This document shows, in pieces, positions 1 through 64,000 of a DNA stretch of 64,000 bases. The DNA is taken from assembly GCA_964529415.1 (NCBI GenBank), contig CAZGWD010000002.1, positions 30,089 through 94,088 of the forward strand, in the 5' to 3' direction. Source of the DNA: an uncultured Leptospirales bacterium. GTDB lineage: Bacteria; Spirochaetota; UBA4802; UBA5550. The notes under the pieces were generated by a model. It saw only the letters and a list, made by a program, of their open reading frames with translations. It was not told the DNA's origin and ran no database searches. How positions within the stretch are numbered: position 1 is the stretch's first letter; each line of letters opens with the position of its first letter. Both the position numbers and the translations under genes were made by a program.

Positions 1-2321
1 ACAAAAATATATCCGTTATGTTTTTTAACAACAGAATATGTTACTGCGAGGCCAAGACCGTGGCCTTTGTCTTTTGTTGTAAAATACGGTTCAAAAATTT
101 TCATCATGTTTTTCTTCGGGATCCCGTAACCTTTATCGCTGATTGAAATTTTAATATAACTGCCGGGCGTTATCAGCAGTTTGTTTTTACTATCTATAGA
201 AATATTTTCCGCGGATATTATTACAGTTCCTCCGTCCTGCATTGATTCGCGCGCATTTAAAACGAGGTTGTGCACAACCTGGCTTATCTGCCCTTCATCC
301 GCCTTAACGCTCCAGAGATCATCCGGAATTTCATACTCAGCCATTATCATTGATCCGCGCAAAACAAAAGTTGTTGTATCCTTTAAAAGATTCTGAATGG
401 AAATAGTATTGATTATCGGCTCTCCTCCTCTTGAAAAAGTAAGAAGCTGCTGTGTAAGATCCCTGGTTCTGATACTGACTTTTTCAGCCTCCATCAGAAT
501 TTCAAAATTTTTATCTTCCGGCTTCAAATTCAGAAGAGCCAGAGAAATATTTCCGACTATCGCAGTAAGGAGATTATTGAAATCATGGGCAATCCCACCT
601 GCTATGATACCGAGAGATTCAAGTTTGGATGCCTTTAGCATCTCCTCTTCCATTAATAATTTTTCAGTAATATCACGGAATATAATTACAATCCCGAAAA
701 TAACATTGCTCTTGTTTCTCAGAGGCGCAAAAACCGGAGCTATAATCTTTTTTTCACCGGATTTTGCAACAAGAACAGCTTTTCCTCCGTAATCAACCAC
801 CTCGCCTGATTCCTGTATCCGGGATACCGGAGAAGTATCTGCATTTTCTGTCTGTTCATTTATAAAGGGAAAAATTTCTGAAATTGTTTTCCCGCTAGCT
901 TCATCCATTTGATACCCTGTAATCTCTTCTGCAGCCCTGTTCATAAACTCAACCCTGCCGTCGACATTTGTTGTAATTACTCCTTCCCCGAGAGACCTGA
1001 GGGTTGTGTCCATTTTTTCTTTTTCTTCATAGAGCTGTTTATGAGAAGTAAAAACTTCCTTATGGGATTTTTCCAGTTCTTTATTTATTTCAGCAAGATT
1101 TCCATTCTGGAGCTGAATTTCTTTATACTGGCTCAGAATAGTTTCTTTCGATCTCCTGCTTTCAGTAATATCTGTTATTATCAGAAGCAGACAGATTTTA
1201 TCATCAAGGTCCATTTTTTGAATTCTCATAATAACAGGAACAATGATTGAATTTTTTTTCACTACAGAGCATTCTATATCCGGCTTATCTCCCTGCATAA
1301 CCAGGGCAATATTTTTTTCCATAATATCCTTAAATGAAAAATCAAGGTTAAGGTCCGTTATGGATAGTTTAGTAAATTCATTATACGTATATCCGAAAAG
1401 TTCAATACTTGCGATGTTCACATCAATAACGCTGCCGTCGGTGCTGCATAAAATAATTGAATATGGTGTTGCATCTGAAAGAGCCTGAAGCCTGCTTCTG
1501 CTCCCAAAGAGTTCCTTATTTTTTTCCTGAAGGCTCTCATTTGTTTTCTTGATCCCGTCAGAGTATGCATTAATCTGCTCAAGCATGGCATTGAATCTGC
1601 CGGAAAAAAAACCGATCTCATCATTGCTTTTCACTTCAGCCCTGACTGAAACATTCCCTTTTCCGTATTCATCCAGAACTCCAACAAGGTTTGCAATGGG
1701 ATTAATAATAGAGCGGGTATTGATCAGATTCAATACAAGGCCTATAGCAAAAGCAGAAATGCAGAATATCAGAAAAAAAGTTTTTATAAGTTCTATTCTT
1801 TCTCTTGCATTTTCCCAGGATTTATACATAAGTTCAGTTTCGATTTTATCGACCTGAAGTATCCTGGTCATGAATTTCTGGTTTAGTGTTGTAAATTCAC
1901 TGTCTATTACTGATGAGTTTAAAACTGACTGGATTTTATCGCTATAACGGTCAAATGAAACATTTAGCGTGATAAAGATTATTTCCTCTTCATCATTCAG
2001 TGTCTGTGAAAAAATCTGCTGAATAAAAATTTTAATAAAGCGGATTTCATCATTGATATTGATTTTTAATGCATTTTTTTCATCGGCATCATATTCCCTG
2101 CAGTACTGATCTATAAGGTTTGAGATATTGTTTCCTCGTATAATAATATCCTTAACCATTGACCTGGCATTTGCCTTTTCCATAAGCTGGTTATATACCA
2201 TATTTTCAATAATGCCGAGATTATAAAAAGCAAGAAAACTGAAAACTATCAATATAGAAATGAGGAAAAAAAAACTTCCTATAATTTTTTTACCTATTGA
2301 AGATTTAAATGAAAATTTCAT
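1..2321 (-). CDS. Sensor histidine kinase with HAMP, PAS and coiled-coil regions, partial (the C-terminal end lies beyond the window start)
   Basis: Minus-strand ATG at 2321 gives MKFSFKSSIGKKIIGSFFFLISIL (N-terminal TM), and the frame stays open to position 1. The reverse complement of about 60-180 translates to ISDKGYGIPKKNMMKIFEPYFTTKDKGHGLGLAVTYSVVKKHNGYI, the G1/G2 boxes of an HATPase_c domain. It is absent from the ORF track only because it runs off the window. The plus-strand ORFs at 181-1857 are antisense artefacts. Confidence 0.85.
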   Translation of the reverse strand, partial: MKFSFKSSIGKKIIGSFFFLISILIVFSFLAFYNLGIIENMVYNQLMEKANARSMVKDIIIRGNNISNLIDQYCREYDADEKNALKININDEIRFIKIFIQQIFSQTLNDEEEIIFITLNVSFDRYSDKIQSVLNSSVIDSEFTTLNQKFMTRILQVDKIETELMYKSWENARERIELIKTFFLIFCISAFAIGLVLNLINTRSIINPIANLVGVLDEYGKGNVSVRAEVKSNDEIGFFSGRFNAMLEQINAYSDGIKKTNESLQEKNKELFGSRSRLQALSDATPYSIILCSTDGSVIDVNIASIELFGYTYNEFTKLSITDLNLDFSFKDIMEKNIALVMQGDKPDIECSVVKKNSIIVPVIMRIQKMDLDDKICLLLIITDITESRRSKETILSQYKEIQLQNGNLAEINKELEKSHKEVFTSHKQLYEEKEKMDTTLRSLGEGVITTNVDGRVEFMNRAAEEITGYQMDEASGKTISEIFPFINEQTENADTSPVSRIQESGEVVDYGGKAVLVAKSGEKKIIAPVFAPLRNKSNVIFGIVIIFRDITEKLLMEEEMLKASKLESLGIIAGGIAHDFNNLLTAIVGNISLALLNLKPEDKNFEILMEAEKVSIRTRDLTQQLLTFSRGGEPIINTISIQNLLKDTTTFVLRGSMIMAEYEIPDDLWSVKADEGQISQVVHNLVLNARESMQDGGTVIISAENISIDSKNKLLITPGSYIKISISDKGYGIPKKNMMKIFEPYFTTKDKGHGLGLAVTYSVVKKHNGYIF

Positions 2322-2328
2322 AAAAAAA

Positions 2329-3510
2329 TTATTCCTCAGCCGATAGAAAACCTGTAACAATCTGCCATTTGCCGTTTGTCACTCTTCCTAATTTCAGTTT
2401 TTTATATCCTACGTGATTCATTTTTGAAAAGGAAAACGGAGCAGTAATGCCGCCTGTACTGAAATCATTAATGCTCTCTAAACCCCTGTTAATTCCTTCA
2501 TGAGATAAATCATCGCCTGCCCTGCGCACACCTTCCAGCATTATCATTGCAAGCACCCATGCGCTGATGTATCGCACATGAGGATTGGAATCTCCAGTAT
2601 TTTTCTGTATATTATATTTCAGAATTTCTTTCACTCCCTGAATTTCTGGATCAAATAAAAAAGGAAACACACCCATATATCCTTCTGAGTCTTTGCCTGC
2701 GAAAGCCACTACTTTCTCATCAGTACACCAGATAAGTCCGATAAATCTGGTTTTCAGATTGAATTTTTTTGCCTCTTTTAATATAACAGATGCAGACCAG
2801 GTTGTTTCATTTATGATCGCGTAATCCGGGTTTTTCTCTTTCATGCGATTGATCTGATCTCCTGCCTCCCGCGCATCGAGAAAAACTATTTCTTCGGATA
2901 CAATTTCTATTCCCATCTGTTCAGCATACAAACGCGCATCAGCAACAGGCGATTTTCCGAATTCTGTATCATTGTACAGAAGGGCCACTTTTGGCATGCG
3001 GCTTTTATCCTTCCAGTCACTCAGAATATATTTAAATATTATTTTAACCTGATCGGAATATGTCGGAGCCATCAGATAATTATAAGGCGCAGCCTTAATA
3101 TCACCAAGATTTTTTGACAATGATACGCTGGTAAACGGAATTTTATCTTTTTTTATCTTCGGAAGAAGCGCAGTTGTGCCTCCGGTGCTCCAGCCTATAA
3201 TCAGATGTGCATTATCATCATTGACAAGCCTGTCGTAAGCTGCAAGATCCCTCGTTGTCATGTAAGCTGTATCATATTCTATCAGCCGGACTTTCCTGCC
3301 GTTAATCCCGCCTTTTAAATTGATATAATCTATATAGCTTCTTATTCCGTCTGCAAATTTCGTGCCTGTTTCCGCAGTCTGTCCTGTCAGATCAAATAAT
3401 GCGCCTACAATAATTTCGTTTGATTTATTTTTTTTGCAGGATAGAATAAGGTATAAAGATGAAATAATAACAAATAAAAACAGAAGATATTTTTTTTTCA
3501 TAGATTCCAC
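2329..3510 (-). CDS. Periplasmic substrate-binding lipoprotein, LivJ/LivK (branched-chain amino acid, type I PBP) family
   Basis: Signal peptide with a lipobox (LILSC), and type I periplasmic-binding-protein fold motifs (GALFDLTG...GWSTGGT). It lies 8 nt downstream of the histidine kinase on the same strand. Confidence 0.7.
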   Translation of the reverse strand: MESMKKKYLLFLFVIISSLYLILSCKKNKSNEIIVGALFDLTGQTAETGTKFADGIRSYIDYINLKGGINGRKVRLIEYDTAYMTTRDLAAYDRLVNDDNAHLIIGWSTGGTTALLPKIKKDKIPFTSVSLSKNLGDIKAAPYNYLMAPTYSDQVKIIFKYILSDWKDKSRMPKVALLYNDTEFGKSPVADARLYAEQMGIEIVSEEIVFLDAREAGDQINRMKEKNPDYAIINETTWSASVILKEAKKFNLKTRFIGLIWCTDEKVVAFAGKDSEGYMGVFPFLFDPEIQGVKEILKYNIQKNTGDSNPHVRYISAWVLAMIMLEGVRRAGDDLSHEGINRGLESINDFSTGGITAPFSFSKMNHVGYKKLKLGRVTNGKWQIVTGFLSAEE

Positions 3511-3534
3511 CTTACATTACAGTTTATTAAAAAT

Positions 3535-5628
3535 TTATACCACATCCATGCAAATAATACAGACATCATCATCGAAGTCTTCTGAACCGCGAAAGGAGAT
3601 AAGGTTTTCTACCAGAGTCTTTACAAACCGGCCTGACGGCAAAGACTCGCTTTGCTTCAACACCTGATACAGCTGTGCAGACTCAAAATCGACCAATGCT
3701 CCGGAACGGGTCTGGATATCGGCCATGCTCACAGCTTCTGTGAGACCATCTGTATACAGCAGAATTTTATCGCCAGGGTTCAAATCTATTGAGTCGTTGC
3801 TGAAAAAACGATTTTTTTCAGCCAGTTTTTCCCCGCTGAAGACGGCAAGGGGCATCATATGCCGTGTTGACAATACACTTTCAACATTTCCATGACGGAT
3901 AATAAACGGGTGATTGTGCCCGCAGTTGCAATAAGTGAATCTCCGGGTTTCCAGGTCCATAATTCCGTAAAATGCTGTAACGAAATTTCCCGCAGTCTGG
4001 TTAACAAGTATGCGGTTAAGATGCTCCATGAGAACAGACGGGTCCAGGCTCTGTGAGCCTATCTGCAAAAGAGCGCTTTTAATCATGGATGTAATAAATG
4101 CAGCCGGCACTCCGTGGCCGGAAACATCGCTTATGAAGATGCCGATATTTCTGCTGTCACGGAAACGTATAAAATCGTAAAAATCACCCCCGACCTGATC
4201 CATAGGCCTGTAGTAAAAAGAAATATCAGGAGACGGGCTCTGCGATGGAATAAACTGTTTCTGAATGCGTTTTGCCATCATCAGCTCATTTTCTATTACT
4301 TCGCTGCGCGCCTCGAGCAGTTTTTTCTTCTGGTTCAGCTCTGATGTCCGATCGTCTATTTTCCTGTCAAGATCGCGGTTCAGCTGCTGCAGGTCTGCTG
4401 ATGTATTCTGCAAATCATGGTACATGCGCGCCTGTTCCCAGGCCAGTATAAAAAAAATACTTATCACCATGAAGAGATAACCGTATGAGCTGAGCCATGC
4501 ATAGGGCATCAGCTGGTTTCTAAGGAATACGAGATCGTGGATGCTTGCTGCAAAAACCACCAGATGCCCTGCAAGCAGGAATATCGCATCTTTTTTTTTG
4601 CGCACACAGGATATTGAAAGAATCACGATATTAAAAATAATAAGTGGAGCTATTACCAGGAGCATGGTCAGCGAAAAGACTTTTTCCACTCCTGTCTTGG
4701 TATCAGGGATGAGAGTGACCAGAGCCATAAAAGGAGCAGGCAGAATAGTAATAAGCCGAACCGCTAAATTGCTGCTTAAGATTCCTGTAAAGCGCAAAGC
4801 CAATTGTGAAAGAAACATGACCACCATGGGAAAGGCAGCCTTGGATATCTTTTCAATGAGAAGTTCATCCGCAGCGTTATGTGAAAAAAGAAAATTGATA
4901 CGGGAAAGAAAAAAGAACAGACATACCATTGAAAAATACAGATAGCGAATATCGCGGTCCTCACGGGTTAAGAAATAAAAAAGGAAAAATATAAAAAGAA
5001 ACAGCGATACAAATGATGATCCCTTGATAAACTGGTTATAAAACATTTCCTTCCAGAATGCCCTTGCAGAATTCAGACTGTAAGTGGAAACATACATCTG
5101 CTGAAATGGAAAAATCTCATATCCCGTAAAAACTTCAACTGCTATGCGGTTGGGTGCATCACCGAAACGCAGCAGATTTCGTGACAGATATACATCTGAA
5201 GGCGACATGACAGCTGTATCATATGTTGATGTGTGAGTTCCTCTTCGGTGCAGAGCAATACCGTTAATGTAAACCACATACGAATATTTGGTTGGCCCTA
5301 TGTATAGAGAAAGCGGAGTATCGCGGAGCTGTTCATCCACTTTAAACTCTCCAATAAAAGTATACATGCGGTTATTAAGATCTTTCTCGCGTGGAAGCTG
5401 GCGAAAGTCATAAAGCCTGAACCCTGCATCTGCAATATTACTCTGTATATACCGCCCTTCTTCCAGAGCGCTTTCCAGAATGTATAAATCCGGAGACAGT
5501 TCCAGACGTGTTGGTGTGAGTACAGGCATTTCAGAAGCCAACAGGATGCCTGAATGCGACAATAACAGGAGAATACCGGCCATTACTATCAGGCCGGGTT
5601 TTGTCAACCTGCATATAATTTTTATCAA
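3535..5628 (-). CDS. 7TMR-DISM receptor fused to a PP2C/SpoIIE-type serine phosphatase (RsbU-like)
   Basis: N-terminal signal/TM and an approximately 180-aa extracellular domain, then about 7 TM helices and a coiled coil. The C-terminal PP2C motifs are GGDFYDF...DVSGHGVPAA...YTDGLTE. Confidence 0.75.
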   Translation of the reverse strand: MIKIICRLTKPGLIVMAGILLLLSHSGILLASEMPVLTPTRLELSPDLYILESALEEGRYIQSNIADAGFRLYDFRQLPREKDLNNRMYTFIGEFKVDEQLRDTPLSLYIGPTKYSYVVYINGIALHRRGTHTSTYDTAVMSPSDVYLSRNLLRFGDAPNRIAVEVFTGYEIFPFQQMYVSTYSLNSARAFWKEMFYNQFIKGSSFVSLFLFIFFLFYFLTREDRDIRYLYFSMVCLFFFLSRINFLFSHNAADELLIEKISKAAFPMVVMFLSQLALRFTGILSSNLAVRLITILPAPFMALVTLIPDTKTGVEKVFSLTMLLVIAPLIIFNIVILSISCVRKKKDAIFLLAGHLVVFAASIHDLVFLRNQLMPYAWLSSYGYLFMVISIFFILAWEQARMYHDLQNTSADLQQLNRDLDRKIDDRTSELNQKKKLLEARSEVIENELMMAKRIQKQFIPSQSPSPDISFYYRPMDQVGGDFYDFIRFRDSRNIGIFISDVSGHGVPAAFITSMIKSALLQIGSQSLDPSVLMEHLNRILVNQTAGNFVTAFYGIMDLETRRFTYCNCGHNHPFIIRHGNVESVLSTRHMMPLAVFSGEKLAEKNRFFSNDSIDLNPGDKILLYTDGLTEAVSMADIQTRSGALVDFESAQLYQVLKQSESLPSGRFVKTLVENLISFRGSEDFDDDVCIICMDVV

Positions 5629-5778
5629 GATAATTACCTATTTACCCATGCTTTCAGCAGTCATCAGCCAATTGCATTGTTATTATTTTATTTATCATGA
5701 TAATTTATTAATATGGATATTCAAAAAAGAGTCAAGAATAAAACTCACAAAGCATTTTTTAACTTTTCTTATTATTCT

Positions 5779-6168
5779 TTAATTCCACACTCTATTAATA
5801 TCAACTTCATCATCCTTTGAAACGACTCCCTTTACTATAATGCCACGGGCATAATAATCAAGTCTGTATTCCACAATTCTGATAGTTCCAGTCTCGACAG
5901 GATGATCTGTTAAAGTATTTGTAATACCGTGACGTCCACCTGCAGCAGGAATAAACCTGACTAATCCTTTCCGGTAAGTTTTAAACTCCTTGCCCAATTC
6001 TGCAAAAGCTCTATCACCAATGCAGAAAATAATTTCCTGATCATTTATCTCTATTATCTCCCCATATTTTGTAGTTTTATGATATAACTTTTCAAAACTT
6101 AAACAACCTGTAAGAATTAAACTTGAAATTAATATTAAAACAACGACCTGCTTTTTTTTGATTATCAT
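5779..6168 (-). CDS. Small lipoprotein, unknown function
   Basis: Signal peptide plus lipobox (LILTGC); 129 aa. Confidence 0.4.
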   Translation of the reverse strand: MIIKKKQVVVLILISSLILTGCLSFEKLYHKTTKYGEIIEINDQEIIFCIGDRAFAELGKEFKTYRKGLVRFIPAAGGRHGITNTLTDHPVETGTIRIVEYRLDYYARGIIVKGVVSKDDEVDINRVWN

Positions 6169-6245
6169 TTAGCTGCTCCTATTCAATTATATTTTTTTCT
6201 TCAGTAGAACAAAAGAAATTATGACATTAACTTCAAACATCGTTT

Positions 6246-9200
6246 TCATTTTTCCGTACCCCTGTTTAGCCACAGATACAGTGTCGGCAGCAGAACAAGC
6301 GTTAGGATTGTTGATGTGATTAGACCTCCGATAACAACCGTAGCAAGAGGCCGCTGCACTTCTGCACCCATGCCGGTATTGATAGCCATAGGTAAAAAAC
6401 CAAGACTTGCCACAAGTGCAGTCATGACCACAGGACGAAGACGCTTATGAGCTCCGTTCATGACTGCCATGCGGACCGATTCACCTTTTTCCCTGAGCTG
6501 GTTAATAAAAGTAACCATTACCAGGCTGTTTAAAATAGCTATACCGAGAACAGCAATGAAACCCACAGATGCGGACACGCTGAAATTCAGGCCGCGGATT
6601 GCAAGAGCGAATACACCGCCGGATACAGCAAAAGGGATACTCATATACACAAGCATTGCCTGCCTGAAACTTCCAACGCTTCTGATAACAAGAATGAATA
6701 TCACAAACAATACCAGTGGAACAATAATAAAAAGACGTGCGCGGGCTCGTTCAAGATTTTTAAATTTTCCTCCCCAGTCAAGTGTATACCCTTCCGGCAG
6801 ATCAAGTCCCTTGCTGATTTTTTCTTTTGCTTCAGCCACGTAACCTGCAGTGTCGCGATCACCGAGAAAAATAGACACTGCCGAATAACGCGCAGATCTG
6901 TGTCTTGCAATATTTGACACTTTTTCTGTTTCTCCGATTTCAGTAAGATTATTAAGTGGTACAGTACCTCCGTCATCGAGAGATACAGGTATAGAAGCTA
7001 TTGTTCGATAATTACTGCGGTGCTCCTCACTCATACGCAGAACTATCGGGAATCGCCAGTCATATTCGTAGAAACTTCCTATCCGGCGGCCTCCCATTGC
7101 AGTTTCAACTGTTTCATTTATTTCGCGCAAGCCTATGCCATATAGATTCATTTTAGCATAATTAAGACGAATATTAAACACAGGACTTTTCCTGAGTGCA
7201 GTAATGGGATCCATCTCAACTTCGCTTGCTCCGGGTATAGGACGAAGAATTTGCTCTGCTTTTTCAACAAGTTCGCTCAGTGTATCGAGATCCTTCCCGT
7301 AAATCCGCAATGTAACATCTGCCCTGCTTCCTTCTAGTATTTCATTGAAGCGAAGTTCAATAGGCTGAGAAAGAAATATCTCCTGCCCCTTGATTTTCTT
7401 TTCAATTTCGATTTTTATTGCTTCGAAAAGTTCTCGTTTGCTTCTCTGCTTTCCGGCTATTTCCGGCCACTTATTTCTATCATGCTTTAAAATAACATAT
7501 GTATCTGTCATATTAATGCTCATAGGATCAGTGGCTGATTCTGCGGTGCCGATACGGGCAAATACCCTTTCAACCTCGGGAAATCCTGCAATGATCTTTT
7601 CGCATATCTCCTGTTGGCGAAGAGCTTCTTCAAGTCCAATACTGTAATCCCTGACAAAGGCTATACTCATGTCACCCTCATCCAGAGGTGGAACGAAATC
7701 CGAACCTGTACGGTAAAACATTACACCAGAAACAATCATTATAACTAAAGCTGCTGCAATCAGCGGAGTCCGGCGATGCAGACTGAAATTAAGAACAGGA
7801 TTGTATATTCTCTGTATGATCCGGAAAACAAGCGGATTGGACTCAGCATGTTTATCTTTCCGTACCGAATAAAATGCAAGTACTGGCATAAGTGCTAAAG
7901 CCACTACAAGACTTGATCCTAATGCCATAAGGACTGTAAGAGCCATGGGGCGGAACATTTTCCCTTCAACACCTTCAAGAGTAAGTATGGGTATATAAAC
8001 AACCATTATGATTAAAAGACCAAATATGATTGGTTTTGCAACTTCAGTACATGAATCAACCAGCAGTGTTAGTTTACTGGAGGATGTGATTTTTTCTCCG
8101 CTTTTAGCCTGGTCTTCGCGCCTCCGCAGATAATTTTCTATCAGGACAACCGAACCATCAACAAGAAGGCCGAAATCTACAGCACCCAGGCTCATCAGGT
8201 TTGCGGATATACCGAAAAAATTCATGCCCACAGCAGCGGCAAGCATTGAAAGAGGAATGGCAAGAGACACAAAGACAGCTGCCCTGACATTTCCGAGTAT
8301 AAGCAGAAGCACCATTACTACAAGCGCCGCGCCTACTGCGAGATTTTCAGCTACAGTTTTAATTGTTGCGTTTACAAGATAACTCCTCGTATACATGATC
8401 TCTGTTTCAACATCCGCTGGAAGAGGAGTTTCCTTTAATACACGTTCTGCGTTTACTGCAACTTCGCGGCTGTTTGCACCCAGAAGCATAAATACAGAAC
8501 CGAGCACAGTCTCCTTACCCTTGTATGTTGCAGCCCCGAGACGCTGAACATGGTCCTCCCGCACATCAGCAATATCGCGCAGTGTTATGGATCTTCCGTC
8601 AGCCATAAGCTTTATTGGAACAGAACGGATTGTATCCAGATTTTTCAACATGGCATCAGTTCGGATAATTACCTGTTTCCTGTTTTTTTCAATATATCCA
8701 CCGCCGAAATTTTCTCCCAGGGTATTCAGTTTTTTCTGCATATCATCAATGGTGATTCCGTAACGTGCAAGAAGAGCTGGATGAAAATCTATATGTATCT
8801 CTTTTTTATAACCTCCGATGGCGTCTATTTCCGCTGTGTCAGGTATGGCTGATTTCAGATATGGCCTGATAATAAAATCCTGTACAGTACGCAAATACGT
8901 GAGACGCTCCCTCTCGCTTCTGCCTTCAAGACGCGTTCCTTTTTTTGCTTTAACAGTATATATAAGCACCTCGCCGAGACCGGTGCTTATAGGTCCAAGC
9001 TCTGGACTTAAACCCTGCGGAAGCAGCTCCCGTACATTCTGAAGACGTTCTCCTATAAGCTGACGCGCCCAGTATATATTTGTGCCATCCTTGAATATAA
9101 CAACAACCTGAGACAGGCCATAACGCGAAAGTGACCGGACATCAGCTACATTCGGAAGGCCGGCAAGCTCTGTTTCGATATAATAGGTAACAGTTTTCTC

Positions 9201-9383
9201 AACCTGTTCCGGTTCAAGCGCTCCGGTTTTTGTGTTTATAATTACCTGTATGTTTGTAATATCCGGTATTGCGTCTATCGGCATAGCTGCTATTGCGTAA
9301 AGACCGATTGCGGCAATCACTGCAGAAAAAAACACTACCCAGCTTTTATTTTTTAATATCAGTTCAATAATTTTACGGTACAT
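6246..9383 (-). CDS. RND efflux transporter, heavy-metal-efflux (CzcA/CusA-like) family
   Basis: 1045 aa with 12 TM helices and large periplasmic loops. The N-terminus MYRKIIELILKNKSWVVFFSAVIAAIGLYAIAAMPIDAIPDITNIQVII is typical of HME-RND. Confidence 0.85.
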   Translation of the reverse strand: MYRKIIELILKNKSWVVFFSAVIAAIGLYAIAAMPIDAIPDITNIQVIINTKTGALEPEQVEKTVTYYIETELAGLPNVADVRSLSRYGLSQVVVIFKDGTNIYWARQLIGERLQNVRELLPQGLSPELGPISTGLGEVLIYTVKAKKGTRLEGRSERERLTYLRTVQDFIIRPYLKSAIPDTAEIDAIGGYKKEIHIDFHPALLARYGITIDDMQKKLNTLGENFGGGYIEKNRKQVIIRTDAMLKNLDTIRSVPIKLMADGRSITLRDIADVREDHVQRLGAATYKGKETVLGSVFMLLGANSREVAVNAERVLKETPLPADVETEIMYTRSYLVNATIKTVAENLAVGAALVVMVLLLILGNVRAAVFVSLAIPLSMLAAAVGMNFFGISANLMSLGAVDFGLLVDGSVVLIENYLRRREDQAKSGEKITSSSKLTLLVDSCTEVAKPIIFGLLIIMVVYIPILTLEGVEGKMFRPMALTVLMALGSSLVVALALMPVLAFYSVRKDKHAESNPLVFRIIQRIYNPVLNFSLHRRTPLIAAALVIMIVSGVMFYRTGSDFVPPLDEGDMSIAFVRDYSIGLEEALRQQEICEKIIAGFPEVERVFARIGTAESATDPMSINMTDTYVILKHDRNKWPEIAGKQRSKRELFEAIKIEIEKKIKGQEIFLSQPIELRFNEILEGSRADVTLRIYGKDLDTLSELVEKAEQILRPIPGASEVEMDPITALRKSPVFNIRLNYAKMNLYGIGLREINETVETAMGGRRIGSFYEYDWRFPIVLRMSEEHRSNYRTIASIPVSLDDGGTVPLNNLTEIGETEKVSNIARHRSARYSAVSIFLGDRDTAGYVAEAKEKISKGLDLPEGYTLDWGGKFKNLERARARLFIIVPLVLFVIFILVIRSVGSFRQAMLVYMSIPFAVSGGVFALAIRGLNFSVSASVGFIAVLGIAILNSLVMVTFINQLREKGESVRMAVMNGAHKRLRPVVMTALVASLGFLPMAINTGMGAEVQRPLATVVIGGLITSTILTLVLLPTLYLWLNRGTEK

Positions 9384-10662
9384 GGTTGACTCCTATGGAT
9401 TTTTTTTGAACCAGAACAGGGAAAGTGAAATCCTCGCTGCCTTGAAGGACAAGCAAAGCAGCATATTTTTCAACATATTCATATTGAGCTGCCAGTATGG
9501 CAAGATGCATATCATATGACTGATTTTCCACTTCGCCATACATTACAAAATCAATTAGACCTGTATCAAAAAATCCGTCAGCCTCTGCAAGGCGATTATG
9601 AACATCATCAAACATAGACACAGGCAGCCGCTCAAGATTTTTCCGCGCAATTTCATATTCGAAATATGATGAAACCAGAGCCTGGGCAGTTTCACGTTTT
9701 ACATACACAGCTATTGCTTTTTTTGCTTCAATATCAGCTTCCAGACTTTTTACTCCTGCTTTGTTTGTATTCCACATTGGGACAGAGAAAGTTATGCCTG
9801 CACCGATAAATCTTTGAATATCCGGAACCTGGTCTTCCCTGTAGAGTAATGAAAGCCCGAAATCCGGCAGTGCAAATTTTCGCGCGAGATGTGTTTCCAT
9901 TTTTGTTCTTTCAAGAACAAGAGAATGCTTCTTCAAATCAATGTTGCCCTTATCCGCAATGGCAAGCAGATCATTAATTTCCAGCAGCTTTCCCTTTTCG
10001 AACCATGGAGTTTTTATAGTGACAGGTTCCTGGAAATTCAGGAAAAGATTGAGCTTTGACCAGATAACATCTTTACTGAAACGGATTTCATCTAAATTTT
10101 TCATAAGAAGAATAAGTTTCATTTCAACAATATGCTTTTCCATCTTTTTTTTAGGTGATGTTATCGGACGACTGGCGAGATATTTTTTAATAGATATGAA
10201 ACGTATGACTCTTTCTTCAAGATGTTTTGTGAGTTCTAAAGCAACAGCATATTGATATGCAAGCTTTATGACGCTATATCGGACAAATAAACGCGAACTA
10301 TCCCTGTCTAACCCTGCTTTTTTTTCCTGAAAACCTGCAATATCACCCGCGAGTTTCTGCTTGCCCGGGAAGTAAAAAGGCTGCGTTAGCCCTATATCAT
10401 AAGCGAATCCATTTTGACCTGATGCGGATTTATTTCCTGCATTAAATGATATTATTGGATTCTGCCAGGGCATGGACTGACCTTTCGCCCATTTTGCAGA
10501 TTCAACTGACTTTTCTGAAGCACTCAGAAGCTCGGACCGCTTCAATGCAAGATCCACCAGCTCCGGCATGTCATAAGTAATTTTATTATCTTCTCCTGAT
10601 AATGACATGCTATTGCTTACAACAAGAACACTGAATAATAATATTAATAATATACGAAACAT
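9373..10662 (-). CDS. Outer membrane efflux protein (TolC/CzcC-like OMF)
   Basis: 429 aa with a signal peptide and two alpha-helical/beta OEP repeats. Its stop overlaps the RND gene start by 11 nt, so the two form an operon. Confidence 0.65.
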   Translation of the reverse strand: MFRILLILLFSVLVVSNSMSLSGEDNKITYDMPELVDLALKRSELLSASEKSVESAKWAKGQSMPWQNPIISFNAGNKSASGQNGFAYDIGLTQPFYFPGKQKLAGDIAGFQEKKAGLDRDSSRLFVRYSVIKLAYQYAVALELTKHLEERVIRFISIKKYLASRPITSPKKKMEKHIVEMKLILLMKNLDEIRFSKDVIWSKLNLFLNFQEPVTIKTPWFEKGKLLEINDLLAIADKGNIDLKKHSLVLERTKMETHLARKFALPDFGLSLLYREDQVPDIQRFIGAGITFSVPMWNTNKAGVKSLEADIEAKKAIAVYVKRETAQALVSSYFEYEIARKNLERLPVSMFDDVHNRLAEADGFFDTGLIDFVMYGEVENQSYDMHLAILAAQYEYVEKYAALLVLQGSEDFTFPVLVQKKSIGVNHVP

Positions 10663-10756
10663 ATAGAACCCCTGTAATGCTATAGTGCCGCACTAAAAAT
10701 ACAATATTCATACTGAATCAGTGCGGGAAGCTAAAATAAAAATTATGGATTTTTTA

Positions 10757-11215
10757 TTACAGGGAGACAGGCGGAGCGCGGTCAGGATAATTATTTGATA
10801 TTAAGCAGCAGTAATCCACACGATTTTGCGAAAAAAAATAAGATGAAATTATTGATGTGAAAAAAAATAGCGAAACAGGAGGCAATATATCAGCAGTTGC
10901 AGAAATTAAAAAAAGTATATTACCTGAAAATATACTGGATGCACCATTATGGATAACATGCTCAATAGGAGTTTCATCACCTTGACATGGAATTTCAGAT
11001 TTAGATTGATCCGCCTGAGAGATATTGAAATCATTGCATGAGAAATTTACCGAATCAATTGAATCATCATGGTGGATACGCACCCCTGCCACTTCCATTA
11101 TAAGCAGCATGGCAAATATTATGACCATTAAAACGGATATTTTTTTAAATAATCTTGGCATATCACCTGATTTTAAAATTTCATTTTTAAAAATCTTTCT
11201 TTCTACATCAAACAT
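10757..11215 (-). CDS. Hypothetical small membrane protein
   Basis: One clear TM segment (ISVLMVIIFAMLLIMEVAGV). No recognisable domain. Confidence 0.3.
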   Translation of the reverse strand: MFDVERKIFKNEILKSGDMPRLFKKISVLMVIIFAMLLIMEVAGVRIHHDDSIDSVNFSCNDFNISQADQSKSEIPCQGDETPIEHVIHNGASSIFSGNILFLISATADILPPVSLFFFTSIISSYFFSQNRVDYCCLISNNYPDRAPPVSL

Positions 11216-11427
11216 ACAAAATACATTTTATTAATAATAAAATCAACTATAAATATTAATAAATTGCAAACATATATAATTTTTTACATTACCAAAATAT
11301 AACTGAATAGTAAATTTTTTTTTATTGTATTACGAGTTTTCCTGCTTATAATTATTTTAATAACGAAAATTTTACAAGAAATCATATTTTAATTATATCA
11401 TGTATCGTAATGCAATGGAATTGCAAA

Positions 11428-11637
11428 TCAACGTTTTTCAGCATGGCAATTCTTGCAGATTCCTTTTATTTTAACTTCATTTTTATTGACTCTGTTCATT
11501 TCTGCAGATTTTGTTTTTATAATTTCAAATGAAAAATCCTCAGTGTAATCACCCATTTTGCAGGATTCACAGCAAAAATGAAATTGAAAAACTTCTTGTG
11601 TGCGTATAATAATGATTGACATGGATCTCCACAGCAT
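11428..11637 (-). CDS. Putative FmdB-like zinc-ribbon small protein
   Basis: Two CxxC pairs (CESC...CKNC). The segment FQFHFCCESCKMGDYTEDF resembles the FmdB YEYxCxxCGxxFE motif. The start codon is uncertain. Confidence 0.35.
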   Translation of the reverse strand: MLWRSMSIIIIRTQEVFQFHFCCESCKMGDYTEDFSFEIIKTKSAEMNRVNKNEVKIKGICKNCHAEKR

Positions 11638-11672
11638 TCAATAAAACTTTGTCCCGGCAAGGAGGATGTACT

Positions 11673-12587
11673 ATGAAGCAATTTTTCACACAGGACCGGA
11701 TGATACGCGGAGGACTGCTGCTTGTGATCGCTGCATTTGCAATGATCGGATTGTTCCGTCAATTCACACGAACCAGCGGAAGCGCATGGGATGCATGGAA
11801 ACATGTTGTAGGAATATTTTTTCTTCTGCCCCTGGCATTTCTCGTCATCTTTGGCATAGTATCATTTTTCAGAGAACAGCGTGCATCTCTGCCGGAAGGG
11901 CAGCGATTCGACCGGAGATGGATACTTGTGCCGCTATTCGGCATCCTGGCCCTGGTGCACCTTCTGCAGCTCTTCGTCATTCCCATGCGGGCCATGGAAG
12001 TCTTCTATCATGGTACTTTTATTGAAGAAACGCTGCGGCGCTATGGCATTAGGACACTCATGGCTCCCATTTATCTGTCGTTTATCATCACCATCTTTAT
12101 TATTCTGCGCTACAGCTTTATAATCGTCTCATTTTACCTTTTCCGCGCTATAGATAACATCTTCGTAGATATACGCTCTACGATTGATTACATTCTCATG
12201 ATAGCCTCGCCTTTGGTTTATTTCCTGCTGATCAGTTTGTTCAATCACAGCGGGCTATCCAACGAGATCCTTGAGACAGCTACAGGCATAATGCTATCTC
12301 ACTATCTTGCTCTGGCTGTTTGCTGGGCCATTGTCCGTTACAGGCGCCGTACCGGTATACTGCGTGCAGGATATCTGCTCACTCAATTCGGAGGTGGTAT
12401 CGTAATGCTTGCTCTTGCTGTAACGTCATTGTGGTTTTACCTCGCATATCTTGCAATCGAGCCAGATTTGGAATGGCGTCTGGTCTTTCATGGATTTCTG
12501 CTTTCGGGTGTCTACGGCAGCTTCCGTTTCTACTATAGGCATGTAGAGGAGCTCTGGGTAACGAAGGAAGAAATGGACGAGGAGTAA
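11673..12587 (+). CDS. Polytopic membrane protein, unknown function
   Basis: The start is moved to the ATG that is preceded by AAGGAGG (MKQFFTQDRM...). About 8 TM helices; no recognisable domain. Confidence 0.5.
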   Translation: MKQFFTQDRMIRGGLLLVIAAFAMIGLFRQFTRTSGSAWDAWKHVVGIFFLLPLAFLVIFGIVSFFREQRASLPEGQRFDRRWILVPLFGILALVHLLQLFVIPMRAMEVFYHGTFIEETLRRYGIRTLMAPIYLSFIITIFIILRYSFIIVSFYLFRAIDNIFVDIRSTIDYILMIASPLVYFLLISLFNHSGLSNEILETATGIMLSHYLALAVCWAIVRYRRRTGILRAGYLLTQFGGGIVMLALAVTSLWFYLAYLAIEPDLEWRLVFHGFLLSGVYGSFRFYYRHVEELWVTKEEMDEE

Positions 12588-12767
12588 AAACAGCAATACA
12601 GTAAATAACTGATGATATAAAAACTATAGTCGCATTTATATCAGAACTTCAGGATGTAAAAAACCTCCCGACACTTATTTGCAGCTGAAATTATCTATAA
12701 TCCTTGACAATGAATCTGCCTGCATTAATTGTCCCTTGAATTTCAAAGTATTTCACTGGAGCAATAA

Positions 12768-13661
12768 ATGGATATTTCCCGCGCAGGGGAACTGGCTGCA
12801 CTGGTTACCGCAGTTTCATGGACAATTAGCGCCACTCTCTTTGACCAGGTTTCAAAGAAAGCGGGAACCTTTGCAGTAAACTTCATCAAAGTTGCTTTTG
12901 CGCTGATATTCATAAGCACATTTTTATTTTTCAGGGGTGATGGAGCCATTCCATCGAATATTACAATTGATGGGTGGATGTGGCTTTCTTTATCAGGTAT
13001 AACCGGTTTTATTATAGGCGACCTGTTTCTTTTTCAGGCCTTTATCATGATTGGCGCACGTGTCTCAATGGTTATTTTCGCGCTTGCCCCATCATTAACC
13101 GCTGCAGCAGGTTTTTTAATATTTGATGAAAAACTTCCGCCTCTTGCAATAACCGGAATGACTGTGACACTCAGCGGTATAATTCTTGTTGTAATCTCAC
13201 GCCCGTCAAATAACGGATATACCATAAAAGCAAAGCCTGCAGGAATTTTTTACGCGTTTCTTGCAACAATATGCCAGGCCTCCGGATACCTTTTAAGCAA
13301 ACAGGGAATGCTTTATACTGATCCGGTCAGGGCAACGCAGATCCGTCTTTTAGCATCTTTAATTGGTTTTACAATATTAATGCTTATTATGCGAAATTCA
13401 AAACTTATTCTTTCTGCCTTGAAAGACAGATATGTTCTTTCAAGGTTAACATCCGCGTCTTTCTTCGGACCGTTTTTCGGAGTTTCCCTTTCAATGTATG
13501 CCATTCATAACGCAAGTGCAGGGATAGTATCCACAATCATGTCTATAACGCCGGTGCTTCTTATCATTCCTGCTGTATTTATATTAAAAGAGCGCATAAC
13601 AATCCTCGAAATTGCTGGCGCTGTTCTCGCTGTTACAGGAAGTGCATTGTTCTTCCTGTAA
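12768..13661 (+). CDS. EamA/DMT-family transporter
   Basis: 10 TM helices in two EamA repeats. Confidence 0.7.
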   Translation: MDISRAGELAALVTAVSWTISATLFDQVSKKAGTFAVNFIKVAFALIFISTFLFFRGDGAIPSNITIDGWMWLSLSGITGFIIGDLFLFQAFIMIGARVSMVIFALAPSLTAAAGFLIFDEKLPPLAITGMTVTLSGIILVVISRPSNNGYTIKAKPAGIFYAFLATICQASGYLLSKQGMLYTDPVRATQIRLLASLIGFTILMLIMRNSKLILSALKDRYVLSRLTSASFFGPFFGVSLSMYAIHNASAGIVSTIMSITPVLLIIPAVFILKERITILEIAGAVLAVTGSALFFL

Positions 13662-13709
13662 CAAATCGTTCTTTGTTATTCAAACATCAGAGAGCTTTAT
13701 TTAGAAAAT

Positions 13710-14549
13710 TTAATCCTTCATATTCATAAGAAACTGGGCTTTATCACCAAGCATATAATTAGGCAGCTTTCCATCCCATTTTTCAATCCATTTAAGCTGG
13801 ATTACATCCTTGGTTACAGTTTGAGATAGCAGCCTCTGCTCCTGCGCCCTTGCTTCCGCTTCAAGGATAGTTTTCTTTTTATATTCCTCAGCCTGCTGCC
13901 TCTGGTACTGGGCTGTCTTGATTTTCTGCTCTTCAATCTGCTTCTGTTCCACTACATGATTGAACTCCTTGCTGAAAGATATATTCGTCAGATTCACAGA
14001 CTCGAGAATAATATTATAAATACCGAACCTCTCTTTCAATAGAATCTCAATGTCTTTCTTAAGCTGTTCTCTTTCTACAATAATATTCTCCACTGCAAGT
14101 TTTGCAGTGGAAGCTTTAACAGCTTCATTGACAGTTGGAAGAATAACCACATTATAATAATCCTTTCCGACATTTACAAAAAGCTTATTAACATCTTTAG
14201 GACTAAGATGATAGTTAACCACAACCTCAACATCAACCTTCTGCAGATCTTTAGATGCTGACTCGGCATGAACTGTCTGCTTCTGGGTTCTGATATCAAA
14301 ATCATAAACTGCTTCAAACCACGGAACTTTAAAATACATGCCCTGGGAATATGATTGAGTATGACCATTAAATGAATTAAACACAACGCCTACTTCGCCA
14401 GCATCAACAGAAAAATATGACTTGCACCCGCTCATTAAAATAAAAAATGAAATGCCGCCCAATCCAAGGACTTTTATTATTGAAATCTTTCCTTCCATAA
14501 CATCAGTAATAAATTGTTTGATACTAATCATCAGCTTTTTCTCCTTCAT
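13710..14549 (-). CDS. SPFH/band-7 (prohibitin/HflC-like) membrane protein
   Basis: N-terminal TM, an SPFH core, then a long Q/E/K-rich coiled-coil tail (QQAEEYKKKTILEAEARAQEQRLL). Confidence 0.75.
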   Translation of the reverse strand: MKEKKLMISIKQFITDVMEGKISIIKVLGLGGISFFILMSGCKSYFSVDAGEVGVVFNSFNGHTQSYSQGMYFKVPWFEAVYDFDIRTQKQTVHAESASKDLQKVDVEVVVNYHLSPKDVNKLFVNVGKDYYNVVILPTVNEAVKASTAKLAVENIIVEREQLKKDIEILLKERFGIYNIILESVNLTNISFSKEFNHVVEQKQIEEQKIKTAQYQRQQAEEYKKKTILEAEARAQEQRLLSQTVTKDVIQLKWIEKWDGKLPNYMLGDKAQFLMNMKD

Positions 14550-14593
14550 ATTTTGATTTTTTCAACATTCATCCATCACAGGTCAATACTGAA

Positions 14594-16213
14594 TTATAAT
14601 CTTTTCCTGAATTCCGTCGGGGTGCAATTCATGGTTTTTTTAAATGCATTTTGAAATGCAGTAACGGAATTGAATCCAACGGCATATACAATTGAGATTA
14701 CAGTACGTTCACGGTTCTCCAGCATTATATTTTTTGCTTCATTGATGCGATATTCATTGATAAAAGCATTAAAATTTTTTTTATAAACTTTATTGATAAG
14801 CGCCGACAACTGGTCCTGACGTATGCCTATGATCTCAGAAAACTTTTTTAAATTCATTTCATCGTCATAGAAAACTTTTTTTTCACCCATACTATTCTCT
14901 ATCCTCTGGATAATGGAAAATGAATCAAGCCCCCTGAGACGCTCTGTAAATCCGTATTCATTCCGCCAGTGAAGAGTTGTTATGAAATAGTGGAGTATAA
15001 TTACTATAAAAATTGCGTAATGTCCAAGCAAACCAATTGTTAAAATTGCCCTGTCGTAAAGCATATCGCTGAAAATACATAAAAAGCCGCCGGTAAAACC
15101 AATAAGCATATATAAGGCATTCTTTTCGTTTCTGATAGAGTTATCACCGTTGACCGAGTGTTCGATCAATATCCAGAAAATAAAAACAAATGGGACAATC
15201 CAGAGCGGATCAGCCACATTAATCCGGTACCAATGCCAGAAAACAATATCACGGCTTATCAATATAACAGCTGTGGATATCAGCGGGATTGCACTGGCTC
15301 CAATCATTAAATACTTCCGTACTTTTTTCAAAGGAGTGCCGGTGTCCGGAAACGTCCAGAATATAAACCACATCATCAGGTTAATCATAAAAAAATTTGA
15401 AATGTGTTCTGCACCTTTTAAAAACATATAGTCATCGCTGATATAGAACTTGAACTGGCTGCGCATTAGATAATAAACCGCGATAACAATACATGTAATC
15501 AAAAAGAAAGCCTGCCGATTCTCATATGACTGGAATATATAATGGTGAATATAAAGAGATGATACGAATATTATCATAATAACAATTAATATTTGTATTA
15601 AATTTTCTATGAAAAACTGTTTAAGGATGAAGTGTGAAACTCCGAGCAATGCGCTGCTTTGCACGGCAGCGAATCCTGCCTTGAAAGGATATAAACTCTG
15701 GACTCTTATTGAAAGTACATTTGGCCCGGCAGTTCTAATCAAGGATGACGGGATCGAATAAATCCTGATCTTGTCGCCGGCAAACTTACGGGGACGGGAG
15801 CCTGCCCCGTCAATGACTCCTTCGCTTCCAATAAAAATTCCGTTGAAATAAGTCTCATCTGCATCCTCTATGGGACCGAGGCGGAGCAGTAGCGGCTTAT
15901 CATGAAAAGCTGATGAAAAAGTAATAGTTAAGCGATACCAGCATATATTCTGTCTGGAAAACGGTCTGCGTGTTTCATCGCTCCAGTTATGCGGCAATGA
16001 ATCCACTGTTTCCCATTTACTGTCATCGTATCCCGGATCCCGATAACCTTTATTGTCATCGCCGCGGAATTTCCATTTATTAGGCATGCGACCGAGATTT
16101 AAGGACTCGTTCAGTTCAACCGGCACATTTACAGCAGCCTGTATGTGTATAACCGGAATAAGGATAAGAAAAAAAACCGCAATATACAGGGGAAGTCGAT
16201 ACATTTCAACCAT
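14594..16213 (-). CDS. Membrane-bound AraC-family transcriptional regulator with a 7TMR-DISM extracellular domain and 7TM region
   Basis: Signal peptide, an approximately 170-aa extracellular jelly-roll-like domain (RLGPIEDADETYFNG...), 7 TM helices, and a C-terminal AraC HTH (...AVGFNSVTAFQNAFKKTMNCTPTEFRKRL). Confidence 0.75.
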   Translation of the reverse strand: MVEMYRLPLYIAVFFLILIPVIHIQAAVNVPVELNESLNLGRMPNKWKFRGDDNKGYRDPGYDDSKWETVDSLPHNWSDETRRPFSRQNICWYRLTITFSSAFHDKPLLLRLGPIEDADETYFNGIFIGSEGVIDGAGSRPRKFAGDKIRIYSIPSSLIRTAGPNVLSIRVQSLYPFKAGFAAVQSSALLGVSHFILKQFFIENLIQILIVIMIIFVSSLYIHHYIFQSYENRQAFFLITCIVIAVYYLMRSQFKFYISDDYMFLKGAEHISNFFMINLMMWFIFWTFPDTGTPLKKVRKYLMIGASAIPLISTAVILISRDIVFWHWYRINVADPLWIVPFVFIFWILIEHSVNGDNSIRNEKNALYMLIGFTGGFLCIFSDMLYDRAILTIGLLGHYAIFIVIILHYFITTLHWRNEYGFTERLRGLDSFSIIQRIENSMGEKKVFYDDEMNLKKFSEIIGIRQDQLSALINKVYKKNFNAFINEYRINEAKNIMLENRERTVISIVYAVGFNSVTAFQNAFKKTMNCTPTEFRKRL

Positions 16214-16374
16214 TCATATAAATCTGCTATTTTTCAAAAGTCAATATTCAGAAAATATTTATTATTATTATAGGGTATTATTATTTAAATATGTCAATGA
16301 CAAAAAATAAACACGTATTATGATTTTTTCTGCTGGTATGCTGCCTGTTGGAAATCCCGGTATAGTTATACTAA

Positions 16375-17664
16375 TCAGGTTTTGCTCCCGAGAAAACTGT
16401 CGACAATCCTGACTTTATATTGATCGAAAATATCTTTTTTCCATCTTGTCAGCAATTCCATTCTTTTCTGCATAAATAAACTTTGTCTGATCTGATTTTT
16501 ATTCACCGGCAGCAGCTGCTTCTGTCCACGGATAATTCTTGCCTCGGCAGATTCAATTTCCTGCTGGGTGACATTGATTTCCTTTGTAATCGCAAAATCC
16601 ATATAGTCTCCTGCCAGGTAGTCATCCCTTGTCTTGTTCAAATCCTTTATAAATTCCGGATCCTTATCCAGCCCGAGACGGATTGCCTCCCTCCGCAGTA
16701 ATAATTCATATAGATATTCCCGGACAATCATGCTTTTCCTGCTCTGGTCCATGCTTATCCCCAATCCGCTCGTGGTTTCATTTATTGTCTTCATCCTTGC
16801 TGATAAATCTCCGGATGTAAATTTTAAATCGCCAATTGTAAATATTATGCTTCCTGGATTCTGAGAATTTATTGAATTTTCATAAAATTTAACATCTTTC
16901 GCAGATAGCAGTTCACCAAGATACCTGTCCCTTAATTTTGAAAGAAACTTTATCCTCATTTCGTCAGTCCGGATTAGCTGGAGAAGCTGATTTACAGTTA
17001 CCTCTTTTATTTCCTGAATTTTAAAAATACACACAGCATTAAGCTGTTTTACATAAAGTGGTTTTTTAGAATAGCTGTCAGACGCTGTTGCATAGGCCGC
17101 ATCGGCATATTCAGCAGGCATAAACTCACGGATATAATATCCTCCTGTTGTCCCATTTTCATTTTCAGGATTTTTTGAGTATATGCGAGCAAGTTCATTA
17201 AAAGAAATTCCTTTGTTTATCTTTTCTATTATTGAGCCCGCTTCTTTAATTTTTGCTTCCCTATCCTTCGCATCATCTGATACCGGAAGGACTATTTGTC
17301 TGAGTTTGATAATTTTTTCACTATATTTCGCTGAATCCTGCATCTTCTTCAAAAGAGACTCATTGAGATATTTCGTAGATATATCATCAAACAGGAGCAC
17401 AAATCTTACTGATTTTTCGTAATCAGCTTTTTTGGCTTCAAGAATGGCAATCCTTTGCAGAATAAGCTGCTCCAGATGAATTTTCATCAGTTCGTTATTA
17501 TTGCGTGCGCGTTCCAGCGGAATATCCTGAACCCTGAGCCATTTCAATAATTCACTCCTGGTGACAGAACCATCAGCATAAACAGCTATTGTATCGCTGT
17601 CACACTGACAGGATGAAATCAATAAACAAAGAAGAACCATAACTGATAATAAAATTTTATTCAT
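16375..17664 (-). CDS. SurA/PrsA-like periplasmic chaperone with a PpiC (parvulin) domain; lipoprotein
   Basis: Lipobox (LLISSC), a SurA N-domain-like helical region, and a parvulin-like segment (GGYYIREFMPAEYADAAYA). Confidence 0.55.
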   Translation of the reverse strand: MNKILLSVMVLLCLLISSCQCDSDTIAVYADGSVTRSELLKWLRVQDIPLERARNNNELMKIHLEQLILQRIAILEAKKADYEKSVRFVLLFDDISTKYLNESLLKKMQDSAKYSEKIIKLRQIVLPVSDDAKDREAKIKEAGSIIEKINKGISFNELARIYSKNPENENGTTGGYYIREFMPAEYADAAYATASDSYSKKPLYVKQLNAVCIFKIQEIKEVTVNQLLQLIRTDEMRIKFLSKLRDRYLGELLSAKDVKFYENSINSQNPGSIIFTIGDLKFTSGDLSARMKTINETTSGLGISMDQSRKSMIVREYLYELLLRREAIRLGLDKDPEFIKDLNKTRDDYLAGDYMDFAITKEINVTQQEIESAEARIIRGQKQLLPVNKNQIRQSLFMQKRMELLTRWKKDIFDQYKVRIVDSFLGSKT

Positions 17665-17906
17665 TTTCTCACTCTCTTATGGATTGGTTTTTAAATTTAT
17701 TCTGATATTTATTAAGAAGCAATGTCAATCGCTTATCAGGAATATATCAAAAAACCGTCATTGCGTCTTGTTTTTTCATAACTGAATCATGATTATGGTA
17801 GATTTATTAAATCCGACAGGGTAATATTCCGGCAATATTACCATTATCTAATTAGAGGAGTCGTTATGCATCAAACGATTTGAGCTAATTAAAGGAGGAT
17901 TAAAAA

Positions 17907-18914
17907 ATGAAATGTTTAAGTAAAATGTTTTTGCTGATGACCATGTTAGCTTTCAGCAGCGGACTGTACGCTGCAGTTTGGGTGCCTCCAACAATAAACG
18001 CAAGAGAAGGCGACGCGGTCTTTAAAGCAGGATCCGGAGGGGGAAACCTCGGAGGACTTTTCAACGTGCTGCATGTTTACTGGTCCCATTGCGGAATGTT
18101 TCTAAGCGAGTCGACAATCCGCCACAATAACATGGGAGATCCCAAATATAACAGCAACTGGCTAGGATGTCCTTCAACTTTTAAAGGTGATACAATTAAA
18201 AACGGTATGCCGGGCATGATTACAGAAACAGTTGACCAGGCTTTTAACGGATCAAAAAATTTCGCAGTATCCGGCGGAGTTGTTCTGAAACCAAGCAGCG
18301 CCAATGAGACCAGTTACCGCGGTCCGCTTCAGCTTATAGCTTCTTATATGCGTTCGTGGGATGCTTATTATCGTCCCTATGCGTATACGAATTTTTTTCA
18401 GATGAATGTTGAATGGCTCAACGGGCAGTACCGCTATCCGAGGGTGAAGGGTTACGGCGGGCATTGTTCCGGCACTATATGGTTCGCCCAGGCAACAGCC
18501 TATAATAACTGCACGGATGGTTATGTATCAAAATATCCGAATGTTCCTTATCATGATTCTCAGACAATGTTCGATGCGGCATCAGCATTATACAGCGGAG
18601 TCAGATCAAAAATTCACACTAAAATCGTTGATACATGCGGCGGGGCGTTATGCGACGGAACCGGACCTGCAACGAAGATGGCCTGGCAGGTCGTTAACAC
18701 TTTTGCATTCGATGATGCAGACAGAACCTCAAGCAGAATGAACGAGATTAATGGTCCTGATGGATACATCACGTCATGCGCGCCGGCTCCGGATCATCTT
18801 TTAATGAACACATATACAAATCCTAAAGGATTTAATATCGGCCAGCAGACTACATCTTCATCTTATTACGATCAGGTTGTTCCAGTTCAGTTTATTAATG
18901 GATATTACCGTTAG
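17907..18914 (+). CDS. Secreted protein of unknown function, possibly a Cys/His hydrolase
   Basis: Strong RBS (AAAGGAGG), signal peptide, and an own terminator. The conserved-looking segments SHCGMF and GGHCSGTIWFAQ are followed by histidines. Confidence 0.5.
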   Translation: MKCLSKMFLLMTMLAFSSGLYAAVWVPPTINAREGDAVFKAGSGGGNLGGLFNVLHVYWSHCGMFLSESTIRHNNMGDPKYNSNWLGCPSTFKGDTIKNGMPGMITETVDQAFNGSKNFAVSGGVVLKPSSANETSYRGPLQLIASYMRSWDAYYRPYAYTNFFQMNVEWLNGQYRYPRVKGYGGHCSGTIWFAQATAYNNCTDGYVSKYPNVPYHDSQTMFDAASALYSGVRSKIHTKIVDTCGGALCDGTGPATKMAWQVVNTFAFDDADRTSSRMNEINGPDGYITSCAPAPDHLLMNTYTNPKGFNIGQQTTSSSYYDQVVPVQFINGYYR

Positions 18915-18958
18915 AAAAATCCGTACTGTAAAAAAAGTAAACAAGCAATACTGAAAAA

Positions 18959-18991
18959 CTGCCCTTCCGCCTATGGCGAGGCAGTTTTTTT
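18959..18991 (+). terminator. Rho-independent terminator
   Basis: CTGCCCTTCCGCC-TAT-GGCGAGGCAG followed by TTTTTTT. Confidence 0.6.
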
Positions 18992-19033
18992 ACTGAATGA
19001 TTTAACCCACAATAACAGCAGGGAGAAAGTGAT

Positions 19034-20302
19034 ATGGAATTCATAAAAAAACACAGGTTGCTGCTTATCGCTCTCGGGGTCCTGATAATCGTCGGGGCTC
19101 TTGTGTATATACGGCCGAATGAAAAAAAATCTCCGGAAAAAGAAGAGATAAGGAAATCATATTCCATGGGGGACTATCTGATGATGATGTCCTCGGATAA
19201 AGTAGATAAATCATTTGATGCGTCCGGTATTAAACCTTACGAAGTGAAACGGACACCGTTTATAAGAAATGTGATACTTGAAAAAAATACAGTCTGCGTC
19301 GGAGAGGATTTTCTTGTAACTATCGAGTCTAATGATCCGGAAGGCAGGGATGCTGACCTCATCTCCAGCATCGGCCCGTCAATGGGCAACCCTGTTATTA
19401 TGCGGTTTACTATTCCAGGAAAGCATAAAATTATTGCTACAGTCAGGGACTTTAAACGCATCGACACTAAAGTTGAAGAGATTGAGGTTGTGGAGTGCAG
19501 CAGTAAGCCTGCAGTATATCTCGAAGCAAGGCTTCACCCGTTCCGTATGGAGGAAGGGGAATTTGAGGTTATGAAGCTGCAGAATCTTAAAGGAAACTGC
19601 ACCTATGAGTGGGATTTCGGCGATGGAAAATCAACAACTACAACACGAGGATATACGACGCACAACTACGGATTGAGAGACCAGAAGCGTTTCAATACAT
19701 CATACATGGTAAAGGTTACAGTTACCGACGAGAAGCAGGTCAGCGTAACAGCGCGCGCGTCGCTCGATTTCCCTAATATTCAGTGGATATCGGGTCACAT
19801 GGGGTCCATGAGCGTTCCTGTAATATTCAACCGGTTCCTGGATTCAAAAAATAATGAATTCAGAACTGACATATCCATGAAGAACATTCATTCTCAGGAT
19901 CTCACATTTAACGATGCAGATATTACACTAACTCTTTGTAATTCCCCGGGTGTAACACAAAACTTAACCGTAAATGCATCCTCCTTTATGCCGAAAACAA
20001 ATCTGTCCGGGGGAGAGGTGATCAGGGGCGATATCTCATTTAAAGAATCTGTTGTCCCAAAATCCGCCTGCGCTGTGGCTGTAATCATTCACGGAAAGCT
20101 GAGCGATGGCAAACCAGTCAGTCTGGAAATGAACTTCACAATCCCTGCTGACAGTATGGCATTGAATTCAAAAAACAGTGTGGAAGTCGAAGACCACGGA
20201 CTTGACCGCAAAATACAGATGGCTAAACGGATTCTGGGAAGGGATTATGTTACCCAGGACGATCTTTATACTCTTGAAAAAGAGGGAAAGTTTAACGACT
20301 GA
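19034..20302 (+). CDS. Membrane-anchored PKD-domain protein
   Basis: N-terminal TM anchor and a PKD signature (CTYEWDFGDGKSTTTTRGYTTHNYGLRDQ...YMVKVTVTDEKQVSV). Confidence 0.6.
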   Translation: MEFIKKHRLLLIALGVLIIVGALVYIRPNEKKSPEKEEIRKSYSMGDYLMMMSSDKVDKSFDASGIKPYEVKRTPFIRNVILEKNTVCVGEDFLVTIESNDPEGRDADLISSIGPSMGNPVIMRFTIPGKHKIIATVRDFKRIDTKVEEIEVVECSSKPAVYLEARLHPFRMEEGEFEVMKLQNLKGNCTYEWDFGDGKSTTTTRGYTTHNYGLRDQKRFNTSYMVKVTVTDEKQVSVTARASLDFPNIQWISGHMGSMSVPVIFNRFLDSKNNEFRTDISMKNIHSQDLTFNDADITLTLCNSPGVTQNLTVNASSFMPKTNLSGGEVIRGDISFKESVVPKSACAVAVIIHGKLSDGKPVSLEMNFTIPADSMALNSKNSVEVEDHGLDRKIQMAKRILGRDYVTQDDLYTLEKEGKFND

Positions 20303-20369
20303 AACTTTCTTCAAAATATGGAAAATATTATTTTAAAATATTGAGTCAATAAAGCAGGAGTTTGAAATA

Positions 20370-21851
20370 ATGGTACTATTATTACTTAAATTATATAATG
20401 TGGAGATGTCTACCATCAGTACCATCGGGACATATATGTATAACTTTTTTGTTGTACTCGCAGTAGCTGCGGTAATAATTCTTGTATACAGGAAGCTTGC
20501 ATCTATGGGATACCCCATAGTCCGGTTAAGGATATTTTTTATTATTATTTCCGTAACAGGACTGCCTTCAGGATTCATCAGCTCGCGCTCAGCCAATCTA
20601 TTCTATTATCCGTCGCAGCTGTGGACCCCGGAACTGTTATGGGAACTGGCATCCTCCAGAACAGCCCATACATTTCATGCAGGAATAATTCTTCCAGCAG
20701 TATTGATCATGCTGCTTATTCTAATCATGCAGTTTAAATTTCTCCGCACACTGGACACATTTTTTCTTTTTCTTCCGATAGGAAATGCCATAGGCAGATT
20801 AGCCTGTTTAAACGTAGGTTGTTGCTGGGGGAATTATATTCCTCTGATCCATTTCAATAATCCAACCCCTTTCTATGACATTCTTTGCAATGTGGGAATT
20901 TTCATCATATTGCGAAAAATTCATAAAGGCATGTATCTTTCAGGCAACCCCGATGAAGATTCCCGCGAAAGTGGAAAAATAACCGCTTTGTATTTAGTAA
21001 TGTATGGTGTATGCAGGTTTTTAATGGAATACTTCCGCACTGAGGAAATAATACGATGGGGATTAACCCAGGCTCAGATCGTGATGATTATTTTCATTAT
21101 ACTGGGAATTTTAATCCTGATTTTTATAACAATAAAAAACCTTCCAAAACCGGTTGCAGCAGCCAAGCCCATAAAACAGATGAAGTATTTTTATCCCGCT
21201 GCTTTTGTCGCATATTTCCTTATTTTCTTTTTGTTAATCACATTGCTTTTCTTTTCAGATATTGCTTCGTGGCCGCTTCGTCCTGCGGTCAGCGCACTGA
21301 AGCAATACCTTTCTGTATTATGGTTTCTTCCGATTTTCATTATTGAGATGAGCGCTATATTCTTTCTTGTTATAACAAAAATAGACTGGCGCCATTCATT
21401 TAAAATAAACAGGAAGGATTTTCGTGATCCGTTTTTTATCACAGGCGTGATAGTAAGTATAGCCTATGCTGCGTCTGTTTATATAATAAATATTTCTAAT
21501 GAAGAAAATGCAATACGGGGTATCGCATACTGGCCCCCTGTTGCGATTTTGTGTGCTCTCAATGCATTGTCTGAGGAAGTCTTTTTCCGTATGATTATTT
21601 TCAGACTTCTTGAAAAATCTGCTGTAAAACCTGTTGCAGCAAACCTGATACAGAGCCTGCTGTATTCAAGCGTGCATTTGGCAATCGGAGGCCCGAAGTT
21701 TGCTCTTTACAGCTTCGTTTACGGCATGCTGCTCGGCCAGATCTATAAACGAACCGGAAGTATAATTCCTCCGATAATATGCCATATTATTATTGATATA
21801 GGTGTAATTGGATATCCTATTCTTCAATACTGCGTATGTATAAACCGTTGA
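20370..21851 (+). CDS. lgt: Fusion of prolipoprotein diacylglyceryl transferase (Lgt) with a CPBP/CAAX-type intramembrane protease
   Basis: The N-terminal half has the Lgt signature GRLACLNVGCCWG. The C-terminal half has the three CPBP motifs EEVFFR, SSVHL and CHIIID (EExxxR, FxxxH, HxxxD). Confidence 0.65.
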   Translation: MVLLLLKLYNVEMSTISTIGTYMYNFFVVLAVAAVIILVYRKLASMGYPIVRLRIFFIIISVTGLPSGFISSRSANLFYYPSQLWTPELLWELASSRTAHTFHAGIILPAVLIMLLILIMQFKFLRTLDTFFLFLPIGNAIGRLACLNVGCCWGNYIPLIHFNNPTPFYDILCNVGIFIILRKIHKGMYLSGNPDEDSRESGKITALYLVMYGVCRFLMEYFRTEEIIRWGLTQAQIVMIIFIILGILILIFITIKNLPKPVAAAKPIKQMKYFYPAAFVAYFLIFFLLITLLFFSDIASWPLRPAVSALKQYLSVLWFLPIFIIEMSAIFFLVITKIDWRHSFKINRKDFRDPFFITGVIVSIAYAASVYIINISNEENAIRGIAYWPPVAILCALNALSEEVFFRMIIFRLLEKSAVKPVAANLIQSLLYSSVHLAIGGPKFALYSFVYGMLLGQIYKRTGSIIPPIICHIIIDIGVIGYPILQYCVCINR

Positions 21852-21943
21852 ATGAATTGAATTATTCAAAAAAATCTCTTGATATTTATATATTAGTAAG
21901 AATGTCATTAATAAATCAAAAGATTTACTAAGGATATAAGATT

Positions 21944-23791
21944 ATGAACCCGTTATCCCTATTGTCTTTCTTTGCTTTTCTGGTATGTCTTTATTTCGGA
22001 CTGCATACTATCCGGAAAGAACCAGGCGCAATTCTCAACCGCGTTTTTTTTGTTTATTGCCTTACAGGTCAGATATGGTCTTTTGGTTATGTCTTCGTTT
22101 ACTCGGCAACTGTTCCTGCTGATATATGGTTCTGGTATAGATTTTCCTCTTTCGGCTGGTGCTTTATACACTCAACCCTGCTGCTGTTTATACTGATTCT
22201 GACAGGCAAAAAAAAGCCCCTTTTCAAATGGTGGATTTACATTTTAATCTACACACCTTCAATAGTTCTTCTTTACCGTTCATTAACCGGCATACTTATT
22301 GCAAAGGAATTTTATCCGACTCCATGGGGCAACGCCGAGATACTTGCATCCGATACTTTATGGTTTAACTTATATGCAGTCTACAACATCACATATCTTA
22401 TTCTCGGATGCGTAATTTTATGGAGATGGGCCGGAGCATCAGAATACACCCGCCATAAAAAGCAGGCAAAAATCATAATTATAAGCACCTTGTCATGCTT
22501 TATTGCAGCTTCATTTTGCAATATGGTAATTCCTGCAATGAAAATAAAATTTCCGGCCATTGGTGCGATATTTGCACTGGGAATCATTTTCGGAGCATGG
22601 TGGGCCATGTCGCGATACAAACTTCTAGTTATAACGCCGGAAATTGCTGCAGGCGAGATCATTTCAAAGATGATGGACATAATGATTCTTTCAGATGCAC
22701 AGGATAATATTATTTCTGTAAACAGGCAGACTGAAGATTTGCTCGGATACAGTTCAAACGAATTAAAGAAAAAGTCGTTGCTTGATCTAATTTACGAAAG
22801 TGAAGCATTCATTGAAAAATTAAAACCGGTCAAGAATGCCAAAAATACAAACTTTCAATTCGACGGCAATCTGATAACACACAAGGAAACGCACATACCA
22901 GTTAAAATTTTCTGTTCAGACATTAAAGACATGGCTGGAGAAGTTGTAGGTATAGTTGCGGTAGCTCATGATCAGCGGGATACGATCAATCTCGAATCGA
23001 CACTTAAAGAACTGCAGAAGACAAACCAGACATTAATTTTAACCAGGGATGCCCTCTGGGGTGAAATGCAGATTGCTAAAAAAATCCAGACAGTGCTTCT
23101 TCCTCTGAAACCAAAAATACATGGTTATCAGATTTCGGCATATCTTAAACCAGCTGATGAAGTCGGCGGAGATTATTATGATGTATTAAATATTGACGGA
23201 AGAGACTGGCTTATAATCGGAGATGTTTCCGGTCACGGGGTTCCAGCCGGGCTTGTAATGATGATGGTACAAACCGCTATACACGTAACCATAATAAATT
23301 TTCCGGATATAGCTCCTTCCGAGCTGCTATATAAAATCAACACTGCAATAACCGGCAACATCAATAAAATGGGCGAAAATAAGTATATGACGATCACAGT
23401 TTTCGCAATTCATCAGGGCGGGGAATTGACTTTCTCCGGACTGCATCAGGACCTGTTAATTTACCGCAATGCAACAGATACTATAGATGTTATTGAAACA
23501 AACGGAACGTGGATAGGAATTACGGATAATATCCGCGGAATAATGAAAGATGATTTCATCAAAATGGAAATTGGAGATATTCTGCTTCTGTTTACTGATG
23601 GTATTACAGAGTCTTGTGAAAAAAGAACTAAAAACGGAATCTGTATGTTTGGCGATGACAAACTAATAGAAACCTTTCACAAATCATGTAAAAAACAGGT
23701 GAAAGAAATATCAGATAGCATTATTGATGCTCTTGTAAATTACGAATGCACGGATGATATCACGATTGTGATTTTAAGAAGAGATCAATAG
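21944..23791 (+). CDS. Membrane sensor PP2C/SpoIIE phosphatase (N-terminal 7TM, PAS, PP2C)
   Basis: About 7 TM helices, a PAS-like segment (DIMILSDAQDNIISVNRQTEDLLGYSSNEL), and PP2C motifs (GGDYYDV...GDVSGHGVPAG...FTDGITE). Confidence 0.75.
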   Translation: MNPLSLLSFFAFLVCLYFGLHTIRKEPGAILNRVFFVYCLTGQIWSFGYVFVYSATVPADIWFWYRFSSFGWCFIHSTLLLFILILTGKKKPLFKWWIYILIYTPSIVLLYRSLTGILIAKEFYPTPWGNAEILASDTLWFNLYAVYNITYLILGCVILWRWAGASEYTRHKKQAKIIIISTLSCFIAASFCNMVIPAMKIKFPAIGAIFALGIIFGAWWAMSRYKLLVITPEIAAGEIISKMMDIMILSDAQDNIISVNRQTEDLLGYSSNELKKKSLLDLIYESEAFIEKLKPVKNAKNTNFQFDGNLITHKETHIPVKIFCSDIKDMAGEVVGIVAVAHDQRDTINLESTLKELQKTNQTLILTRDALWGEMQIAKKIQTVLLPLKPKIHGYQISAYLKPADEVGGDYYDVLNIDGRDWLIIGDVSGHGVPAGLVMMMVQTAIHVTIINFPDIAPSELLYKINTAITGNINKMGENKYMTITVFAIHQGGELTFSGLHQDLLIYRNATDTIDVIETNGTWIGITDNIRGIMKDDFIKMEIGDILLLFTDGITESCEKRTKNGICMFGDDKLIETFHKSCKKQVKEISDSIIDALVNYECTDDITIVILRRDQ

Positions 23792-23862
23792 CTTGTTATT
23801 CAAATTGTAATAATAATTATATAATTATTAAACTTTAACTTCAGGAAAGGAAAAAGTTATAA

Positions 23863-25242
23863 ATGAAACCATTTCAGATTTTAGACAGCCAGATTAAAGG
23901 ATGGAAATCAATTATAAAACAATTGGAACATCCATATTTTTCATATTTTCTAATGAGATTTATCGCTCATCCCAAATTATTTTATGAAACTGATGCCAAT
24001 AAAGATAACAGGTATGGTTTTATGAAAGCAGGCGGAGGTTATGCAACGCCCAGAGAGCTGATTGCTCAAAAATATATGATAAAGGCTTTCCTGGAATCTG
24101 CAGGGGAAGCACGCACAGCGGATTTAAACAATGAACCTGTAATCTGGTTTGACTGGCCGGCTCCTGTAGAAATACTGAAGGCATTTAATGTTGCTTATTT
24201 CTGTCAGTCATTTTTCATGTTCGCATCACAGAGCAAAGGCGGACGGGGCGTAATAGAACAAATTGACGCCTGTGAGGATGAAAGAATAACCTCTGATTTA
24301 TGCAGTATGACCAGGATCTCATTCGGCGCCTATTTAACGGAGCAAATACCACGTCCGTCAGCTATTATAGGCACCGCCCACCCCTGTGATTCCGCCAGAA
24401 GTGTAAATCAGCTTTATGATTATTATACAGGTGTTCCAACATTTACTCTGGATACGCCGTATGGAAGGGATGAAGATTCACTTAACCATTACGCAGAAAA
24501 CGTATGGGAGATGATACGGTTTCTGGAGAACCATCTTGGAAAAAAAATAAACTGGGATAAACTAAAAAGCGTCATAGAAGAAGTAAATAAATATAATTAT
24601 TATTTCAGGGAAGTTACAATGATGCATAGAGCTATACCATCTCCCGGACTGGTTTTGCCTGAAATAATATCCTGGATAACAAATATATTTGCCTCTGGCT
24701 CCAAAAACCTGACTGCAATGGCAAAAATATATTATGAAATTTCAAAGAGAAGGATTAAAAAACCAAATTTTTTACGGGCAAGGAAGGAGAAAATAAGGGT
24801 TTTAATATGCGATACAACAGTGGTATTTACAGAGCTGTTCAGCTGGATGAAAAAAGAATTTGGCGCTGTTGTAGTCGGGGATTATGTTGGGGATAGAATA
24901 AACCCTGAAATTGATACATCTACACATGAGTCAATGGTAAAAGGGATTGCAGCGGATAAATTGTATATGGGCATGATAAGGCAGGCGCATGGTCCTATTG
25001 AATTTACCACAGAGGAATTAACAAGAAATATTGAAAATTTTTCAGCAGACTGCGTTATTTTCAATGGGCATATAAGCTGTAAATTCAACAGCTCTTCTCA
25101 AAAAATAATTAAAGATACATGCAAAAAAGCTGGAGTACCAGCACTTTTTATGGAGGTTGATATTTATGACCAGAGGGTAGTTCCGGAAAAAGAGATGCAG
25201 CGTCAAATTAAAGAATTTTTTGTTACAAATGGATTGATATAA
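23863..25242 (+). CDS. 2-hydroxyacyl-CoA dehydratase / benzoyl-CoA reductase family subunit (HGD-D fold), large
   Basis: 459 aa with HgdB/BcrB-like organisation (...PVEILKAFNVAYF...). First gene of a tight operon. Confidence 0.7.
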   Translation: MKPFQILDSQIKGWKSIIKQLEHPYFSYFLMRFIAHPKLFYETDANKDNRYGFMKAGGGYATPRELIAQKYMIKAFLESAGEARTADLNNEPVIWFDWPAPVEILKAFNVAYFCQSFFMFASQSKGGRGVIEQIDACEDERITSDLCSMTRISFGAYLTEQIPRPSAIIGTAHPCDSARSVNQLYDYYTGVPTFTLDTPYGRDEDSLNHYAENVWEMIRFLENHLGKKINWDKLKSVIEEVNKYNYYFREVTMMHRAIPSPGLVLPEIISWITNIFASGSKNLTAMAKIYYEISKRRIKKPNFLRARKEKIRVLICDTTVVFTELFSWMKKEFGAVVVGDYVGDRINPEIDTSTHESMVKGIAADKLYMGMIRQAHGPIEFTTEELTRNIENFSADCVIFNGHISCKFNSSSQKIIKDTCKKAGVPALFMEVDIYDQRVVPEKEMQRQIKEFFVTNGLI

Positions 25243-26391
25243 ATGCAAACACTAAAAGAGATAAAACAAATTTCAGAAAGTTTATTTAATTCACATCTTG
25301 AAAAAGCGAAGCAGGATGGAAAAAAAATAATAGGATATTTCTGTACTTATGTTCCAGAAGAGCTTATTCACGCAGCCGGTTTTATACCATATCGCATGCG
25401 TGCGGTCGGAAGCACGGGAACTACGTTAGGGGATACATACTATTCTTCAAAAAACTGCAGTTACGTGAGACATTGCTTTGATCTGGCACTGCAGGGAAAT
25501 TTTCATTTCCTGGATGGAGTCATTTTCATGAACGGCTGCGATCACAACAGAAGGATGTATGACAACTGGAGATATGCTGGAATTAAACCTGATTTTCTTT
25601 ATATGCTGCCTGTGCCGTATGTTCTTGCTGATCCATCTCTTAAACAGTATATTAATGAAATCAACAAGCTGAAAAAAAATATTGAAGACTATTATAAAAT
25701 AAATATTACTGATGAAGCTCTTGAAAAAGCCATAAAACTATATAATAAAAAAAGAAATCTGTTATCCGGAATATATGAAACCAGAAAACAGAAAAATGTT
25801 CCTATTAAAGGAAGCGAACTCCTTAGTGTAATGCTTGCAGTTACCGCGCTTCCTGTTGAAACCGCCAATGACATGTTAGAAAAGATTTTAATCGAATTAG
25901 ACGGCAGAGTGATATCAAATGACAATGATATAAGATTGTTTATTGCCGGAAACTGCATTGAAGAAAGTGAGCATATGGAATTAATTGAAGATTGCGGAGG
26001 TGTTATTGTTTCAGATAAAACATGTCTTGGTTCTGATTATATTGATTCAAATATCAAGGAAGACCTCGACCCTATTGTTGAAATTTCCAGAAGATATCTT
26101 AACCATCTTTCCTGTCCAAGAATGGTAGATGATTTTAGAAATAGATTAAAACATCTCGATACAATGATTAACCTTTATGATGTTGATGCTGTTATTCTGG
26201 ACAAGCTTGAGTTCTGTACATTGTTTACAATGGAATCTGTTTTATACCGCAAGGAATTAAAAAAAACAGGGCTTCCCGTACTTGCTTTTGACCGGGAATT
26301 CTACGGGGGCGGAACAGGACAGATTAAAACAAGAGTACAGGCATTTTTTGAAAAAGTAAGAAACAGACAAAAGACTTCAAAGGGCTTATGA
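25243..26391 (+). CDS. 2-hydroxyacyl-CoA dehydratase / benzoyl-CoA reductase family subunit (HGD-D fold), small
   Basis: 382 aa. It has the N-terminal motif IIGYFCTYVPEELIHAAGFIPYR, characteristic of HgdA/HgdB/BcrC with the cluster-ligand Cys. Its start abuts the upstream stop (TAAATG). Confidence 0.75.
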   Translation: MQTLKEIKQISESLFNSHLEKAKQDGKKIIGYFCTYVPEELIHAAGFIPYRMRAVGSTGTTLGDTYYSSKNCSYVRHCFDLALQGNFHFLDGVIFMNGCDHNRRMYDNWRYAGIKPDFLYMLPVPYVLADPSLKQYINEINKLKKNIEDYYKINITDEALEKAIKLYNKKRNLLSGIYETRKQKNVPIKGSELLSVMLAVTALPVETANDMLEKILIELDGRVISNDNDIRLFIAGNCIEESEHMELIEDCGGVIVSDKTCLGSDYIDSNIKEDLDPIVEISRRYLNHLSCPRMVDDFRNRLKHLDTMINLYDVDAVILDKLEFCTLFTMESVLYRKELKKTGLPVLAFDREFYGGGTGQIKTRVQAFFEKVRNRQKTSKGL

Positions 26392-26434
26392 AAGTATAAC
26401 AAATTGAAATTAATAATGTTTTTAAGGAATAAAA

Positions 26435-27214
26435 ATGATATTTGCCGGTTGTGATGTAGGTTCGCTGACCGCGAAAGCGGTTATCATTGAAAATTCCAGG
26501 ATTATTTCCAGGAAAATAATCCGCGCAAAAGCGACTGCCCTTAAATCTGCTAACGATGTAATGAATGAGGCATTACATGATATTGGACTTGAAATAAAAG
26601 ATATTGATTTTTGCTGCAGTACAGGGTATGGAAGATTTTCCATTCCCTACTCGAATATAAATAAAAGTGAAATATCCTGCCATGGTCTCGGCGCATTCTG
26701 GGTTGATAACTCTATAAGAACTGTAATAGATATCGGCGGACAGGATTGCAAAGCAGTTTCGATTGACGAGAATGGACTGGTTAACGATTTCATGATGAAT
26801 GAAAAATGCGCAGCAGGAACAGGCAGGAGTCTTGAAATTTTTTCCAGGACATTGGGACTTGAACTTGATGAACTTGGACCAATTTCACTTGAATCAAAAA
26901 AAAAGATTGAGATATCAAATAAATGCAGCATTTTCATGGAACTGGATATAATACAGCAGCTATATCATAAAAGTAAAAAATGTGATATAGCGCGGGCCGT
27001 CAACAGCGCTGTAGCCCAAAGGGTTATTCACCTTGCAAGATCAATAGATATAAAACCTGATATTTGCATAACAGGCGGGGTCTCAAAAAATGCAGGTGTT
27101 GTAAAAATACTTGAAGAACTCCTGAATATGAAATTTAAAATTTTATCAGAGGATCCTCAATTGATTGGAGCAATAGGCGCTGCTGTTTTTGCAGAACAGG
27201 AATATAAATTATAA
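26435..27214 (+). CDS. CoA-substrate-specific enzyme activase (HgdC/BcrA/BcrD-type ASKHA ATPase), copy 1
   Basis: Alignable throughout to HgdC: CDVGSLTAK...TGYGR...DIGGQDCKAV...EKCAAGTGR...CSIFME...ITGGVSKN. Both [4Fe-4S]-bridging cysteines are present. Confidence 0.85.
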   Translation: MIFAGCDVGSLTAKAVIIENSRIISRKIIRAKATALKSANDVMNEALHDIGLEIKDIDFCCSTGYGRFSIPYSNINKSEISCHGLGAFWVDNSIRTVIDIGGQDCKAVSIDENGLVNDFMMNEKCAAGTGRSLEIFSRTLGLELDELGPISLESKKKIEISNKCSIFMELDIIQQLYHKSKKCDIARAVNSAVAQRVIHLARSIDIKPDICITGGVSKNAGVVKILEELLNMKFKILSEDPQLIGAIGAAVFAEQEYKL

Positions 27215-27278
27215 ATCCGGCATTTGATGATGAACTATTCCAGTTGACAATTATAATAACACAAGGAAAAGGCAAAGT

Positions 27279-28076
27279 ATGATAACCATGGGCTATGATA
27301 TTGGAACCCGGTTTATAAAAACATGCATAGTGGAAGATAACAAAATATTAGGCTTTTCGATCAGGGAAACCGGCATGGATTTAAAAAAATCGATTGATGA
27401 ATCTTCTTTTTCTGCAATTGAAATGGCAGGTATAAAAAAAAGAAAAATAGCAAAATCAGCAGCTACAGGTTATGGATGTGAAATGCTTGAAAAAACAGCC
27501 GCCACAATCAGTGAGGATGTATGCCTTGTAAAAGCGGCATATCACCTTGACAGGAATATCAATACTGTTATTGATGTTGGCGGATTATTTATTCATATAG
27601 CTACTGTCATCAGTGGAGGACGGGTCGGGGATCATTGCGAAAATGAAAAGTGTGCAGCAGGAAGCGGAAAATTTCTTGAGATAATTTCAGAAGCAGTTGA
27701 TATTCCTATTGCATCAATTTCTGAAACTGCATTAAAATCATCAAATCCATATGCCCTGTCAAACAGCTGTTCGGTATTTGCCGAGAGTGAAGTTATTTCT
27801 CAAATAAATGCAGGCACTGACAGTTCTGATATTATTGCAGGTGTCATCAATACTATAGCTGAAAAAATTGCAACTTTGATAAACAGGATCGAGGCTCCTG
27901 ATAAAATTGCAGTTGCAGGCGGAGTGGCAAAAATAGAAGCCTTTAGAATAATACTTGAGAAGGTCTTAAACAGAAAAATTTTCACTTTGCCTGTAGATTT
28001 TCAAATTGTTACAGCATATGGAGCAGCATTGCATGCCCAGGATAAACCTGTAAAAAAGAACAAGAGAAAAAACTGA
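27279..28076 (+). CDS. CoA-substrate-specific enzyme activase paralogue, copy 2 (divergent nucleotide motif)
   Basis: Same fold (YDIGTRFIK...TGYGCE...EKCAAGSGK...CSVFAESEVISQ...AGGVAK). DVGGLFIHIA replaces the DIGGQD motif. Both cluster cysteines are retained. Confidence 0.8.
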   Translation: MITMGYDIGTRFIKTCIVEDNKILGFSIRETGMDLKKSIDESSFSAIEMAGIKKRKIAKSAATGYGCEMLEKTAATISEDVCLVKAAYHLDRNINTVIDVGGLFIHIATVISGGRVGDHCENEKCAAGSGKFLEIISEAVDIPIASISETALKSSNPYALSNSCSVFAESEVISQINAGTDSSDIIAGVINTIAEKIATLINRIEAPDKIAVAGGVAKIEAFRIILEKVLNRKIFTLPVDFQIVTAYGAALHAQDKPVKKNKRKN

Positions 28077-28852
28077 TGTTTGCTGAACAACAGAAAGAAT
28101 CAAAAAATATATCAGAATTTCAGGACCATTCTTATCTTATTAAAAAATGTTATGATCTGCTATACGATGCTGAAAATAATTTTACAGAATACAAGTGGAA
28201 AAATATAAAGGATTTAAAAAAAACAGGTTTTAATAAAAAAAAGAAAGGGAAATCTTTTATTGTAATGGCAGAAGATACATCAGTTGAACTTGGTTCACCT
28301 GAAAATATCTCAATAAGCTGTGTCTTGTGGACTAAAGAAAATTTGCTTATCAAGAATAGCATATGGATTGCCGGAAAGGAATTATCGCAAATCAAGGGGA
28401 AATCTGTATCATTTCTGCAGGTTATAATGATTCAGCCGGGTGATGAAGATGATCCGACTGACCCGCTGCTTCAGGGATTAAAAAACCTTTCAAATAAAAT
28501 TCCAGGATTAATGACACGCAGTATAACCGGTAAAATGTGGATACGAATACATAAAGATCTGATGAAAAAAAAATTCACTCTGTATTCTTTGGGTAAATAT
28601 CTGCACGAAGCATATAAAGAATCAATGCCGAATATTAAAGGAATTGATATTATTCTATGTGCTGATGATCCGCAGATTATTTCAAAATTTGAGCCAATCT
28701 ATAAAACAACAAAAATAATCAACGGTGAAAATCAAAAACTAAAATGGGTAGAAGATGGTGTTGTATCCTGTGAAGAGCTTAATTGCAATACCTGCGAAGA
28801 ACAACCGGCGTGTGATATAATTAAAGATATTGTTGTAAAAAGGAAAAAGTAA
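28076..28852 (+). CDS. Cys-rich protein of unknown function (C-terminal Cx4Cx2Cx5C)
   Basis: Its start overlaps the upstream stop (TGATG). The C-terminus reads SCEELNCNTCEEQPACD. No recognisable family. Confidence 0.5.
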   Translation: MFAEQQKESKNISEFQDHSYLIKKCYDLLYDAENNFTEYKWKNIKDLKKTGFNKKKKGKSFIVMAEDTSVELGSPENISISCVLWTKENLLIKNSIWIAGKELSQIKGKSVSFLQVIMIQPGDEDDPTDPLLQGLKNLSNKIPGLMTRSITGKMWIRIHKDLMKKKFTLYSLGKYLHEAYKESMPNIKGIDIILCADDPQIISKFEPIYKTTKIINGENQKLKWVEDGVVSCEELNCNTCEEQPACDIIKDIVVKRKK

Positions 28853-28854
28853 AA

Positions 28855-29637
28855 TTGGAAAAAATAAATAAAAATAAATCTCCGGTAATTATTGCATACC
28901 TGGGTAAAGGCGGATCAGGAAAATCGATCCTTTCATCTATAACGGGTAAGATTGCCATTAATAAAAAGAAAAAAATACTTTTTATAGATGCCGATCCTGC
29001 TATGGGTTTAGCTACTGCTCTGGGAATAGATGGATTTAAGACAATAGGAGAGGCACGGGAAGAGATAATACAACAGGCTAAAATATCAAACACCGATGAA
29101 CATGTTTCAGAGATTATTGATTACCTGCTTCTTGAAGCTCTTTTCGAAACAAAAGATTTCAGCATGATAGTTATGGGGCAAACGCAAACAATTGGATGTT
29201 ACTGCCCAATCAATAATCTTTTAAAGGATACAATTGAAAAAATTTCATCTCATTATGATGTTGTTATTATTGATGCTGAAGCAGGCATTGAGCAGATTAA
29301 CAGACAGGTAACAGAGTCAGTTCATTACCCTTTAATTGTTACAGATAATTCCGTAAGAGGAGTACGAACTGCCATGCTTGTAAATGATGCCATTAAGCGG
29401 GCTCCAAAAATGACTCCAATCAATTCAGGGGTAATTTTCAACCGTATTGAAGGCGATGTTGATCATGATCTTCTGGAGATGATTAAAGGCGGATCTTTAT
29501 CCTTTTACGGCTCAATCCCTGCTGATAAAATTATTACTGAAAGAGACATGAAAGGTTTATCAGCACTGGAAATGCCGGAAGAAGCCATATCCATCAAGGC
29601 TCTTGAATTGATATTGAATAAAACAGGCATTTTATAA
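28855..29637 (+). CDS. CooC/AcsF-family metallocentre-insertion ATPase (MinD/ParA superfamily)
   Basis: Deviant Walker A (GKGGSGKS), IDADP, the signature CxC motif (TIGCYCP), and Walker B (DAEAGIEQ). It starts 3 nt after the upstream stop. Confidence 0.8.
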   Translation: MEKINKNKSPVIIAYLGKGGSGKSILSSITGKIAINKKKKILFIDADPAMGLATALGIDGFKTIGEAREEIIQQAKISNTDEHVSEIIDYLLLEALFETKDFSMIVMGQTQTIGCYCPINNLLKDTIEKISSHYDVVIIDAEAGIEQINRQVTESVHYPLIVTDNSVRGVRTAMLVNDAIKRAPKMTPINSGVIFNRIEGDVDHDLLEMIKGGSLSFYGSIPADKIITERDMKGLSALEMPEEAISIKALELILNKTGIL

Positions 29638-29769
29638 TTACGGGTCAACCGGATAGATAGTTTATTAAATTTTATGATCAGGACAATAAATTCACATGAA
29701 TCATATTATTGCAAAAGTCCTGAATACACTTATAAAGTATAGAACCAGGATAAAAGGTAAAGAATTGTA

Positions 29770-31032
29770 ATGAATAAAAAAATAATTAATTTATTCTTGT
29801 TGATAGGTTTTTCATTATTTATTTTTAACGCATGCACAATAAAAGATGATTCCAATACGGCTTCATCTTCCACAATAATCGCATCAGGGATTTCTGATTT
29901 TGAATATAAAAATACCGGCTCTGCTATTATTATAACAAAATATATCGGCTCAGGCACTGATGTGACAATCCCCTCCACTATTGACAATAAACCTGTTACT
30001 GCAATCGGAGATTCAACATTTGAAAATTGCTCAAAGATCACAAATATAAACATTCCATCAACTATTACACATATTGGAAATAGTGCTTTTTACAGTTGTA
30101 CCAGCCTCTCAAATGTAAATATTCCATCGAGTGTTATTTCAATAGGAAATTCTGCATTTGCTTTATGTGAAAGTCTTAAAAGTATAAATATATTTTCGGG
30201 TATTACTACCATTGGAGATTTTGCATTTTGGGGATGTACCAGTCTTACAAGATTAGATATTCCTGCAGGAGTTTTTTCAATTGGAAACTATGCAGTTGCT
30301 CATTGCACTGGCCTAAAAAACATATCTATTGGTTCTGGTGTTACTTCCATTGGAAAAGGTGTATTTTTAAATTGTACAGGCCTCATAAGTATAATTTTAC
30401 CTTATACAGTGGTTTCTATCGGAAAAAATGCATTTGAAAACTGCATCAATCTCAACAGTATTAATATTCCAGCAGGTGTTACTTCAATAGAAGATCAGAC
30501 ATTTTCAAATTGTGCCGGTCTCACCAGTATTAATATTCCATCAAGTGTTATTTCCATCGGAGACTATGCTTTTTCAGAATGCAAAAATCTGGAAAATGTT
30601 ATTATCAATCATGGTGTTTCCAGAATTGGAGACTATTCGTTTAAAAATTGTTTTAAACTTATTGAAATTACAATACCTGCAAGTGTTACTTCAGTTGGAG
30701 CCTATGCGTTTTATAATTGTACCGGGCTTTCAATTATTAATATTCTCTCGGATGATATTTACATAGAAGATTTTGCTTTTGCTTTTTGCATTAGTCTTTC
30801 AAGTTTGGATATACCGGCAGGTGTTAAATCTATTGGAGACTGCTCATTTTATAATTGTAAAAAATTATCTATTGTTACTTTATATTCCAAAATTCCGCCG
30901 GCTCTCGATGGAGTAGATGTTTTCACTTCTTCCCTTTCCAGTCTGGAGATAAGAGTGCCTGCAGATTATTTAAATGATTATCAAAAATCCGCTTACTGGT
31001 TAAGCTATGCAGATAAAATTGTCGGTTATTGA
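29770..31032 (+). CDS. BspA-type leucine-rich-repeat surface lipoprotein
   Basis: Lipobox (IFNAC). About 12 tandem repeats of approximately 23 aa (IPSSVISIGNSAFxxCxSL). Confidence 0.75.
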   Translation: MNKKIINLFLLIGFSLFIFNACTIKDDSNTASSSTIIASGISDFEYKNTGSAIIITKYIGSGTDVTIPSTIDNKPVTAIGDSTFENCSKITNINIPSTITHIGNSAFYSCTSLSNVNIPSSVISIGNSAFALCESLKSINIFSGITTIGDFAFWGCTSLTRLDIPAGVFSIGNYAVAHCTGLKNISIGSGVTSIGKGVFLNCTGLISIILPYTVVSIGKNAFENCINLNSINIPAGVTSIEDQTFSNCAGLTSINIPSSVISIGDYAFSECKNLENVIINHGVSRIGDYSFKNCFKLIEITIPASVTSVGAYAFYNCTGLSIINILSDDIYIEDFAFAFCISLSSLDIPAGVKSIGDCSFYNCKKLSIVTLYSKIPPALDGVDVFTSSLSSLEIRVPADYLNDYQKSAYWLSYADKIVGY

Positions 31033-31121
31033 TATTGTTATTTCCAGAAAACTGCGAGAAGAAAATAAAAAGTTTTTTTTAAATCTCTGCTGTTTTTAAG
31101 ACAGGTTGCATTTTATTCTTA

Positions 31122-31162
31122 ATTTAAGCCATCTTTAAATGTACTTAAAGATGGCTTAAATT
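31122..31162. terminator. Bidirectional rho-independent terminator between convergent genes
   Basis: Perfect 15-bp stem (TTAAGCCATCTTTAA, loop ATGTACT, TTAAAGATGGCTTAA), with A/T runs on both sides. Confidence 0.65.
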
Positions 31163-31196
31163 TAATCTGGTAATTTCTGTTAAAATTTTATTATAT

Positions 31197-32384
31197 CTAT
31201 TCGTTACCGTTAACGTCGAGTTTTATAAGGTAAAGATCATTTCCATAATTCAGGTTCGTGTATGTGTATCCAAGCACGCAGAAACCGCCGTCACTCGCAA
31301 GGTTCACGCTCTGGGCAAGATTGTTATCCGCATCGCCGAAAGTGTGCGACCAGAGCTGCGTTCCATATGCATCGATTTTCACCACCCATGCATCAGCCTT
31401 AAGATTGTCGCTGTTGCTGCCGTAAGATCTTGTCTCGCCTGCGAATATGAATGAGCCGTCTGCAAGCTGTTTGATCGAATTAGCTTTATCAAACCTTGTG
31501 CCGCCGAATTCCCTGTTCCAAACTTCATTTCCTGCTGCATCAAGCTTCACAATCACTGCGTGCCCTTTTCCGCCATTCATAGTCCAGTCGTCTGTTGAGT
31601 AGCCTGCAATTGCGCAGCCGCCGTCATTTGTGCGTATAACTGATGCTGCAAAATCGTCTCTGCTGCCTCCAATGGTTTTTTGCCATAGGACTTCGCCGTT
31701 TGCATTGATTTTAACTACAGCCATATCAGCAGACCCGTCAACACCTGCATAAACTGCTGTATTGCCTGCCAGAATAAATCCTCCATCAGAACTAACTGTT
31801 ACAGAATTTGCCGCTCCGTAGCCATAGGTTTTTGCCCAGATGACATTGCCTGCTGTGTCCAGACGGAAAGCTCTCATGCCCGTTTCATCGAAGGTGTGGG
31901 TATAGCCTGCAACTATGTAACCGCCGTCGCTGAGCTGGTGAATTTCGTAAGCTCCGTCCCTCTGGGCTCCGCCGTAGGTTTTTGCCCACTGCTGAACGCC
32001 GTTTGCGTCAAGTTTCATCACCCAGAAATCACATCTGTTTCCGTTTTCATCAGCAGTGCCGAAGGATTCAGTTTCTCCTGCTACAATGTAGCCTCCATCC
32101 TTTGTCTGCTCGATAGAGCGTGCCCATTCGTATCCTGTTCCTCCGTAGGTTTTCGACCACAAGATCGAACCGGAGGTATTAATTTTTGCAATATAAAAAT
32201 CCATAGAATTGCTTTTTGTACCTGTTGCTCCTGCAACGATGTAGTTGCCGTCAGATGCCTGCTGAACAGAATGTCCGTACTGGTCATAGGATATATTCAG
32301 TTCTTTCTCTCCATTGTAATCGCATGCGGTCATGGATACAGCTGTGACAAGAGAAGCAAAAGCCAGAAATAATTTGTTATTCAT
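31197..32384 (-). CDS. Beta-propeller repeat lipoprotein (SBBP-like repeats)
   Basis: Lipobox (MTAC). About 7 repeats of approximately 50 aa (W.KTYGG...DGGYIVAG.T.S). Confidence 0.6.
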   Translation of the reverse strand: MNNKLFLAFASLVTAVSMTACDYNGEKELNISYDQYGHSVQQASDGNYIVAGATGTKSNSMDFYIAKINTSGSILWSKTYGGTGYEWARSIEQTKDGGYIVAGETESFGTADENGNRCDFWVMKLDANGVQQWAKTYGGAQRDGAYEIHQLSDGGYIVAGYTHTFDETGMRAFRLDTAGNVIWAKTYGYGAANSVTVSSDGGFILAGNTAVYAGVDGSADMAVVKINANGEVLWQKTIGGSRDDFAASVIRTNDGGCAIAGYSTDDWTMNGGKGHAVIVKLDAAGNEVWNREFGGTRFDKANSIKQLADGSFIFAGETRSYGSNSDNLKADAWVVKIDAYGTQLWSHTFGDADNNLAQSVNLASDGGFCVLGYTYTNLNYGNDLYLIKLDVNGNE

Positions 32385-32593
32385 TTAAAACTCCACTGTT
32401 TATTATTAAGATGCGTGCAATAAATTGACATGACTGTTTTAAAGCAAATAAGTTTTTAAATTGATAAAAAAATTATAAAACCGTCCGGATGGAGGGATGC
32501 GGAAGATATTTCAAAAATAAAATCAATTAACATTCTTGACAGACAGATATTTATGTTTTAATATAATTATTATGCTTATAGATAAGGTGTAGC

Positions 32594-33523
32594 ATGAAAC
32601 TCAAAGTTTCAGTATACTCTCATAACTTGAACAAAGAGGTGCAATTCCATAGTCTGCTCCTATTATTGCTCTTGTTCATGTTTTTAACGGGAACCATGAA
32701 TCTATTAGCAAATGATTTTTACGAACCTCTGGCTATTGATGATCCGCTAAATGAATCATTTGGAACCAAAGTACCGGAATATCCGTTCATGACAGGCGGC
32801 TACGGTGAATTGGCCTGGAATTATCATTGTATATCTTCCACAACAGAGGATATCTGGAACCTTCATACCACAGTTGCCTTTACACTTTTCCGCTGGAAAG
32901 ATGATTTTGCATTATCCATCTATTATGGTTCATGGCTTCTGACTGCTCCATTTAAACCTGGCGATCAGGTTGTAAATGTCATGCGTTTCTGGATGTCTGC
33001 AGTAGAATTTGACTACGGAATTAACATGGCTGTAAAAGCGGGGCCTCTCCACATTACTTTCGAGTATTCCAGAACCAGCCAGCATCCACTGACACCTGGT
33101 TTTTCTGAGGTTTCAACCGATGTTGTAAAATTGGGTCTGGTACTGCCGCGTGCACGTCTTGGGGATTTTGATGGCAGATTTTTCATACGTGGAGGATATG
33201 TCGATCTCTTTGATTTCTGGCAAAGCAAAATCCCCAAACCGCGTCTTTCCGGCATAATCACCGCCGGCACTGAATCATCCTATCGCCTGCTTCCATGGCT
33301 GAAAATTTTTATAAATGCCTCGCTTGATTTGAACATTACCCGCATGTCCACAGCGGATATTGCAGGACGGGCAGAAATCGGCTTAAGTGTCGGCACCGGA
33401 CCACCTGCACTTGACATCTACTTTGAAATATCAGGATCTCCGGATACAGAGGAAATCCTCAACCGGCCCACTCCGTCTTTTCTTGCCGGATTCGGCATTC
33501 GCATGAAAGTCGGATGGCCTTGA
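32594..33523 (+). CDS. Putative outer-membrane or secreted protein, unknown family
   Basis: N-terminal hydrophobic leader with alternating amphipathic beta-like segments. No recognisable domain. Confidence 0.35.
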   Translation: MKLKVSVYSHNLNKEVQFHSLLLLLLLFMFLTGTMNLLANDFYEPLAIDDPLNESFGTKVPEYPFMTGGYGELAWNYHCISSTTEDIWNLHTTVAFTLFRWKDDFALSIYYGSWLLTAPFKPGDQVVNVMRFWMSAVEFDYGINMAVKAGPLHITFEYSRTSQHPLTPGFSEVSTDVVKLGLVLPRARLGDFDGRFFIRGGYVDLFDFWQSKIPKPRLSGIITAGTESSYRLLPWLKIFINASLDLNITRMSTADIAGRAEIGLSVGTGPPALDIYFEISGSPDTEEILNRPTPSFLAGFGIRMKVGWP

Positions 33524-33596
33524 AGTATACATGTATATCAGAAATTAAATATAATACCTGACTTTACGCAAGATATCAGCAAACGTTAATTAAATT

Positions 33597-34103
33597 TTAC
33601 CAGTACTTTGGATATTTCGCATCTCTGGTTAAATTATTATAAACCAATGCCACTACTACCAGTATCATGGAACCGGCAAGTGTTGGAAATATTACAAAAC
33701 TCCACGATGGAAGAGTAAGAAAAACAATAACCGGATTTGATCCAGCAGGCGGATGCACTGTACGGGTTAGCATCATTATACCAATTGAAACTGCAACTGA
33801 CAATGAAACCACCCACCAGAATGCGCCAAATGTATAAATAAAAGAAAGGCCTACAACAGAACTAATAACATGACCAAATACAACATTTCTCGGTTGAGAG
33901 AATGGAACGTCCGGATAACCGAAAACAAGAACACATGATGCACCGAATGAACCTAATACAAGCGCTGCTGATAAAAAATTTGTCATTAAAGAAATAGATG
34001 CAATTGCAAAAAAACCACCCAGTGAAGCAAGTATTACAATTTTAATAGACGGATATGGCGGCAATGCTGCTCCATCTCCTTTGATTTTATTGATAAATTT
34101 CAT
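33597..34103 (-). CDS. HPP-family membrane protein
   Basis: 4 TM helices and the family HPP motif (RTVHPPAGSNP). Confidence 0.6.
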   Translation of the reverse strand: MKFINKIKGDGAALPPYPSIKIVILASLGGFFAIASISLMTNFLSAALVLGSFGASCVLVFGYPDVPFSQPRNVVFGHVISSVVGLSFIYTFGAFWWVVSLSVAVSIGIMMLTRTVHPPAGSNPVIVFLTLPSWSFVIFPTLAGSMILVVVALVYNNLTRDAKYPKYW

Positions 34104-34202
34104 AATATCTCCTTGATTTTTTTCTTAAATTAAATCATAATTATAATTTCTTTTTTAGATCTCGTTTAATTTCTGCTCATGTCAACATCATATCTTATAT
34201 AT

Positions 34203-35459
34203 TTATAAAATTTTTCCATTTTTGGTCATTTCATTATATAAATCCGGATAGAGCTTTCTCACGCAATCCGGACATATACTGTGGGTGAATTCAGCTTCAG
34301 AATGCTCCCTGATATAACCCTCAATCTGTTCCCAATAACCGCCGTCATTTCTGATCTTCTTGCAATTAGAACAGATAGGCAGAAGACCGCTTAGAGTTTT
34401 AACATTCTCAAGAGCTGCCTTAAGACTTTCCACCAGGGATTCAAGCTCAACTCCCTTTTTGTTAAGTGAATCATTAGCTGCCTGGAGCTTGTTCCACGTT
34501 AAGCGAATCTGCCTTGTGAATACAATTGAAAACAAAATCAGGAAAATATAAACAGAAATGAAAAGAAAAGCTTCAAACCTCCACCGTGCAAGGTATTGCT
34601 GCTTTCCGAAACCGACAATTACATACAGGTTCTGGTTATTGATTTTTCTTAATGAATATATTTTCTCAACTTTATCAGTTGTAGAAATTCTTGCAAATAC
34701 TGCTGAATCTCTTTTTTCACTGAATAATCTTAAAGTATCAGAGCTGCTGATTTTAGTATTTACCGCATCATTTCCTGACAAAGAATCCGAATAGCGGACA
34801 AAAACATTTCCATAAGAATCGCTTAATGTCACATTGCTGTTTTTCCCGAGATTAAGAGATGAGAACATTTTATAAAAATGTTCTACAGTAACAGGAGCAT
34901 AAACTGCCCCCCCGAAGGAACCGTCAGGCTTTTTATAGTCACGGGCGAATATTATAACCCATTTATTGCTGATTTTTCCCAATACCGGTTTTGAAATTAC
35001 AAGACCAGGTTCTCTATTGTTCTTTAATAACTGATAATAATCTCGGTCAGTAATCGAACTCATGGGTTTATTATACTGAACTTCGATGCCGTAAGCAATA
35101 TTGCCTTCTAAATCAGTTGCCCTGAGGCTGTCTGCTTCAGGTATCCGTTTGAAATGACGTGAAATCATCATATTGATTCGGTCTTTGTTTAATGCGTTTT
35201 TTAAAAGCTCATCTTCAATTTCATCCCTGATTACAAGAAGCGTTAAATCTATCTTCTCTATCTCTTCGGAAATATTACTCTGCAGTATCCCTGATATATT
35301 CTGCACCTCATTTTCAGCCTGCATGATACGGAAGTTGTATCCCTGGTAAAGATAAATAATTACAATCAGAACAGCTACTATATTAAAAAAAACAATAACA
35401 GGCATCAATAATTTTTTAGAAAATTCATCATTTGAAAAAATGGTTTTTATTCTCATCAT
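34203..35459 (-). CDS. Membrane sensor: extracellular Cache-like domain, TM, coiled coil, C-terminal CxxC...CxxC zinc-ribbon module
   Basis: TM1 followed by an approximately 260-aa periplasmic domain, then TM2. The C-terminus reads LPICSNCKKIRNDGGYWEQIEGYIREHSEAEFTHSICPDCVRK. There is no kinase, cyclase or HTH domain. Confidence 0.6.
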   Translation of the reverse strand: MMRIKTIFSNDEFSKKLLMPVIVFFNIVAVLIVIIYLYQGYNFRIMQAENEVQNISGILQSNISEEIEKIDLTLLVIRDEIEDELLKNALNKDRINMMISRHFKRIPEADSLRATDLEGNIAYGIEVQYNKPMSSITDRDYYQLLKNNREPGLVISKPVLGKISNKWVIIFARDYKKPDGSFGGAVYAPVTVEHFYKMFSSLNLGKNSNVTLSDSYGNVFVRYSDSLSGNDAVNTKISSSDTLRLFSEKRDSAVFARISTTDKVEKIYSLRKINNQNLYVIVGFGKQQYLARWRFEAFLFISVYIFLILFSIVFTRQIRLTWNKLQAANDSLNKKGVELESLVESLKAALENVKTLSGLLPICSNCKKIRNDGGYWEQIEGYIREHSEAEFTHSICPDCVRKLYPDLYNEMTKNGKIL

Positions 35460-35552
35460 TAAACCTCAATTCAATGGCCAAAAAAATTAATTAACATTTC
35501 CTATTCATATACGGAAAGTCAAAAACTTTAGTCCACTATCAAAAAATATTTA

Positions 35553-36572
35553 TCAAGCATTACGCATCTCGAAATAAGGAGTAAGACACAGCCTGTAGCC
35601 GCTGCCGCGCCTGTAAGGCATCAGTATATCGAGTCTGTCCTGAGAAAGTTTTGCCGCATCTGTTTCGTTCACATGCGCGAGTAGAAACGAATCGCTCGGC
35701 ACCAGACCAAGCCCAAAATCGCGGTTTAAATCATTTATAATTGCTGACTGTATCGGGAAATATTTTTTATGCAAAGAATGCGGTCCTATTGATTCAGCGA
35801 GCTTAAGCGCCTGCAATAATCGCGTAATATCTTTAAACCATTTATTGCCGAATAGCGACGGCATCACATTTCTTGCAAAAACAAATCCTCCGATTCTGAA
35901 GCGAAATACGCCGTATGGTTTGCTGAATGACAGAAATACAGTGTCGATGTTCCGGTGCAATGTGTCGAATGAATAATCTGCAGTACTTCCGACATATGAA
36001 AGATCAAGCGATACTCTATGACCTGCTTCACAAAGATTGTTTATAAATTCGTTTGGTATGATGTTGCCGTCCCGTGCTGATGGGTTTGATATAAACCATC
36101 GCCCTGGCTGTAGCAATCCTACATCATCAGTCAGTGGATCAATCCACTTCACCTTCATTCCCAGATGGCCCGCGTATTCCGCATATCCTTCATATTCACC
36201 GGAAAGTAGATAAATCGATTCCAGTCCTTCAGTTTTCAGCTTTGCAAGGGAATGGAATATTCCCTCGCTCGAGCCGGATGTAGGGTACGGGTATGCAAAT
36301 GAATTGAGGTGCGGCACAGCCAGTGAATATGCAGAAATGATCCTTTTGATAACAGGAACATGAATTTCGTCAAGACTCAGGTTGCCTTCTGGCGTTTCCG
36401 GAAGCAGTAGAGGCGGATCAAATAAAGGGTCAAGGTGAATTTTAATTTTATCAGATTGTGAGTTCACGAACCACATTTCGTCGGGCAATGCCGCTTCAAC
36501 TTCGCGGAGCAGCGGCCTCGTTTCCGGAAGATAATAACAGTATACAGCCTTCATTGCCCTGAACTGCTTCAT
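35553..36572 (-). CDS. PLP-dependent enzyme, aminotransferase class I/II fold (HisC/CobD-like)
   Basis: Lysine motif SFSKPYGVFRFRIGGFVF (compare S-x-S-K-x-x-G...R-I-G of HisC/CobD). 339 aa. Confidence 0.5.
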   Translation of the reverse strand: MKQFRAMKAVYCYYLPETRPLLREVEAALPDEMWFVNSQSDKIKIHLDPLFDPPLLLPETPEGNLSLDEIHVPVIKRIISAYSLAVPHLNSFAYPYPTSGSSEGIFHSLAKLKTEGLESIYLLSGEYEGYAEYAGHLGMKVKWIDPLTDDVGLLQPGRWFISNPSARDGNIIPNEFINNLCEAGHRVSLDLSYVGSTADYSFDTLHRNIDTVFLSFSKPYGVFRFRIGGFVFARNVMPSLFGNKWFKDITRLLQALKLAESIGPHSLHKKYFPIQSAIINDLNRDFGLGLVPSDSFLLAHVNETDAAKLSQDRLDILMPYRRGSGYRLCLTPYFEMRNA

Positions 36573-37495
36573 AGAATGCGGCCTCCGAATACGTTTTCCC
36601 AGCTGGTGGTAAGAATGTCTGGCGGCATGAAAATAAGCTGTCTCAGTTCATCAGAATCTTTTTCTCCTTTTATGATGCCGGTCGGTGCAGATAGTCCGGT
36701 CGTGATTGCCACGTTTTGTCCCCTTATTTCATAGACCAGCGCTCCGTGCGGTAGAATATCACACAACGTTCCGTTTGAATCAAGATGCTTCTTGATTGCA
36801 GTTTCAAAAATATCAGACGCGATTCTGTTTTCATCCACAAACTGAGCGGCTTTTGCGTCTAAAGGCGCTGCAGGCCTGTCAGCCCTGCGCAGGGTCAGCT
36901 GGAAAACTCCGTGATTTTTGCTGAACTCAATCAGTTTATCAATTTCATCTATCCGGTCAACGTAACCTTTAAGCATAACGCATGATAATCTCACTTTTAA
37001 GCCATAATTGTGTATCAGATCAATCAGTTTTTCCAGCTCATAATTTTCTTTGTTTTTAGGGCAAAATATCTCACTGTTTTTACGGTTGTCATAATGGTAG
37101 ATCGATACTGCAATGATGTCAAGCCCATGGTCTTTCCATACTCGGAGAAATTCGCCGTACATCTTTCCTCCGCGCGCGATGACAGATCCTTCAGTCTGCA
37201 GTTCCCTGCGGTCGAAAGGCTTATCTTCAACACGGTGAAGAAATTCCGTGACCTGTGCCGGGTGGTAGCTTGCTTCTCCTTTACTTGTAATCAGGAAGTA
37301 ACGGGCATTGTAATTGACAGCAATACGAGCAGCCTGGTCGAATTGCTGCCAGTTGATATGAGGCTCAGCATGAGTGATACCCAAGTCGGGAGTCATCTTT
37401 GAAATGCAGATCGGACAATCGTTAGGGCAGGATTTACTGCCGCTTACAACTGTAAAGGTTAATGCTTTTTTCATATTTTCAAGCCTTATTTGCAA
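36569..37495 (-). CDS. Radical SAM enzyme, unknown specificity
   Basis: A CxxxCxxC motif near the N-terminus (SCPNDCPIC). Its stop overlaps the downstream PLP-enzyme start by 4 nt. Confidence 0.6.
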   Translation of the reverse strand: MQIRLENMKKALTFTVVSGSKSCPNDCPICISKMTPDLGITHAEPHINWQQFDQAARIAVNYNARYFLITSKGEASYHPAQVTEFLHRVEDKPFDRRELQTEGSVIARGGKMYGEFLRVWKDHGLDIIAVSIYHYDNRKNSEIFCPKNKENYELEKLIDLIHNYGLKVRLSCVMLKGYVDRIDEIDKLIEFSKNHGVFQLTLRRADRPAAPLDAKAAQFVDENRIASDIFETAIKKHLDSNGTLCDILPHGALVYEIRGQNVAITTGLSAPTGIIKGEKDSDELRQLIFMPPDILTTSWENVFGGRIL

Positions 37496-37738
37496 TTTTC
37501 GATAAGATAATAAAATGATTTTTTACAACACCCATCTGTTCATAAGCAAATTGCAGCTTCCTGAAAGTAAAAAAGCAACTATAATTCTTAACAATATGTT
37601 ATTTACGAAGAAATATTTATTAAATTTTGATTATATTTTTAAAAAAAATTGTTATTTAATTAAAAAAAATTCACTTTTATTTGGTCAAAAATAATGTTAA
37701 ATTTTATATATACAGAAAATTCACAAAAGGAGAAAAAT

Positions 37739-38149
37739 ATGAATCCAGTAATTAAAAATATTTTATCAGTAGTTGCAGGAATTATTCTGGGTAGTGCTGT
37801 TAATATGGGAATTATCATGATAAGCGGATCGATTATCCCGCCACCAGCAGGGGCAGATGTTACTACAATGGAAGGCCTTAAAGCCAGCATACATCTATTT
37901 GAACCAAAGCATTTTCTTTTACCTTTTATGGCCCATGCACTTGGAACATTAGCAGGAGCAATTATTACGGCAATCATAGCTCACAATAATAAGAAAAAAT
38001 TCGCTCTTGGCATTGGATTATTTTTCTTATTAGGAGGAATAATTAATGCATTTATGCTGCCTTCCCCGGCATGGTTTATAGTTATTGATTTAGTCGGTGC
38101 ATATATTCCAATGGGTTATCTAGGTGGAAAATTATTTGTTAAAATTTAA
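37739..38149 (+). CDS. Small membrane protein (4 TM), unknown function
   Basis: The start is moved to the ATG that follows AAAGGAG (MNPVIKNIL...). Confidence 0.45.
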   Translation: MNPVIKNILSVVAGIILGSAVNMGIIMISGSIIPPPAGADVTTMEGLKASIHLFEPKHFLLPFMAHALGTLAGAIITAIIAHNNKKKFALGIGLFFLLGGIINAFMLPSPAWFIVIDLVGAYIPMGYLGGKLFVKI

Positions 38150-40025
38150 ACTCCAGAATAATTTTTGTTCCTGATGCACGTTCAATTCTAATTGTGCCTT
38201 TCAAGTCTTTTGCCAGCATCCCTACCAGCTGAAGCCCAAAACCTGTAGAGTTATCGAAATCAACAGTTTCCGGTATACCATTACCATTATCCTCTACACT
38301 AATAGAAACCATATCATTTTTCAATGTAGCTGATACCTTAATTACTCCGCCTTCAATACCATTAAATGCATATTTAATAATATTAGACAGAAGTTCGTTG
38401 ATTATTATGCCAAGAGGCTGAAGCCTTTTTGCATCTAAAATAAAATCATCTATATTTTTTTCAATCTTTACAGATTTATCAAGAGATCCGTTTGCTAAAA
38501 TTTCATCTATAAGCGACGGAAGATAATCCTTTACTGATAATTTTTGAACATCCAGGGAATGATACAGCTTATCATATAACACCATCATACTATGCACACG
38601 GCTTGCGGAAGATTCAAGAGCAGTGACTGCTTTTGAATCTTCCAATGTCTGGGATTGCAGCAAAAGAAGCCCGTACAATGTGTTCATATTGTTTTTTATG
38701 CGGTGATTTACTTCCCTAAGCATGATTTCTTTTTCTTCGAGAAGCGATTTTATTTTATCTTCAGCTATTTTTCGTTCTGTAATATCCCTTGCATATCCGG
38801 AGAAACCGTTTACTCTGCCGTTTACGTTTCTCTCAGTAAAAATCTTCCAGGACATTAAATGAACCTTGCCGTCAATATGAACCTGTTGATTTTCAAATAC
38901 AATGTTATCTTTATCGCTTTTCAGCCAGGTATTAAAAGCTGCAATAGTTCTCTCCCTGTCTTCCGGGGAAATAAAATCAAATGCCAGCCGGCCAATGCAT
39001 TCTTCGGGCCTTAATCCATATATTTTTAAAGATGCGGAATTTATAAAAATAATACGCCCTTCTTTGTCAACCCTTGTGACGAGATCCATTGTTCTCTCAA
39101 CTAAATCGCTGTATTGTTTCTGGCTTTCAGATATTATTTGCTCTGAAGATTTCAATTCATTGTAACTGGAAGCGAGTAAAAATCCGGAGATTGCCGAGAA
39201 GATTATAAATATCTGGGCAGATAATAATCTTTCAACAGAATTGGCGCCGCCAAACATTAAAGGCCCGGCAGATACTGCGTTGCTTGTTGATATAATCAGG
39301 GTCAGTAAAAAAAGGCCTACTGCAACACCCCTCGGACCAAAACGCATGGCAGGCCAGGATAACAGCACTAAAATTAAATAAGGATGAGGACCGATAAAAT
39401 TAATATTATTCGGGGAAGAAAAAATCCACCAGATAGAGCTGCACCATAGCGCGATAAAAATAACCCATTCAATTATGCTGCTTCTGCTGAATTTAAAGGA
39501 ATTTTTACTGGATCTTAAAAATGTTACAATCAATGGAGTAACGACTAAAATTCCCAACCCGTCAGCTATCACCCATGTTCGCCAGAATCCCCATAAATGA
39601 TTAAAATGTGCCAGGTATGCAGTTCCAGCACCAATAATAGCAGTACATGCATTAATAAGAAAAGCTGTTATCAGCAATGCAATTATTTCCCGGATTCGGG
39701 AAAAATTCACATCATGGCCGCACCACCAGGTAATGAATAAAGCTCCTGCCAGTGATTCCATAATATTTGCAGACATAAAACCAATACTATTGAATATCGG
39801 CCGGCCTATGATAAGATTAGCAGAGTTCCCTGCTATAAAAATACCGATTAGAATTGCCGGCCATAGTCTGCGGGGGTTAAGCAATAATGCAGCTAATCCA
39901 ATGCCTCCGGCAGGCCAGATAGCCATTACAATCTTTTCCAGATCAGGAAATAAAAAAGACAGATATACTGCAAAAAAGTATGAAACAGATATTATTAAAA
40001 TCCGTACGATAGGCTGATCCACCAT
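38139..40025 (-). CDS. Sensor histidine kinase, HisKA_2/HWE-type, with an N-terminal polytopic (MASE1-like) membrane domain and a PAS domain
   Basis: About 9 TM helices, a PAS domain, an H-box (EVNHRIKNNMNTLYGLLLLQ), and a C-terminal HATPase_c (ISVEDNGNGIP...GFGLQLV). Confidence 0.75.
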   Translation of the reverse strand: MVDQPIVRILIISVSYFFAVYLSFLFPDLEKIVMAIWPAGGIGLAALLLNPRRLWPAILIGIFIAGNSANLIIGRPIFNSIGFMSANIMESLAGALFITWWCGHDVNFSRIREIIALLITAFLINACTAIIGAGTAYLAHFNHLWGFWRTWVIADGLGILVVTPLIVTFLRSSKNSFKFSRSSIIEWVIFIALWCSSIWWIFSSPNNINFIGPHPYLILVLLSWPAMRFGPRGVAVGLFLLTLIISTSNAVSAGPLMFGGANSVERLLSAQIFIIFSAISGFLLASSYNELKSSEQIISESQKQYSDLVERTMDLVTRVDKEGRIIFINSASLKIYGLRPEECIGRLAFDFISPEDRERTIAAFNTWLKSDKDNIVFENQQVHIDGKVHLMSWKIFTERNVNGRVNGFSGYARDITERKIAEDKIKSLLEEKEIMLREVNHRIKNNMNTLYGLLLLQSQTLEDSKAVTALESSASRVHSMMVLYDKLYHSLDVQKLSVKDYLPSLIDEILANGSLDKSVKIEKNIDDFILDAKRLQPLGIIINELLSNIIKYAFNGIEGGVIKVSATLKNDMVSISVEDNGNGIPETVDFDNSTGFGLQLVGMLAKDLKGTIRIERASGTKIILEFKF

Positions 40026-40310
40026 TATTTTATCCGTTACATTATTTTTTATTTAAAACATTATTCATTTCAGGATTTTTCATATTATTGTGTTTTTATA
40101 AAAAGTCCTGTTAAAAATTTCACAAATTCCGGCAAAGTGGAATTAATAATCAAGTTTAAAGCATGCTTAAAGATAATAAATTTCCAAATTTTCATTTTGC
40201 TGATGGAAACTTTTAATTAAAATATTTGCCATCGACAATTCAGAAAGTGATCCCTGTTATTGTTGAATTATAGACAATTCATTTAATAAGTCAAGCTATT
40301 TAAAAAGAGC

Positions 40311-40346
40311 AAAAAAAGCCGGCTATAATTCAGCCGGCTTTTTTTA
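40311..40346. terminator. Bidirectional terminator downstream of ftsZ
   Basis: AAAAAAA-GCCGGCT-ataattc-AGCCGGC-TTTTTTT. Confidence 0.65.
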
Positions 40347-40375
40347 GGGGGAAATCAATAATTATTTATGAGGAA

Positions 40376-41557
40376 TTATTCTATGCTTCTTCTGAGGAAT
40401 GTTGGAATTTCAAGGTCGCCATTGTCGAATTCTCTTGATCTTTTCATTTCCTTTTCAATATTAAACACGCCGCCGTTTTTTCTTACCTGAGGCTTTTCAT
40501 TGCTTCCGTCAATTAAAGTAAGCGCAGGACCTATCTTTCTGTCATAATCATTGGCGTGGCCGAGAACCGCGTTCATTCCATTTTTGGAAAGCATGTTTTT
40601 CTTTTTATCAAATCCTGTTGCAATAACCGTAACACGCACTCTTTCATCAAGAGCAGAATCAATGGTTGTACCGAAAATAATATTTGCATCCGGATCAACC
40701 TGCCTTGTTATTAAATCCGTAACCTCGTTAACTTCGTGAAGGGAAAGATCATTGCCGCCTGCGATATTTATCAGAACCGCTTTTGCGCCTTCAATGCTTG
40801 TATCTTCAAGAAGCGGGCTGTTGATTGCCATCTGTGTTGCTTCAAGCGCCTTGTTTTCACCAACTCCGATCCCAACACCCATTAGCGCATCGCCTGTTTC
40901 CTTCATTACGGTTTTCACATCCGCAAAGTCAACATTCACAAGGCCGGTAACCATAATGAGATCAGCTATACCCTGAACGCCCTGACGGAGGATGTCATCT
41001 GCAAGCTTGAACGCGTCTTCAATTGGAGTTTTTCTGTCGATAATTTTAAGTAGCAGATCATTTGGAATTGTAATGAGAGTGTCTACTTTGGTTTTCAGAT
41101 TTACTATACCCTCTTCTGCGCGGGACATTCTTTTTTTACCTTCGGTTCTGAATGGTTTGGTTACTACTCCAACCACGAGAGCGGACTGTTCTTTTGCTAT
41201 CTCGGCAACAACAGGCGCTGCACCTGTTCCTGTTCCGCCTCCCATGCCTGCAGTAATGAAAACCATATCAGCACCCTTGAGAGCTTTCTGGATTTTATCC
41301 CTGTCCTCATTTGCAGCTTCACGCCCCACATCAGGGTTCGCGCCTGCACCGAGTCCGCGCGTCAGCTTGCCTCCGAGCTGAATCTTCACAGGAGCGAGGC
41401 TGTCGCGAAGCTGCTGCGCGTCTGTATTGGCTACAATGAATTCAACGCCCTCCATGCCTGTAGCGATCATTCTGTTTACTGCATTGCAGCCTGCTCCACC
41501 GACTCCGATAACCTTGATAATCGTGCTGAGCGGCCTTTCTTCCTCTAATTTAAACAT
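40376..41557 (-). CDS. ftsZ: Cell division GTPase FtsZ
   Basis: Tubulin signature GGGTGTG; NAVNRM; C-terminal conserved peptide. Confidence 0.95.
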
Positions 41558-41603
41558 CGTCCTCCCCCCTTACTTTATTATGTCTCATTAGAAATTATAA
41601 GAT

Positions 41604-42827
41604 TTAAAGATATTCCTCAAACCACTTCTTAACCTTGTCAAAAACGCCGGCCTTTTCCATTTCAAATCTCGGCCTGTTTCTGAACTTGCTCATCTTGATT
41701 CCATATTTTAAAAGCCCCACGCCATTTGCAAACTGAGGTGTGCCCACTACATCCTTTAATCCCACTATATCTCTCGGACTGCCTATGCGGACAGGTATAT
41801 TCATTACTCTTTCTGCTGCTTCAACGCATCCATCAAGCATGCTGCCGCCGCCAGTCAAGACCACTCCGGCAGAAAGCATATCCTTCTTGCCGCTCCTGAT
41901 AAGCTCGTTGTCAACCATCTCCATGATCTCAGTCATACGAGGGCCGATAATCTGTGTCAGTTCCTGGCGGAAAAGCCTTCTCGGTGCGCGTCCGCCAACT
42001 GACGGAACCTCAACCATTTCAGTTGCATCAACAAGGTCAAGTGCTGCGCATCCGCTTTTTTTCTTTATCATTTCAGCTGATTCAAAAGGTGTCCGGAGTC
42101 CGATAGAAATGTCGTTTGTTACGTGAATCCCGCCTACGGACAATACGGAAGAATAAGCAACACCGCCTTCAAGGAATACGATAATATCTGTAGTGCCGCC
42201 GCCTATGTCAACAAGAGCTACTCCAAGCTCCCTTTCATCAGTGCTGAGTACAGCTTCAGCAGTTGCAAGAGGATTGAATACTATATCCTGGTACTGGAAA
42301 CCGGCCTTGTCCACTGCCTTCATCATGTTCTGGAGGCTTGTTACAGCTCCTGTGATTATATGCACTTCAGCCTCAAGCCTTACTCCGCTCATGCCAACAG
42401 GATCCTTGATTCCCTGCTGATCGTCTACAGTGAATTCCTTGGAGAGGACGTGAAGAATTTCCCTGTCAACCGGAATGAGGATTGCCTGGGCCTGCTCAAT
42501 TACTCTTTTTACTTCAACATGGCTGATTGTTCTGTTACGGTTTGTGATTGCTACAACGCCTTTTGAATTTTCGCCCTTGATCTGCTGGCCGCTGATGCCC
42601 ACGTAAACCCCTGCAACCTCGTGTCCAGCCATAAGTTCCGCATCTTCAATTGCTTTTTCGATAGATGATGACGTGTTATCAATATTAACGATAACTCCGC
42701 TTTTCATTCCCCTGGATGGAGAAGTTCCAACACCAACAATTTCCACCTGCTTGTTTTCGTTTTCAAAACCGATTACAGCGCAGGTTTTAGTGGTTCCAAC
42801 ATCCAGGCCGACTATCATCTCTTCCAT
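41604..42827 (-). CDS. ftsA: Cell division protein FtsA
   Basis: Actin-like ATPase (VGLDVGTTKTCAVIG...DIGGGTTDI); C-terminal amphipathic helix. Confidence 0.9.
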   Translation of the reverse strand: MEEMIVGLDVGTTKTCAVIGFENENKQVEIVGVGTSPSRGMKSGVIVNIDNTSSSIEKAIEDAELMAGHEVAGVYVGISGQQIKGENSKGVVAITNRNRTISHVEVKRVIEQAQAILIPVDREILHVLSKEFTVDDQQGIKDPVGMSGVRLEAEVHIITGAVTSLQNMMKAVDKAGFQYQDIVFNPLATAEAVLSTDERELGVALVDIGGGTTDIIVFLEGGVAYSSVLSVGGIHVTNDISIGLRTPFESAEMIKKKSGCAALDLVDATEMVEVPSVGGRAPRRLFRQELTQIIGPRMTEIMEMVDNELIRSGKKDMLSAGVVLTGGGSMLDGCVEAAERVMNIPVRIGSPRDIVGLKDVVGTPQFANGVGLLKYGIKMSKFRNRPRFEMEKAGVFDKVKKWFEEYL

Positions 42828-42834
42828 AGTTCCG

Positions 42835-43533
42835 TTACCTTATAACCACTGCATCAGTCCTGAGATCAACCATTTCAGGATTGCGTTTGATTCTGTCCAT
42901 GTACCCTGCAGTAAATTTCAATTTGATAAAATTCATATACCCGCTGTTTATTTTAAAAAGTGTTCTTCTGCCTTTTAGAACAACATTCAGGCTTCCGTCG
43001 CTGTTAATTTTTATTTCGTCAAGATCGCCATAAATCGGATCGTTCTTTTTTAACTGCTCAAGCATCCGGTTTATATTTTTCACCCTGATAGAAAGAGTTC
43101 CCCCTGCTGCATCCTTCTCGTCAATTATCACAAGAGGAAATCCGGCTGAATAAACCCTTCCGGCTGATATCGGTCTGAAATTCAAATCTGTTTCAAACGG
43201 TATCAGTCTGCCTCCCCTGGATATTGCCAGGAGCATAACCGGTTTTTTTTCCTTAATTTCAACGATCAAACGTTCATTTGATTCACTGACATTAAAACTT
43301 TCTATGTAAGGTTCTTCTGCTAATACCCTGTTTAATGAATCCATGCTGACTGAAATGATACCGTTTTCCGATTTCACCTTTGTTCTTCCGAACAGTTCAT
43401 ATTTCGAAAGATACTCAAGTCCGCGGAATTCAATTGCTCTAACCTTGCGTATATTATCAGCACCGATCGCAATGTCAAGACATATTATGTCTACAAGGAA
43501 AAAGATTATTAATTTTATTAATTTTTTTTCCAT
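42835..43533 (-). CDS. ftsQ: Cell division protein FtsQ/DivIB-like (POTRA)
   Basis: N-terminal TM followed by POTRA-like beta-rich domains, in the ftsQ position of the dcw cluster. Confidence 0.6.
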   Translation of the reverse strand: MEKKLIKLIIFFLVDIICLDIAIGADNIRKVRAIEFRGLEYLSKYELFGRTKVKSENGIISVSMDSLNRVLAEEPYIESFNVSESNERLIVEIKEKKPVMLLAISRGGRLIPFETDLNFRPISAGRVYSAGFPLVIIDEKDAAGGTLSIRVKNINRMLEQLKKNDPIYGDLDEIKINSDGSLNVVLKGRRTLFKINSGYMNFIKLKFTAGYMDRIKRNPEMVDLRTDAVVIR

Positions 43534-43539
43534 TTCAAT

Positions 43540-43690
43540 TAATCTTTATTAATAAAAATTAATTTTTATTAATAAATTTCTCCCTTTGATTGCCCCCTGC
43601 CCCCCATAGGGGGCACGTGATAAACAATTATTGCTAATGCAATCTAATATTATTTCTCACAAACGCCCCCTCTGGGGGACGGGGGGGAAA
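43540..43690. repeat. Intergenic element inside the dcw cluster: a tandem 19-bp repeat containing the palindrome TTATTAATAA, plus two GC-rich hairpin modules
   Basis: AATTAATCTTTATTAATAAA / AATTAATTTTTATTAATAAA, then CCCCCC-ATA-GGGGG and CCCCC-TCT-GGGGG-ACGGGGGGG within otherwise AT-rich DNA. Confidence 0.6.
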
Positions 43691-43696
43691 ATCATT

Positions 43697-45064
43697 TTAT
43701 CTTCCAAGTTCATCTAAAATTTTTCTGCCGGCTTTATAAATATCACCTGCACCGAGAGTCAGGATCAGGTCTCCGCTTTTTGCCTTTGCAAGAACCCTTG
43801 CAGGTATATCTTCAAACCTGCTGATTATCTCAACGCTGCGCCCCTCGTGCTTCATTATTGAATCCTGAATCAGTTTTGAGGAAACACCCTCTATTGGTTT
43901 TTCACCTGCAGGATAAATTTCCGCCAGAAAAAGCTCATCAGCATTTGAAAAGCTCTGGCCGAAATCATCCCAGAGAAGCCCGGTTCTTGAATACCTGTGA
44001 GGCTGAAAAATCACAAGCACGCGCCTGCCGATTTTTTTTATCGCTTTAAGAGTTGCGCGCACCTCTGTAGGATGATGCCCGTAATCATCATATACCGCAA
44101 TTCCTCCGCCTTCTCCTATTTTTTCAATTCTTCTGCCGACTCCGCTGAATGACGCAAGTCCGCACCTGATTGCCTCATACTCAAGTCCAAGATCAACTGC
44201 AACTGCTATAACAGCAAGCGCGTTCAGAACATTATGCCTGCCAAGAAGATTTATTTCAAAAACACCGATTTTTGAATTTTTAAAATACGCGGTGAATTTT
44301 GTTTTTGCTTCAGAAAACTCTACGCAGTCCGCCCTGAAATCTGAATCATCAGAGAAACCGTAGGTAAAATACGGCCTTTCCACAAGAGGCAGAAGTTCTC
44401 TGATAATATTATCATCAATGCATAAAGCGGAAAAACCGTAAAAAGGAATATTATTTATATATTTCAGGAATGCATCTTTCAGCCCCTCAAAATATTTGTA
44501 ATGGTCAAGGTGGTCAGCGTCAATGTTTGTAACCACGCCGATTGTCGGAAAAAGATTCAGAAAAGTTCCATCGGACTCATCAGCCTCAAAAACAATATAA
44601 TCCCCTTCGCCAGTTCTCGCATTGGATTCAAAATTAAAAACCTTGCCCCCGATAACAGCAGTGGGATTCATGCCGCAGTGATAAAGAACATACGCCATAA
44701 TTGAAGAGGTTGTGGTTTTCCCGTGAGTGCCTGCAACTCCGATTCCGTGCTTTAGGCGCACAAGTTCTGCAAGCATCTCCGAGCGGTGAATTATCGGTAT
44801 GCCTCTTTTCCTTGCTTCAATAATTTCCGGATTATTCAGATCAATGGCGCTCGATGTGACCACAACATTGTAATCCTGGATGTTCGAAACATAATGACCA
44901 ATGTAAATCCTCGCACCCAGCTTCTCAAGCATACGCGTCTGCTCAGATTCATGAAGATCCGAGCCTGAAACTTCATAACCCATATCAATCAGGATTCCTG
45001 CAATACCGCTCATCCCTATTCCGCCTATTCCAATAAAATGCATTTTTTTTGATTTTCTGAACAA
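43697..45064 (-). CDS. murC: UDP-N-acetylmuramate--L-alanine ligase
   Basis: HFIGIGGIGMSGIA; GTHGKTTT. Confidence 0.9.
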   Translation of the reverse strand: MFRKSKKMHFIGIGGIGMSGIAGILIDMGYEVSGSDLHESEQTRMLEKLGARIYIGHYVSNIQDYNVVVTSSAIDLNNPEIIEARKRGIPIIHRSEMLAELVRLKHGIGVAGTHGKTTTSSIMAYVLYHCGMNPTAVIGGKVFNFESNARTGEGDYIVFEADESDGTFLNLFPTIGVVTNIDADHLDHYKYFEGLKDAFLKYINNIPFYGFSALCIDDNIIRELLPLVERPYFTYGFSDDSDFRADCVEFSEAKTKFTAYFKNSKIGVFEINLLGRHNVLNALAVIAVAVDLGLEYEAIRCGLASFSGVGRRIEKIGEGGGIAVYDDYGHHPTEVRATLKAIKKIGRRVLVIFQPHRYSRTGLLWDDFGQSFSNADELFLAEIYPAGEKPIEGVSSKLIQDSIMKHEGRSVEIISRFEDIPARVLAKAKSGDLILTLGAGDIYKAGRKILDELGR

Positions 45065-45201
45065 GATTATTTCTCCATATAAAGCGCGATGCGCAATTTT
45101 ATTTATTTCTTAACGAATTTAAGGCCGGTTTCAAAAACTAAAGTTTTTTCCACAGCGCCTTAGTGCATTTAAGGGAAAAACCTGCATTTTTCATCTAAAA
45201 T

Positions 45202-46326
45202 TTATGATAAATGCTGGTTTTTATTACCGCCCTTAATAATATTCGACACTATAACTTCAGCAGCATCTTTTTTTGATATATTAAATGCCTTGTCGGACAT
45301 TTTCTTCAGCAGTCTGTCATTTCCGAGAATTGAAAAAAGCGTCTTAACAAGATTTTCCTCAAAAGACTCATCTTCCATAATTTTAACTGCAGCTCCGGCA
45401 GATACAAAAGCGTCGGCATTTTTATTCTGATGATCGAGTGCTGCAAAAGGATATGGAATAAGAATGGATGGAATGCCGAATGTAGCAAGCTCCATCATTA
45501 CACCTGCACCGGCCCTGCTAACAGCAATATCCGCAGCCTTATAGCTCAAGCCTACATTTTCAATGTACGGAGAAAGATAAACTGATCCTGCATCAGCGCC
45601 CTCCTGAAGTATTGACTTGAATTTTTCATAGGAATAGGCTCCTGCACTCCATATAATTCCGATTCCATCAAACTGATCCTGATGCTTTTTCTTTATATTA
45701 AAAATTGTTTCATTCAGCTTCATGGATCCCTGGCTTCCGCCAATTACAAGTATTACTTTTTTCGCGTGACTCATGTGAAAAGCTTTTTTGGCATCCGCTT
45801 TTTTATCTGATGTCAAAACGCTTGTTCTGATAGGATTTCCTGCGCACATCAGCTTGCCTGGAAATTTCAAATAGGGTCTTGATTCCTCGAAGGTTCCATA
45901 CACAGCATCAGCGTATTTTTCGAACATTGAAGTCACCCTGCCCGGGATTACATTCTGTTCGCAGAGATATATGGAAATTTTTTTAAATTTTGCAGCAAGC
46001 AGTGCAGGAGCAGAAACATATCCTCCCATGCCGATTACAGCACTCACATTATTCTTCTTTATAATTCTTACAGCAGTGAATACTGCTGCAAAAAAACTTA
46101 TTACAAAAAACGGCAGCTTAAATATATTTCGCGTAATCGAAGGAGCGCCATATAGAAATAAATCCGCATCATCAATTTCCTTAAACAGGGAAAACTTTTT
46201 ATCTTTTTTCCCGGAAAGATAAAGCGCCTGAACATTCTGCCTTTTGAATTCCCTGTAAATTGCAATTCCAGGGCTGATGTGCCCCCCTGTTCCTCCGCCG
46301 ACAATTAAAACTTTTCCTGTTATCAC
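45202..46326 (-). CDS. murG: Undecaprenyl-PP-MurNAc-pentapeptide GlcNAc transferase
   Basis: GGGTGGHISPGIA; GT28 fold. Confidence 0.9.
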   Translation of the reverse strand: MITGKVLIVGGGTGGHISPGIAIYREFKRQNVQALYLSGKKDKKFSLFKEIDDADLFLYGAPSITRNIFKLPFFVISFFAAVFTAVRIIKKNNVSAVIGMGGYVSAPALLAAKFKKISIYLCEQNVIPGRVTSMFEKYADAVYGTFEESRPYLKFPGKLMCAGNPIRTSVLTSDKKADAKKAFHMSHAKKVILVIGGSQGSMKLNETIFNIKKKHQDQFDGIGIIWSAGAYSYEKFKSILQEGADAGSVYLSPYIENVGLSYKAADIAVSRAGAGVMMELATFGIPSILIPYPFAALDHQNKNADAFVSAGAAVKIMEDESFEENLVKTLFSILGNDRLLKKMSDKAFNISKKDAAEVIVSNIIKGGNKNQHLS

Positions 46327-47478
46327 TTATATACCCTCTTTTCCGTATTTAAATCCATCCAGCGCCGCTTCCCTGTAACGGGAAATGTTCAGAAGAATTC
46401 CGCACGCAATCATGCTGCAGAGCAATGATGATCCTCCGTAGCTTATAAATGGAAGAGGAATTCCCGTAGTAGGCAGACTTCCGCTGACTACTGCAATATT
46501 GATAAAAGCCTGAACTGTAATCATGAGGCTGAGCCCGATAGCAAGCAGCCTTCCGAAATCATCCGGAGCTCCGATTGCAATTATAAATCCTCTCCAAAGA
46601 AATGATCCGTATATAAAAATTAAAAAAATAGTTCCAATAAAACCCGTCTCTTCTGCAATTACAGCAAAAATAAAGTCTGTATGAGGCTCAGGAAGCCTTA
46701 CTATTTTCTGGGTGCCTGAACCGAGCCCTGTACCGAAAAATCCGCCTTTTTTAAATGCAATGAAAGACTGTATAATATGATAGCCTATTCCGAATCTGTC
46801 CTTCCAAGGATCAACATACGCAAGTATTCTTTCCCATCTGTAAGTCACCTGATATACAAGGAGATAAAAAGCCGGAACGCTGATCATAAACAGCGTGAGC
46901 AGATAAAAAAACGGGAAGCCGGATACAAACAGAATAAAAACCGAAACGAAAAGAAGATCAATACCTGTCCCGAAATCCGGCTGCAGCATTATAAGAATAA
47001 AAATCAACGCAATGATCAGCATGGGTATGAGCAGCTGAACAACGTGATTGCCTCGTGTCTCTGATGAAAAAACTTTAACAAGATAAATAACCATAAATAG
47101 CTTAACAAACTCTGAAGGCTGCATTGTAAAAGGTCCGAGAGCGATCCATCTTGTTGAGCCTTTAACGCTGTGGCCCACGCCTGGAATCAGAACTATAACG
47201 AGAAGAATAACAGACAGAAGTATCATAAGCTTGGTATGCCTGAGATATATCCTGTAATCTATCTCCTGAAAAATAATCATTGCAGCAAGGCCTATCACAA
47301 ACCAGATCAGCTGCCTCTTTAAAAAATAAAAAGAATCTCCGAATACTTTCAGTGCGTATACTGCGCTCGCACTGTAGCTCATTGCGATTCCTGTACCGAT
47401 TAAAACGAAAATTATAATGAACAGATAAAGATCCGGCTCGCCCTTTCTCCTGGTATCAATGAGGGATTTCATGTCCAT
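46327..47478 (-). CDS. ftsW: SEDS-family peptidoglycan polymerase FtsW
   Basis: 10-TM SEDS protein in the ftsW position of the dcw cluster. Confidence 0.85.
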   Translation of the reverse strand: MDMKSLIDTRRKGEPDLYLFIIIFVLIGTGIAMSYSASAVYALKVFGDSFYFLKRQLIWFVIGLAAMIIFQEIDYRIYLRHTKLMILLSVILLVIVLIPGVGHSVKGSTRWIALGPFTMQPSEFVKLFMVIYLVKVFSSETRGNHVVQLLIPMLIIALIFILIMLQPDFGTGIDLLFVSVFILFVSGFPFFYLLTLFMISVPAFYLLVYQVTYRWERILAYVDPWKDRFGIGYHIIQSFIAFKKGGFFGTGLGSGTQKIVRLPEPHTDFIFAVIAEETGFIGTIFLIFIYGSFLWRGFIIAIGAPDDFGRLLAIGLSLMITVQAFINIAVVSGSLPTTGIPLPFISYGGSSLLCSMIACGILLNISRYREAALDGFKYGKEGI

Positions 47479-48857
47479 AAAAGTTTACCGCTTTTCAGAT
47501 TCCCGTATGATTCCTTGAAAGCGCGTCCGCGCTCCTCGAAATTTTTAAACATGTCAAATGACGCGCACGCAGGTGACAGAAGAATTGAATCTCCTTTCTC
47601 GCTGATCTTCATGGACAAAACAACTGCTTCATCAAGACTCTTTGCATCAGCAGGCTTAAACTCGCTGAATATTTTTGAAAAATCATCCGTGGATTCCCCG
47701 ATTAAAACAAGTCCTTTCACCTTTTCCTTCATTAAAGGAATAAGCCTGCTGTAGTCATCACCCTTTGTAACTCCGCCTAAAATGAGAATGCCTTTGCTTT
47801 TTAGGCTCTTCAAAGCCATCTGAACAGCGCCTACAGTCGTAGCCTTTGAATCATTGATAAAAATTCTGCCTTCAAACTCGCCCACCTTTTCAACCCTGTG
47901 CTCAAGTCCTTTAAACGAGTAACATGCATCTGCTATTTTTTCAAAATCCGCTGCAATGCCCTTTTTATTCAGAATTGAATTCACCATTAAAACAGCAGCC
48001 ATTATATTCTGGATATTATGAAGCCCGAAAATGTTCAACCGCGATGTATCTATAACTTTAAATGCAGAGCCTTTGTGATTCATAAAAACAAAACCGTTTT
48101 CATAATAAGCATCAGCATTTTTATCTTTCAGAGAAAAACCGAGAGCTTGTGAATTTACTCTTTTAAAATTCGCATTGAGCGTATCATCATCAGCATTATA
48201 TATGAAGTAATCATCTGCAGTCTGATTCATGGTTATCCTGAACTTAGCCTCGAAGTATTCGTTCATATCCGCATACCTGTCAAGGTGATCAGGGGTTACA
48301 TTCAGGAACGAACACACATCCGGACGGAACGCATCAATCGTTTCAAGCTGATACGATGAAAGCTCAACAACAGAAACTGTTTCTTCACTGGTTTTGCCCA
48401 CAAGTGAAACAAGAGGTATTCCAATATTACCGCCTACAATAGAATCAATTCCGATTTTCTCTAAAATATGACCTGTGAGTACTGTTGTTGTTGACTTGCC
48501 GTCTGTTCCTGTAATAGCAATTATCTTTCCCTGCATATTTTCATAAGCAAGTTCGATTTCAGCAATAACACGTATTCCCTTTTTAACAGCTTCTTTTATG
48601 AGAGGTATGGACTTTGGAACACCCGGGCTTAAAACAATAAGATCGAATCCGGCATCAAGAATTTCCGGGTTCTGGTTTCCGAGAATGAGCTTAACATTTT
48701 TATTAAGCTTAGCGATAGTATCAGCCAGCTCTTCTTTGCTTTTTGAATCTGAAACAGAAACGTCCTTTCCCCTTTCAGAGAGAAAATTTGCAGCAGCAAG
48801 CCCTGACCTGTACCCGAGGCCCACGATTAAAATTCTCTCCTGTTTTTTTACTGTCAT
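47469..48857 (-). CDS. murD: UDP-N-acetylmuramoylalanine--D-glutamate ligase
   Basis: Rossmann N-domain; GTDGKSTTT. Confidence 0.9.
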   Translation of the reverse strand: MTVKKQERILIVGLGYRSGLAAANFLSERGKDVSVSDSKSKEELADTIAKLNKNVKLILGNQNPEILDAGFDLIVLSPGVPKSIPLIKEAVKKGIRVIAEIELAYENMQGKIIAITGTDGKSTTTVLTGHILEKIGIDSIVGGNIGIPLVSLVGKTSEETVSVVELSSYQLETIDAFRPDVCSFLNVTPDHLDRYADMNEYFEAKFRITMNQTADDYFIYNADDDTLNANFKRVNSQALGFSLKDKNADAYYENGFVFMNHKGSAFKVIDTSRLNIFGLHNIQNIMAAVLMVNSILNKKGIAADFEKIADACYSFKGLEHRVEKVGEFEGRIFINDSKATTVGAVQMALKSLKSKGILILGGVTKGDDYSRLIPLMKEKVKGLVLIGESTDDFSKIFSEFKPADAKSLDEAVVLSMKISEKGDSILLSPACASFDMFKNFEERGRAFKESYGNLKSGKLLWT

Positions 48858-48880
48858 TTAAAACCCGGTATTAAAATAAA

Positions 48881-49966
48881 TTAAAGTATTTTAAGGGAAC
48901 TCAGCCCCAGTATCGCAAGAACAATACCCACAATCCACATCCTCACTACAACCTTCTGTTCCGGCCAGCCAGAAAGCTCAAAGTGGTGGTGAATTGGAGC
49001 CATTTTAAAAACCCGCTTGCCCCTGAGCTTGAAAGACGCAACCTGTATTATTACAGAAGCAACCTCGATTACGAATATACCGCCCACTACAAACAGAAAA
49101 ATTTCTTTTTTTATCATTAATGCAACAGTGCCCAGAATTCCGCCAAGCGCGAGAGAGCCGGTGTCTCCCATAAACACTGATGCAGGATTGCTGTTAAACC
49201 AGAGAAATCCGAGACACGCGCCCGATAGCGCTGCCATAAAAACAGTAAGCTCTGCAGCGTGAGGTATATACGGAATGCGGAGATACGCAGCTAAATTTTT
49301 ATGGCCTGTAAGATATGTCATTATAGCAAGTGTAATTGCAACAAAAAGAACATTGCCAACAGCAAGACCGTCAAGTCCGTCTGTGAGATTAACTGCATTT
49401 GAAAATCCTATTATATACACTATGGAAAAAACTACCCAGAGCCAGCCCATATCAATAATCGCTTCATTTATAAATGGAACAAAAAGATTGGTTGAATGCA
49501 GGCTGTTCGATGGAAATATATATATAACAGCTGATACGAGGAAAGCTGTAAAAAACTGAACCATAAGTTTGGTTCTCGCTTTAAGGCCTGCTTTTTTCTT
49601 TTTAACTGTTTTGATGTAATCATCAGCAAAGCCGAGCCCTGTGAGTATAAGCGCGGCTGCTATCAGAAGAACAAGATAATGATTGGTAAAATTCCCCCAT
49701 AAAGCTGTTGATATAACCACAGATCCTATTATTAATATGCCTCCCATTGTCGGGGTACCGGCTTTTGATTTATGGCTTTCCGGACCGAGCTCCCTGATCT
49801 CCTCCCTGAGTTTCAGATACTTGAGCCACTTTATTAAAATGGTTCCGAAAATCAGGACTATCAGCAGAGCTGTAAGAGCCGCATATGCTGATCTGAAAGT
49901 GATATACCGGAAAAGATTCAGATAGGAAACGTATTCCTTTAAAGGAAGTATAAAATGATAAAACAT
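48881..49966 (-). CDS. mraY: Phospho-N-acetylmuramoyl-pentapeptide transferase
   Basis: 10 TM helices; DD..D and HHH motifs. Confidence 0.9.
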   Translation of the reverse strand: MFYHFILPLKEYVSYLNLFRYITFRSAYAALTALLIVLIFGTILIKWLKYLKLREEIRELGPESHKSKAGTPTMGGILIIGSVVISTALWGNFTNHYLVLLIAAALILTGLGFADDYIKTVKKKKAGLKARTKLMVQFFTAFLVSAVIYIFPSNSLHSTNLFVPFINEAIIDMGWLWVVFSIVYIIGFSNAVNLTDGLDGLAVGNVLFVAITLAIMTYLTGHKNLAAYLRIPYIPHAAELTVFMAALSGACLGFLWFNSNPASVFMGDTGSLALGGILGTVALMIKKEIFLFVVGGIFVIEVASVIIQVASFKLRGKRVFKMAPIHHHFELSGWPEQKVVVRMWIVGIVLAILGLSSLKIL

Positions 49967-51348
49967 TATAAAACCCCGGTTATATTTTTAACAACATCTT
50001 CCATTTTCATGGATCTCGAACCTTTTACTAAAACTACATCATCTTCTACAAGTATATTTTTCAGGTATGCCGAGAGCTCATCCTTGTCAAAAAAGATCCT
50101 GACTGAATCGCTTTTCATTCCGGAGCTTATGGCCCCGTCGAGATATTTCTCAGCCATATTTCCGTAAAGAAAAAGCAGATCAAACCCGCAAAAAGCCACT
50201 TCCCTGCCGATCTCAATGTGACACTCATCCGCAGCTTCTCCAAGTTCTTTCATGTCGGATAGAACAGCGATTTTTCTTTTCCCCGGATAAACTTCCTTGA
50301 TTGACCTGAGAGCATATCTTGAAGAAAGAGGATTGGAATTATATGAATCATCAATAATTATATATCCTTTATTAATTATCTGGCTTCTCCCTCCGATATT
50401 AACAAAATTCTTCAGCTGCCTGGCTGCAGTCTCCATTTCTATACCGTATAAACCAGCTACAGCAATGCCGGCCATAATATTATACAGGTTATGCATTCCG
50501 TAAGCCGGCACTTCAAAATTGACTCCGGAATATTTTAATTTTATATTTTCCGCAGAAAGGGAATACTCCTCAGGATAGATATCAGCTTCATCAGTAATCC
50601 CGTAAGATACAGCCCTGAGACCGCGGGCTGCTGCAGTATCCCTGAAGATCTGATAATGCTGCGTGTCTCTATTTATAAATACAGCAGTTCCCTCCCTCAT
50701 GCCGTCCATAATTTCAGCTTTTGCGCGTGCTACATTTTCCACATTTCCAAGAAATTCGAGATGCCCCTCGCCTGCACCTGTAATTACAGAAATCTCCGGC
50801 ATAACCATTTTAGACAACCGGCTGATCTCGCCCGGGTGATTCATTCCCATTTCTATCACGGCAAATTCATGTTCCGCGCGGAGATTCATCAGTGTAAAAG
50901 GAACGCCGATTTCATTGTTATAGTTTTTTTCGCTTCTGAGCGTTTTGTGTTCAGCGCTTAATATCTGATAAATAATTTCTTTTGTAGTAGTTTTCCCGTT
51001 AGTTCCTGTTACTCCGATCACATTCGCATGAACCAGACTCCTTGCATAATTCCCTATTGCACCAAGAGCTGCAAGAGTATCTCCGCACCTGATGCACGCT
51101 GCGTTTCCTTTATCTTCAATATCTTTCATTGAAAGATACGCGCTTATTTTTCCTTCTGATGAAAGAGCTGAAATAAAATCATGACCGTCAAATTTTTCGC
51201 CTGCCAGAGCCACAAACAATGAATCGTTCCTGATCTCACGCGAATCGCTTGTTATTACTTTAATAACAGCAGATGGATTTCCTTTCTCAAGTTTTCCGCC
51301 TGTAATTTCCGCGATCTTTCCGGCTGTTGTTTCAAATTCTGCTATCAC
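49966..51348 (-). CDS. murF: UDP-MurNAc-tripeptide--D-Ala-D-Ala ligase
   Basis: GVTGTNGKTTTKE. Confidence 0.9.
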   Translation of the reverse strand: MIAEFETTAGKIAEITGGKLEKGNPSAVIKVITSDSREIRNDSLFVALAGEKFDGHDFISALSSEGKISAYLSMKDIEDKGNAACIRCGDTLAALGAIGNYARSLVHANVIGVTGTNGKTTTKEIIYQILSAEHKTLRSEKNYNNEIGVPFTLMNLRAEHEFAVIEMGMNHPGEISRLSKMVMPEISVITGAGEGHLEFLGNVENVARAKAEIMDGMREGTAVFINRDTQHYQIFRDTAAARGLRAVSYGITDEADIYPEEYSLSAENIKLKYSGVNFEVPAYGMHNLYNIMAGIAVAGLYGIEMETAARQLKNFVNIGGRSQIINKGYIIIDDSYNSNPLSSRYALRSIKEVYPGKRKIAVLSDMKELGEAADECHIEIGREVAFCGFDLLFLYGNMAEKYLDGAISSGMKSDSVRIFFDKDELSAYLKNILVEDDVVLVKGSRSMKMEDVVKNITGVL

Positions 51349-52865
51349 GCCTGTTTCCTCTTCGCAATATATTTCATAAGAATTTCCCTGTCATCAAAAT
51401 GAATTTTATTTTTTCCGAGTATCTGGTAGTCCTCGTGGCCCTTACCTGCAACAACAATAATATCCCCGCTTTGCGCCATTTCAACAGCTTTTGCAATCGC
51501 GCTCTCCCTGTCTTCAACTGCCTCAAAATTCTTCAGGGATATGCCTGATATTATTTCGCTGATGATTGCACCAGGCATTTCAGTTCTGGGGTTGTCGCTC
51601 GTTACTATAACACAGTCGGAATTGGATGATGCGATTGATCCCATTACAGGACGCTTTGTCCTGTCGCGGTCGCCGCCGCATCCGAAAACAGTTATTATTC
51701 TCTTATGAGAAAGCTCATTCACGGACTGGAGCAGCTTCAAAAGCGCATCACCTGTATGAGCGTAATCAACAACAGCGCTGAAGCCTTCATCCGAGTGTAT
51801 CACTTCATATCTGCCTGGAACATTCTCAAGAGCGCTTAGACCTTGTGCAATAATTTTCTCATCAATACCAAGAGACGAAGCAGCGCTGAGAGCAGCAAGT
51901 GAGTTTGATACATGAAATTTCCCTGCAAGTTTAAGGTCAACTTCCATTGGAAAAGGTTTTTTCAGTTTATATGAAAGGCCTGTAATCTTATTTTCAATGC
52001 TGTCTGCATCAGGCATAAAATCCGCGTTTGAAATGCCGAAGGAATTTAGAGGAAAAGAAAAATCTTTTTTCATATCAATGATTCTTCTGCAATATTCATC
52101 ATCAGCATTGACAACAGCGCATCTGGTTTCATTTACGCCTTTATCAAGCAGAGAGAACAACTTCATCTTAGCGGAAAAATAGTCTTCCATATCAGAATGA
52201 AAATCGAGATGATCACCTGTGAGGTTCGTAAAAATTGCGCAGTTGAAATCAACATCCTCAACCCTGCCCAGTGCAAGTGCGTGTGATGAAACCTCCATCA
52301 CAACACAATCAACTCCATCTTCAAGCATATTATATAGAAGCTCCTGTATGTCACGCGACTCGGGAGTGGTGTTCGGAGCTGAAAGCGTTTTCCCTGACCA
52401 TCTGTAATTGATTGTGCCTATAACGCCGGGATTCATACCTGCTTTTTTTAAAATAGATTCAAGCATATAAGTTATAGAAGTTTTACCATTTGTTCCTGTA
52501 ACCCCTATAATATCCATTTCCACAGACGAAAAATTATAAAAAGAAGCTGCAAGTATTGACAAGGCCCTTCTTGTATCAGACGAAGTATATATTACAGTTT
52601 CAGCTGAAAGCCCAAGAAATTCATCAAGTCTTTCCGGAGAAACAACAATTGCTGATGCGCCAGCTTCAACAACATTTTTCACATATGCATGACCGTCTGC
52701 TGCAAATCCCTTCACAGCAACGAACATTGTTCCCTTGCCGGCCTTTCTTGAATCATACTCAACCGAAGAAATCTCTGCATCAGCAGGCCCTGCCGCATAT
52801 TTAATTATGCCGGACGCCGTTGCAGCAAGATATGAGGCTTTTTTATTTTTTGCTGTTTTTTTCAT
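51345..52865 (-). CDS. murE: UDP-MurNAc-L-Ala-D-Glu--2,6-diaminopimelate ligase
   Basis: GVTGTNGKTS; the DNPR motif indicates meso-DAP specificity. Confidence 0.9.
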   Translation of the reverse strand: MKKTAKNKKASYLAATASGIIKYAAGPADAEISSVEYDSRKAGKGTMFVAVKGFAADGHAYVKNVVEAGASAIVVSPERLDEFLGLSAETVIYTSSDTRRALSILAASFYNFSSVEMDIIGVTGTNGKTSITYMLESILKKAGMNPGVIGTINYRWSGKTLSAPNTTPESRDIQELLYNMLEDGVDCVVMEVSSHALALGRVEDVDFNCAIFTNLTGDHLDFHSDMEDYFSAKMKLFSLLDKGVNETRCAVVNADDEYCRRIIDMKKDFSFPLNSFGISNADFMPDADSIENKITGLSYKLKKPFPMEVDLKLAGKFHVSNSLAALSAASSLGIDEKIIAQGLSALENVPGRYEVIHSDEGFSAVVDYAHTGDALLKLLQSVNELSHKRIITVFGCGGDRDRTKRPVMGSIASSNSDCVIVTSDNPRTEMPGAIISEIISGISLKNFEAVEDRESAIAKAVEMAQSGDIIVVAGKGHEDYQILGKNKIHFDDREILMKYIAKRKQA

Positions 52866-53097
52866 TATTATCCAATAGAAATATCACATCAATATCCGAT
52901 GGAGAAATTTTTTTATAACCCTTAGACTGTGCAATTCTGCTTACAGACTGATAATTCCTAAGTTTTTCAATTTCATAAACAAGCCTGCCGTTTTTATTTA
53001 CCATTGCCCTTTCATCAGCCTGCAGCTTTCTATAGTTCATTTTAACGCGCATAACTTCAATATTCTGCCACACATATGCAACTACAAACATGCACAC
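52843..53097 (-). CDS. ftsL: FtsL/DivIC-like septum protein
   Basis: 84 aa with an N-terminal TM and a coiled coil, between rsmH and murE. Its stop overlaps the murE start by 23 nt. Confidence 0.55.
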   Translation of the reverse strand: MCMFVVAYVWQNIEVMRVKMNYRKLQADERAMVNKNGRLVYEIEKLRNYQSVSRIAQSKGYKKISPSDIDVIFLLDNNEKNSKK

Positions 53098-53136
53098 AGA
53101 AATAACTATAATAAGATATTTGATAACAGAGCTCCT

Positions 53137-54132
53137 TTAAATTTTTTCACACACCCTGAGTTTTGAGCTTCTTGATCTTTTATTTGCATCCACTTCCTCC
53201 TGCGACGGAGTTACAGGTTTTTTCGTTAAAAGCACGGCTTTTTTATCATATTTAACAGGCCGCCTTATATCCACAACATATTTTATGCCTGATTCATTTT
53301 TATCTTCCCGGTCAACTATTGAAATACCTGCAAATTTTTTAAACTTATTTTTTACTATCCGGTCTTCAAGGGAATGAAAAGATATTGCCATAATTATCCC
53401 TCCCGGCGAAAGAAGCTCAAAAGCGTCATCAAGGCTTTTTTCAATTGAAGAAAGTTCATCATTAACTTCAATTCTCAGAGCCTGAAAAACTCTTGTTGCT
53501 GGATGTATATTTTTAACATGAAATTTTTTCGGTATAGCTCTGAGTATAATTGAAGCAAGTTCTGCAGCTGTATCAATTTTCTTTATTTTTCTTTCAGCGC
53601 ATATTACTGAAGCTATTTTCTGATGCCAGGAATCCTCCCCATACTCGCGGATTATATCCGACAGATCCTTTTCGCTGTAGGAATTGACAACGTCGGAAGC
53701 AGTCAGATCCCCGTCTGCTGAAAGCCTCATATCGAGCGGCTCATCCTTTGAAAAAGTAAACCCGCGCCCGCTCTGCTCATAATGAAACGATGATATTCCG
53801 AAATCATACAACACATAATTGATTTCGCCTTTACCTGCAAGATGCTTTGAAATTTCTGAAAAATTATCGTTAATCAATTCGATCCTGTCCTTAAACGGTA
53901 CAAGCCTTTTTCTTGCTTTATTTAAAATTTCTATATCCCGTTCAAATGCAGCTATTTTTAATTCAGAAAATTTATTCAGATATAATTCCGAATGTCCGCC
54001 CTCCCCGAGAGTGCAGTCAACGAGCAAACCCCTGCCCTTAAATTCTGAATTTTCTATATAATCTGAAATCTCCTGCCAAAGTACAGGAGTGTGCGCAATA
54101 GCTGATATGTCCTTATCTGTATTATGTCTCAT
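53137..54132 (-). CDS. rsmH: 16S rRNA m4C1402 methyltransferase
   Basis: LVDCTLGEGGHSE; SAM-dependent methyltransferase fold. Confidence 0.9.
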   Translation of the reverse strand: MRHNTDKDISAIAHTPVLWQEISDYIENSEFKGRGLLVDCTLGEGGHSELYLNKFSELKIAAFERDIEILNKARKRLVPFKDRIELINDNFSEISKHLAGKGEINYVLYDFGISSFHYEQSGRGFTFSKDEPLDMRLSADGDLTASDVVNSYSEKDLSDIIREYGEDSWHQKIASVICAERKIKKIDTAAELASIILRAIPKKFHVKNIHPATRVFQALRIEVNDELSSIEKSLDDAFELLSPGGIIMAISFHSLEDRIVKNKFKKFAGISIVDREDKNESGIKYVVDIRRPVKYDKKAVLLTKKPVTPSQEEVDANKRSRSSKLRVCEKI

Positions 54133-54232
54133 TACAAATCACACCAGTTCAAAATTTTATGAACAATCGAAACTAATTCCAACTTTATTGAATACCCGGC
54201 AAGAATGTCAATAAAATGATTTTACTTTCCTG

Positions 54233-54670
54233 TTAAAAGCCAAGATCTGCAGCGAAAGCATTCATTTCATCTTTATCCGGCTTATAGCTTTCATATTCTC
54301 TCTTGCTCCAGATTTCGATTCTGTTATACAAACCCAGAATAACTGCTTCTTTGTCCAGTCCCGCATATTCAAGCAGATACGCAGGTATTGTGATTCTGCC
54401 CTGCCTGTCGAGATCACACTCGCATGCTCCGCCGAGAAGCACCCTGATTCTCATCCTGTTTTTGGGATCTGATTGCGGAAGATTAACAAGCCTGTTTGCA
54501 ACAAAATCCTTCCAGTCCTCATCCCTGAAGCCCATTATGCATTTATCAAAGCCATAGGTAATCACAAGCCTGTTTATTATAAAATTCTCACCGAAAGCGC
54601 GCCTTTGTTTAACTGGAATAGCAACTCGCCCCTTTTCGTCAAGAACCGGATGATATTCGCCCATAAACAT
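54233..54670 (-). CDS. mraZ: Transcriptional regulator MraZ
   Basis: Two SpoVT/AbrB-like repeats (LDEKGRVAIP / LDRQGRITIP). Confidence 0.9.
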   Translation of the reverse strand: MFMGEYHPVLDEKGRVAIPVKQRRAFGENFIINRLVITYGFDKCIMGFRDEDWKDFVANRLVNLPQSDPKNRMRIRVLLGGACECDLDRQGRITIPAYLLEYAGLDKEAVILGLYNRIEIWSKREYESYKPDKDEMNAFAADLGF

Positions 54671-55017
54671 AAATAGCCCAACTCACCCTTAAAACGTTTC
54701 ATTTCAACACAAAACCCCACTAAACCCCACAAATATATCATTAATATTTTTTTGTCAATAAAAAAAGGTATTCTTATGAAATAAATTATATGCCGGGGTC
54801 AGAGCCCCAACATGTAATATCCAGTGTCAGAGCATAATATTTTATAGATATTTATAGAACAGGGTCAATGCAAACCAATTCGGCGTACATTGAAAAACCG
54901 GGGCCAGAGCATATCTTATTTAAAAAACGAACTTTGATCAAATGAACTTCATTATACACAAAATATTGGTACAAATACATAGAATTTTAAATTTGGATTT
55001 ATTTCTTAAAAATATTG

Positions 55018-55046
55018 TTGACTCAAAGGGCATAACTATTAGTTTT
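55018..55046 (+). promoter_or_regulatory. Candidate sigma-70-type promoter for tRNA-Gly
   Basis: TTGACT, 16 nt spacer, then TAGTTT, about 16 nt before the tRNA 5' end. Confidence 0.3.
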
Positions 55047-55061
55047 GCAACACGCTCAAAC

Positions 55062-55132
55062 GCGGGTGTAGTTCAATGGTAGAACTTTAGCCTTCCAAGC
55101 TAATAGCGTGGGTTCGATTCCCATCACCCGCT
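55062..55132 (+). tRNA. tRNA-Gly (anticodon UCC)
   Basis: Cloverleaf: acceptor GCGGGTG/CACCCGC, D-arm GTTCAATGGTAGAAC, anticodon stem TTAGC/GCTAA with loop CTTCCAA, and T-arm GGTTCGATTCC. The CCA end is not encoded. Confidence 0.9.
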
Positions 55133-55304
55133 CATAAAATAACTTTTCTGCAGGCAATTATTCTTAGCTATTCTCAGAAACGGTCAAACAGAGTCTCTGC
55201 CGGAATATAATTTTCCTTTTTTTAAAGAATCTGAAGGCAAGCGGACGGCAGCTGAATCCCAAGATATAAACAATGATTTATTTTAAAATTTACAGCAGTT
55301 TTCT

Positions 55305-55649
55305 TTAAGCCGGTTTAAATGAAGATATCGCAGCTTCTTCTGTTTCAAAAATCTCAAACATCTCCTCGAGCTCAAGAACTTCAAAAACTATTCTTACAGC
55401 ATTGTTCATATTGCAAATTTTAATAAATTTTTTTCTTTCCTGCAATATATTTTTAACTGACATAATAATTCCAATCATAGAACTATTAAGATATTCAACA
55501 TCTTTCAAATTTAACAATAGATGTTTATCGGTTTCTAAGTTTAAAATATTTTTCATCTTATGTTCAATATCCGAAGATAAAGTAACATCAAATCGCCCTA
55601 TAAGATTCATAAGTATAACATTATCAACTATTCTTGTATTCAAATTCAT
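55305..55649 (-). CDS. STAS-domain anti-sigma-factor antagonist (SpoIIAA/RsbV-like)
   Basis: 114 aa with the STAS fold pattern (LNLKDVEYLNSSMIGIIMS). RBS GGGAGG. Confidence 0.7.
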   Translation of the reverse strand: MNLNTRIVDNVILMNLIGRFDVTLSSDIEHKMKNILNLETDKHLLLNLKDVEYLNSSMIGIIMSVKNILQERKKFIKICNMNNAVRIVFEVLELEEMFEIFETEEAAISSFKPA

Positions 55650-55662
55650 AACAGCCTCCCCA

Positions 55663-55704
55663 TGAAATAATGCATTTCATTTTATATATAGAAATGCATT
55701 ATTA
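55663..55704. promoter_or_regulatory. Perfect 13-bp inverted repeat immediately upstream of the STAS gene RBS
   Basis: AATAATGCATTTC, then a 16-nt AT spacer, then GAAATGCATTATT. Confidence 0.45.
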
Positions 55705-56627
55705 ACACATCTCCCAGTTTCCCGAATTCTCATTAATGAATATCATCGAAAATCATATTAATGTCGAAAAACTAAGAACATACATCTGCAGCAGGTTTGT
55801 CAACAACTATAAGCCGGTTATAAATTCTTAAAACGCAATCGAAATATTCCTGAATTTGATAATAATTATTGAATTAATCTCCGATAATTATATAAACAAA
55901 AGGTAAAACAATGAAAAAAATGGATAAAGCTGCAATAGAACTGCAAATGCAGGAAGTCACCTTAAAGATGATGAAGATGAATCTGATACGGGGCTCAGAA
56001 GAACATCTAAAATTGCGGGCAGAACTGCACAGGCTTCATAATCTTAAACAAGGAAATTTATAATCTTTACTCCGATTTATTTCCCCGGCTATATACCGCA
56101 TGGTAAAAAAAGTAATTTTTACAACTTCTAATCTTCCGCAATACTTTAAAGGGAAATACTTTAAAATTTCTAAAGAAAAAATAACAAAATCATAAAAAAA
56201 ATAAGTGCGGTATATCCTGATTCATTGCCTTACTTATTTTTAGGTTTATATACTCCAACCTTTTTAGCATCAGTTTGCGCCTGAGCTTTCTGTGTTGCTT
56301 TAATTTTGTCACTGTCGTGCTGTTTTTTATTCTTACCTATTGACTTGGGACTCTTGTCACCCATAGTAACTCCTCTTATTCTTTTTCATTAAAATAATAA
56401 TACTGCAAATAGAAGGAAAAGTAAAGGATTTATTTTTTACAACCAGACTCTTATCGCTTCGGCTGGATTTTCATTACTCTGAATATAACGCAAAATTCAA
56501 TAAAATCATCAAATAATATCAAACAATGTGTTTGACTTTAAAAAGAGAATATTCCTGTAATTGAAACTCAAACCAGTTTTATAGTAAAAAATTTACTGGA
56601 ATATTTTCAAATAAAGAGGAAGCAACT

Positions 56628-57566
56628 ATGAAAAAAATATTAATTCCAATTTTAATATTCATTCTGATTCTGCCTGGTATAATACTTTTTCCTCGGATTT
56701 ACAGCAAAGACAACAGCAATCTTACTGATGAAATAAAAAAATACGCAAAAGGAAATATTGTAAACATAGACGGGAAACGGGTTCATTTTGTAGAAAAAGG
56801 AAAAAACAACAAAGATACCATTATAATGATACATGGTTTTCTCTACAGCACGGTAATGTGGGAAAAAAACATTGATGCTCTTGCGCTAAAATACAGAGTT
56901 ATAGCAGTGGATCTCTGGGGCTGGGGATACAGCGAACGCCTTGATCCGAAAGATTACAACTTCGCCAATTACGCGCGCGAGATCATCGGTCTGATGGATC
57001 ATCTTAAAATAAAAAACGCTGACCTGATAGGACAATCAATGGGTGGAGCTACTTCAACATACATAGCAGCACACTTCCCTGAACGTGTAAAAAAGATTAT
57101 TCTTGTTGATCCTGCGGTTCTTCCATACAAAACAAGCATCACAGCAGACTTTTACAAACTTCCTTTTGTAGGAGAATTTCTTAATTCATTGCCTGGCGAT
57201 ATGCTTATGAAAAACAATATCCGCAAGATATTTTTTTATGACGGGAAAACCGCAACAGATGAATACTGCGCAAAAGTCATCAGGCCGTTAAGCATTCGCA
57301 ATACTCTCGAAGGAGGGATGCACGTCTTGAGAGTAACATTAAAACCGCCGCTTGTCGAGAAGGAAGCAAATAAAATAGCAGGGATGAATAAACCAGTACT
57401 AATTATACATGGCAGAGAAGATGACGATGTCCCGCTTATAAATTCTGAAAAACTCCACAAACTATGGAAAACATCCAAACTTGTTATTTTTGAAAAAGCG
57501 CGGCATAGTCCCCATGAGGAATATCCTGAAAAATTCAACAAGCTGGCTATGGAATTTTTAAAATAG
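56628..57566 (+). CDS. Alpha/beta-hydrolase fold protein
   Basis: HGF oxyanion motif (IMIHGFLYS) and nucleophile elbow GQSMGG. Confidence 0.75.
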   Translation: MKKILIPILIFILILPGIILFPRIYSKDNSNLTDEIKKYAKGNIVNIDGKRVHFVEKGKNNKDTIIMIHGFLYSTVMWEKNIDALALKYRVIAVDLWGWGYSERLDPKDYNFANYAREIIGLMDHLKIKNADLIGQSMGGATSTYIAAHFPERVKKIILVDPAVLPYKTSITADFYKLPFVGEFLNSLPGDMLMKNNIRKIFFYDGKTATDEYCAKVIRPLSIRNTLEGGMHVLRVTLKPPLVEKEANKIAGMNKPVLIIHGREDDDVPLINSEKLHKLWKTSKLVIFEKARHSPHEEYPEKFNKLAMEFLK

Positions 57567-57651
57567 CCGAATTGAATTTATCTATTCTTAAAAAAATAAA
57601 TCCGGCTTAAAAAAATTCTGCCGGATTTATTTCATACAATAATATATACGA

Positions 57652-58680
57652 TCAGTTCCCCTGAAGCAAAGAAACCTTATTGCCTATATTGGATTCTTTT
57701 TCCATTAAAATTCCTTTCTCGGTAATTATCAGGTCATTTGATGTGAACATGCCGCCTTTGCCTATTGCAACTGATGATGGAAAATCCAGTTCCCCTTTTA
57801 AAATTTCACTGACCAGTTTTCCGTTCTTATCAAGCAAAAGAAGGGAACCTTTTGCAAAATTGGCTACCACGATACCATCAACTCCTTTATAATTGCCTGC
57901 TTCAAGATCATCGAAAAGCCCTGTTTGTGAATAAAGAGTGGAAACTGTCCCTGGACGGCCGTTGATAATATCAACCTTTTTCACCATTGCCTTCAAAGTG
58001 GACATTTTAAAATCTGTGAAATATAAAGTATTATCCCTGATGGACATTCCATTCGGTGAACAGACGCCATTTGATGTTGAAAGCCAGGTCTCCTGCGAAA
58101 AATTATTTCCTGATATAGTAATCTTGACAATCTGTCCTATTGATATAAATGTTTCATCTGCAATATAAAGATTTCCTGCATTGTCGGAAGCCATGCCATT
58201 CGGCAGAAACATATTCTTCAAAGTATATACAGGTAAAAAAGTTAGCGAGGTTTGAGTCAGATCAGCGCGCAGAAGTTCTTTATTCATTATTAAATCGCTG
58301 AAAGTATTAAATAAATACTGCGCAAGACCCTGCTGAAGAAGATTTGCCAGATTAAATGTCTGCGCAGGTTTTATTCTGTATGTTGAACGAATTACATATA
58401 AATAATTTCCAACCTGAGCCATGCCGAGAAATTCCGAATTTACAGTGTGCAGAACCAGCTCAGCTCCCCTGGCGTTTGTATATTCATAAACGTGCTCTGA
58501 CGCAGTAATAAAAAGGCGTCCATCAGATGTAAACAGAAGATTTTCCGCATCCGGAATATTATCAGCAAGAGTGCCTAATTTGTCATTGCAACCTGTTAAA
58601 GCCAGCATCGAAACAGAAACAAGAAGTACTAAAATAAATTTTGTTACATTCCGGGAAACAGCAAACCTGATTGAATTCAT
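57652..58680 (-). CDS. SMP-30/gluconolactonase/LRE-like six-bladed beta-propeller lipoprotein
   Basis: Lipobox (ALTGC) and repeated PNG...D propeller motifs (PNGMASDNAGNLYIAD, PNGMSIRDNTLYFTD). Confidence 0.5.
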   Translation of the reverse strand: MNSIRFAVSRNVTKFILVLLVSVSMLALTGCNDKLGTLADNIPDAENLLFTSDGRLFITASEHVYEYTNARGAELVLHTVNSEFLGMAQVGNYLYVIRSTYRIKPAQTFNLANLLQQGLAQYLFNTFSDLIMNKELLRADLTQTSLTFLPVYTLKNMFLPNGMASDNAGNLYIADETFISIGQIVKITISGNNFSQETWLSTSNGVCSPNGMSIRDNTLYFTDFKMSTLKAMVKKVDIINGRPGTVSTLYSQTGLFDDLEAGNYKGVDGIVVANFAKGSLLLLDKNGKLVSEILKGELDFPSSVAIGKGGMFTSNDLIITEKGILMEKESNIGNKVSLLQGN

Positions 58681-58854
58681 ATTATTTTATTCTCCATGAA
58701 AATTAATTATTATTTCAAAAAACCGTCCGGTCGGTTTTAGATTTAGGAGAAAGTTTTATTATTGTCAAGTAGAATATTTTTTACAGGGGTTATATTTAAA
58801 AATGAGATCAAGAAATGAAATTCATTATTATTTAAAATTTTTTGTGTAAGAAAA

Positions 58855-58968
58855 GGAGATATAGAGATGGACGAGATATGGAGATAACGGAATAAACAGA
58901 AAAATTATATACAATATGATGTAGTTTTTATTAATATCTCCCCGATCTCTTTACATCCCCATATCTCC
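58855..58968. repeat. About 115-bp element with 31-bp imperfect terminal inverted repeats (MITE-like long hairpin)
   Basis: GGAGATATAGAGATGGACGAGATATGGAGAT and ATCTCCCCGATCTCTTTACATCCCCATATCTCC (reverse complement GGAGATATGGGGATGTAAAGAGATCGGGGAGAT) flank a 50-bp AT-rich core. Confidence 0.45.
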
Positions 58969-59043
58969 AAATTTTACACATTTCTCAACCTAATGCCATT
59001 GCTTTTTTAAAAGCAGTGCCCGATATAAAAACAAATAACAAAA

Positions 59044-59634
59044 TCATGGTTTAATTAATATTTTATCCGGATTAAGGAAAAACATTTTAAGAAATCCCAT
59101 ATTTTTAAATTCGAACTTCCATAAATGCGGCAGTATTGAAAAAACAGTATAATGCAGATGGGGACAGTCTGATGTTCCGGTATTGCCTACATAACCGATA
59201 ACTGTGCCTCTGAATACAAAAGGATTAATTCTCCGGGCATGGCTGTTCAAATGCCCGTATAGATGCACACGCAATTTAGGGCTTACCATTAAAATAGCCT
59301 TTCCGTAAATACCGAGCCATCCCTTATATAAAATGATCCCGTTTGCAGATGCAATTATTGGAGTTCCTTCATCTGCGATGATATCAATCCCTTTATGCTT
59401 GTAGTATTTTGTGCACCAGGGGCAGTCCCAGAAAAAATCAGCATTCCAGTTATACGGCTGCGCTCCCTTAACAGGAATAATTGTTTTTTCCGGACAGGCA
59501 TAAAACCATACAAGTGAAATTGCAATTATTGACGGAATAAAAAACCTGGATTTTTTAAACAGCAAAAAGTGCAGCTTAAGATCGAAATTAATTTTCCAGC
59601 TTCTTTTAACAGATATATGTTTTGATCGATTCAT
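59044..59634 (-). CDS. M23-family (LytM-type) metallopeptidase
   Basis: HKGIDI...D...(N)TGTSDCPHLHY (HxxxD and HxH motifs). N-terminal TM. Confidence 0.7.
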   Translation of the reverse strand: MNRSKHISVKRSWKINFDLKLHFLLFKKSRFFIPSIIAISLVWFYACPEKTIIPVKGAQPYNWNADFFWDCPWCTKYYKHKGIDIIADEGTPIIASANGIILYKGWLGIYGKAILMVSPKLRVHLYGHLNSHARRINPFVFRGTVIGYVGNTGTSDCPHLHYTVFSILPHLWKFEFKNMGFLKMFFLNPDKILIKP

Positions 59635-59985
59635 TTAATATTTTTCATTTCTGTAAATTTATATCGGTATTAGATTTAAATATTAATCAACACTCTACTT
59701 TAGTTTATCGCTCAACTCTGATATTCATCATGATCAATTACAAAACACACGGTCTTGCTGCTTACAAATTTACTATGCTCAACATAAAAATTTAATGCAT
59801 GATTTGGCGAATTTCCCTGAGCCTGTATTTTTTATCAAGGAAAAATAAATTTTCATTTTCTCATCTTACGCAATTTGATAAATTATCAAGCCTGCCTTTA
59901 AAAATCTTTTTTTATTGACTTTTAAAACTTATAGTACCCGATTAATTATTAATGCATTTCATCCATAAAACATCCGGAGGATTCC

Positions 59986-61776
59986 GTGAAAAAAATTTCC
60001 CTGCTTTTCATTTTAGCGATTATTCTGACAGGAGAACTTTCATACCCGGAAGAGTCCTGGATAATCCCGATGGACAGTCCCTATTACAAACAGGCTGAGG
60101 AACTTTTCCTGAACAGCGGACGGAATGCCCCTTATGAGGAAATGCCTCTTGTTGCAGACGAGCTCAAGGCCGGGCTTTCTGATATAAACAAGGAATCCCA
60201 GGATGAAATTGAAGCAGCAAAAGCAAGGGATCTGAACGATAAGATCAAACTCCCGTTTAAAAATCTCGCCCCGATTCTCGAATTCGGATTAAATTTCGGA
60301 TTTAACAATGAAACAGGCAGGATGAATTTTATATATAAACCGCAGGGGAAATATGATAATGGTGGAACGACACCAACAATTCCACCATATAATTTAGTTA
60401 CACATCCCGGGGCTCCAGAAAGGTTCCTTGATTATAAACAAATATATCAGACTCAAGCAGTGCCATCTCTGATTACAACAGGTCTTATTGCACAGAAGTG
60501 GGGAATATCAATCTGTATAGTACCTGAAATCCGTCCTGCAATGAGCCAGATTCTGACAGATTACAGTTTCATGAACTTTCCTACACAGGACCCGAAAAAA
60601 TTCGACTTAAATGTTCCATACAGAGGCGTACTCGCGCTGTATAAAGATCCTGTGGAAATCCGTTTCGGAAGGGACAAGCTCCAGCTCGGTCCGGGCAGGT
60701 GGAGCTCACTTATGGTGAATAAAAATATTCCTTACAATGATTTTATAAAGTTCAGGTTATTCATGAAATACTTTTCGTTTTCTTTTTATTTCATATCACT
60801 CAATGCGCAGATTACAGCAGAGGAAAGCGCATATATGAATCTGATGTATAATAATCCGACATTGTATCCAAATCCTGAAAAAAACGGATCCCTGAATGGC
60901 GCCACATACAATATGAGGTCTAAAAACCTTGTTGCAAGCAAGTGGACTTTCACACCAGCAGACTGGGCAGCATTCAGCCTTACACAGTACAACCTCATCG
61001 GCGGACGCGATCCGCATATAACTGACTTCAATCCGTTTATAATTTTTCACAACATTTACGCTGAAGGAGTCTACAGCGTGCCGATTTCACTGACAGCAAC
61101 ATTTACGCCCTACAAGGGAATTAAAATTTACGGGGAATTTCTCTTTTATGACGCATCAGTGGGAGATGAAGCAAGCGGGCCGGACTCGAACGGTTTTGCA
61201 GCAGCATACCAGATCGGTCTTACACTTTTATCAAATCCATTTTTCCAGGCAGGGCCAGGCAGGTTCAGGCTTGATGCGGAATTTTCATGGACAGATCCGT
61301 GGGTTTACGGAAAATTTTATTCTTTAAGGCAGTTTACATCGAGGATAATTCAAGTTGAGCCTTTCGGCGACAGATACATGATTGATTACCCGCTCGGATT
61401 TTATCTCGGCCCGGACGCATTTGAAATAGATGTAGCTCTCGCATACGGAACTCCTGACAATTGGGAAATTGAGCTTCTATGGCAGAGGCAGGCAAAGGGA
61501 GTAGTTAATATGTACGGATTCGGTGCGGATAATGATTACGGAAATTACGGAGTGAATGGAGTGCCGCTTGCCAATGCAGCAACACCAACAGGATCAGCGC
61601 GCGGCTCAGCTGAATGGACTGATTCAATTAAGCTTTCATTTACCATTTATCCGGTAAACGGCCTTAAAGTATGGACATGGTATCAGTTTAAACATGTTGA
61701 GAACAGATTCAACATCACAGGTTATACAGGGAATTATCATCAAGTCGGAGCAAGTGCGACATATAAACTGTATTGA
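59986..61776 (+). CDS. Secreted/outer-membrane protein, unknown family
   Basis: Signal peptide. The C-terminal half has alternating beta-strand patterns ending in an aromatic residue (ATYKLY). Confidence 0.45.
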   Translation: MKKISLLFILAIILTGELSYPEESWIIPMDSPYYKQAEELFLNSGRNAPYEEMPLVADELKAGLSDINKESQDEIEAAKARDLNDKIKLPFKNLAPILEFGLNFGFNNETGRMNFIYKPQGKYDNGGTTPTIPPYNLVTHPGAPERFLDYKQIYQTQAVPSLITTGLIAQKWGISICIVPEIRPAMSQILTDYSFMNFPTQDPKKFDLNVPYRGVLALYKDPVEIRFGRDKLQLGPGRWSSLMVNKNIPYNDFIKFRLFMKYFSFSFYFISLNAQITAEESAYMNLMYNNPTLYPNPEKNGSLNGATYNMRSKNLVASKWTFTPADWAAFSLTQYNLIGGRDPHITDFNPFIIFHNIYAEGVYSVPISLTATFTPYKGIKIYGEFLFYDASVGDEASGPDSNGFAAAYQIGLTLLSNPFFQAGPGRFRLDAEFSWTDPWVYGKFYSLRQFTSRIIQVEPFGDRYMIDYPLGFYLGPDAFEIDVALAYGTPDNWEIELLWQRQAKGVVNMYGFGADNDYGNYGVNGVPLANAATPTGSARGSAEWTDSIKLSFTIYPVNGLKVWTWYQFKHVENRFNITGYTGNYHQVGASATYKLY

Positions 61777-61780
61777 GAAA

Positions 61781-61999
61781 TCAAACTGCTCTTGCGTGAA
61801 GTATTTCTTTTGATTCAAAATTTCTAAGATCATCTTTATTTAAGGTCATTAAAGCAATTGTGTGTCCATCTGCTGAACAGAATTCAACTTCAAAAGCATT
61901 TGGTTTTTTATAAATATGAACTATTGCACCGACATCACCTTTCTTCAATCCATATTCAGAAATATCTTTTTCAAGAACAACAAGATCATGCTCTTTCAT
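61781..61999 (-). CDS. DUF4926-like small protein
   Basis: The start is moved to the internal ATG, giving TAAaATG coupling to the upstream gene. MKEHDLVVLEKDISEYGLKKGDVGAIVHIYKKPNAFEVEF fits the DUF4926 pattern. Confidence 0.5.
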   Translation of the reverse strand: MKEHDLVVLEKDISEYGLKKGDVGAIVHIYKKPNAFEVEFCSADGHTIALMTLNKDDLRNFESKEILHARAV

Positions 62000-62000
62000 T

Positions 62001-62336
62001 TTAAACCTCTTTTGGATAAGCTGTAATAAATCTTGGTATCGTTGTATTATTTTCAACAATCCAAATAGTTTCTATAAAATAAGTTTTAGAATTTCTTACG
62101 ATCTCACCAATAATAATATATTTAATCCCATATAAAGATTCAATGATTTTTTCTATCTCATTATTGCAAGCAAACTCAAATAATATTTCTTTTAATTCTA
62201 TATAATTAAATTCATTAAATCCAATTTTGTCGAAAAAATAAGCTTTACCGAAACTCACTGGATTTGATTTGTTAAATAAATATTTGAGAATTTTATCATC
62301 GTCAATTATACAATTTTTAGAATTTGGTAATTTCAT
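62001..62336 (-). CDS. Small protein partner of the DUF4926 gene, unknown function
   Basis: 111 aa, 4 nt after the upstream large gene and 1 nt before the DUF4926 start. Confidence 0.45.
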   Translation of the reverse strand: MKLPNSKNCIIDDDKILKYLFNKSNPVSFGKAYFFDKIGFNEFNYIELKEILFEFACNNEIEKIIESLYGIKYIIIGEIVRNSKTYFIETIWIVENNTTIPRFITAYPKEV

Positions 62337-62340
62337 TAAT

Positions 62341-64000
62341 CTAAAACTTAACCTCAGTGCTCACATATAAAAAATTAGACGTCTGATTCAGTCCTGATTG
62401 CGGCCCCATTGCTGTGGCTGTTGCAGTGCCTGAAGCAATTGTCAGTGACTTGTTCCAAATCTGCTGAAATATATAACCAATCTTGAATGAAAGCTCAACA
62501 TATTTAAAAGGAAAGTTGAAGGACAATTCCAAACCTGCCTGGAGAGTGTATTCCATAACTGCCTGATTTAATGTTCTGGCCGGAGTATAAAACGTAACCA
62601 CTCCATTATTTGTCCAGCCGTCATCCCATACTGTTCCATCACCTATTATACCTGTATTTCCAACTGTATTGTACACATCAGCTGACGCATTGCCATGTCT
62701 CATGAATGTGGCAAATATATCAATATCAAGCCAGGATGCAGGCATGACATATGCTTTCAGGCTGAATCTGTCGGAATTCGGCTCCATCGCGCTTCCGAGA
62801 TTCGTTCCGTTATGGGTATAATTAAGATATGGAGTAGGCACCTGAGCTGCCGGTGCTGCAACCTGACCTACATGTGTGTACATATATTGTGAAATTATCT
62901 GATAATCAAAACTCAGCCTTTTGAATACTGCAGAATCAGGAGTCCAGGAAATGCCTGCCTGTATAGCATACTTGTTCTGCGCATTATTTAAATTCAAGCC
63001 TGATCCATTTACCTTGCTGAACAAATTCCAGTCATCAATAAACGCAATAAAATCAATCCCGATATTAGCCGGCAGCCTCAATTTGAAATATACGCCCATC
63101 TGCGAGTTATTATATCCGCCAGCCTGTTCCTGTGTGTAGAAAACATATTGAATTGGAATTAAAAATTCCGGATGAAGCGCTCCTCCGCCGATTACTGACT
63201 GCATCAGCCCGAGATCAAGCCAGTCTGCAATATGCGCTTCAATTGTATGAACTATCAGATATTTCATGATATTTTCAGAAGCGTATGTATTCAGCTGATA
63301 AGGCAAGCCGGGAGTACCCGACTTCTGGGCATATTGTTTAGCAATCAGGCTTAAAAAAACTGAATTAACAGTGATCCAGTCGCCCCTGTAGGCTAATGCA
63401 AAATGTCCGGCGCCCGGAGCCTGGGGGCCTATTACCGGGCCATTCTCAAAAAAAGGTCCGTAGGTAGAACGCCAGAATCCTGCTGAAAAATAGAACCTAT
63501 CAGTTCCAATAAAAAATCCGCCTTCGCCGAGGTGTCCTATATCTACAGCACCCACTCCGGCTCCGCCAGAATTATAATCATCAACAAAAAGTGTTCTTGA
63601 ATTTTGCGGGAAAAAGCCCTGGCCCAGGTTATTCTGCGCTGCAATAGAAAGCTTTCCTGTATAGGAAACTATATCATTGAAAACAAGTCCTGCAGTGTCA
63701 ATCTTGCCTCCGCCATACCAGTACATGTCTTTGATGTCTGTTATGAGTCCGGCAATAGCGGAATAATAAATCGGAGCAGGCAGATTTTTCCCTTTAATAG
63801 TCAGTATATCCGCACCGGGAGTAGTAATAAGGTTATAATATCTCTCAGCTATTTCAACATCATCAGGCGAGCCCTTCTCCTTTACTTCAGCAAGAAGTTT
63901 CTTCAGAAGCTGCAATGGATAAGGCCGCACAGGAGGCAGCTGTTTGATATACCCCTTATCCTGCCAGATAGTCAGATATCTGTATATCCTGTGATTATTA
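62341..64000 (-). CDS. Large secreted/outer-membrane protein, partial (the N-terminus lies beyond the window end)
   Basis: The reading frame stays open to position 64000. The track's MRPYPLQ start is a GTG. The C-terminus ends ...YVSTEVKF, the terminal Phe typical of OM beta-barrels. Confidence 0.45.
   Translation of the reverse strand, partial: NNHRIYRYLTIWQDKGYIKQLPPVRPYPLQLLKKLLAEVKEKGSPDDVEIAERYYNLITTPGADILTIKGKNLPAPIYYSAIAGLITDIKDMYWYGGGKIDTAGLVFNDIVSYTGKLSIAAQNNLGQGFFPQNSRTLFVDDYNSGGAGVGAVDIGHLGEGGFFIGTDRFYFSAGFWRSTYGPFFENGPVIGPQAPGAGHFALAYRGDWITVNSVFLSLIAKQYAQKSGTPGLPYQLNTYASENIMKYLIVHTIEAHIADWLDLGLMQSVIGGGALHPEFLIPIQYVFYTQEQAGGYNNSQMGVYFKLRLPANIGIDFIAFIDDWNLFSKVNGSGLNLNNAQNKYAIQAGISWTPDSAVFKRLSFDYQIISQYMYTHVGQVAAPAAQVPTPYLNYTHNGTNLGSAMEPNSDRFSLKAYVMPASWLDIDIFATFMRHGNASADVYNTVGNTGIIGDGTVWDDGWTNNGVVTFYTPARTLNQAVMEYTLQAGLELSFNFPFKYVELSFKIGYIFQQIWNKSLTIASGTATATAMGPQSGLNQTSNFLYVSTEVKF

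Follow-up and report, generated by a model that had tools for sequence, protein, structure and literature searches.

A benzoyl-CoA-reductase-like gene set with an acetyl-CoA-synthase-derived protein and a CooC-like ATPase in an uncultured Leptospirales bacterium

We have studied a group of six genes at positions 23863-29637 of a 64,000-nucleotide stretch of DNA (the window) from an uncultured Leptospirales bacterium. An earlier interpretation made from the sequence alone (the sequence-only reading) had described an operon here, and an ORF check placed all six reading frames at the coordinates and with the lengths that it gave. The genes are closely spaced on the plus strand. The first, g1 (23863-25242, 459 aa), encodes a large HGD-D subunit and directly abuts g2 (25243-26391, 382 aa), which encodes a small one. 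After a gap of 43 nt follows g3 (26435-27214, 259 aa), an ASKHA ATPase of the BcrAD/HgdC type, and after a further 64 nt g4 (27279-28076, 265 aa), a second, divergent ATPase of the same type. The last two genes encode a homologue of the A2 (middle) domain of acetyl-CoA synthase (ACS; g5, 28076-28852, 258 aa) and a CooC-like ATPase of the MinD/NifH superfamily (g6, 28855-29637, 260 aa, with a TTG start). Overlaps of 1 to 3 nt had been reported for this end of the operon. There is one overlap of 1 nt, between g4 and g5 (TGATG), but g5 and g6 are separated by a 2-nt spacer.

Both HGD-D subunits match the corresponding Pfam family (PF06050, cut-off 28.4 bits), g1 at 1e-52 (180 bits) and g2 at 4e-90 (303 bits). 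The solved structures nearest to g1 are DCCP (6ENO; 37 bits) and MbdO (9G87_A). Residues C147, C175 and C406 are predicted to form a three-ligand [4Fe-4S] site. Across 73 relatives the first two are invariant, but the third varies, 53 of the proteins having Cys at position 406 and 20 having His. The position three residues beyond C175, equivalent to His131 of BzdO, is Ala in the window and is His in none of the 73. E103 is kept in 64 of them; since it sits in a P-x-E segment that is also present in g2 (P38, E40) and in BzdN, it does not mark out a catalytic subunit. g1 is nonetheless the predicted catalytic subunit.

The top PDB match of g2 is BzdN (8S02_B; 131 bits), with DCCP second (114 bits, in a full-length alignment). 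Six cysteines (C34, C72, C99, C261, C291 and C325) correspond in the alignments to the ligand cysteines of both proteins, of which there are six, and are invariant in all 67 relatives. The NCBIfam double_cubane model (NF040772) gives 223 bits, below its cut-off of 350. We predict from these signatures that g2 is an electron-storage subunit carrying an [8Fe-9S] double cubane.

The ATPase g3 matches BcrAD_BadFG at 1e-52, and scores 245 bits against the activase model TIGR00241 (cut-off 125) and 181 bits against bzdQ; for g4 the values are 1e-27 for BcrAD_BadFG and 166 bits for TIGR00241. The two proteins are 32% identical in an ungapped comparison. Each contains the cluster cysteines C125 and C164, and together they would share one [4Fe-4S] cluster. 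The canonical GGQD motif of g3 is replaced by GGLF in g4, and this motif is degenerate in all 21 of the g4-type relatives. The presence of two distinct ATPases, and of a subunit nearest to BzdN with its six ligand cysteines, upholds the proposal that the first four genes form a benzoyl-CoA-reductase (BCR)-like ensemble of four subunits, and not a dehydratase that has a single activator. By sequence g1-g4 look like an enzyme of the class I BCR type. The family assignments of the sequence-only reading were likewise borne out by HMM searches, in which HGD-D matched g1 and g2, BcrAD_BadFG matched g3 and g4, and CbiA matched g6.

The product of g5 had been described as Cys-rich. It does contain seven cysteines, four of them in the C-terminal motif C232-X4-C237-X2-C240-X5-C246, but this is an understatement that missed the nature of the body of the protein. 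g5 matches Pfam CdhC at 5e-9, and the NCBIfam CdhC/ACS models at 31-49 bits, far under their cut-offs of 356-809. An AF2 model (pLDDT 81.5) was compared with the PDB using Foldseek. All 22 matches at E ≤ 0.001 were ACS/CdhC chains, the best having E about 3e-9 (2.6e-9) with ~160 residues aligned. Residues 64-206 align with residues 18-162 of M. thermophila ACS. The Cys motif begins ~25 residues past the end of the A2 homology, i.e., at the point where the A3 domain starts in ACS (residue 186; PMC11474084). The protein ends 12 residues beyond the motif and lacks an A3 domain and the Cys-Gly-Cys nickel site, no CGC being found on scanning the sequence, and a profile of the C-terminal region gave no match to ACS. 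In 70 relatives C237, C240 and C246 are invariant, and C232 is found in 49. The family comprises 487 representatives at E ≤ 1e-3 in a search of 1.84 billion proteins; the best 150 of these are 95-319 aa in length, mostly near 250 aa. Judged by sequence and model, g5 is a homologue of the ACS A2 domain with a conserved Cys motif after it.

g6 matches the AAA_31, CbiA and NifH-type P-loop models of Pfam/NCBIfam. It contains a deviant Walker A motif (GKGGSGKS), DADP and DAEAG motifs, and a CXC motif (G-C115-Y-C117) that holds its sole cysteines; all of these, the CXC included, are invariant in 28 relatives. Both the sequence and the family profile give CooC1 (3KJE) as the top PDB match, with the CXC aligned. 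The profile scores 81.6 bits for CooC1 over its full length, compared with 58.6 for MinD and about 31 for NifH. In an AF2 model (pLDDT 92) the cysteines lie at the N-terminus of helix 117-131, a dimer-interface position. This model is equally near NifH/BchL and CooC1, and fold searches do not tell CooC, MinD, FleN and NifH apart. By sequence profile g6 is CooC-like, with CooC1 its top-scoring match and the CXC metal motif kept, but by fold alone it is not distinguished from the wider superfamily.

We have also examined the conservation of this arrangement. Among 80 genomes found through g6, g5 lies directly upstream of it in 72. HGD-D and ATPase genes adjoin the g5-g6 pair in 42 of the 45 loci having at least 6 kb of flanking sequence on both sides. 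The full set spans Thermodesulfobacteriota, Myxococcota, Spirochaetota and Chloroflexota, and is also present in Actinomycetota, Bacillota, Gemmatimonadota and Gammaproteobacteria. The linkage is a direct observation and is not random, which upholds the sequence-only reading on the association of this clade of ATPases with HGD/BCR genes. Because it is conserved across phyla, the six-gene arrangement is far beyond chance. No paper describing the pairing of g5-g6 with a BCR-type enzyme was found in the literature searched, in agreement with the claim that it belongs to no described pathway. The pairing of such an enzyme with an ACS fragment and a CooC-like ATPase recurs in many bacterial phyla.

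The loci vary in makeup. Several have a single g5-g6 pair beside two sets of enzyme genes or a number of g1 paralogues, which would be expected of a shared accessory factor. In some loci (L002, L008, L015, L017, L019-L024) the g3-g4-g5-g6 block is intact while g1 and g2 shift around it. Roughly half of the related clusters contain a single ATPase gene, and in one locus a gene for a NifS/IscS-like class-V aminotransferase follows g5-g6. The neighboring genes, which would fit a substrate of the acyl-CoA type, encode CoA ligases, thiolase-like proteins, acyl-CoA dehydrogenases, GMC/FAD oxidoreductases and ferredoxins. The 25 commonest families among 135 flanking ORFs include no CODH/ACS families, HGD-D and BcrAD genes being found there instead, and the same census revealed no nickel transporters or other signs of nickel handling.

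What might be the function of g5 and g6? The sequence-only reading had proposed that a double cubane would need a dedicated maturation ATPase. This is not supported, as BzdNO and DCCP both acquire [8Fe-9S] clusters when produced in E. coli (PMC11971306, PMC7317905). Since double cubanes assemble in that host without a maturase, the reason offered there for the linkage is weak. The ancestry of g5 changes the picture, however, in that g5-g6 looks like the remnant of a client-maturase pair of ACS with AcsF/CooC.

The explanation that we prefer, with a probability of about 0.5, is that g1-g4 form an ATP-dependent radical enzyme of the class I BCR type, served by g5-g6 as a dedicated maturation or accessory pair. 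By homology with BzdNOPQ and DCCP, the g3/g4 heterodimer would receive an electron from a ferredoxin-type donor at its bridging [4Fe-4S] cluster, and ATP hydrolysis would bring this electron to a very low potential. It would next be stored in the [8Fe-9S] double cubane of g2, and then move on to g1 and its open-site [4Fe-4S] cluster, at which a putative acyl-CoA thioester may be reduced or transformed via a ketyl radical. g5 and g6 would be descended from ACS and an AcsF/CooC-type maturase. The two CXC motifs of a g6 dimer could hold between them a metal ion or an Fe-S unit, which is let go on hydrolysis of ATP, and g5, with its A2 domain and three- to four-Cys site, may act as a docking adaptor or as a transient scaffold for metal, steering delivery to the reductase or repairing the clusters of that enzyme. 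Maturation of a metal center, with a putative metal and target, is our best guess for the role of the pair, at roughly even odds.

Alternatively, g5 and g6 might function in electron transfer. In bcr and bzd operons a ferredoxin gene comes after the ATPase genes, and g5 takes this position. It would then be a [4Fe-4S] protein feeding electrons to g3/g4, with g6 a NifH/BchL-like dimer that has a bridging [4Fe-4S] cluster on its 2x2 cysteines and uses ATP to gate or energize this transfer. The constancy of the g3-g4-g5-g6 block is in keeping with this, and the C-X2-C-X5-C spacing in g5 suits [4Fe-4S] binding, as occurs in endonuclease III and WhiB-type proteins. The closeness of the g6 model to NifH/BchL and the interfacial location of its cysteines point in the same direction. 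However, the g6 profile prefers CooC1 over NifH by 50 bits, and NifH-type donors have two separated cysteines and no CXC. A second ATP-using step in addition to the archerase would be without precedent and costly in energy. Moreover, g5-g6 follow g1 rather than an ATPase gene in the Chloroflexota-type clusters, and in one genome g5 lies apart from g1-g4 and g6, on another contig. We consider electron transfer to be unlikely.

A different question concerns the core enzyme, which might be of the 2-hydroxyacyl-CoA dehydratase type, requiring ATP-driven activation only in catalytic amounts and not acting as a stoichiometric reductase. HadB shares the Ala that the window has in place of BzdO His131 (PMC11971306), and His never occurs there in the clade. 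The single ATPase gene of many related clusters and the degenerate nucleotide motif of g4 would also fit, and in three relatives a GlcD-like FAD dehydrogenase with CCG/Fe-S subunits, encoded immediately downstream, could make or use 2-hydroxy acids. Yet g2 has its top score with BzdN and retains six ligands throughout, whereas in dehydratases the double cubane is lost from the beta subunit, which has three cysteines and a [4Fe-5S] cluster (PMC11971306). The HadB and HadC equivalog models score 17-132 bits overall; HadB reaches 41 bits (cut-off 750) and HadC 132 bits (cut-off 700). A dehydratase seems to us doubtful.

We have considered two further roles for g5 and g6. The first, which we think rather improbable, is that g6 loads nickel or another heterometal into the three- to four-Cys site of g5, a minimal metalloprotein derived from ACS, or alternatively that the two constitute a second CooC-type, ATP-driven stage of electron injection before the archerase. 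If such loading were true, the BCR/dehydratase family of radical enzymes would have in this widespread clade its first branch that depends on nickel or a heterometal. The second is that they are permanent structural or regulatory subunits, g5 binding the CoA of the substrate or docking partners and g6 acting as an ATP-dependent switch for assembly or positioning that delivers no metal. Tight one-to-one gene pairing with translational coupling would suit such subunits, as would the ATP-dependent dimerization switches typical of MinD/ParA relatives, but the invariant CXC of g6 and the three invariant cysteines of g5 point to metal chemistry, and in some loci one g5-g6 pair must suffice for two enzyme sets. 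We regard this as a poor prospect. Coincidental adjacency, with g6 serving as CooC for a CO dehydrogenase whose gene lies elsewhere in the genome, would accord with the JGI label 'CO dehydrogenase maturation factor' carried by many relatives, but is effectively refuted by the synteny with HGD-D and ATPase genes, which is seen in 42 of the 45 well-flanked loci and spans eight or more phyla, and by the absence of CODH/ACS families from the 25 commonest of the neighbor census.

How do these genes compare with known systems? To our knowledge no bzd or bcr operon contains an ACS-like or CooC-like gene. The BzdNOPQ enzyme of the Azoarcus type (BzdNO is PDB 8S02; PMC11971306) likewise combines two HGD-D subunits with two different ASKHA ATPases, and the double cubane of BzdN stores electrons from the ATPase module. 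g2 shares the six-Cys signature of BzdN, and g1 has a three-ligand site like that of BzdO. Scores against the Bzd equivalogs are nonetheless low (135 against 454 for bzdN, 32 against 449 for bzdO, and 181 and 111 against 380 for bzdQ), and all the NCBIfam bzdN/O/P/Q and bcrA-D models give 16-181 bits, below cut-offs of 313-578. The equivalent of the catalytic His131 of class I BCR is missing from g1, and with it the Glu65 + His131 acid/base combination.

DCCP with its partner DCCP-R (PDB 6ENO, 7YYL; PMC7317905) receives electrons in an ATP-dependent manner through an HgdC-type ATPase, as is predicted here, and g2 aligns with it over the full length and shares the six ligand cysteines. DCCP forms a homodimer, bears a 7-Cys motif, works with one ATPase and has no ACS-like or CooC-like partners, whereas g2, with six of the seven cysteines, is predicted to form a heterodimer with a distinct large subunit. 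The dehydratases HadBC/HadI and HgdAB/HgdC belong to the same protein families and have an open-site [4Fe-4S] cluster in the catalytic subunit; as in g1, a residue other than His stands where BzdO has His131. They employ a single homodimeric activator, in contrast to the two different ATPase genes of the window, where g2 keeps the ligands of the second cubane.

The deviant Walker A, switch and CXC motifs of CooC1/AcsF (3KJE), ATPases that insert nickel into CODH and ACS, align with those of g6, whose gene directly follows one derived from ACS. No association of g6 with CODH or ACS genes was seen among the 25 commonest families of the neighbor census. g5 has the A2 fold of ACS/CdhC, but is without the A1 domain as well as the A3 domain and its nickel site. 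The cluster cysteines of ACS are spaced C-X2-C-X8-C-X9-C, differing from the C-X4-C-X2-C-X5-C of g5, in which three of the cysteines are universally conserved.

The six open reading frames of the operon lie on the + strand at exactly the positions assigned to them in the sequence-only reading. The genes g1 (23863-25242; 459 aa) and g2 (25243-26391; 382 aa) encode HGD-D proteins, g3 (26435-27214; 259 aa) and g4 (27279-28076; 265 aa) BcrAD/HgdC-type ATPases, g5 (28076-28852; 258 aa) a homologue of the central (A2) domain of acetyl-CoA synthase (ACS), and g6 (28855-29637; 260 aa) a CooC-like ATPase with a TTG start preceded by AGGAAAAAG. g1 and g2 abut with no gap, spacers of 43 and 64 nt separate g2 from g3 and g3 from g4, g4 overlaps g5 by one base (TGATG), and 2 nt lie between g5 and g6. 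A promoter and terminator scan gave a result no better than shuffled sequence, so that a single transcript and the operon boundaries are deduced only from gene spacing. An Rfam scan found no upstream riboswitch, its sole match being one tRNA-Gly elsewhere.

The operon sequence is identical across four metagenome runs, and its neighbourhood is ordinary chromosome, with efflux pump genes, ftsA and ftsZ; a gene for a BspA-type LRR protein lies downstream. Within the window the operon has no gene for a CoA ligase, nor any other catabolic gene, beside it. A 7TM-receptor protein with a PAS domain and a terminal SpoIIE/PP2C phosphatase domain (21944-23791, + strand) ends 71 nt upstream and could be a local regulator of the operon. 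Another 7TM-receptor protein ending in a SpoIIE/PP2C phosphatase domain is encoded at 3535-5628 (- strand), and a single 493-aa reading frame at 20370-21851 (+ strand) fuses an Lgt (prolipoprotein diacylglyceryl transferase) domain to a CPBP/Rce1-like intramembrane protease domain.

The enzyme encoded by g1-g4 is a separate clade of the family comprising benzoyl-CoA reductases (BCR), 2-hydroxyacyl-CoA dehydratases (HAD) and double-cubane cluster proteins (DCCP), and not a known enzyme; none of the four subunits reaches an NCBIfam equivalog cut-off. g3 and g4 both score above the TIGR00241 cut-off. They share 32% identity without gaps, and the cluster cysteines C125 and C164 are kept in both. 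The nucleotide motif GGQD (its place in g4 is approximately residues 101-104) is retained by 71 of 75 g3-type subunits, and is replaced by GGLF or GGQS in all 21 g4-type subunits among the relatives in L001-L091. This pattern of substitution points to a heterodimer that is asymmetric, one of its ATP sites being degenerate.

g1 is far more divergent than g2, scoring 37 bits against DCCP. Its C147 and C175 are present in 73 of 73 relatives, and position 406 is Cys in 53 of these and His in 20. This is the three-ligand pattern of an open-site [4Fe-4S] cluster, as in BzdO and HadB, and part of the clade may carry a His-ligated cluster in g1. The position equivalent to the catalytic His131 of BzdO (Cys+3) is never His across the clade, and is Ala in the window, which makes canonical Birch reduction of benzoyl-CoA unlikely as the chemistry of g1. 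Two or three g1 paralogues are found upstream of g6 (at ~10000 in local coordinates) in the related loci L048, L058, L065, L068, L072, L075, L083 and L087. Such multi-g1 loci (e.g., L048 and L058) have a single g2, a single ATPase set and a single g5-g6 pair, and would fit alternative catalytic subunits working on one shared electron-delivery module.

The core enzyme might alternatively employ a dehydratase-type activation mechanism. Among solved structures g2 matches BzdN, from the Azoarcus-type benzoyl-CoA reductase, best (131 bits) and DCCP second. Six cysteines of g2 (C34, C72, C99, C261, C291 and C325) align with the [8Fe-9S]-ligating cysteines of the DCCP motif, and they are invariant in all 67 g2-like proteins of the related loci; DCCP has a seventh Cys that is not a ligand, and this one is missing from g2, as from BzdN (motif from PMC7317905). 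Dehydratase beta subunits have lost the second cubane (PMC11971306), whereas g2 keeps all six cysteines and is thus reductase-like. From homology with BzdNOPQ and DCCP we infer an electron path g3/g4 to g2 to g1. The g3/g4 dimer would take in an electron and deliver it, driven by ATP, to the double cubane of g2; from there it would pass to the open-site cluster of g1, where an acyl-CoA would be reduced or put through ketyl-radical chemistry.

g5 had been described from the sequence simply as a Cys-rich protein. A Cys motif is indeed present, but the similarity to ACS identifies what the protein is. It matches Pfam CdhC at 5e-9, its residues 63-230 match NCBIfam CdhC/ACS models (far under their cut-offs), and its top PDB sequence match is the M. 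thermophila ACS beta subunit, residues 18-162. An AlphaFold model was built with 14 homologues as input (pLDDT 81.5) and compared with the PDB using Foldseek. All 22 matches at E ≤ 0.001 were ACS/CdhC chains, the best having E ~3e-9 with ~160 residues aligned.

The A2 homology is followed by a helix and then by C232-X4-C237-X2-C240-X5-C246. All 70 members of the g5 family that were compared have C237, C240 and C246, and 49 of them also have C232. The A2 domain of M. thermophila ACS comprises residues 4-151, and A3 begins at residue 186 (PMC11474084); linear extrapolation from these limits places the Cys motif where A3, the cluster-binding domain, would start. Its position, in a region modelled at low confidence, is consistent with a remnant of the A-cluster binding motif. 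A profile of the C-terminal Cys region searched against the PDB returned designed coiled coils only, and nothing in ACS. Compared with ACS, g5 lacks the remainder of A3 and the Cys-Gly-Cys nickel site. An exhaustive profile search of 1.84 billion proteins gave 487 representatives of the g5 family at E ≤ 1e-3, the best 150 of which are 95-319 aa long, mostly ~250 aa. Neither Pfam (2025 copy) nor NCBIfam release 20 holds a model specific to g5 or to the g6 clade; the g5 family is real, yet uncurated.

The association of g5 and g6 with the enzyme was surveyed by scanning one genome per species with a g6 alignment. The scan gave 80 loci and covers the g6 clade (32-63% identity) rather than CooC-like proteins at large. 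The loci are spread over Thermodesulfobacteriota and other Deltaproteobacteria, Myxococcota, Spirochaetota, Chloroflexota, Actinomycetota, Bacillota, Gemmatimonadota and Gammaproteobacteria; one belongs to an isolate, Desulfoluna limicola ASN36, whose related cluster (L074) lies at about 2.90-2.92 Mb of NZ_AP024488.1. Genes were labelled by comparing six-frame reading frames with HMMs of the six window proteins, labels that are noisy in high-GC loci. In 72 of the 80 loci the gene immediately before g6 is a g5 homologue. Flanks of 6 kb or more on either side are available for 45 loci, and 42 of these have g5, HGD-D and ATPase genes together; the other three comprise one rearranged set, one g5-g6 alone and one g6 alone. 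Look-ups via g5 homologues, independent of the g6 survey, gave the same picture. A Spirochaetes MAG that has the six genes in the same order supplies the closest homologue of g1 (56% identity). Elsewhere the order varies (g1-g2-g3-g4-g5-g6; g3-g4-g5-g6 with g1/g2 divergent or downstream; g3-g2-g1-g5-g6; g5-g6-g2-g1-g3), and g5-g6 is the constant pair. Clusters with a single ATPase gene and clusters with two are about equally common, and several loci with two to three g1 paralogues or two enzyme sets have a single g5-g6 pair. The synteny data exclude chance adjacency of g5-g6 with the reductase genes, and on the same data we reject g6 as the CooC of a distant CODH.

Some individual loci depart from this arrangement. 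In GCA_024224995.1, g1-g4 and g6 lie together (L093 3703-8935) and the g5 homologue is on a separate contig (L010 10001-10774), adjoining a gene for a solute-binding protein, which shows that g5 and g6 are separable. In L046 (9123-12113) g5-g6 has no HGD-D or ATPase gene within ~9 kb, and after it comes a class-V aminotransferase (379 aa) from the family to which the NifS/IscS cysteine desulfurases belong, a hint of Fe-S assembly. Recurrent 672-aa reading frames after g6 in high-GC loci had no Pfam match and are probably spurious antisense frames.

In a Pfam census of 135 flanking reading frames the leading families were CoA ligases, thiolase-like proteins, FAD/GMC oxidoreductases, acyl-CoA dehydrogenases and ferredoxins, and the top 25 included none for CODH, ACS or nickel transport. 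Chloroflexota-type clusters (L025 2936-5669) are preceded by genes for a thiolase-like protein, an OB-fold/zinc-ribbon protein of the ChsH2 type and an acyl-CoA dehydrogenase, a combination typical of beta-oxidation of the side chains or rings of CoA esters. Three relatives have a gene trio after g6 (L001 11646-15722; L007 11561-15853; L093 8978-12551), encoding a CCG-domain protein, a GlcD-like FAD dehydrogenase and a Fer4_8+CCG protein, with DUF6125 next in two of the three; the trio may be an electron-input or 2-hydroxy-acid module. In one cluster type a ~490-aa protein with no Pfam match, absent from the window, is encoded directly upstream of g2 (L074 2706-4172 in D. limicola; L069 3667-5130; L084 3602-5134), with 29% identity between L074 and L069. 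It is preceded by a TetR regulator and a GMC-type FAD oxidoreductase in L069, and by a GMC oxidoreductase in L074, where the check covered this gene only.

The most economical reading, to which we give a probability of about one half, is that g5-g6 is a dedicated pair for maturation or repair of a metal centre, descended from an ACS and AcsF/CooC pair. g6 would be an ATP-driven chaperone for a metal or cluster, and g5 an adaptor or scaffold derived from ACS. The main objection is that BzdNO and DCCP gain their double cubanes in E. coli without help of the g5-g6 kind (PMC11971306, PMC7317905), so either the clade holds something different or g5-g6 has another role. One such role would be electron input: g5, placed where the operon would have its ferredoxin gene, would be an Fe-S donor, and g6 would act in a NifH-like manner; another would be as permanent structural subunits. 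Since the operon is compact, co-expression can test the question of g5-g6 directly.

In the paper library searched we found no description linking CooC, AcsF or a CO dehydrogenase maturation factor to double-cubane, BCR, HAD or BadF proteins. The Haft selenoprotein preprint and the isoprene reductase paper, considered as prior descriptions, both concern other systems. The operon combines a known enzyme family with an undescribed, conserved accessory module. Either there is a metal centre new to the BCR/HAD/DCCP family, or CooC-type ATPases are active outside CO metabolism; each, if true, would be a novelty in the enzymology of Fe-S and nickel proteins. The ATP-driven Fe-S radical enzymes of this family perform some of the lowest-potential chemistry in biology. 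To our knowledge the enzyme and its ATPase suffice in its known members, and the present clade has two extra genes, g5 and g6, in representative genomes of at least eight phyla.

Follow-up and report, generated by a model that had tools for sequence, protein, structure and literature searches.

A predicted heterodimeric archerase with a single working ATP site, encoded with a BzdNO-like enzyme in an uncultured Leptospirales bacterium

We analysed a stretch of 64,000 nucleotides (the window) from an uncultured Leptospirales bacterium, which encodes two adjacent ATPases of the HgdC/HadI/BcrAD type. They probably form an obligate heterodimeric archerase with one ATP site, which would power a co-encoded BzdNO-like enzyme that is more likely a reductase. 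The first ATPase (copy 1) has a canonical nucleotide site, whereas that of the second (copy 2) is remodelled, in a way that is conserved across a whole clade and matched by a change in the partner subunit at the predicted point of contact.

Results

Organization of the gene cluster

The genes for the α and β subunits of the putative enzyme and for the two ATPases are contiguous on the same strand (23863-28076, Table 1). This four-gene set is kept in related loci, and all four core proteins are orthologous between the Spirochaetota, Smithella, Leptospiraceae and Myxococcota loci. A ribosome-binding site, AAGGAAAAGG, is found 5′ of the copy 2 ATG (27279), and the copy 2 stop codon and the start of the next gene, coding for a CdhC-like protein, share a TGATG overlap. 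A scan of the operon for promoters and terminators gave counts that were not above those of shuffled controls. A search of the window with the neighbour proteins of L001 and L003, two related loci, recovered nothing but the six cluster genes and a weak similarity to an AraC regulator at 14603-16087. According to this search, the window lacks the set of thiolase, CoA ligase, nitroreductase and GMC oxidoreductase that occurs in relatives, and the examined parts of the window contained no genes of a benzoyl-CoA pathway.

Table 1 Genes of the cluster and their predicted products
Product	Position	Strand	Characteristics
HGD-D family α subunit, 459 aa	23863..25242	+	Pfam PF06050 E=1e-52; putative substrate-binding subunit, one [4Fe-4S] cluster
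HGD-D family β subunit, 382 aa	25243..26391	+	six-cysteine double-cubane [8Fe-9S] signature
Activase copy 1, 259 aa	26435..27214	+	canonical ATP site; altered cluster helix C164-S-I-F-M168-E-L170
Activase copy 2, 265 aa	27279..28076	+	remodelled nucleotide site; canonical cluster helix C164-S-V-F-A-E-S170
Free-standing acetyl-CoA-synthase middle-domain-like protein, 258 aa	28076..28852	+	Pfam PF03598 CdhC E=5e-9
CooC/AcsF-like MinD-family P-loop ATPase, 260 aa	28855..29637	+	Pfam AAA_31, CbiA, Fer4_NifH

Nucleotide and cluster motifs of the two ATPases

Both copies exceed the cutoffs of Pfam PF01869 BcrAD_BadFG (E=1e-52 for copy 1 and 1e-27 for copy 2) and of NCBIfam TIGR00241 (245 and 166 bits, cutoff 125), and on sequence grounds they are HgdC/HadI/BcrAD-type archerase ATPases with predicted cluster binding. 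They share 31% identity, which indicates that the duplication is ancient rather than recent, and six landmark motifs fall at the same residue numbers in the two proteins (7-14, 78-83, 99-106, 122-130, 161-167 and 214-219). At residues 99-106, copy 1 has D99-I-G-G-Q-D-C-K106 (nt 26729-26752) and copy 2 has D99-V-G-G-L-F-I-H106 (nt 27573-27596), so that the intact DIGGQD and the equivalent DVGGLFIH reported in a preliminary description of this DNA are indeed in register. The phmmer alignments to HgdC (1hux), HadI (4eht), MbdQ/MbdP (9gai) and DCCP-R (7yyl) are ungapped in this region, placing the copy 2 GGLF at the GGQD position. The AF2 model of copy 2 (pLDDT 91.4) matches the structures of HadI (4eht), HgdC (1hux), MbdQ and MbdP (9gai) and DCCP-R (7yyl) with TM scores of 0.86-0.92, which points to the same ASKHA subfamily as the HgdC-type ATPases. 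The two readings that the preliminary description had itself set against its proposal, a GGLFIH segment not homologous to GGQD and a different ASKHA subfamily for copy 2, are thus contradicted by the alignments and by the fold. Its statement that copy 2 retains both bridging cysteines also holds: Cys125 (NEKCAAG) and Cys164 (SNxCS) are present in the two copies, and align with C115 and C152 of DCCP-R, which are [4Fe-4S] ligands.

The nucleotide site of copy 1 is complete (D7-V-G-S, E79, the D99-K106 loop given above and G214-G-V-S-K-N219), with the canonical residue at every position (DxGS...K, catalytic Glu, DxGGQDxK, GGxxxN). Its motif signature is identical to those of HgdC, HadI and MbdQ, the last of which is its best solved relative (9gai_D, 199 bits). 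Copy 2 departs from the canonical site (D7-I-G-T-R-F-I-K14, L103-F104-x-H106, G214-G-V-A-K-I219), and its degeneration goes further than had been described: the Lys of GGQDxK is lost, the Asn of the adenosine motif is replaced by Ile219, and the His of SEISCH by Leu83. Its best solved relative is HgdC by sequence (142 bits), and HadI and HgdC by fold.

Conservation of the remodelled site

We mapped the functional residues from the structure of DCCP-R (S9-N11, E69, G92, Q93, D94, K96, C115, C152 and S158*, where the asterisk denotes the other subunit). In this protein the phosphates are bound by S9-N11 and G92/Q93/D94, and the candidate base is either D94 or E69 (PMC9351452). The copy 2 clade comprises 137 sequences, from Spirochaetota, Smithella/Syntrophaceae, Myxococcota and other groups. 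The Gln of the phosphate loop is replaced by Leu in 133 of these and the Asp by Phe in 135, while the Lys of GGQDxK is retained in only 5 and the equivalent of E69, the second candidate base, in only 87. The Asn of the adenosine motif is changed to I, V, F, L or M in 137/137, and both cluster cysteines are retained in equally many. In contrast with these losses, the D7, G9, T10, R11 and K14 of the first phosphate loop do not vary within the clade, which also retains the Gly-Gly of the adenosine motif.

The pattern of substitutions suggests that copy 2 is probably a divergent, non-hydrolytic member of the family. Copy 2 does evolve faster than copy 1 (mean between-genome identity of 44.5% versus 58.4%), which could be taken as the decay of a functionless duplicate, but its reading frame is intact, the gene is called in public assemblies, the structure is predicted with confidence, and the substituted residues are near-invariant over 137 sequences from several phyla. 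This conservation refutes decay, a reading that we regard as extremely improbable. A more substantial alternative is that copy 2 still binds or hydrolyses nucleotide with other residues (e.g. T10-R11 and K14), in which case the dimer would have two chemically different sites. The overall fold is unchanged, and the invariant residues listed above reveal a strong constraint on the first phosphate loop, which suggests that the pocket still does something. However, the equivalents of Q93, D94 and K96 are lost in nearly all members and that of E69 in about a third, the lost residues are mostly replaced by hydrophobic ones, the adenosine Asn becomes Ile or Val, and the contacting helix of the partner is hydrophobic as well. 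A filled-in pocket fits these changes better than a new catalytic one, and a working copy 2 seems unlikely.

Pairing of the two copies

The canonical copy 1 gene is located directly upstream of copy 2 in 12 of 12 related loci with a readable stretch, and among the 8 loci in which the spacing was measured, 5 have a gap of -4 nt. The copies also differ in a reciprocal manner. The cluster helix of copy 1 reads CSIFMEL in 11 of 13 sequences (that of the window included), versus the canonical CxVFAES, and CSIYMEL or CSIYMEI in the remaining two; all 13 orthologues therefore carry Met and Leu (Ile in one) at the equivalents of A156 and S158, whereas copy 2 keeps Ala and Ser. In DCCP-R, a network of hydrogen bonds runs from K96 and D94 to the cluster loop, and G92/Q93 reach S158* of the other subunit through a water molecule (PMC9351452). 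The helix of copy 1 is thus changed at the equivalent of the contact with the partner's phosphate loop, a matching change that favours an obligate heterodimer in which a single ATP site works.

A similar covariation is observed more widely among 56 tandem pairs. Where the phosphate loop is canonical, the partner has Ser in 58 of 64 comparisons, and where it is altered, the partner has a residue other than Ser in 35 of 48 (Fisher p=4e-12, a value that ignores shared ancestry and comes from a locus sample biased by its selection on similarity to copy 2). The association is seen in about ten residue combinations, including the GGQT of MbdP with the Ala of MbdQ; exceptions include GAES-K and several GGQT loops, whose partners keep Ser.

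The canonical upstream partner, the frequent 4-nt overlap, the presence of both cysteines and the reciprocal helix change together make a heterodimer the best reading, and these sequence features support the earlier proposal of a heterodimer with one degenerate site. The two proteins could instead form separate homodimers, with copy 1 as a usual activator and copy 2 carrying electrons on its [4Fe-4S] cluster, or serving as a scaffold, independently of ATP. Since the bridging cysteines are complete in each copy, either could in principle homodimerize, and the single-gene activators HgdC, HadI and DCCP-R are homodimers. This arrangement is nevertheless quite improbable: copy 1 is altered exactly at the positions that touch the partner loop while the copy 2 helix is canonical, a reciprocity that only a mixed dimer would explain; the two genes lie strictly side by side, frequently with a 4-nt overlap, and the homologous MbdP/MbdQ pair is heterodimeric in the solved structure.

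The α/β partner enzyme

The best solved relatives of the window α and β subunits are those of the benzoyl-CoA reductase BzdNO(PQ) of Aromatoleum sp. CIB (PDB 8s02; PMC11971306), whose catalytic dimer consists of a six-cysteine [8Fe-9S] subunit (BzdN) and a three-cysteine [4Fe-4S]-OH2 subunit (BzdO). The best match of β is BzdN (8s02_B, 131 bits), and a profile of 12 α orthologues matches BzdO with 104 bits, DCCP with 86, HadB with 77 and MbdO with 62, so the similarity to BzdNO is low. The double-cubane cysteine motif has been described (PMC7317905), and Cys34, 72, 99, 261, 291 and 325 of β align with cysteines of both BzdN and DCCP (6/6), compared with 4/6 in HadC and 3/6 in MbdN. They are conserved in 12-13 of 13 orthologues, and the seventh, non-ligand cysteine of DCCP is missing from β, as it is from BzdN. 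In α, Cys147, Cys175, Cys397 and Cys406 are invariant in 14 orthologues, and three of these (Cys147, 175 and 406) align with the cluster cysteines of BzdO. The active-site His131 of BzdO is not conserved, being replaced by Ala178 in the window α and by Ser in the orthologue consensus; the alignment stops short of Glu65.

All scores against the NCBIfam Bcr, Bzd and double_cubane models are under the cutoffs, which, like the lack of His131, is a point against reductase chemistry. With the double_cubane model NF040772, β reaches 223 bits, under the cutoff of 350, and the distinct α and β genes and two distinct ATPase genes differ from the homodimeric enzyme and homodimeric reductase of the DCCP system. 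Scores also fall under the cutoffs of the Bzd models (BzdN 134.9 versus 453.8, BzdO 31.9 versus 448.6, BzdQ 181 versus 380) and of the Bcr models (BcrC 134 versus 421, BcrB 24.6 versus 486.55, BcrA 154 versus 578, BcrD 114 versus 313).

In the preliminary description, the degenerate motif was taken to argue for reductase rather than dehydratase chemistry. That inference fails, because a degenerate ATP site is silent on whether the electron is consumed or recycled, but the six-cysteine β subunit, which sets the enzyme apart from HadC, lends the same conclusion independent support that we consider moderate, as judged by cysteine alignment. For the BzdN cluster, storage of two or more electrons has been proposed, to be used in stoichiometric reduction (PMC11971306). 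The pattern is not required for reductase function, since MbdN, from a true reductase, has only half of these cysteines. The α/β enzyme could also be an atypical 2-hydroxyacyl-CoA dehydratase or another redox-neutral radical enzyme, with the electron recycled as in HadBC/HadI. Family members are throughout annotated as dehydratase activases, HadB has an Ala at the position of the missing BzdO His131 (PMC11971306), and the related loci adjoin β-oxidation-type genes (thiolase, acyl-CoA dehydrogenases, enoyl-CoA hydratase) or, in locus L085, GlcD/GlcF-like 2-hydroxyacid oxidase genes located downstream. Against this, dehydratases have a β subunit with a single [4Fe-4S]/[4Fe-5S] cluster and one gene for a homodimeric activator, whereas here β has the complete cysteine set and a two-gene ATPase is encoded with the catalytic subunits, which is a reductase layout, and a ferredoxin is co-encoded in several relatives. 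A dehydratase is a possibility to be kept in mind, if a doubtful one, and a reductase is the reading that we prefer.

Accessory genes

The AF2 model of the CdhC-like protein, built with database homologues, has a pLDDT of 81.5, and its PDB matches are ACS chains only (the top 23 matches are all ACS, over about 160 aa, with rmsd of 2.3-4.3 Å). At its C-terminus the four cysteines of C232-x4-C-x2-C-x5-C246 are invariant. The product of the sixth gene has a deviant Walker A (G17-KGGSGKS24) and C115-Y-C117, a CxC that is invariant in 9 orthologues. The CxC motif is the hallmark of CooC, and the protein combines it with the MinD-type Walker A, as do the CooC/AcsF nickel-insertion ATPases; it scored above the cutoff of none of the NCBIfam CooC models. 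Among the sampled loci, a CooC-like gene lies beside 15 of the 47 ATPase pairs with one altered subunit, and beside 0 of the 34 others. A literature search for a link between CooC or ACS-like proteins and BCR/HAD enzymes found nothing relevant.

Discussion

One of the closest parallels to the ATPase pair is found in the 3-methylbenzoyl-CoA reductase MbdONPQ (class I BCR, PDB 9gai/9gal/9gba), which likewise has two HGD-D and two different HgdC-type ATPase subunits, the P/Q pair being heterodimeric inside the four-subunit enzyme. MbdQ is canonical (GGQD) and MbdP altered (GGQT, E->D, SCH Cys->Ala, Asn->Trp), and MbdQ has an Ala at the Ser158 equivalent that faces the altered MbdP loop. The analogy with BcrA/BcrD drawn in the preliminary description, compared here through Mbd, finds partial support, with a much milder asymmetry in MbdP/MbdQ: the degeneration of copy 2 is far more radical than that of MbdP (LF versus QT, with the Lys also lost), and a Burkholderiales group resembling MbdONPQ has GGQD in both ATPase subunits. 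We do not label this group with two canonical sites as Bzd-type, since ten candidate ATPases, from five loci, are all under the Bcr and Bzd equivalog cutoffs. A tblastn search of plasmids with MbdP retrieved only another uncharacterised cluster, on pAZKH of Azoarcus KH32C. No CdhC-like or CooC-like partner is known for the Mbd reductase, in contrast to the window locus.

The other relatives differ in symmetry. DCCP and DCCP-R (PDB 6eno, 7yyl) have in common with the window locus the six double-cubane cysteines and an HgdC-type ATPase, but both form homodimers: the motif of DCCP has seven cysteines, and DCCP-R is symmetric, with two active sites. Both modules of the window locus would instead be heterodimeric. 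The dehydratases and activators HadBC/HadI and HgdAB/HgdC belong to the same families as the window proteins (PF06050, PF01869/TIGR00241), yet the activators are products of single genes, forming homodimers with two canonical sites.

In the mechanism that we propose, copies 1 and 2 would assemble into an obligate heterodimer, an electron-activating ATPase of the HgdC/BcrAD type bridged by a [4Fe-4S] cluster. Only copy 1 would hydrolyse ATP, and copy 2 would act as a conserved pseudo-ATPase, contributing half of the ligands of the cluster together with an intact cluster helix. Each phosphate loop of DCCP-R (G92/Q93/D94/K96) is wired to the cluster within its subunit and via Ser158 of the partner (PMC9351452). 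In the window pair one cross-subunit route would be kept, from Q103 of copy 1 to S170 of copy 2, and the other would be replaced by a hydrophobic patch, where L103/F104 of copy 2 face M168/L170 of copy 1, so the module would work as an engine with one ATP site. The pair would pass low-potential electrons to the α/β enzyme, which resembles BzdNO in its predicted cofactors (a six-cysteine [8Fe-9S] electron-storage subunit and a three-cysteine [4Fe-4S] catalytic subunit) and probably has an acyl-CoA substrate, for which stoichiometric reduction is more likely than dehydration.

The pair bears on the coupling of ATP hydrolysis to low-potential electron transfer in BCR, HAD and DCCP enzymes (PMC9351452), and on the number of ATP spent for each electron. 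A review lists the same value, 1 ATP per electron, for BCR and HAD, and an energy saving by the single working site is consequently a conjecture. A conserved heterodimer with one site switched off and its cross-subunit contact rewired is a ready-made natural half-site mutant, with which one can test whether one ATP site is enough, which hydrogen-bond route carries the signal, and whether energy-limited anaerobes economize on ATP by such means. The cluster also points to a widespread, unannotated enzyme family for substrate discovery, given its BzdNO-like cofactor signature and unexpected ACS-domain and CooC-type accessories. Tentatively, half-dead archerase heterodimers may be the rule in the BCR/HAD/DCCP superfamily, with several independent origins and with the dead loop and the partner helix changing together. 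The clade with the LF substitution would then be the extreme case and, with its ACS-middle-domain and CooC-type proteins, could represent an unrecognised class of double-cubane reductases in strict anaerobes that spends at most one ATP per electron.

A more distant likeness is that to TsaD-TsaB (YgjD-YeaZ), a pair of ASKHA-fold proteins that is also found among the fold matches of copy 2 (TM about 0.65), and of which TsaB, a paralogue of the active TsaD, is catalytically inert. The kinship is at the superfamily level only; TsaD-TsaB has an unrelated function, in tRNA t6A synthesis, and no Fe-S cluster.

A tandem ATPase pair with one altered nucleotide site

A head-to-tail series of six genes occupies 23863-29637 on the forward strand of the window, among them two tandem ATPases, copy 1 and copy 2. 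The beta start codon directly abuts the alpha stop codon, the start of the CdhC-like gene overlaps the stop of copy 2 (TGATG), and the ATG of copy 2 at 27279 follows a good ribosome-binding site; the gene call in public assemblies gives the same 265 residues for copy 2.

Genes of the operon and other features of the window
Feature	Positions	Strand
LGT (prolipoprotein diacylglyceryl transferase) domain with C-terminal Rce1-like CAAX protease domain, one 493-aa ORF	20370-21851	+
7TM-PAS-SpoIIE (PP2C phosphatase) sensor	21944-23791	+
HGD-D family alpha subunit, 459 aa	23863-25242	+
HGD-D family beta subunit, 382 aa	25243-26391	+
BcrAD_BadFG ATPase, copy 1	26435-27214	+
BcrAD_BadFG ATPase, copy 2	27279-28076	+
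CdhC/ACS-like protein	28076-28852	+
CooC/MinD-like P-loop ATPase	28855-29637	+
Complete cell-division/cell-wall cluster (murE, murF, mraY, murD, ftsW, murG, murC, ftsA, ftsZ)	40376-52865	-

The second phosphate loop reads D99-I-G-G-Q-D-C-K106 in copy 1 and D99-V-G-G-L-F-I-H106 in copy 2. The degenerate site of copy 2, noticed in the preliminary description, is confirmed and extended here. Six of six landmark motifs have identical residue numbers in the two copies, and the loop region aligns without gaps to HgdC, HadI, MbdQ, MbdP and DCCP-R, five known HgdC-type ATPases, so the GGLFIH segment is the counterpart of the GGQD loop. Both copies retain two cysteines aligned with C115 and C152 of DCCP-R, the ligands of the subunit-bridging [4Fe-4S] cluster, as had been stated for copy 2. 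The best solved matches of the AlphaFold2 model of copy 2 (pLDDT 91.4) are exactly the HgdC-type ATPases (TM 0.86-0.92, against ~0.5-0.7 for other ASKHA families), which places it in this subfamily and not in another.

A conserved clade with a probably rebuilt pocket

A large protein collection searched with copy 2 gave 2002 homologues at E ≤ 1e-10. The best 120 represent Spirochaetota, Smithella/Syntrophaceae, Desulfatibacillum, Ignavibacteriales and other groups, and nearly every one has DxG[GA][LF]F[IL] and DxGTRFxK. An alignment of 267 HgdC-type sequences places copy 2 in a 137-member cluster, which we compared with 93 canonical sequences. Judged from sequence, copy 2 is a member of a conserved clade and not a decaying copy.

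Residues of the copy 2 clade and of canonical HgdC-type ATPases
Position	Copy 2 clade (137)	Canonical (93)
First-loop Ser	Thr 136/137	Ser
Residue after first-loop Ser	Arg 134/137	variable
Next first-loop residue	Phe 114/137	variable
Second-loop Gln	Leu 133/137	Gln 93/93
Second-loop Asp	Phe 135/137	Asp 93/93
GGQDxK Lys	Lys just 5/137	Lys 93/93
SEISCH His	hydrophobic or Thr	His 90/93
Adenosine-motif Asn	I/V/F/L/M 137/137	Asn 89/93
DCCP-R E69 equivalent	Glu 87/137	Glu 93/93
Two cluster cysteines	137/137	93/93

In DCCP-R, phosphate is bound by S9-N11 and G92/Q93/D94, the candidate base is D94 or E69, and the hydrogen-bond network to the cluster begins at K96 and D94 (PMC9351452). The equivalents of Q93, D94 and K96 are gone in nearly all members of the clade, and that of E69 in about one third, the copy 2 of the window still having this Glu. 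Since the replacement residues are strongly constrained, the pocket appears to have been rebuilt and probably filled in. Copy 2 is the faster evolving of the two, with a mean between-genome identity of 44.5%, versus 58.4% for copy 1.

Reciprocal asymmetry of the two subunits

In each of the 12 related loci readable at this point, the copy 2 gene directly follows a canonical copy-1 orthologue; the intergenic distance is −4 nt in five of the eight loci measured, and 64 nt in the window. The most telling sign of a heterodimer is a reciprocal asymmetry in the helix after the second cluster cysteine, which in single-gene activators (presumably homodimeric) reads C-[TA]-V-F-A-E-S. The canonical helix is retained in copy 2 (C164-S-V-F-A-E-S170), whose ATP site is presumed dead, and copy 1, with the live site, has C164-S-I-F-M168-E-L170; CSIFMEL is present in 11 of 13 copy-1 sequences, the window included, and CSIYMEL or CSIYMEI in the other two. 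In DCCP-R, a water-mediated contact connects G92/Q93 of one subunit with S158* in the partner's cluster helix (PMC9351452). With these contacts mapped on the pair, Q103 of copy 1 would face S170 of copy 2, leaving that polar route intact, and L103/F104 of copy 2 would face M168/L170 of copy 1, replacing the polar route by a hydrophobic contact. Pairing and asymmetry together argue for an obligate copy 1/copy 2 heterodimer; a heterodimer with one dead site, as proposed earlier, is well supported at the sequence level.

We also compared loop type with the partner Ser in 56 tandem pairs, one of them MbdP/MbdQ. Of 64 directed comparisons from a canonical GGQD loop, 58 have Ser in the partner; of 48 from an altered loop, 35 have another residue there (Fisher p = 4e-12, shared ancestry ignored). 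The combinations differ between lineages: LF with Met/Leu, GGQF-R with Gln, GAQH with Thr/Phe, GGNT with Val, GGQS with Thr, and GGQT of MbdP with Ala of MbdQ; exceptions are the GAES-K and several GGQT pairs, which retain Ser. GGQD-K is combined with an altered subunit in 47 of the 56 two-ATPase loci, and the remaining nine, with two canonical sites, all belong to one Burkholderiales group, which does not reach the Bcr/Bzd equivalog cutoffs and is thus not called Bzd-type. Asymmetry with one altered subunit appears to be common in the superfamily, in a sample biased by its selection for similarity to copy 2. The analogy with BcrA/BcrD is supported in part, MbdP/MbdQ showing the asymmetry in milder form; the MbdONPQ structures date from 2026, and their paper may already treat it. 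A Syntrophaceae MAG locus (L009, 5051-18521) has three consecutive HGD-D/ATPase modules, one with a GAED + GGLS pair, both subunits off GGQD, as well as CdhC-like and CooC-like genes.

Catalytic subunits and a plausible reductase chemistry

The closest solved relative of the beta subunit is BzdN, and its Cys 34, 72, 99, 261, 291 and 325 align with cysteines of both BzdN and DCCP, the six ligands of the [8Fe-9S] double-cubane cluster (PMC7317905; PMC11971306). BzdN likewise has all six, whereas HadC has four and MbdN, the gamma subunit of the solved 3-methylbenzoyl-CoA reductase (PDB 9g87_B/9gai), three; the difference between MbdN and BzdN suggests that class I reductases may vary in the presence of this cluster. 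In the alpha subunit, three cysteines occupy single-cubane positions and one extra cysteine is invariant; BzdO is the best match to a profile of alpha orthologues. His131 of BzdO is replaced by Ala178, Glu65 is not alignable, and every score against the NCBIfam Bcr, Bzd and double_cubane models is under cutoff. The predicted cofactor layout is like that of BzdNO, and on these alignments the enzyme is no benzoyl-CoA reductase sensu stricto. The layout gives moderate, independent support to the reductase chemistry that had been argued from the degenerate motif, which itself gives none; on these other grounds such chemistry is plausible. An ATP economy from a single working site is conjecture, and a review table gives 1 ATP per electron for BCR and HAD alike (PMC7317905).

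Related loci and accessory genes

The four core genes have orthologues in loci of Spirochaetota, Leptospiraceae, Smithella, Syntrophaceae, Desulfomonilia and Myxococcota. Many of these loci also have a thiolase, an AMP-forming CoA ligase, a nitroreductase-family protein, a ferredoxin, a GMC oxidoreductase and acyl-CoA dehydrogenases, and one (L085) GlcD/GlcF-like genes; none of these extras was found in the 64-kb window, which was searched with the neighbour proteins of L001 and L003. In five sampled loci (L001, L003, L011, L012, L019) the recurrent LF-type neighbours include an SCP-x-type thiolase, the CoA ligase, a ~148-aa protein without Pfam hit, and the nitroreductase-family protein, ferredoxin and GMC oxidoreductase. 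The recurrent set, absent from the window, looks like a conserved acyl-CoA pathway, and the substrate of the alpha/beta enzyme is probably an acyl-CoA.

The CdhC-like gene encodes a stand-alone acetyl-CoA-synthase middle domain within an HGD-D/activase operon: the PDB matches of the AlphaFold2 model of this protein are ACS chains only, over ~160 residues. Its C-terminus has an invariant C-x4-C-x2-C-x5-C, and a word-indexed search found just 15 homologues. The product of the sixth gene resembles CooC/AcsF in its deviant Walker A motif and invariant CxC. In the sampled loci, CooC-like genes have no evident nickel enzyme nearby and occur solely beside pairs with one altered ATPase subunit (15/47 vs 0/34, Fisher p = 1e-4). 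The accessory genes may serve in the maturation of clusters or metal sites, in electron donation or in CoA binding. A CooC-like ATPase is also found in L022, L034, L040, L044, L068 and L078, the carriers including archaeal loci (Archaeoglobus, L078).

The sensor gene just upstream of the operon, in the same orientation, is a cluster neighbour in none of the related loci examined. The host is placed among uncultured bacteria of the spirochaete phylum by the FtsZ of the window, which is ~80% identical to FtsZ from uncultured Spirochaetota genomes.
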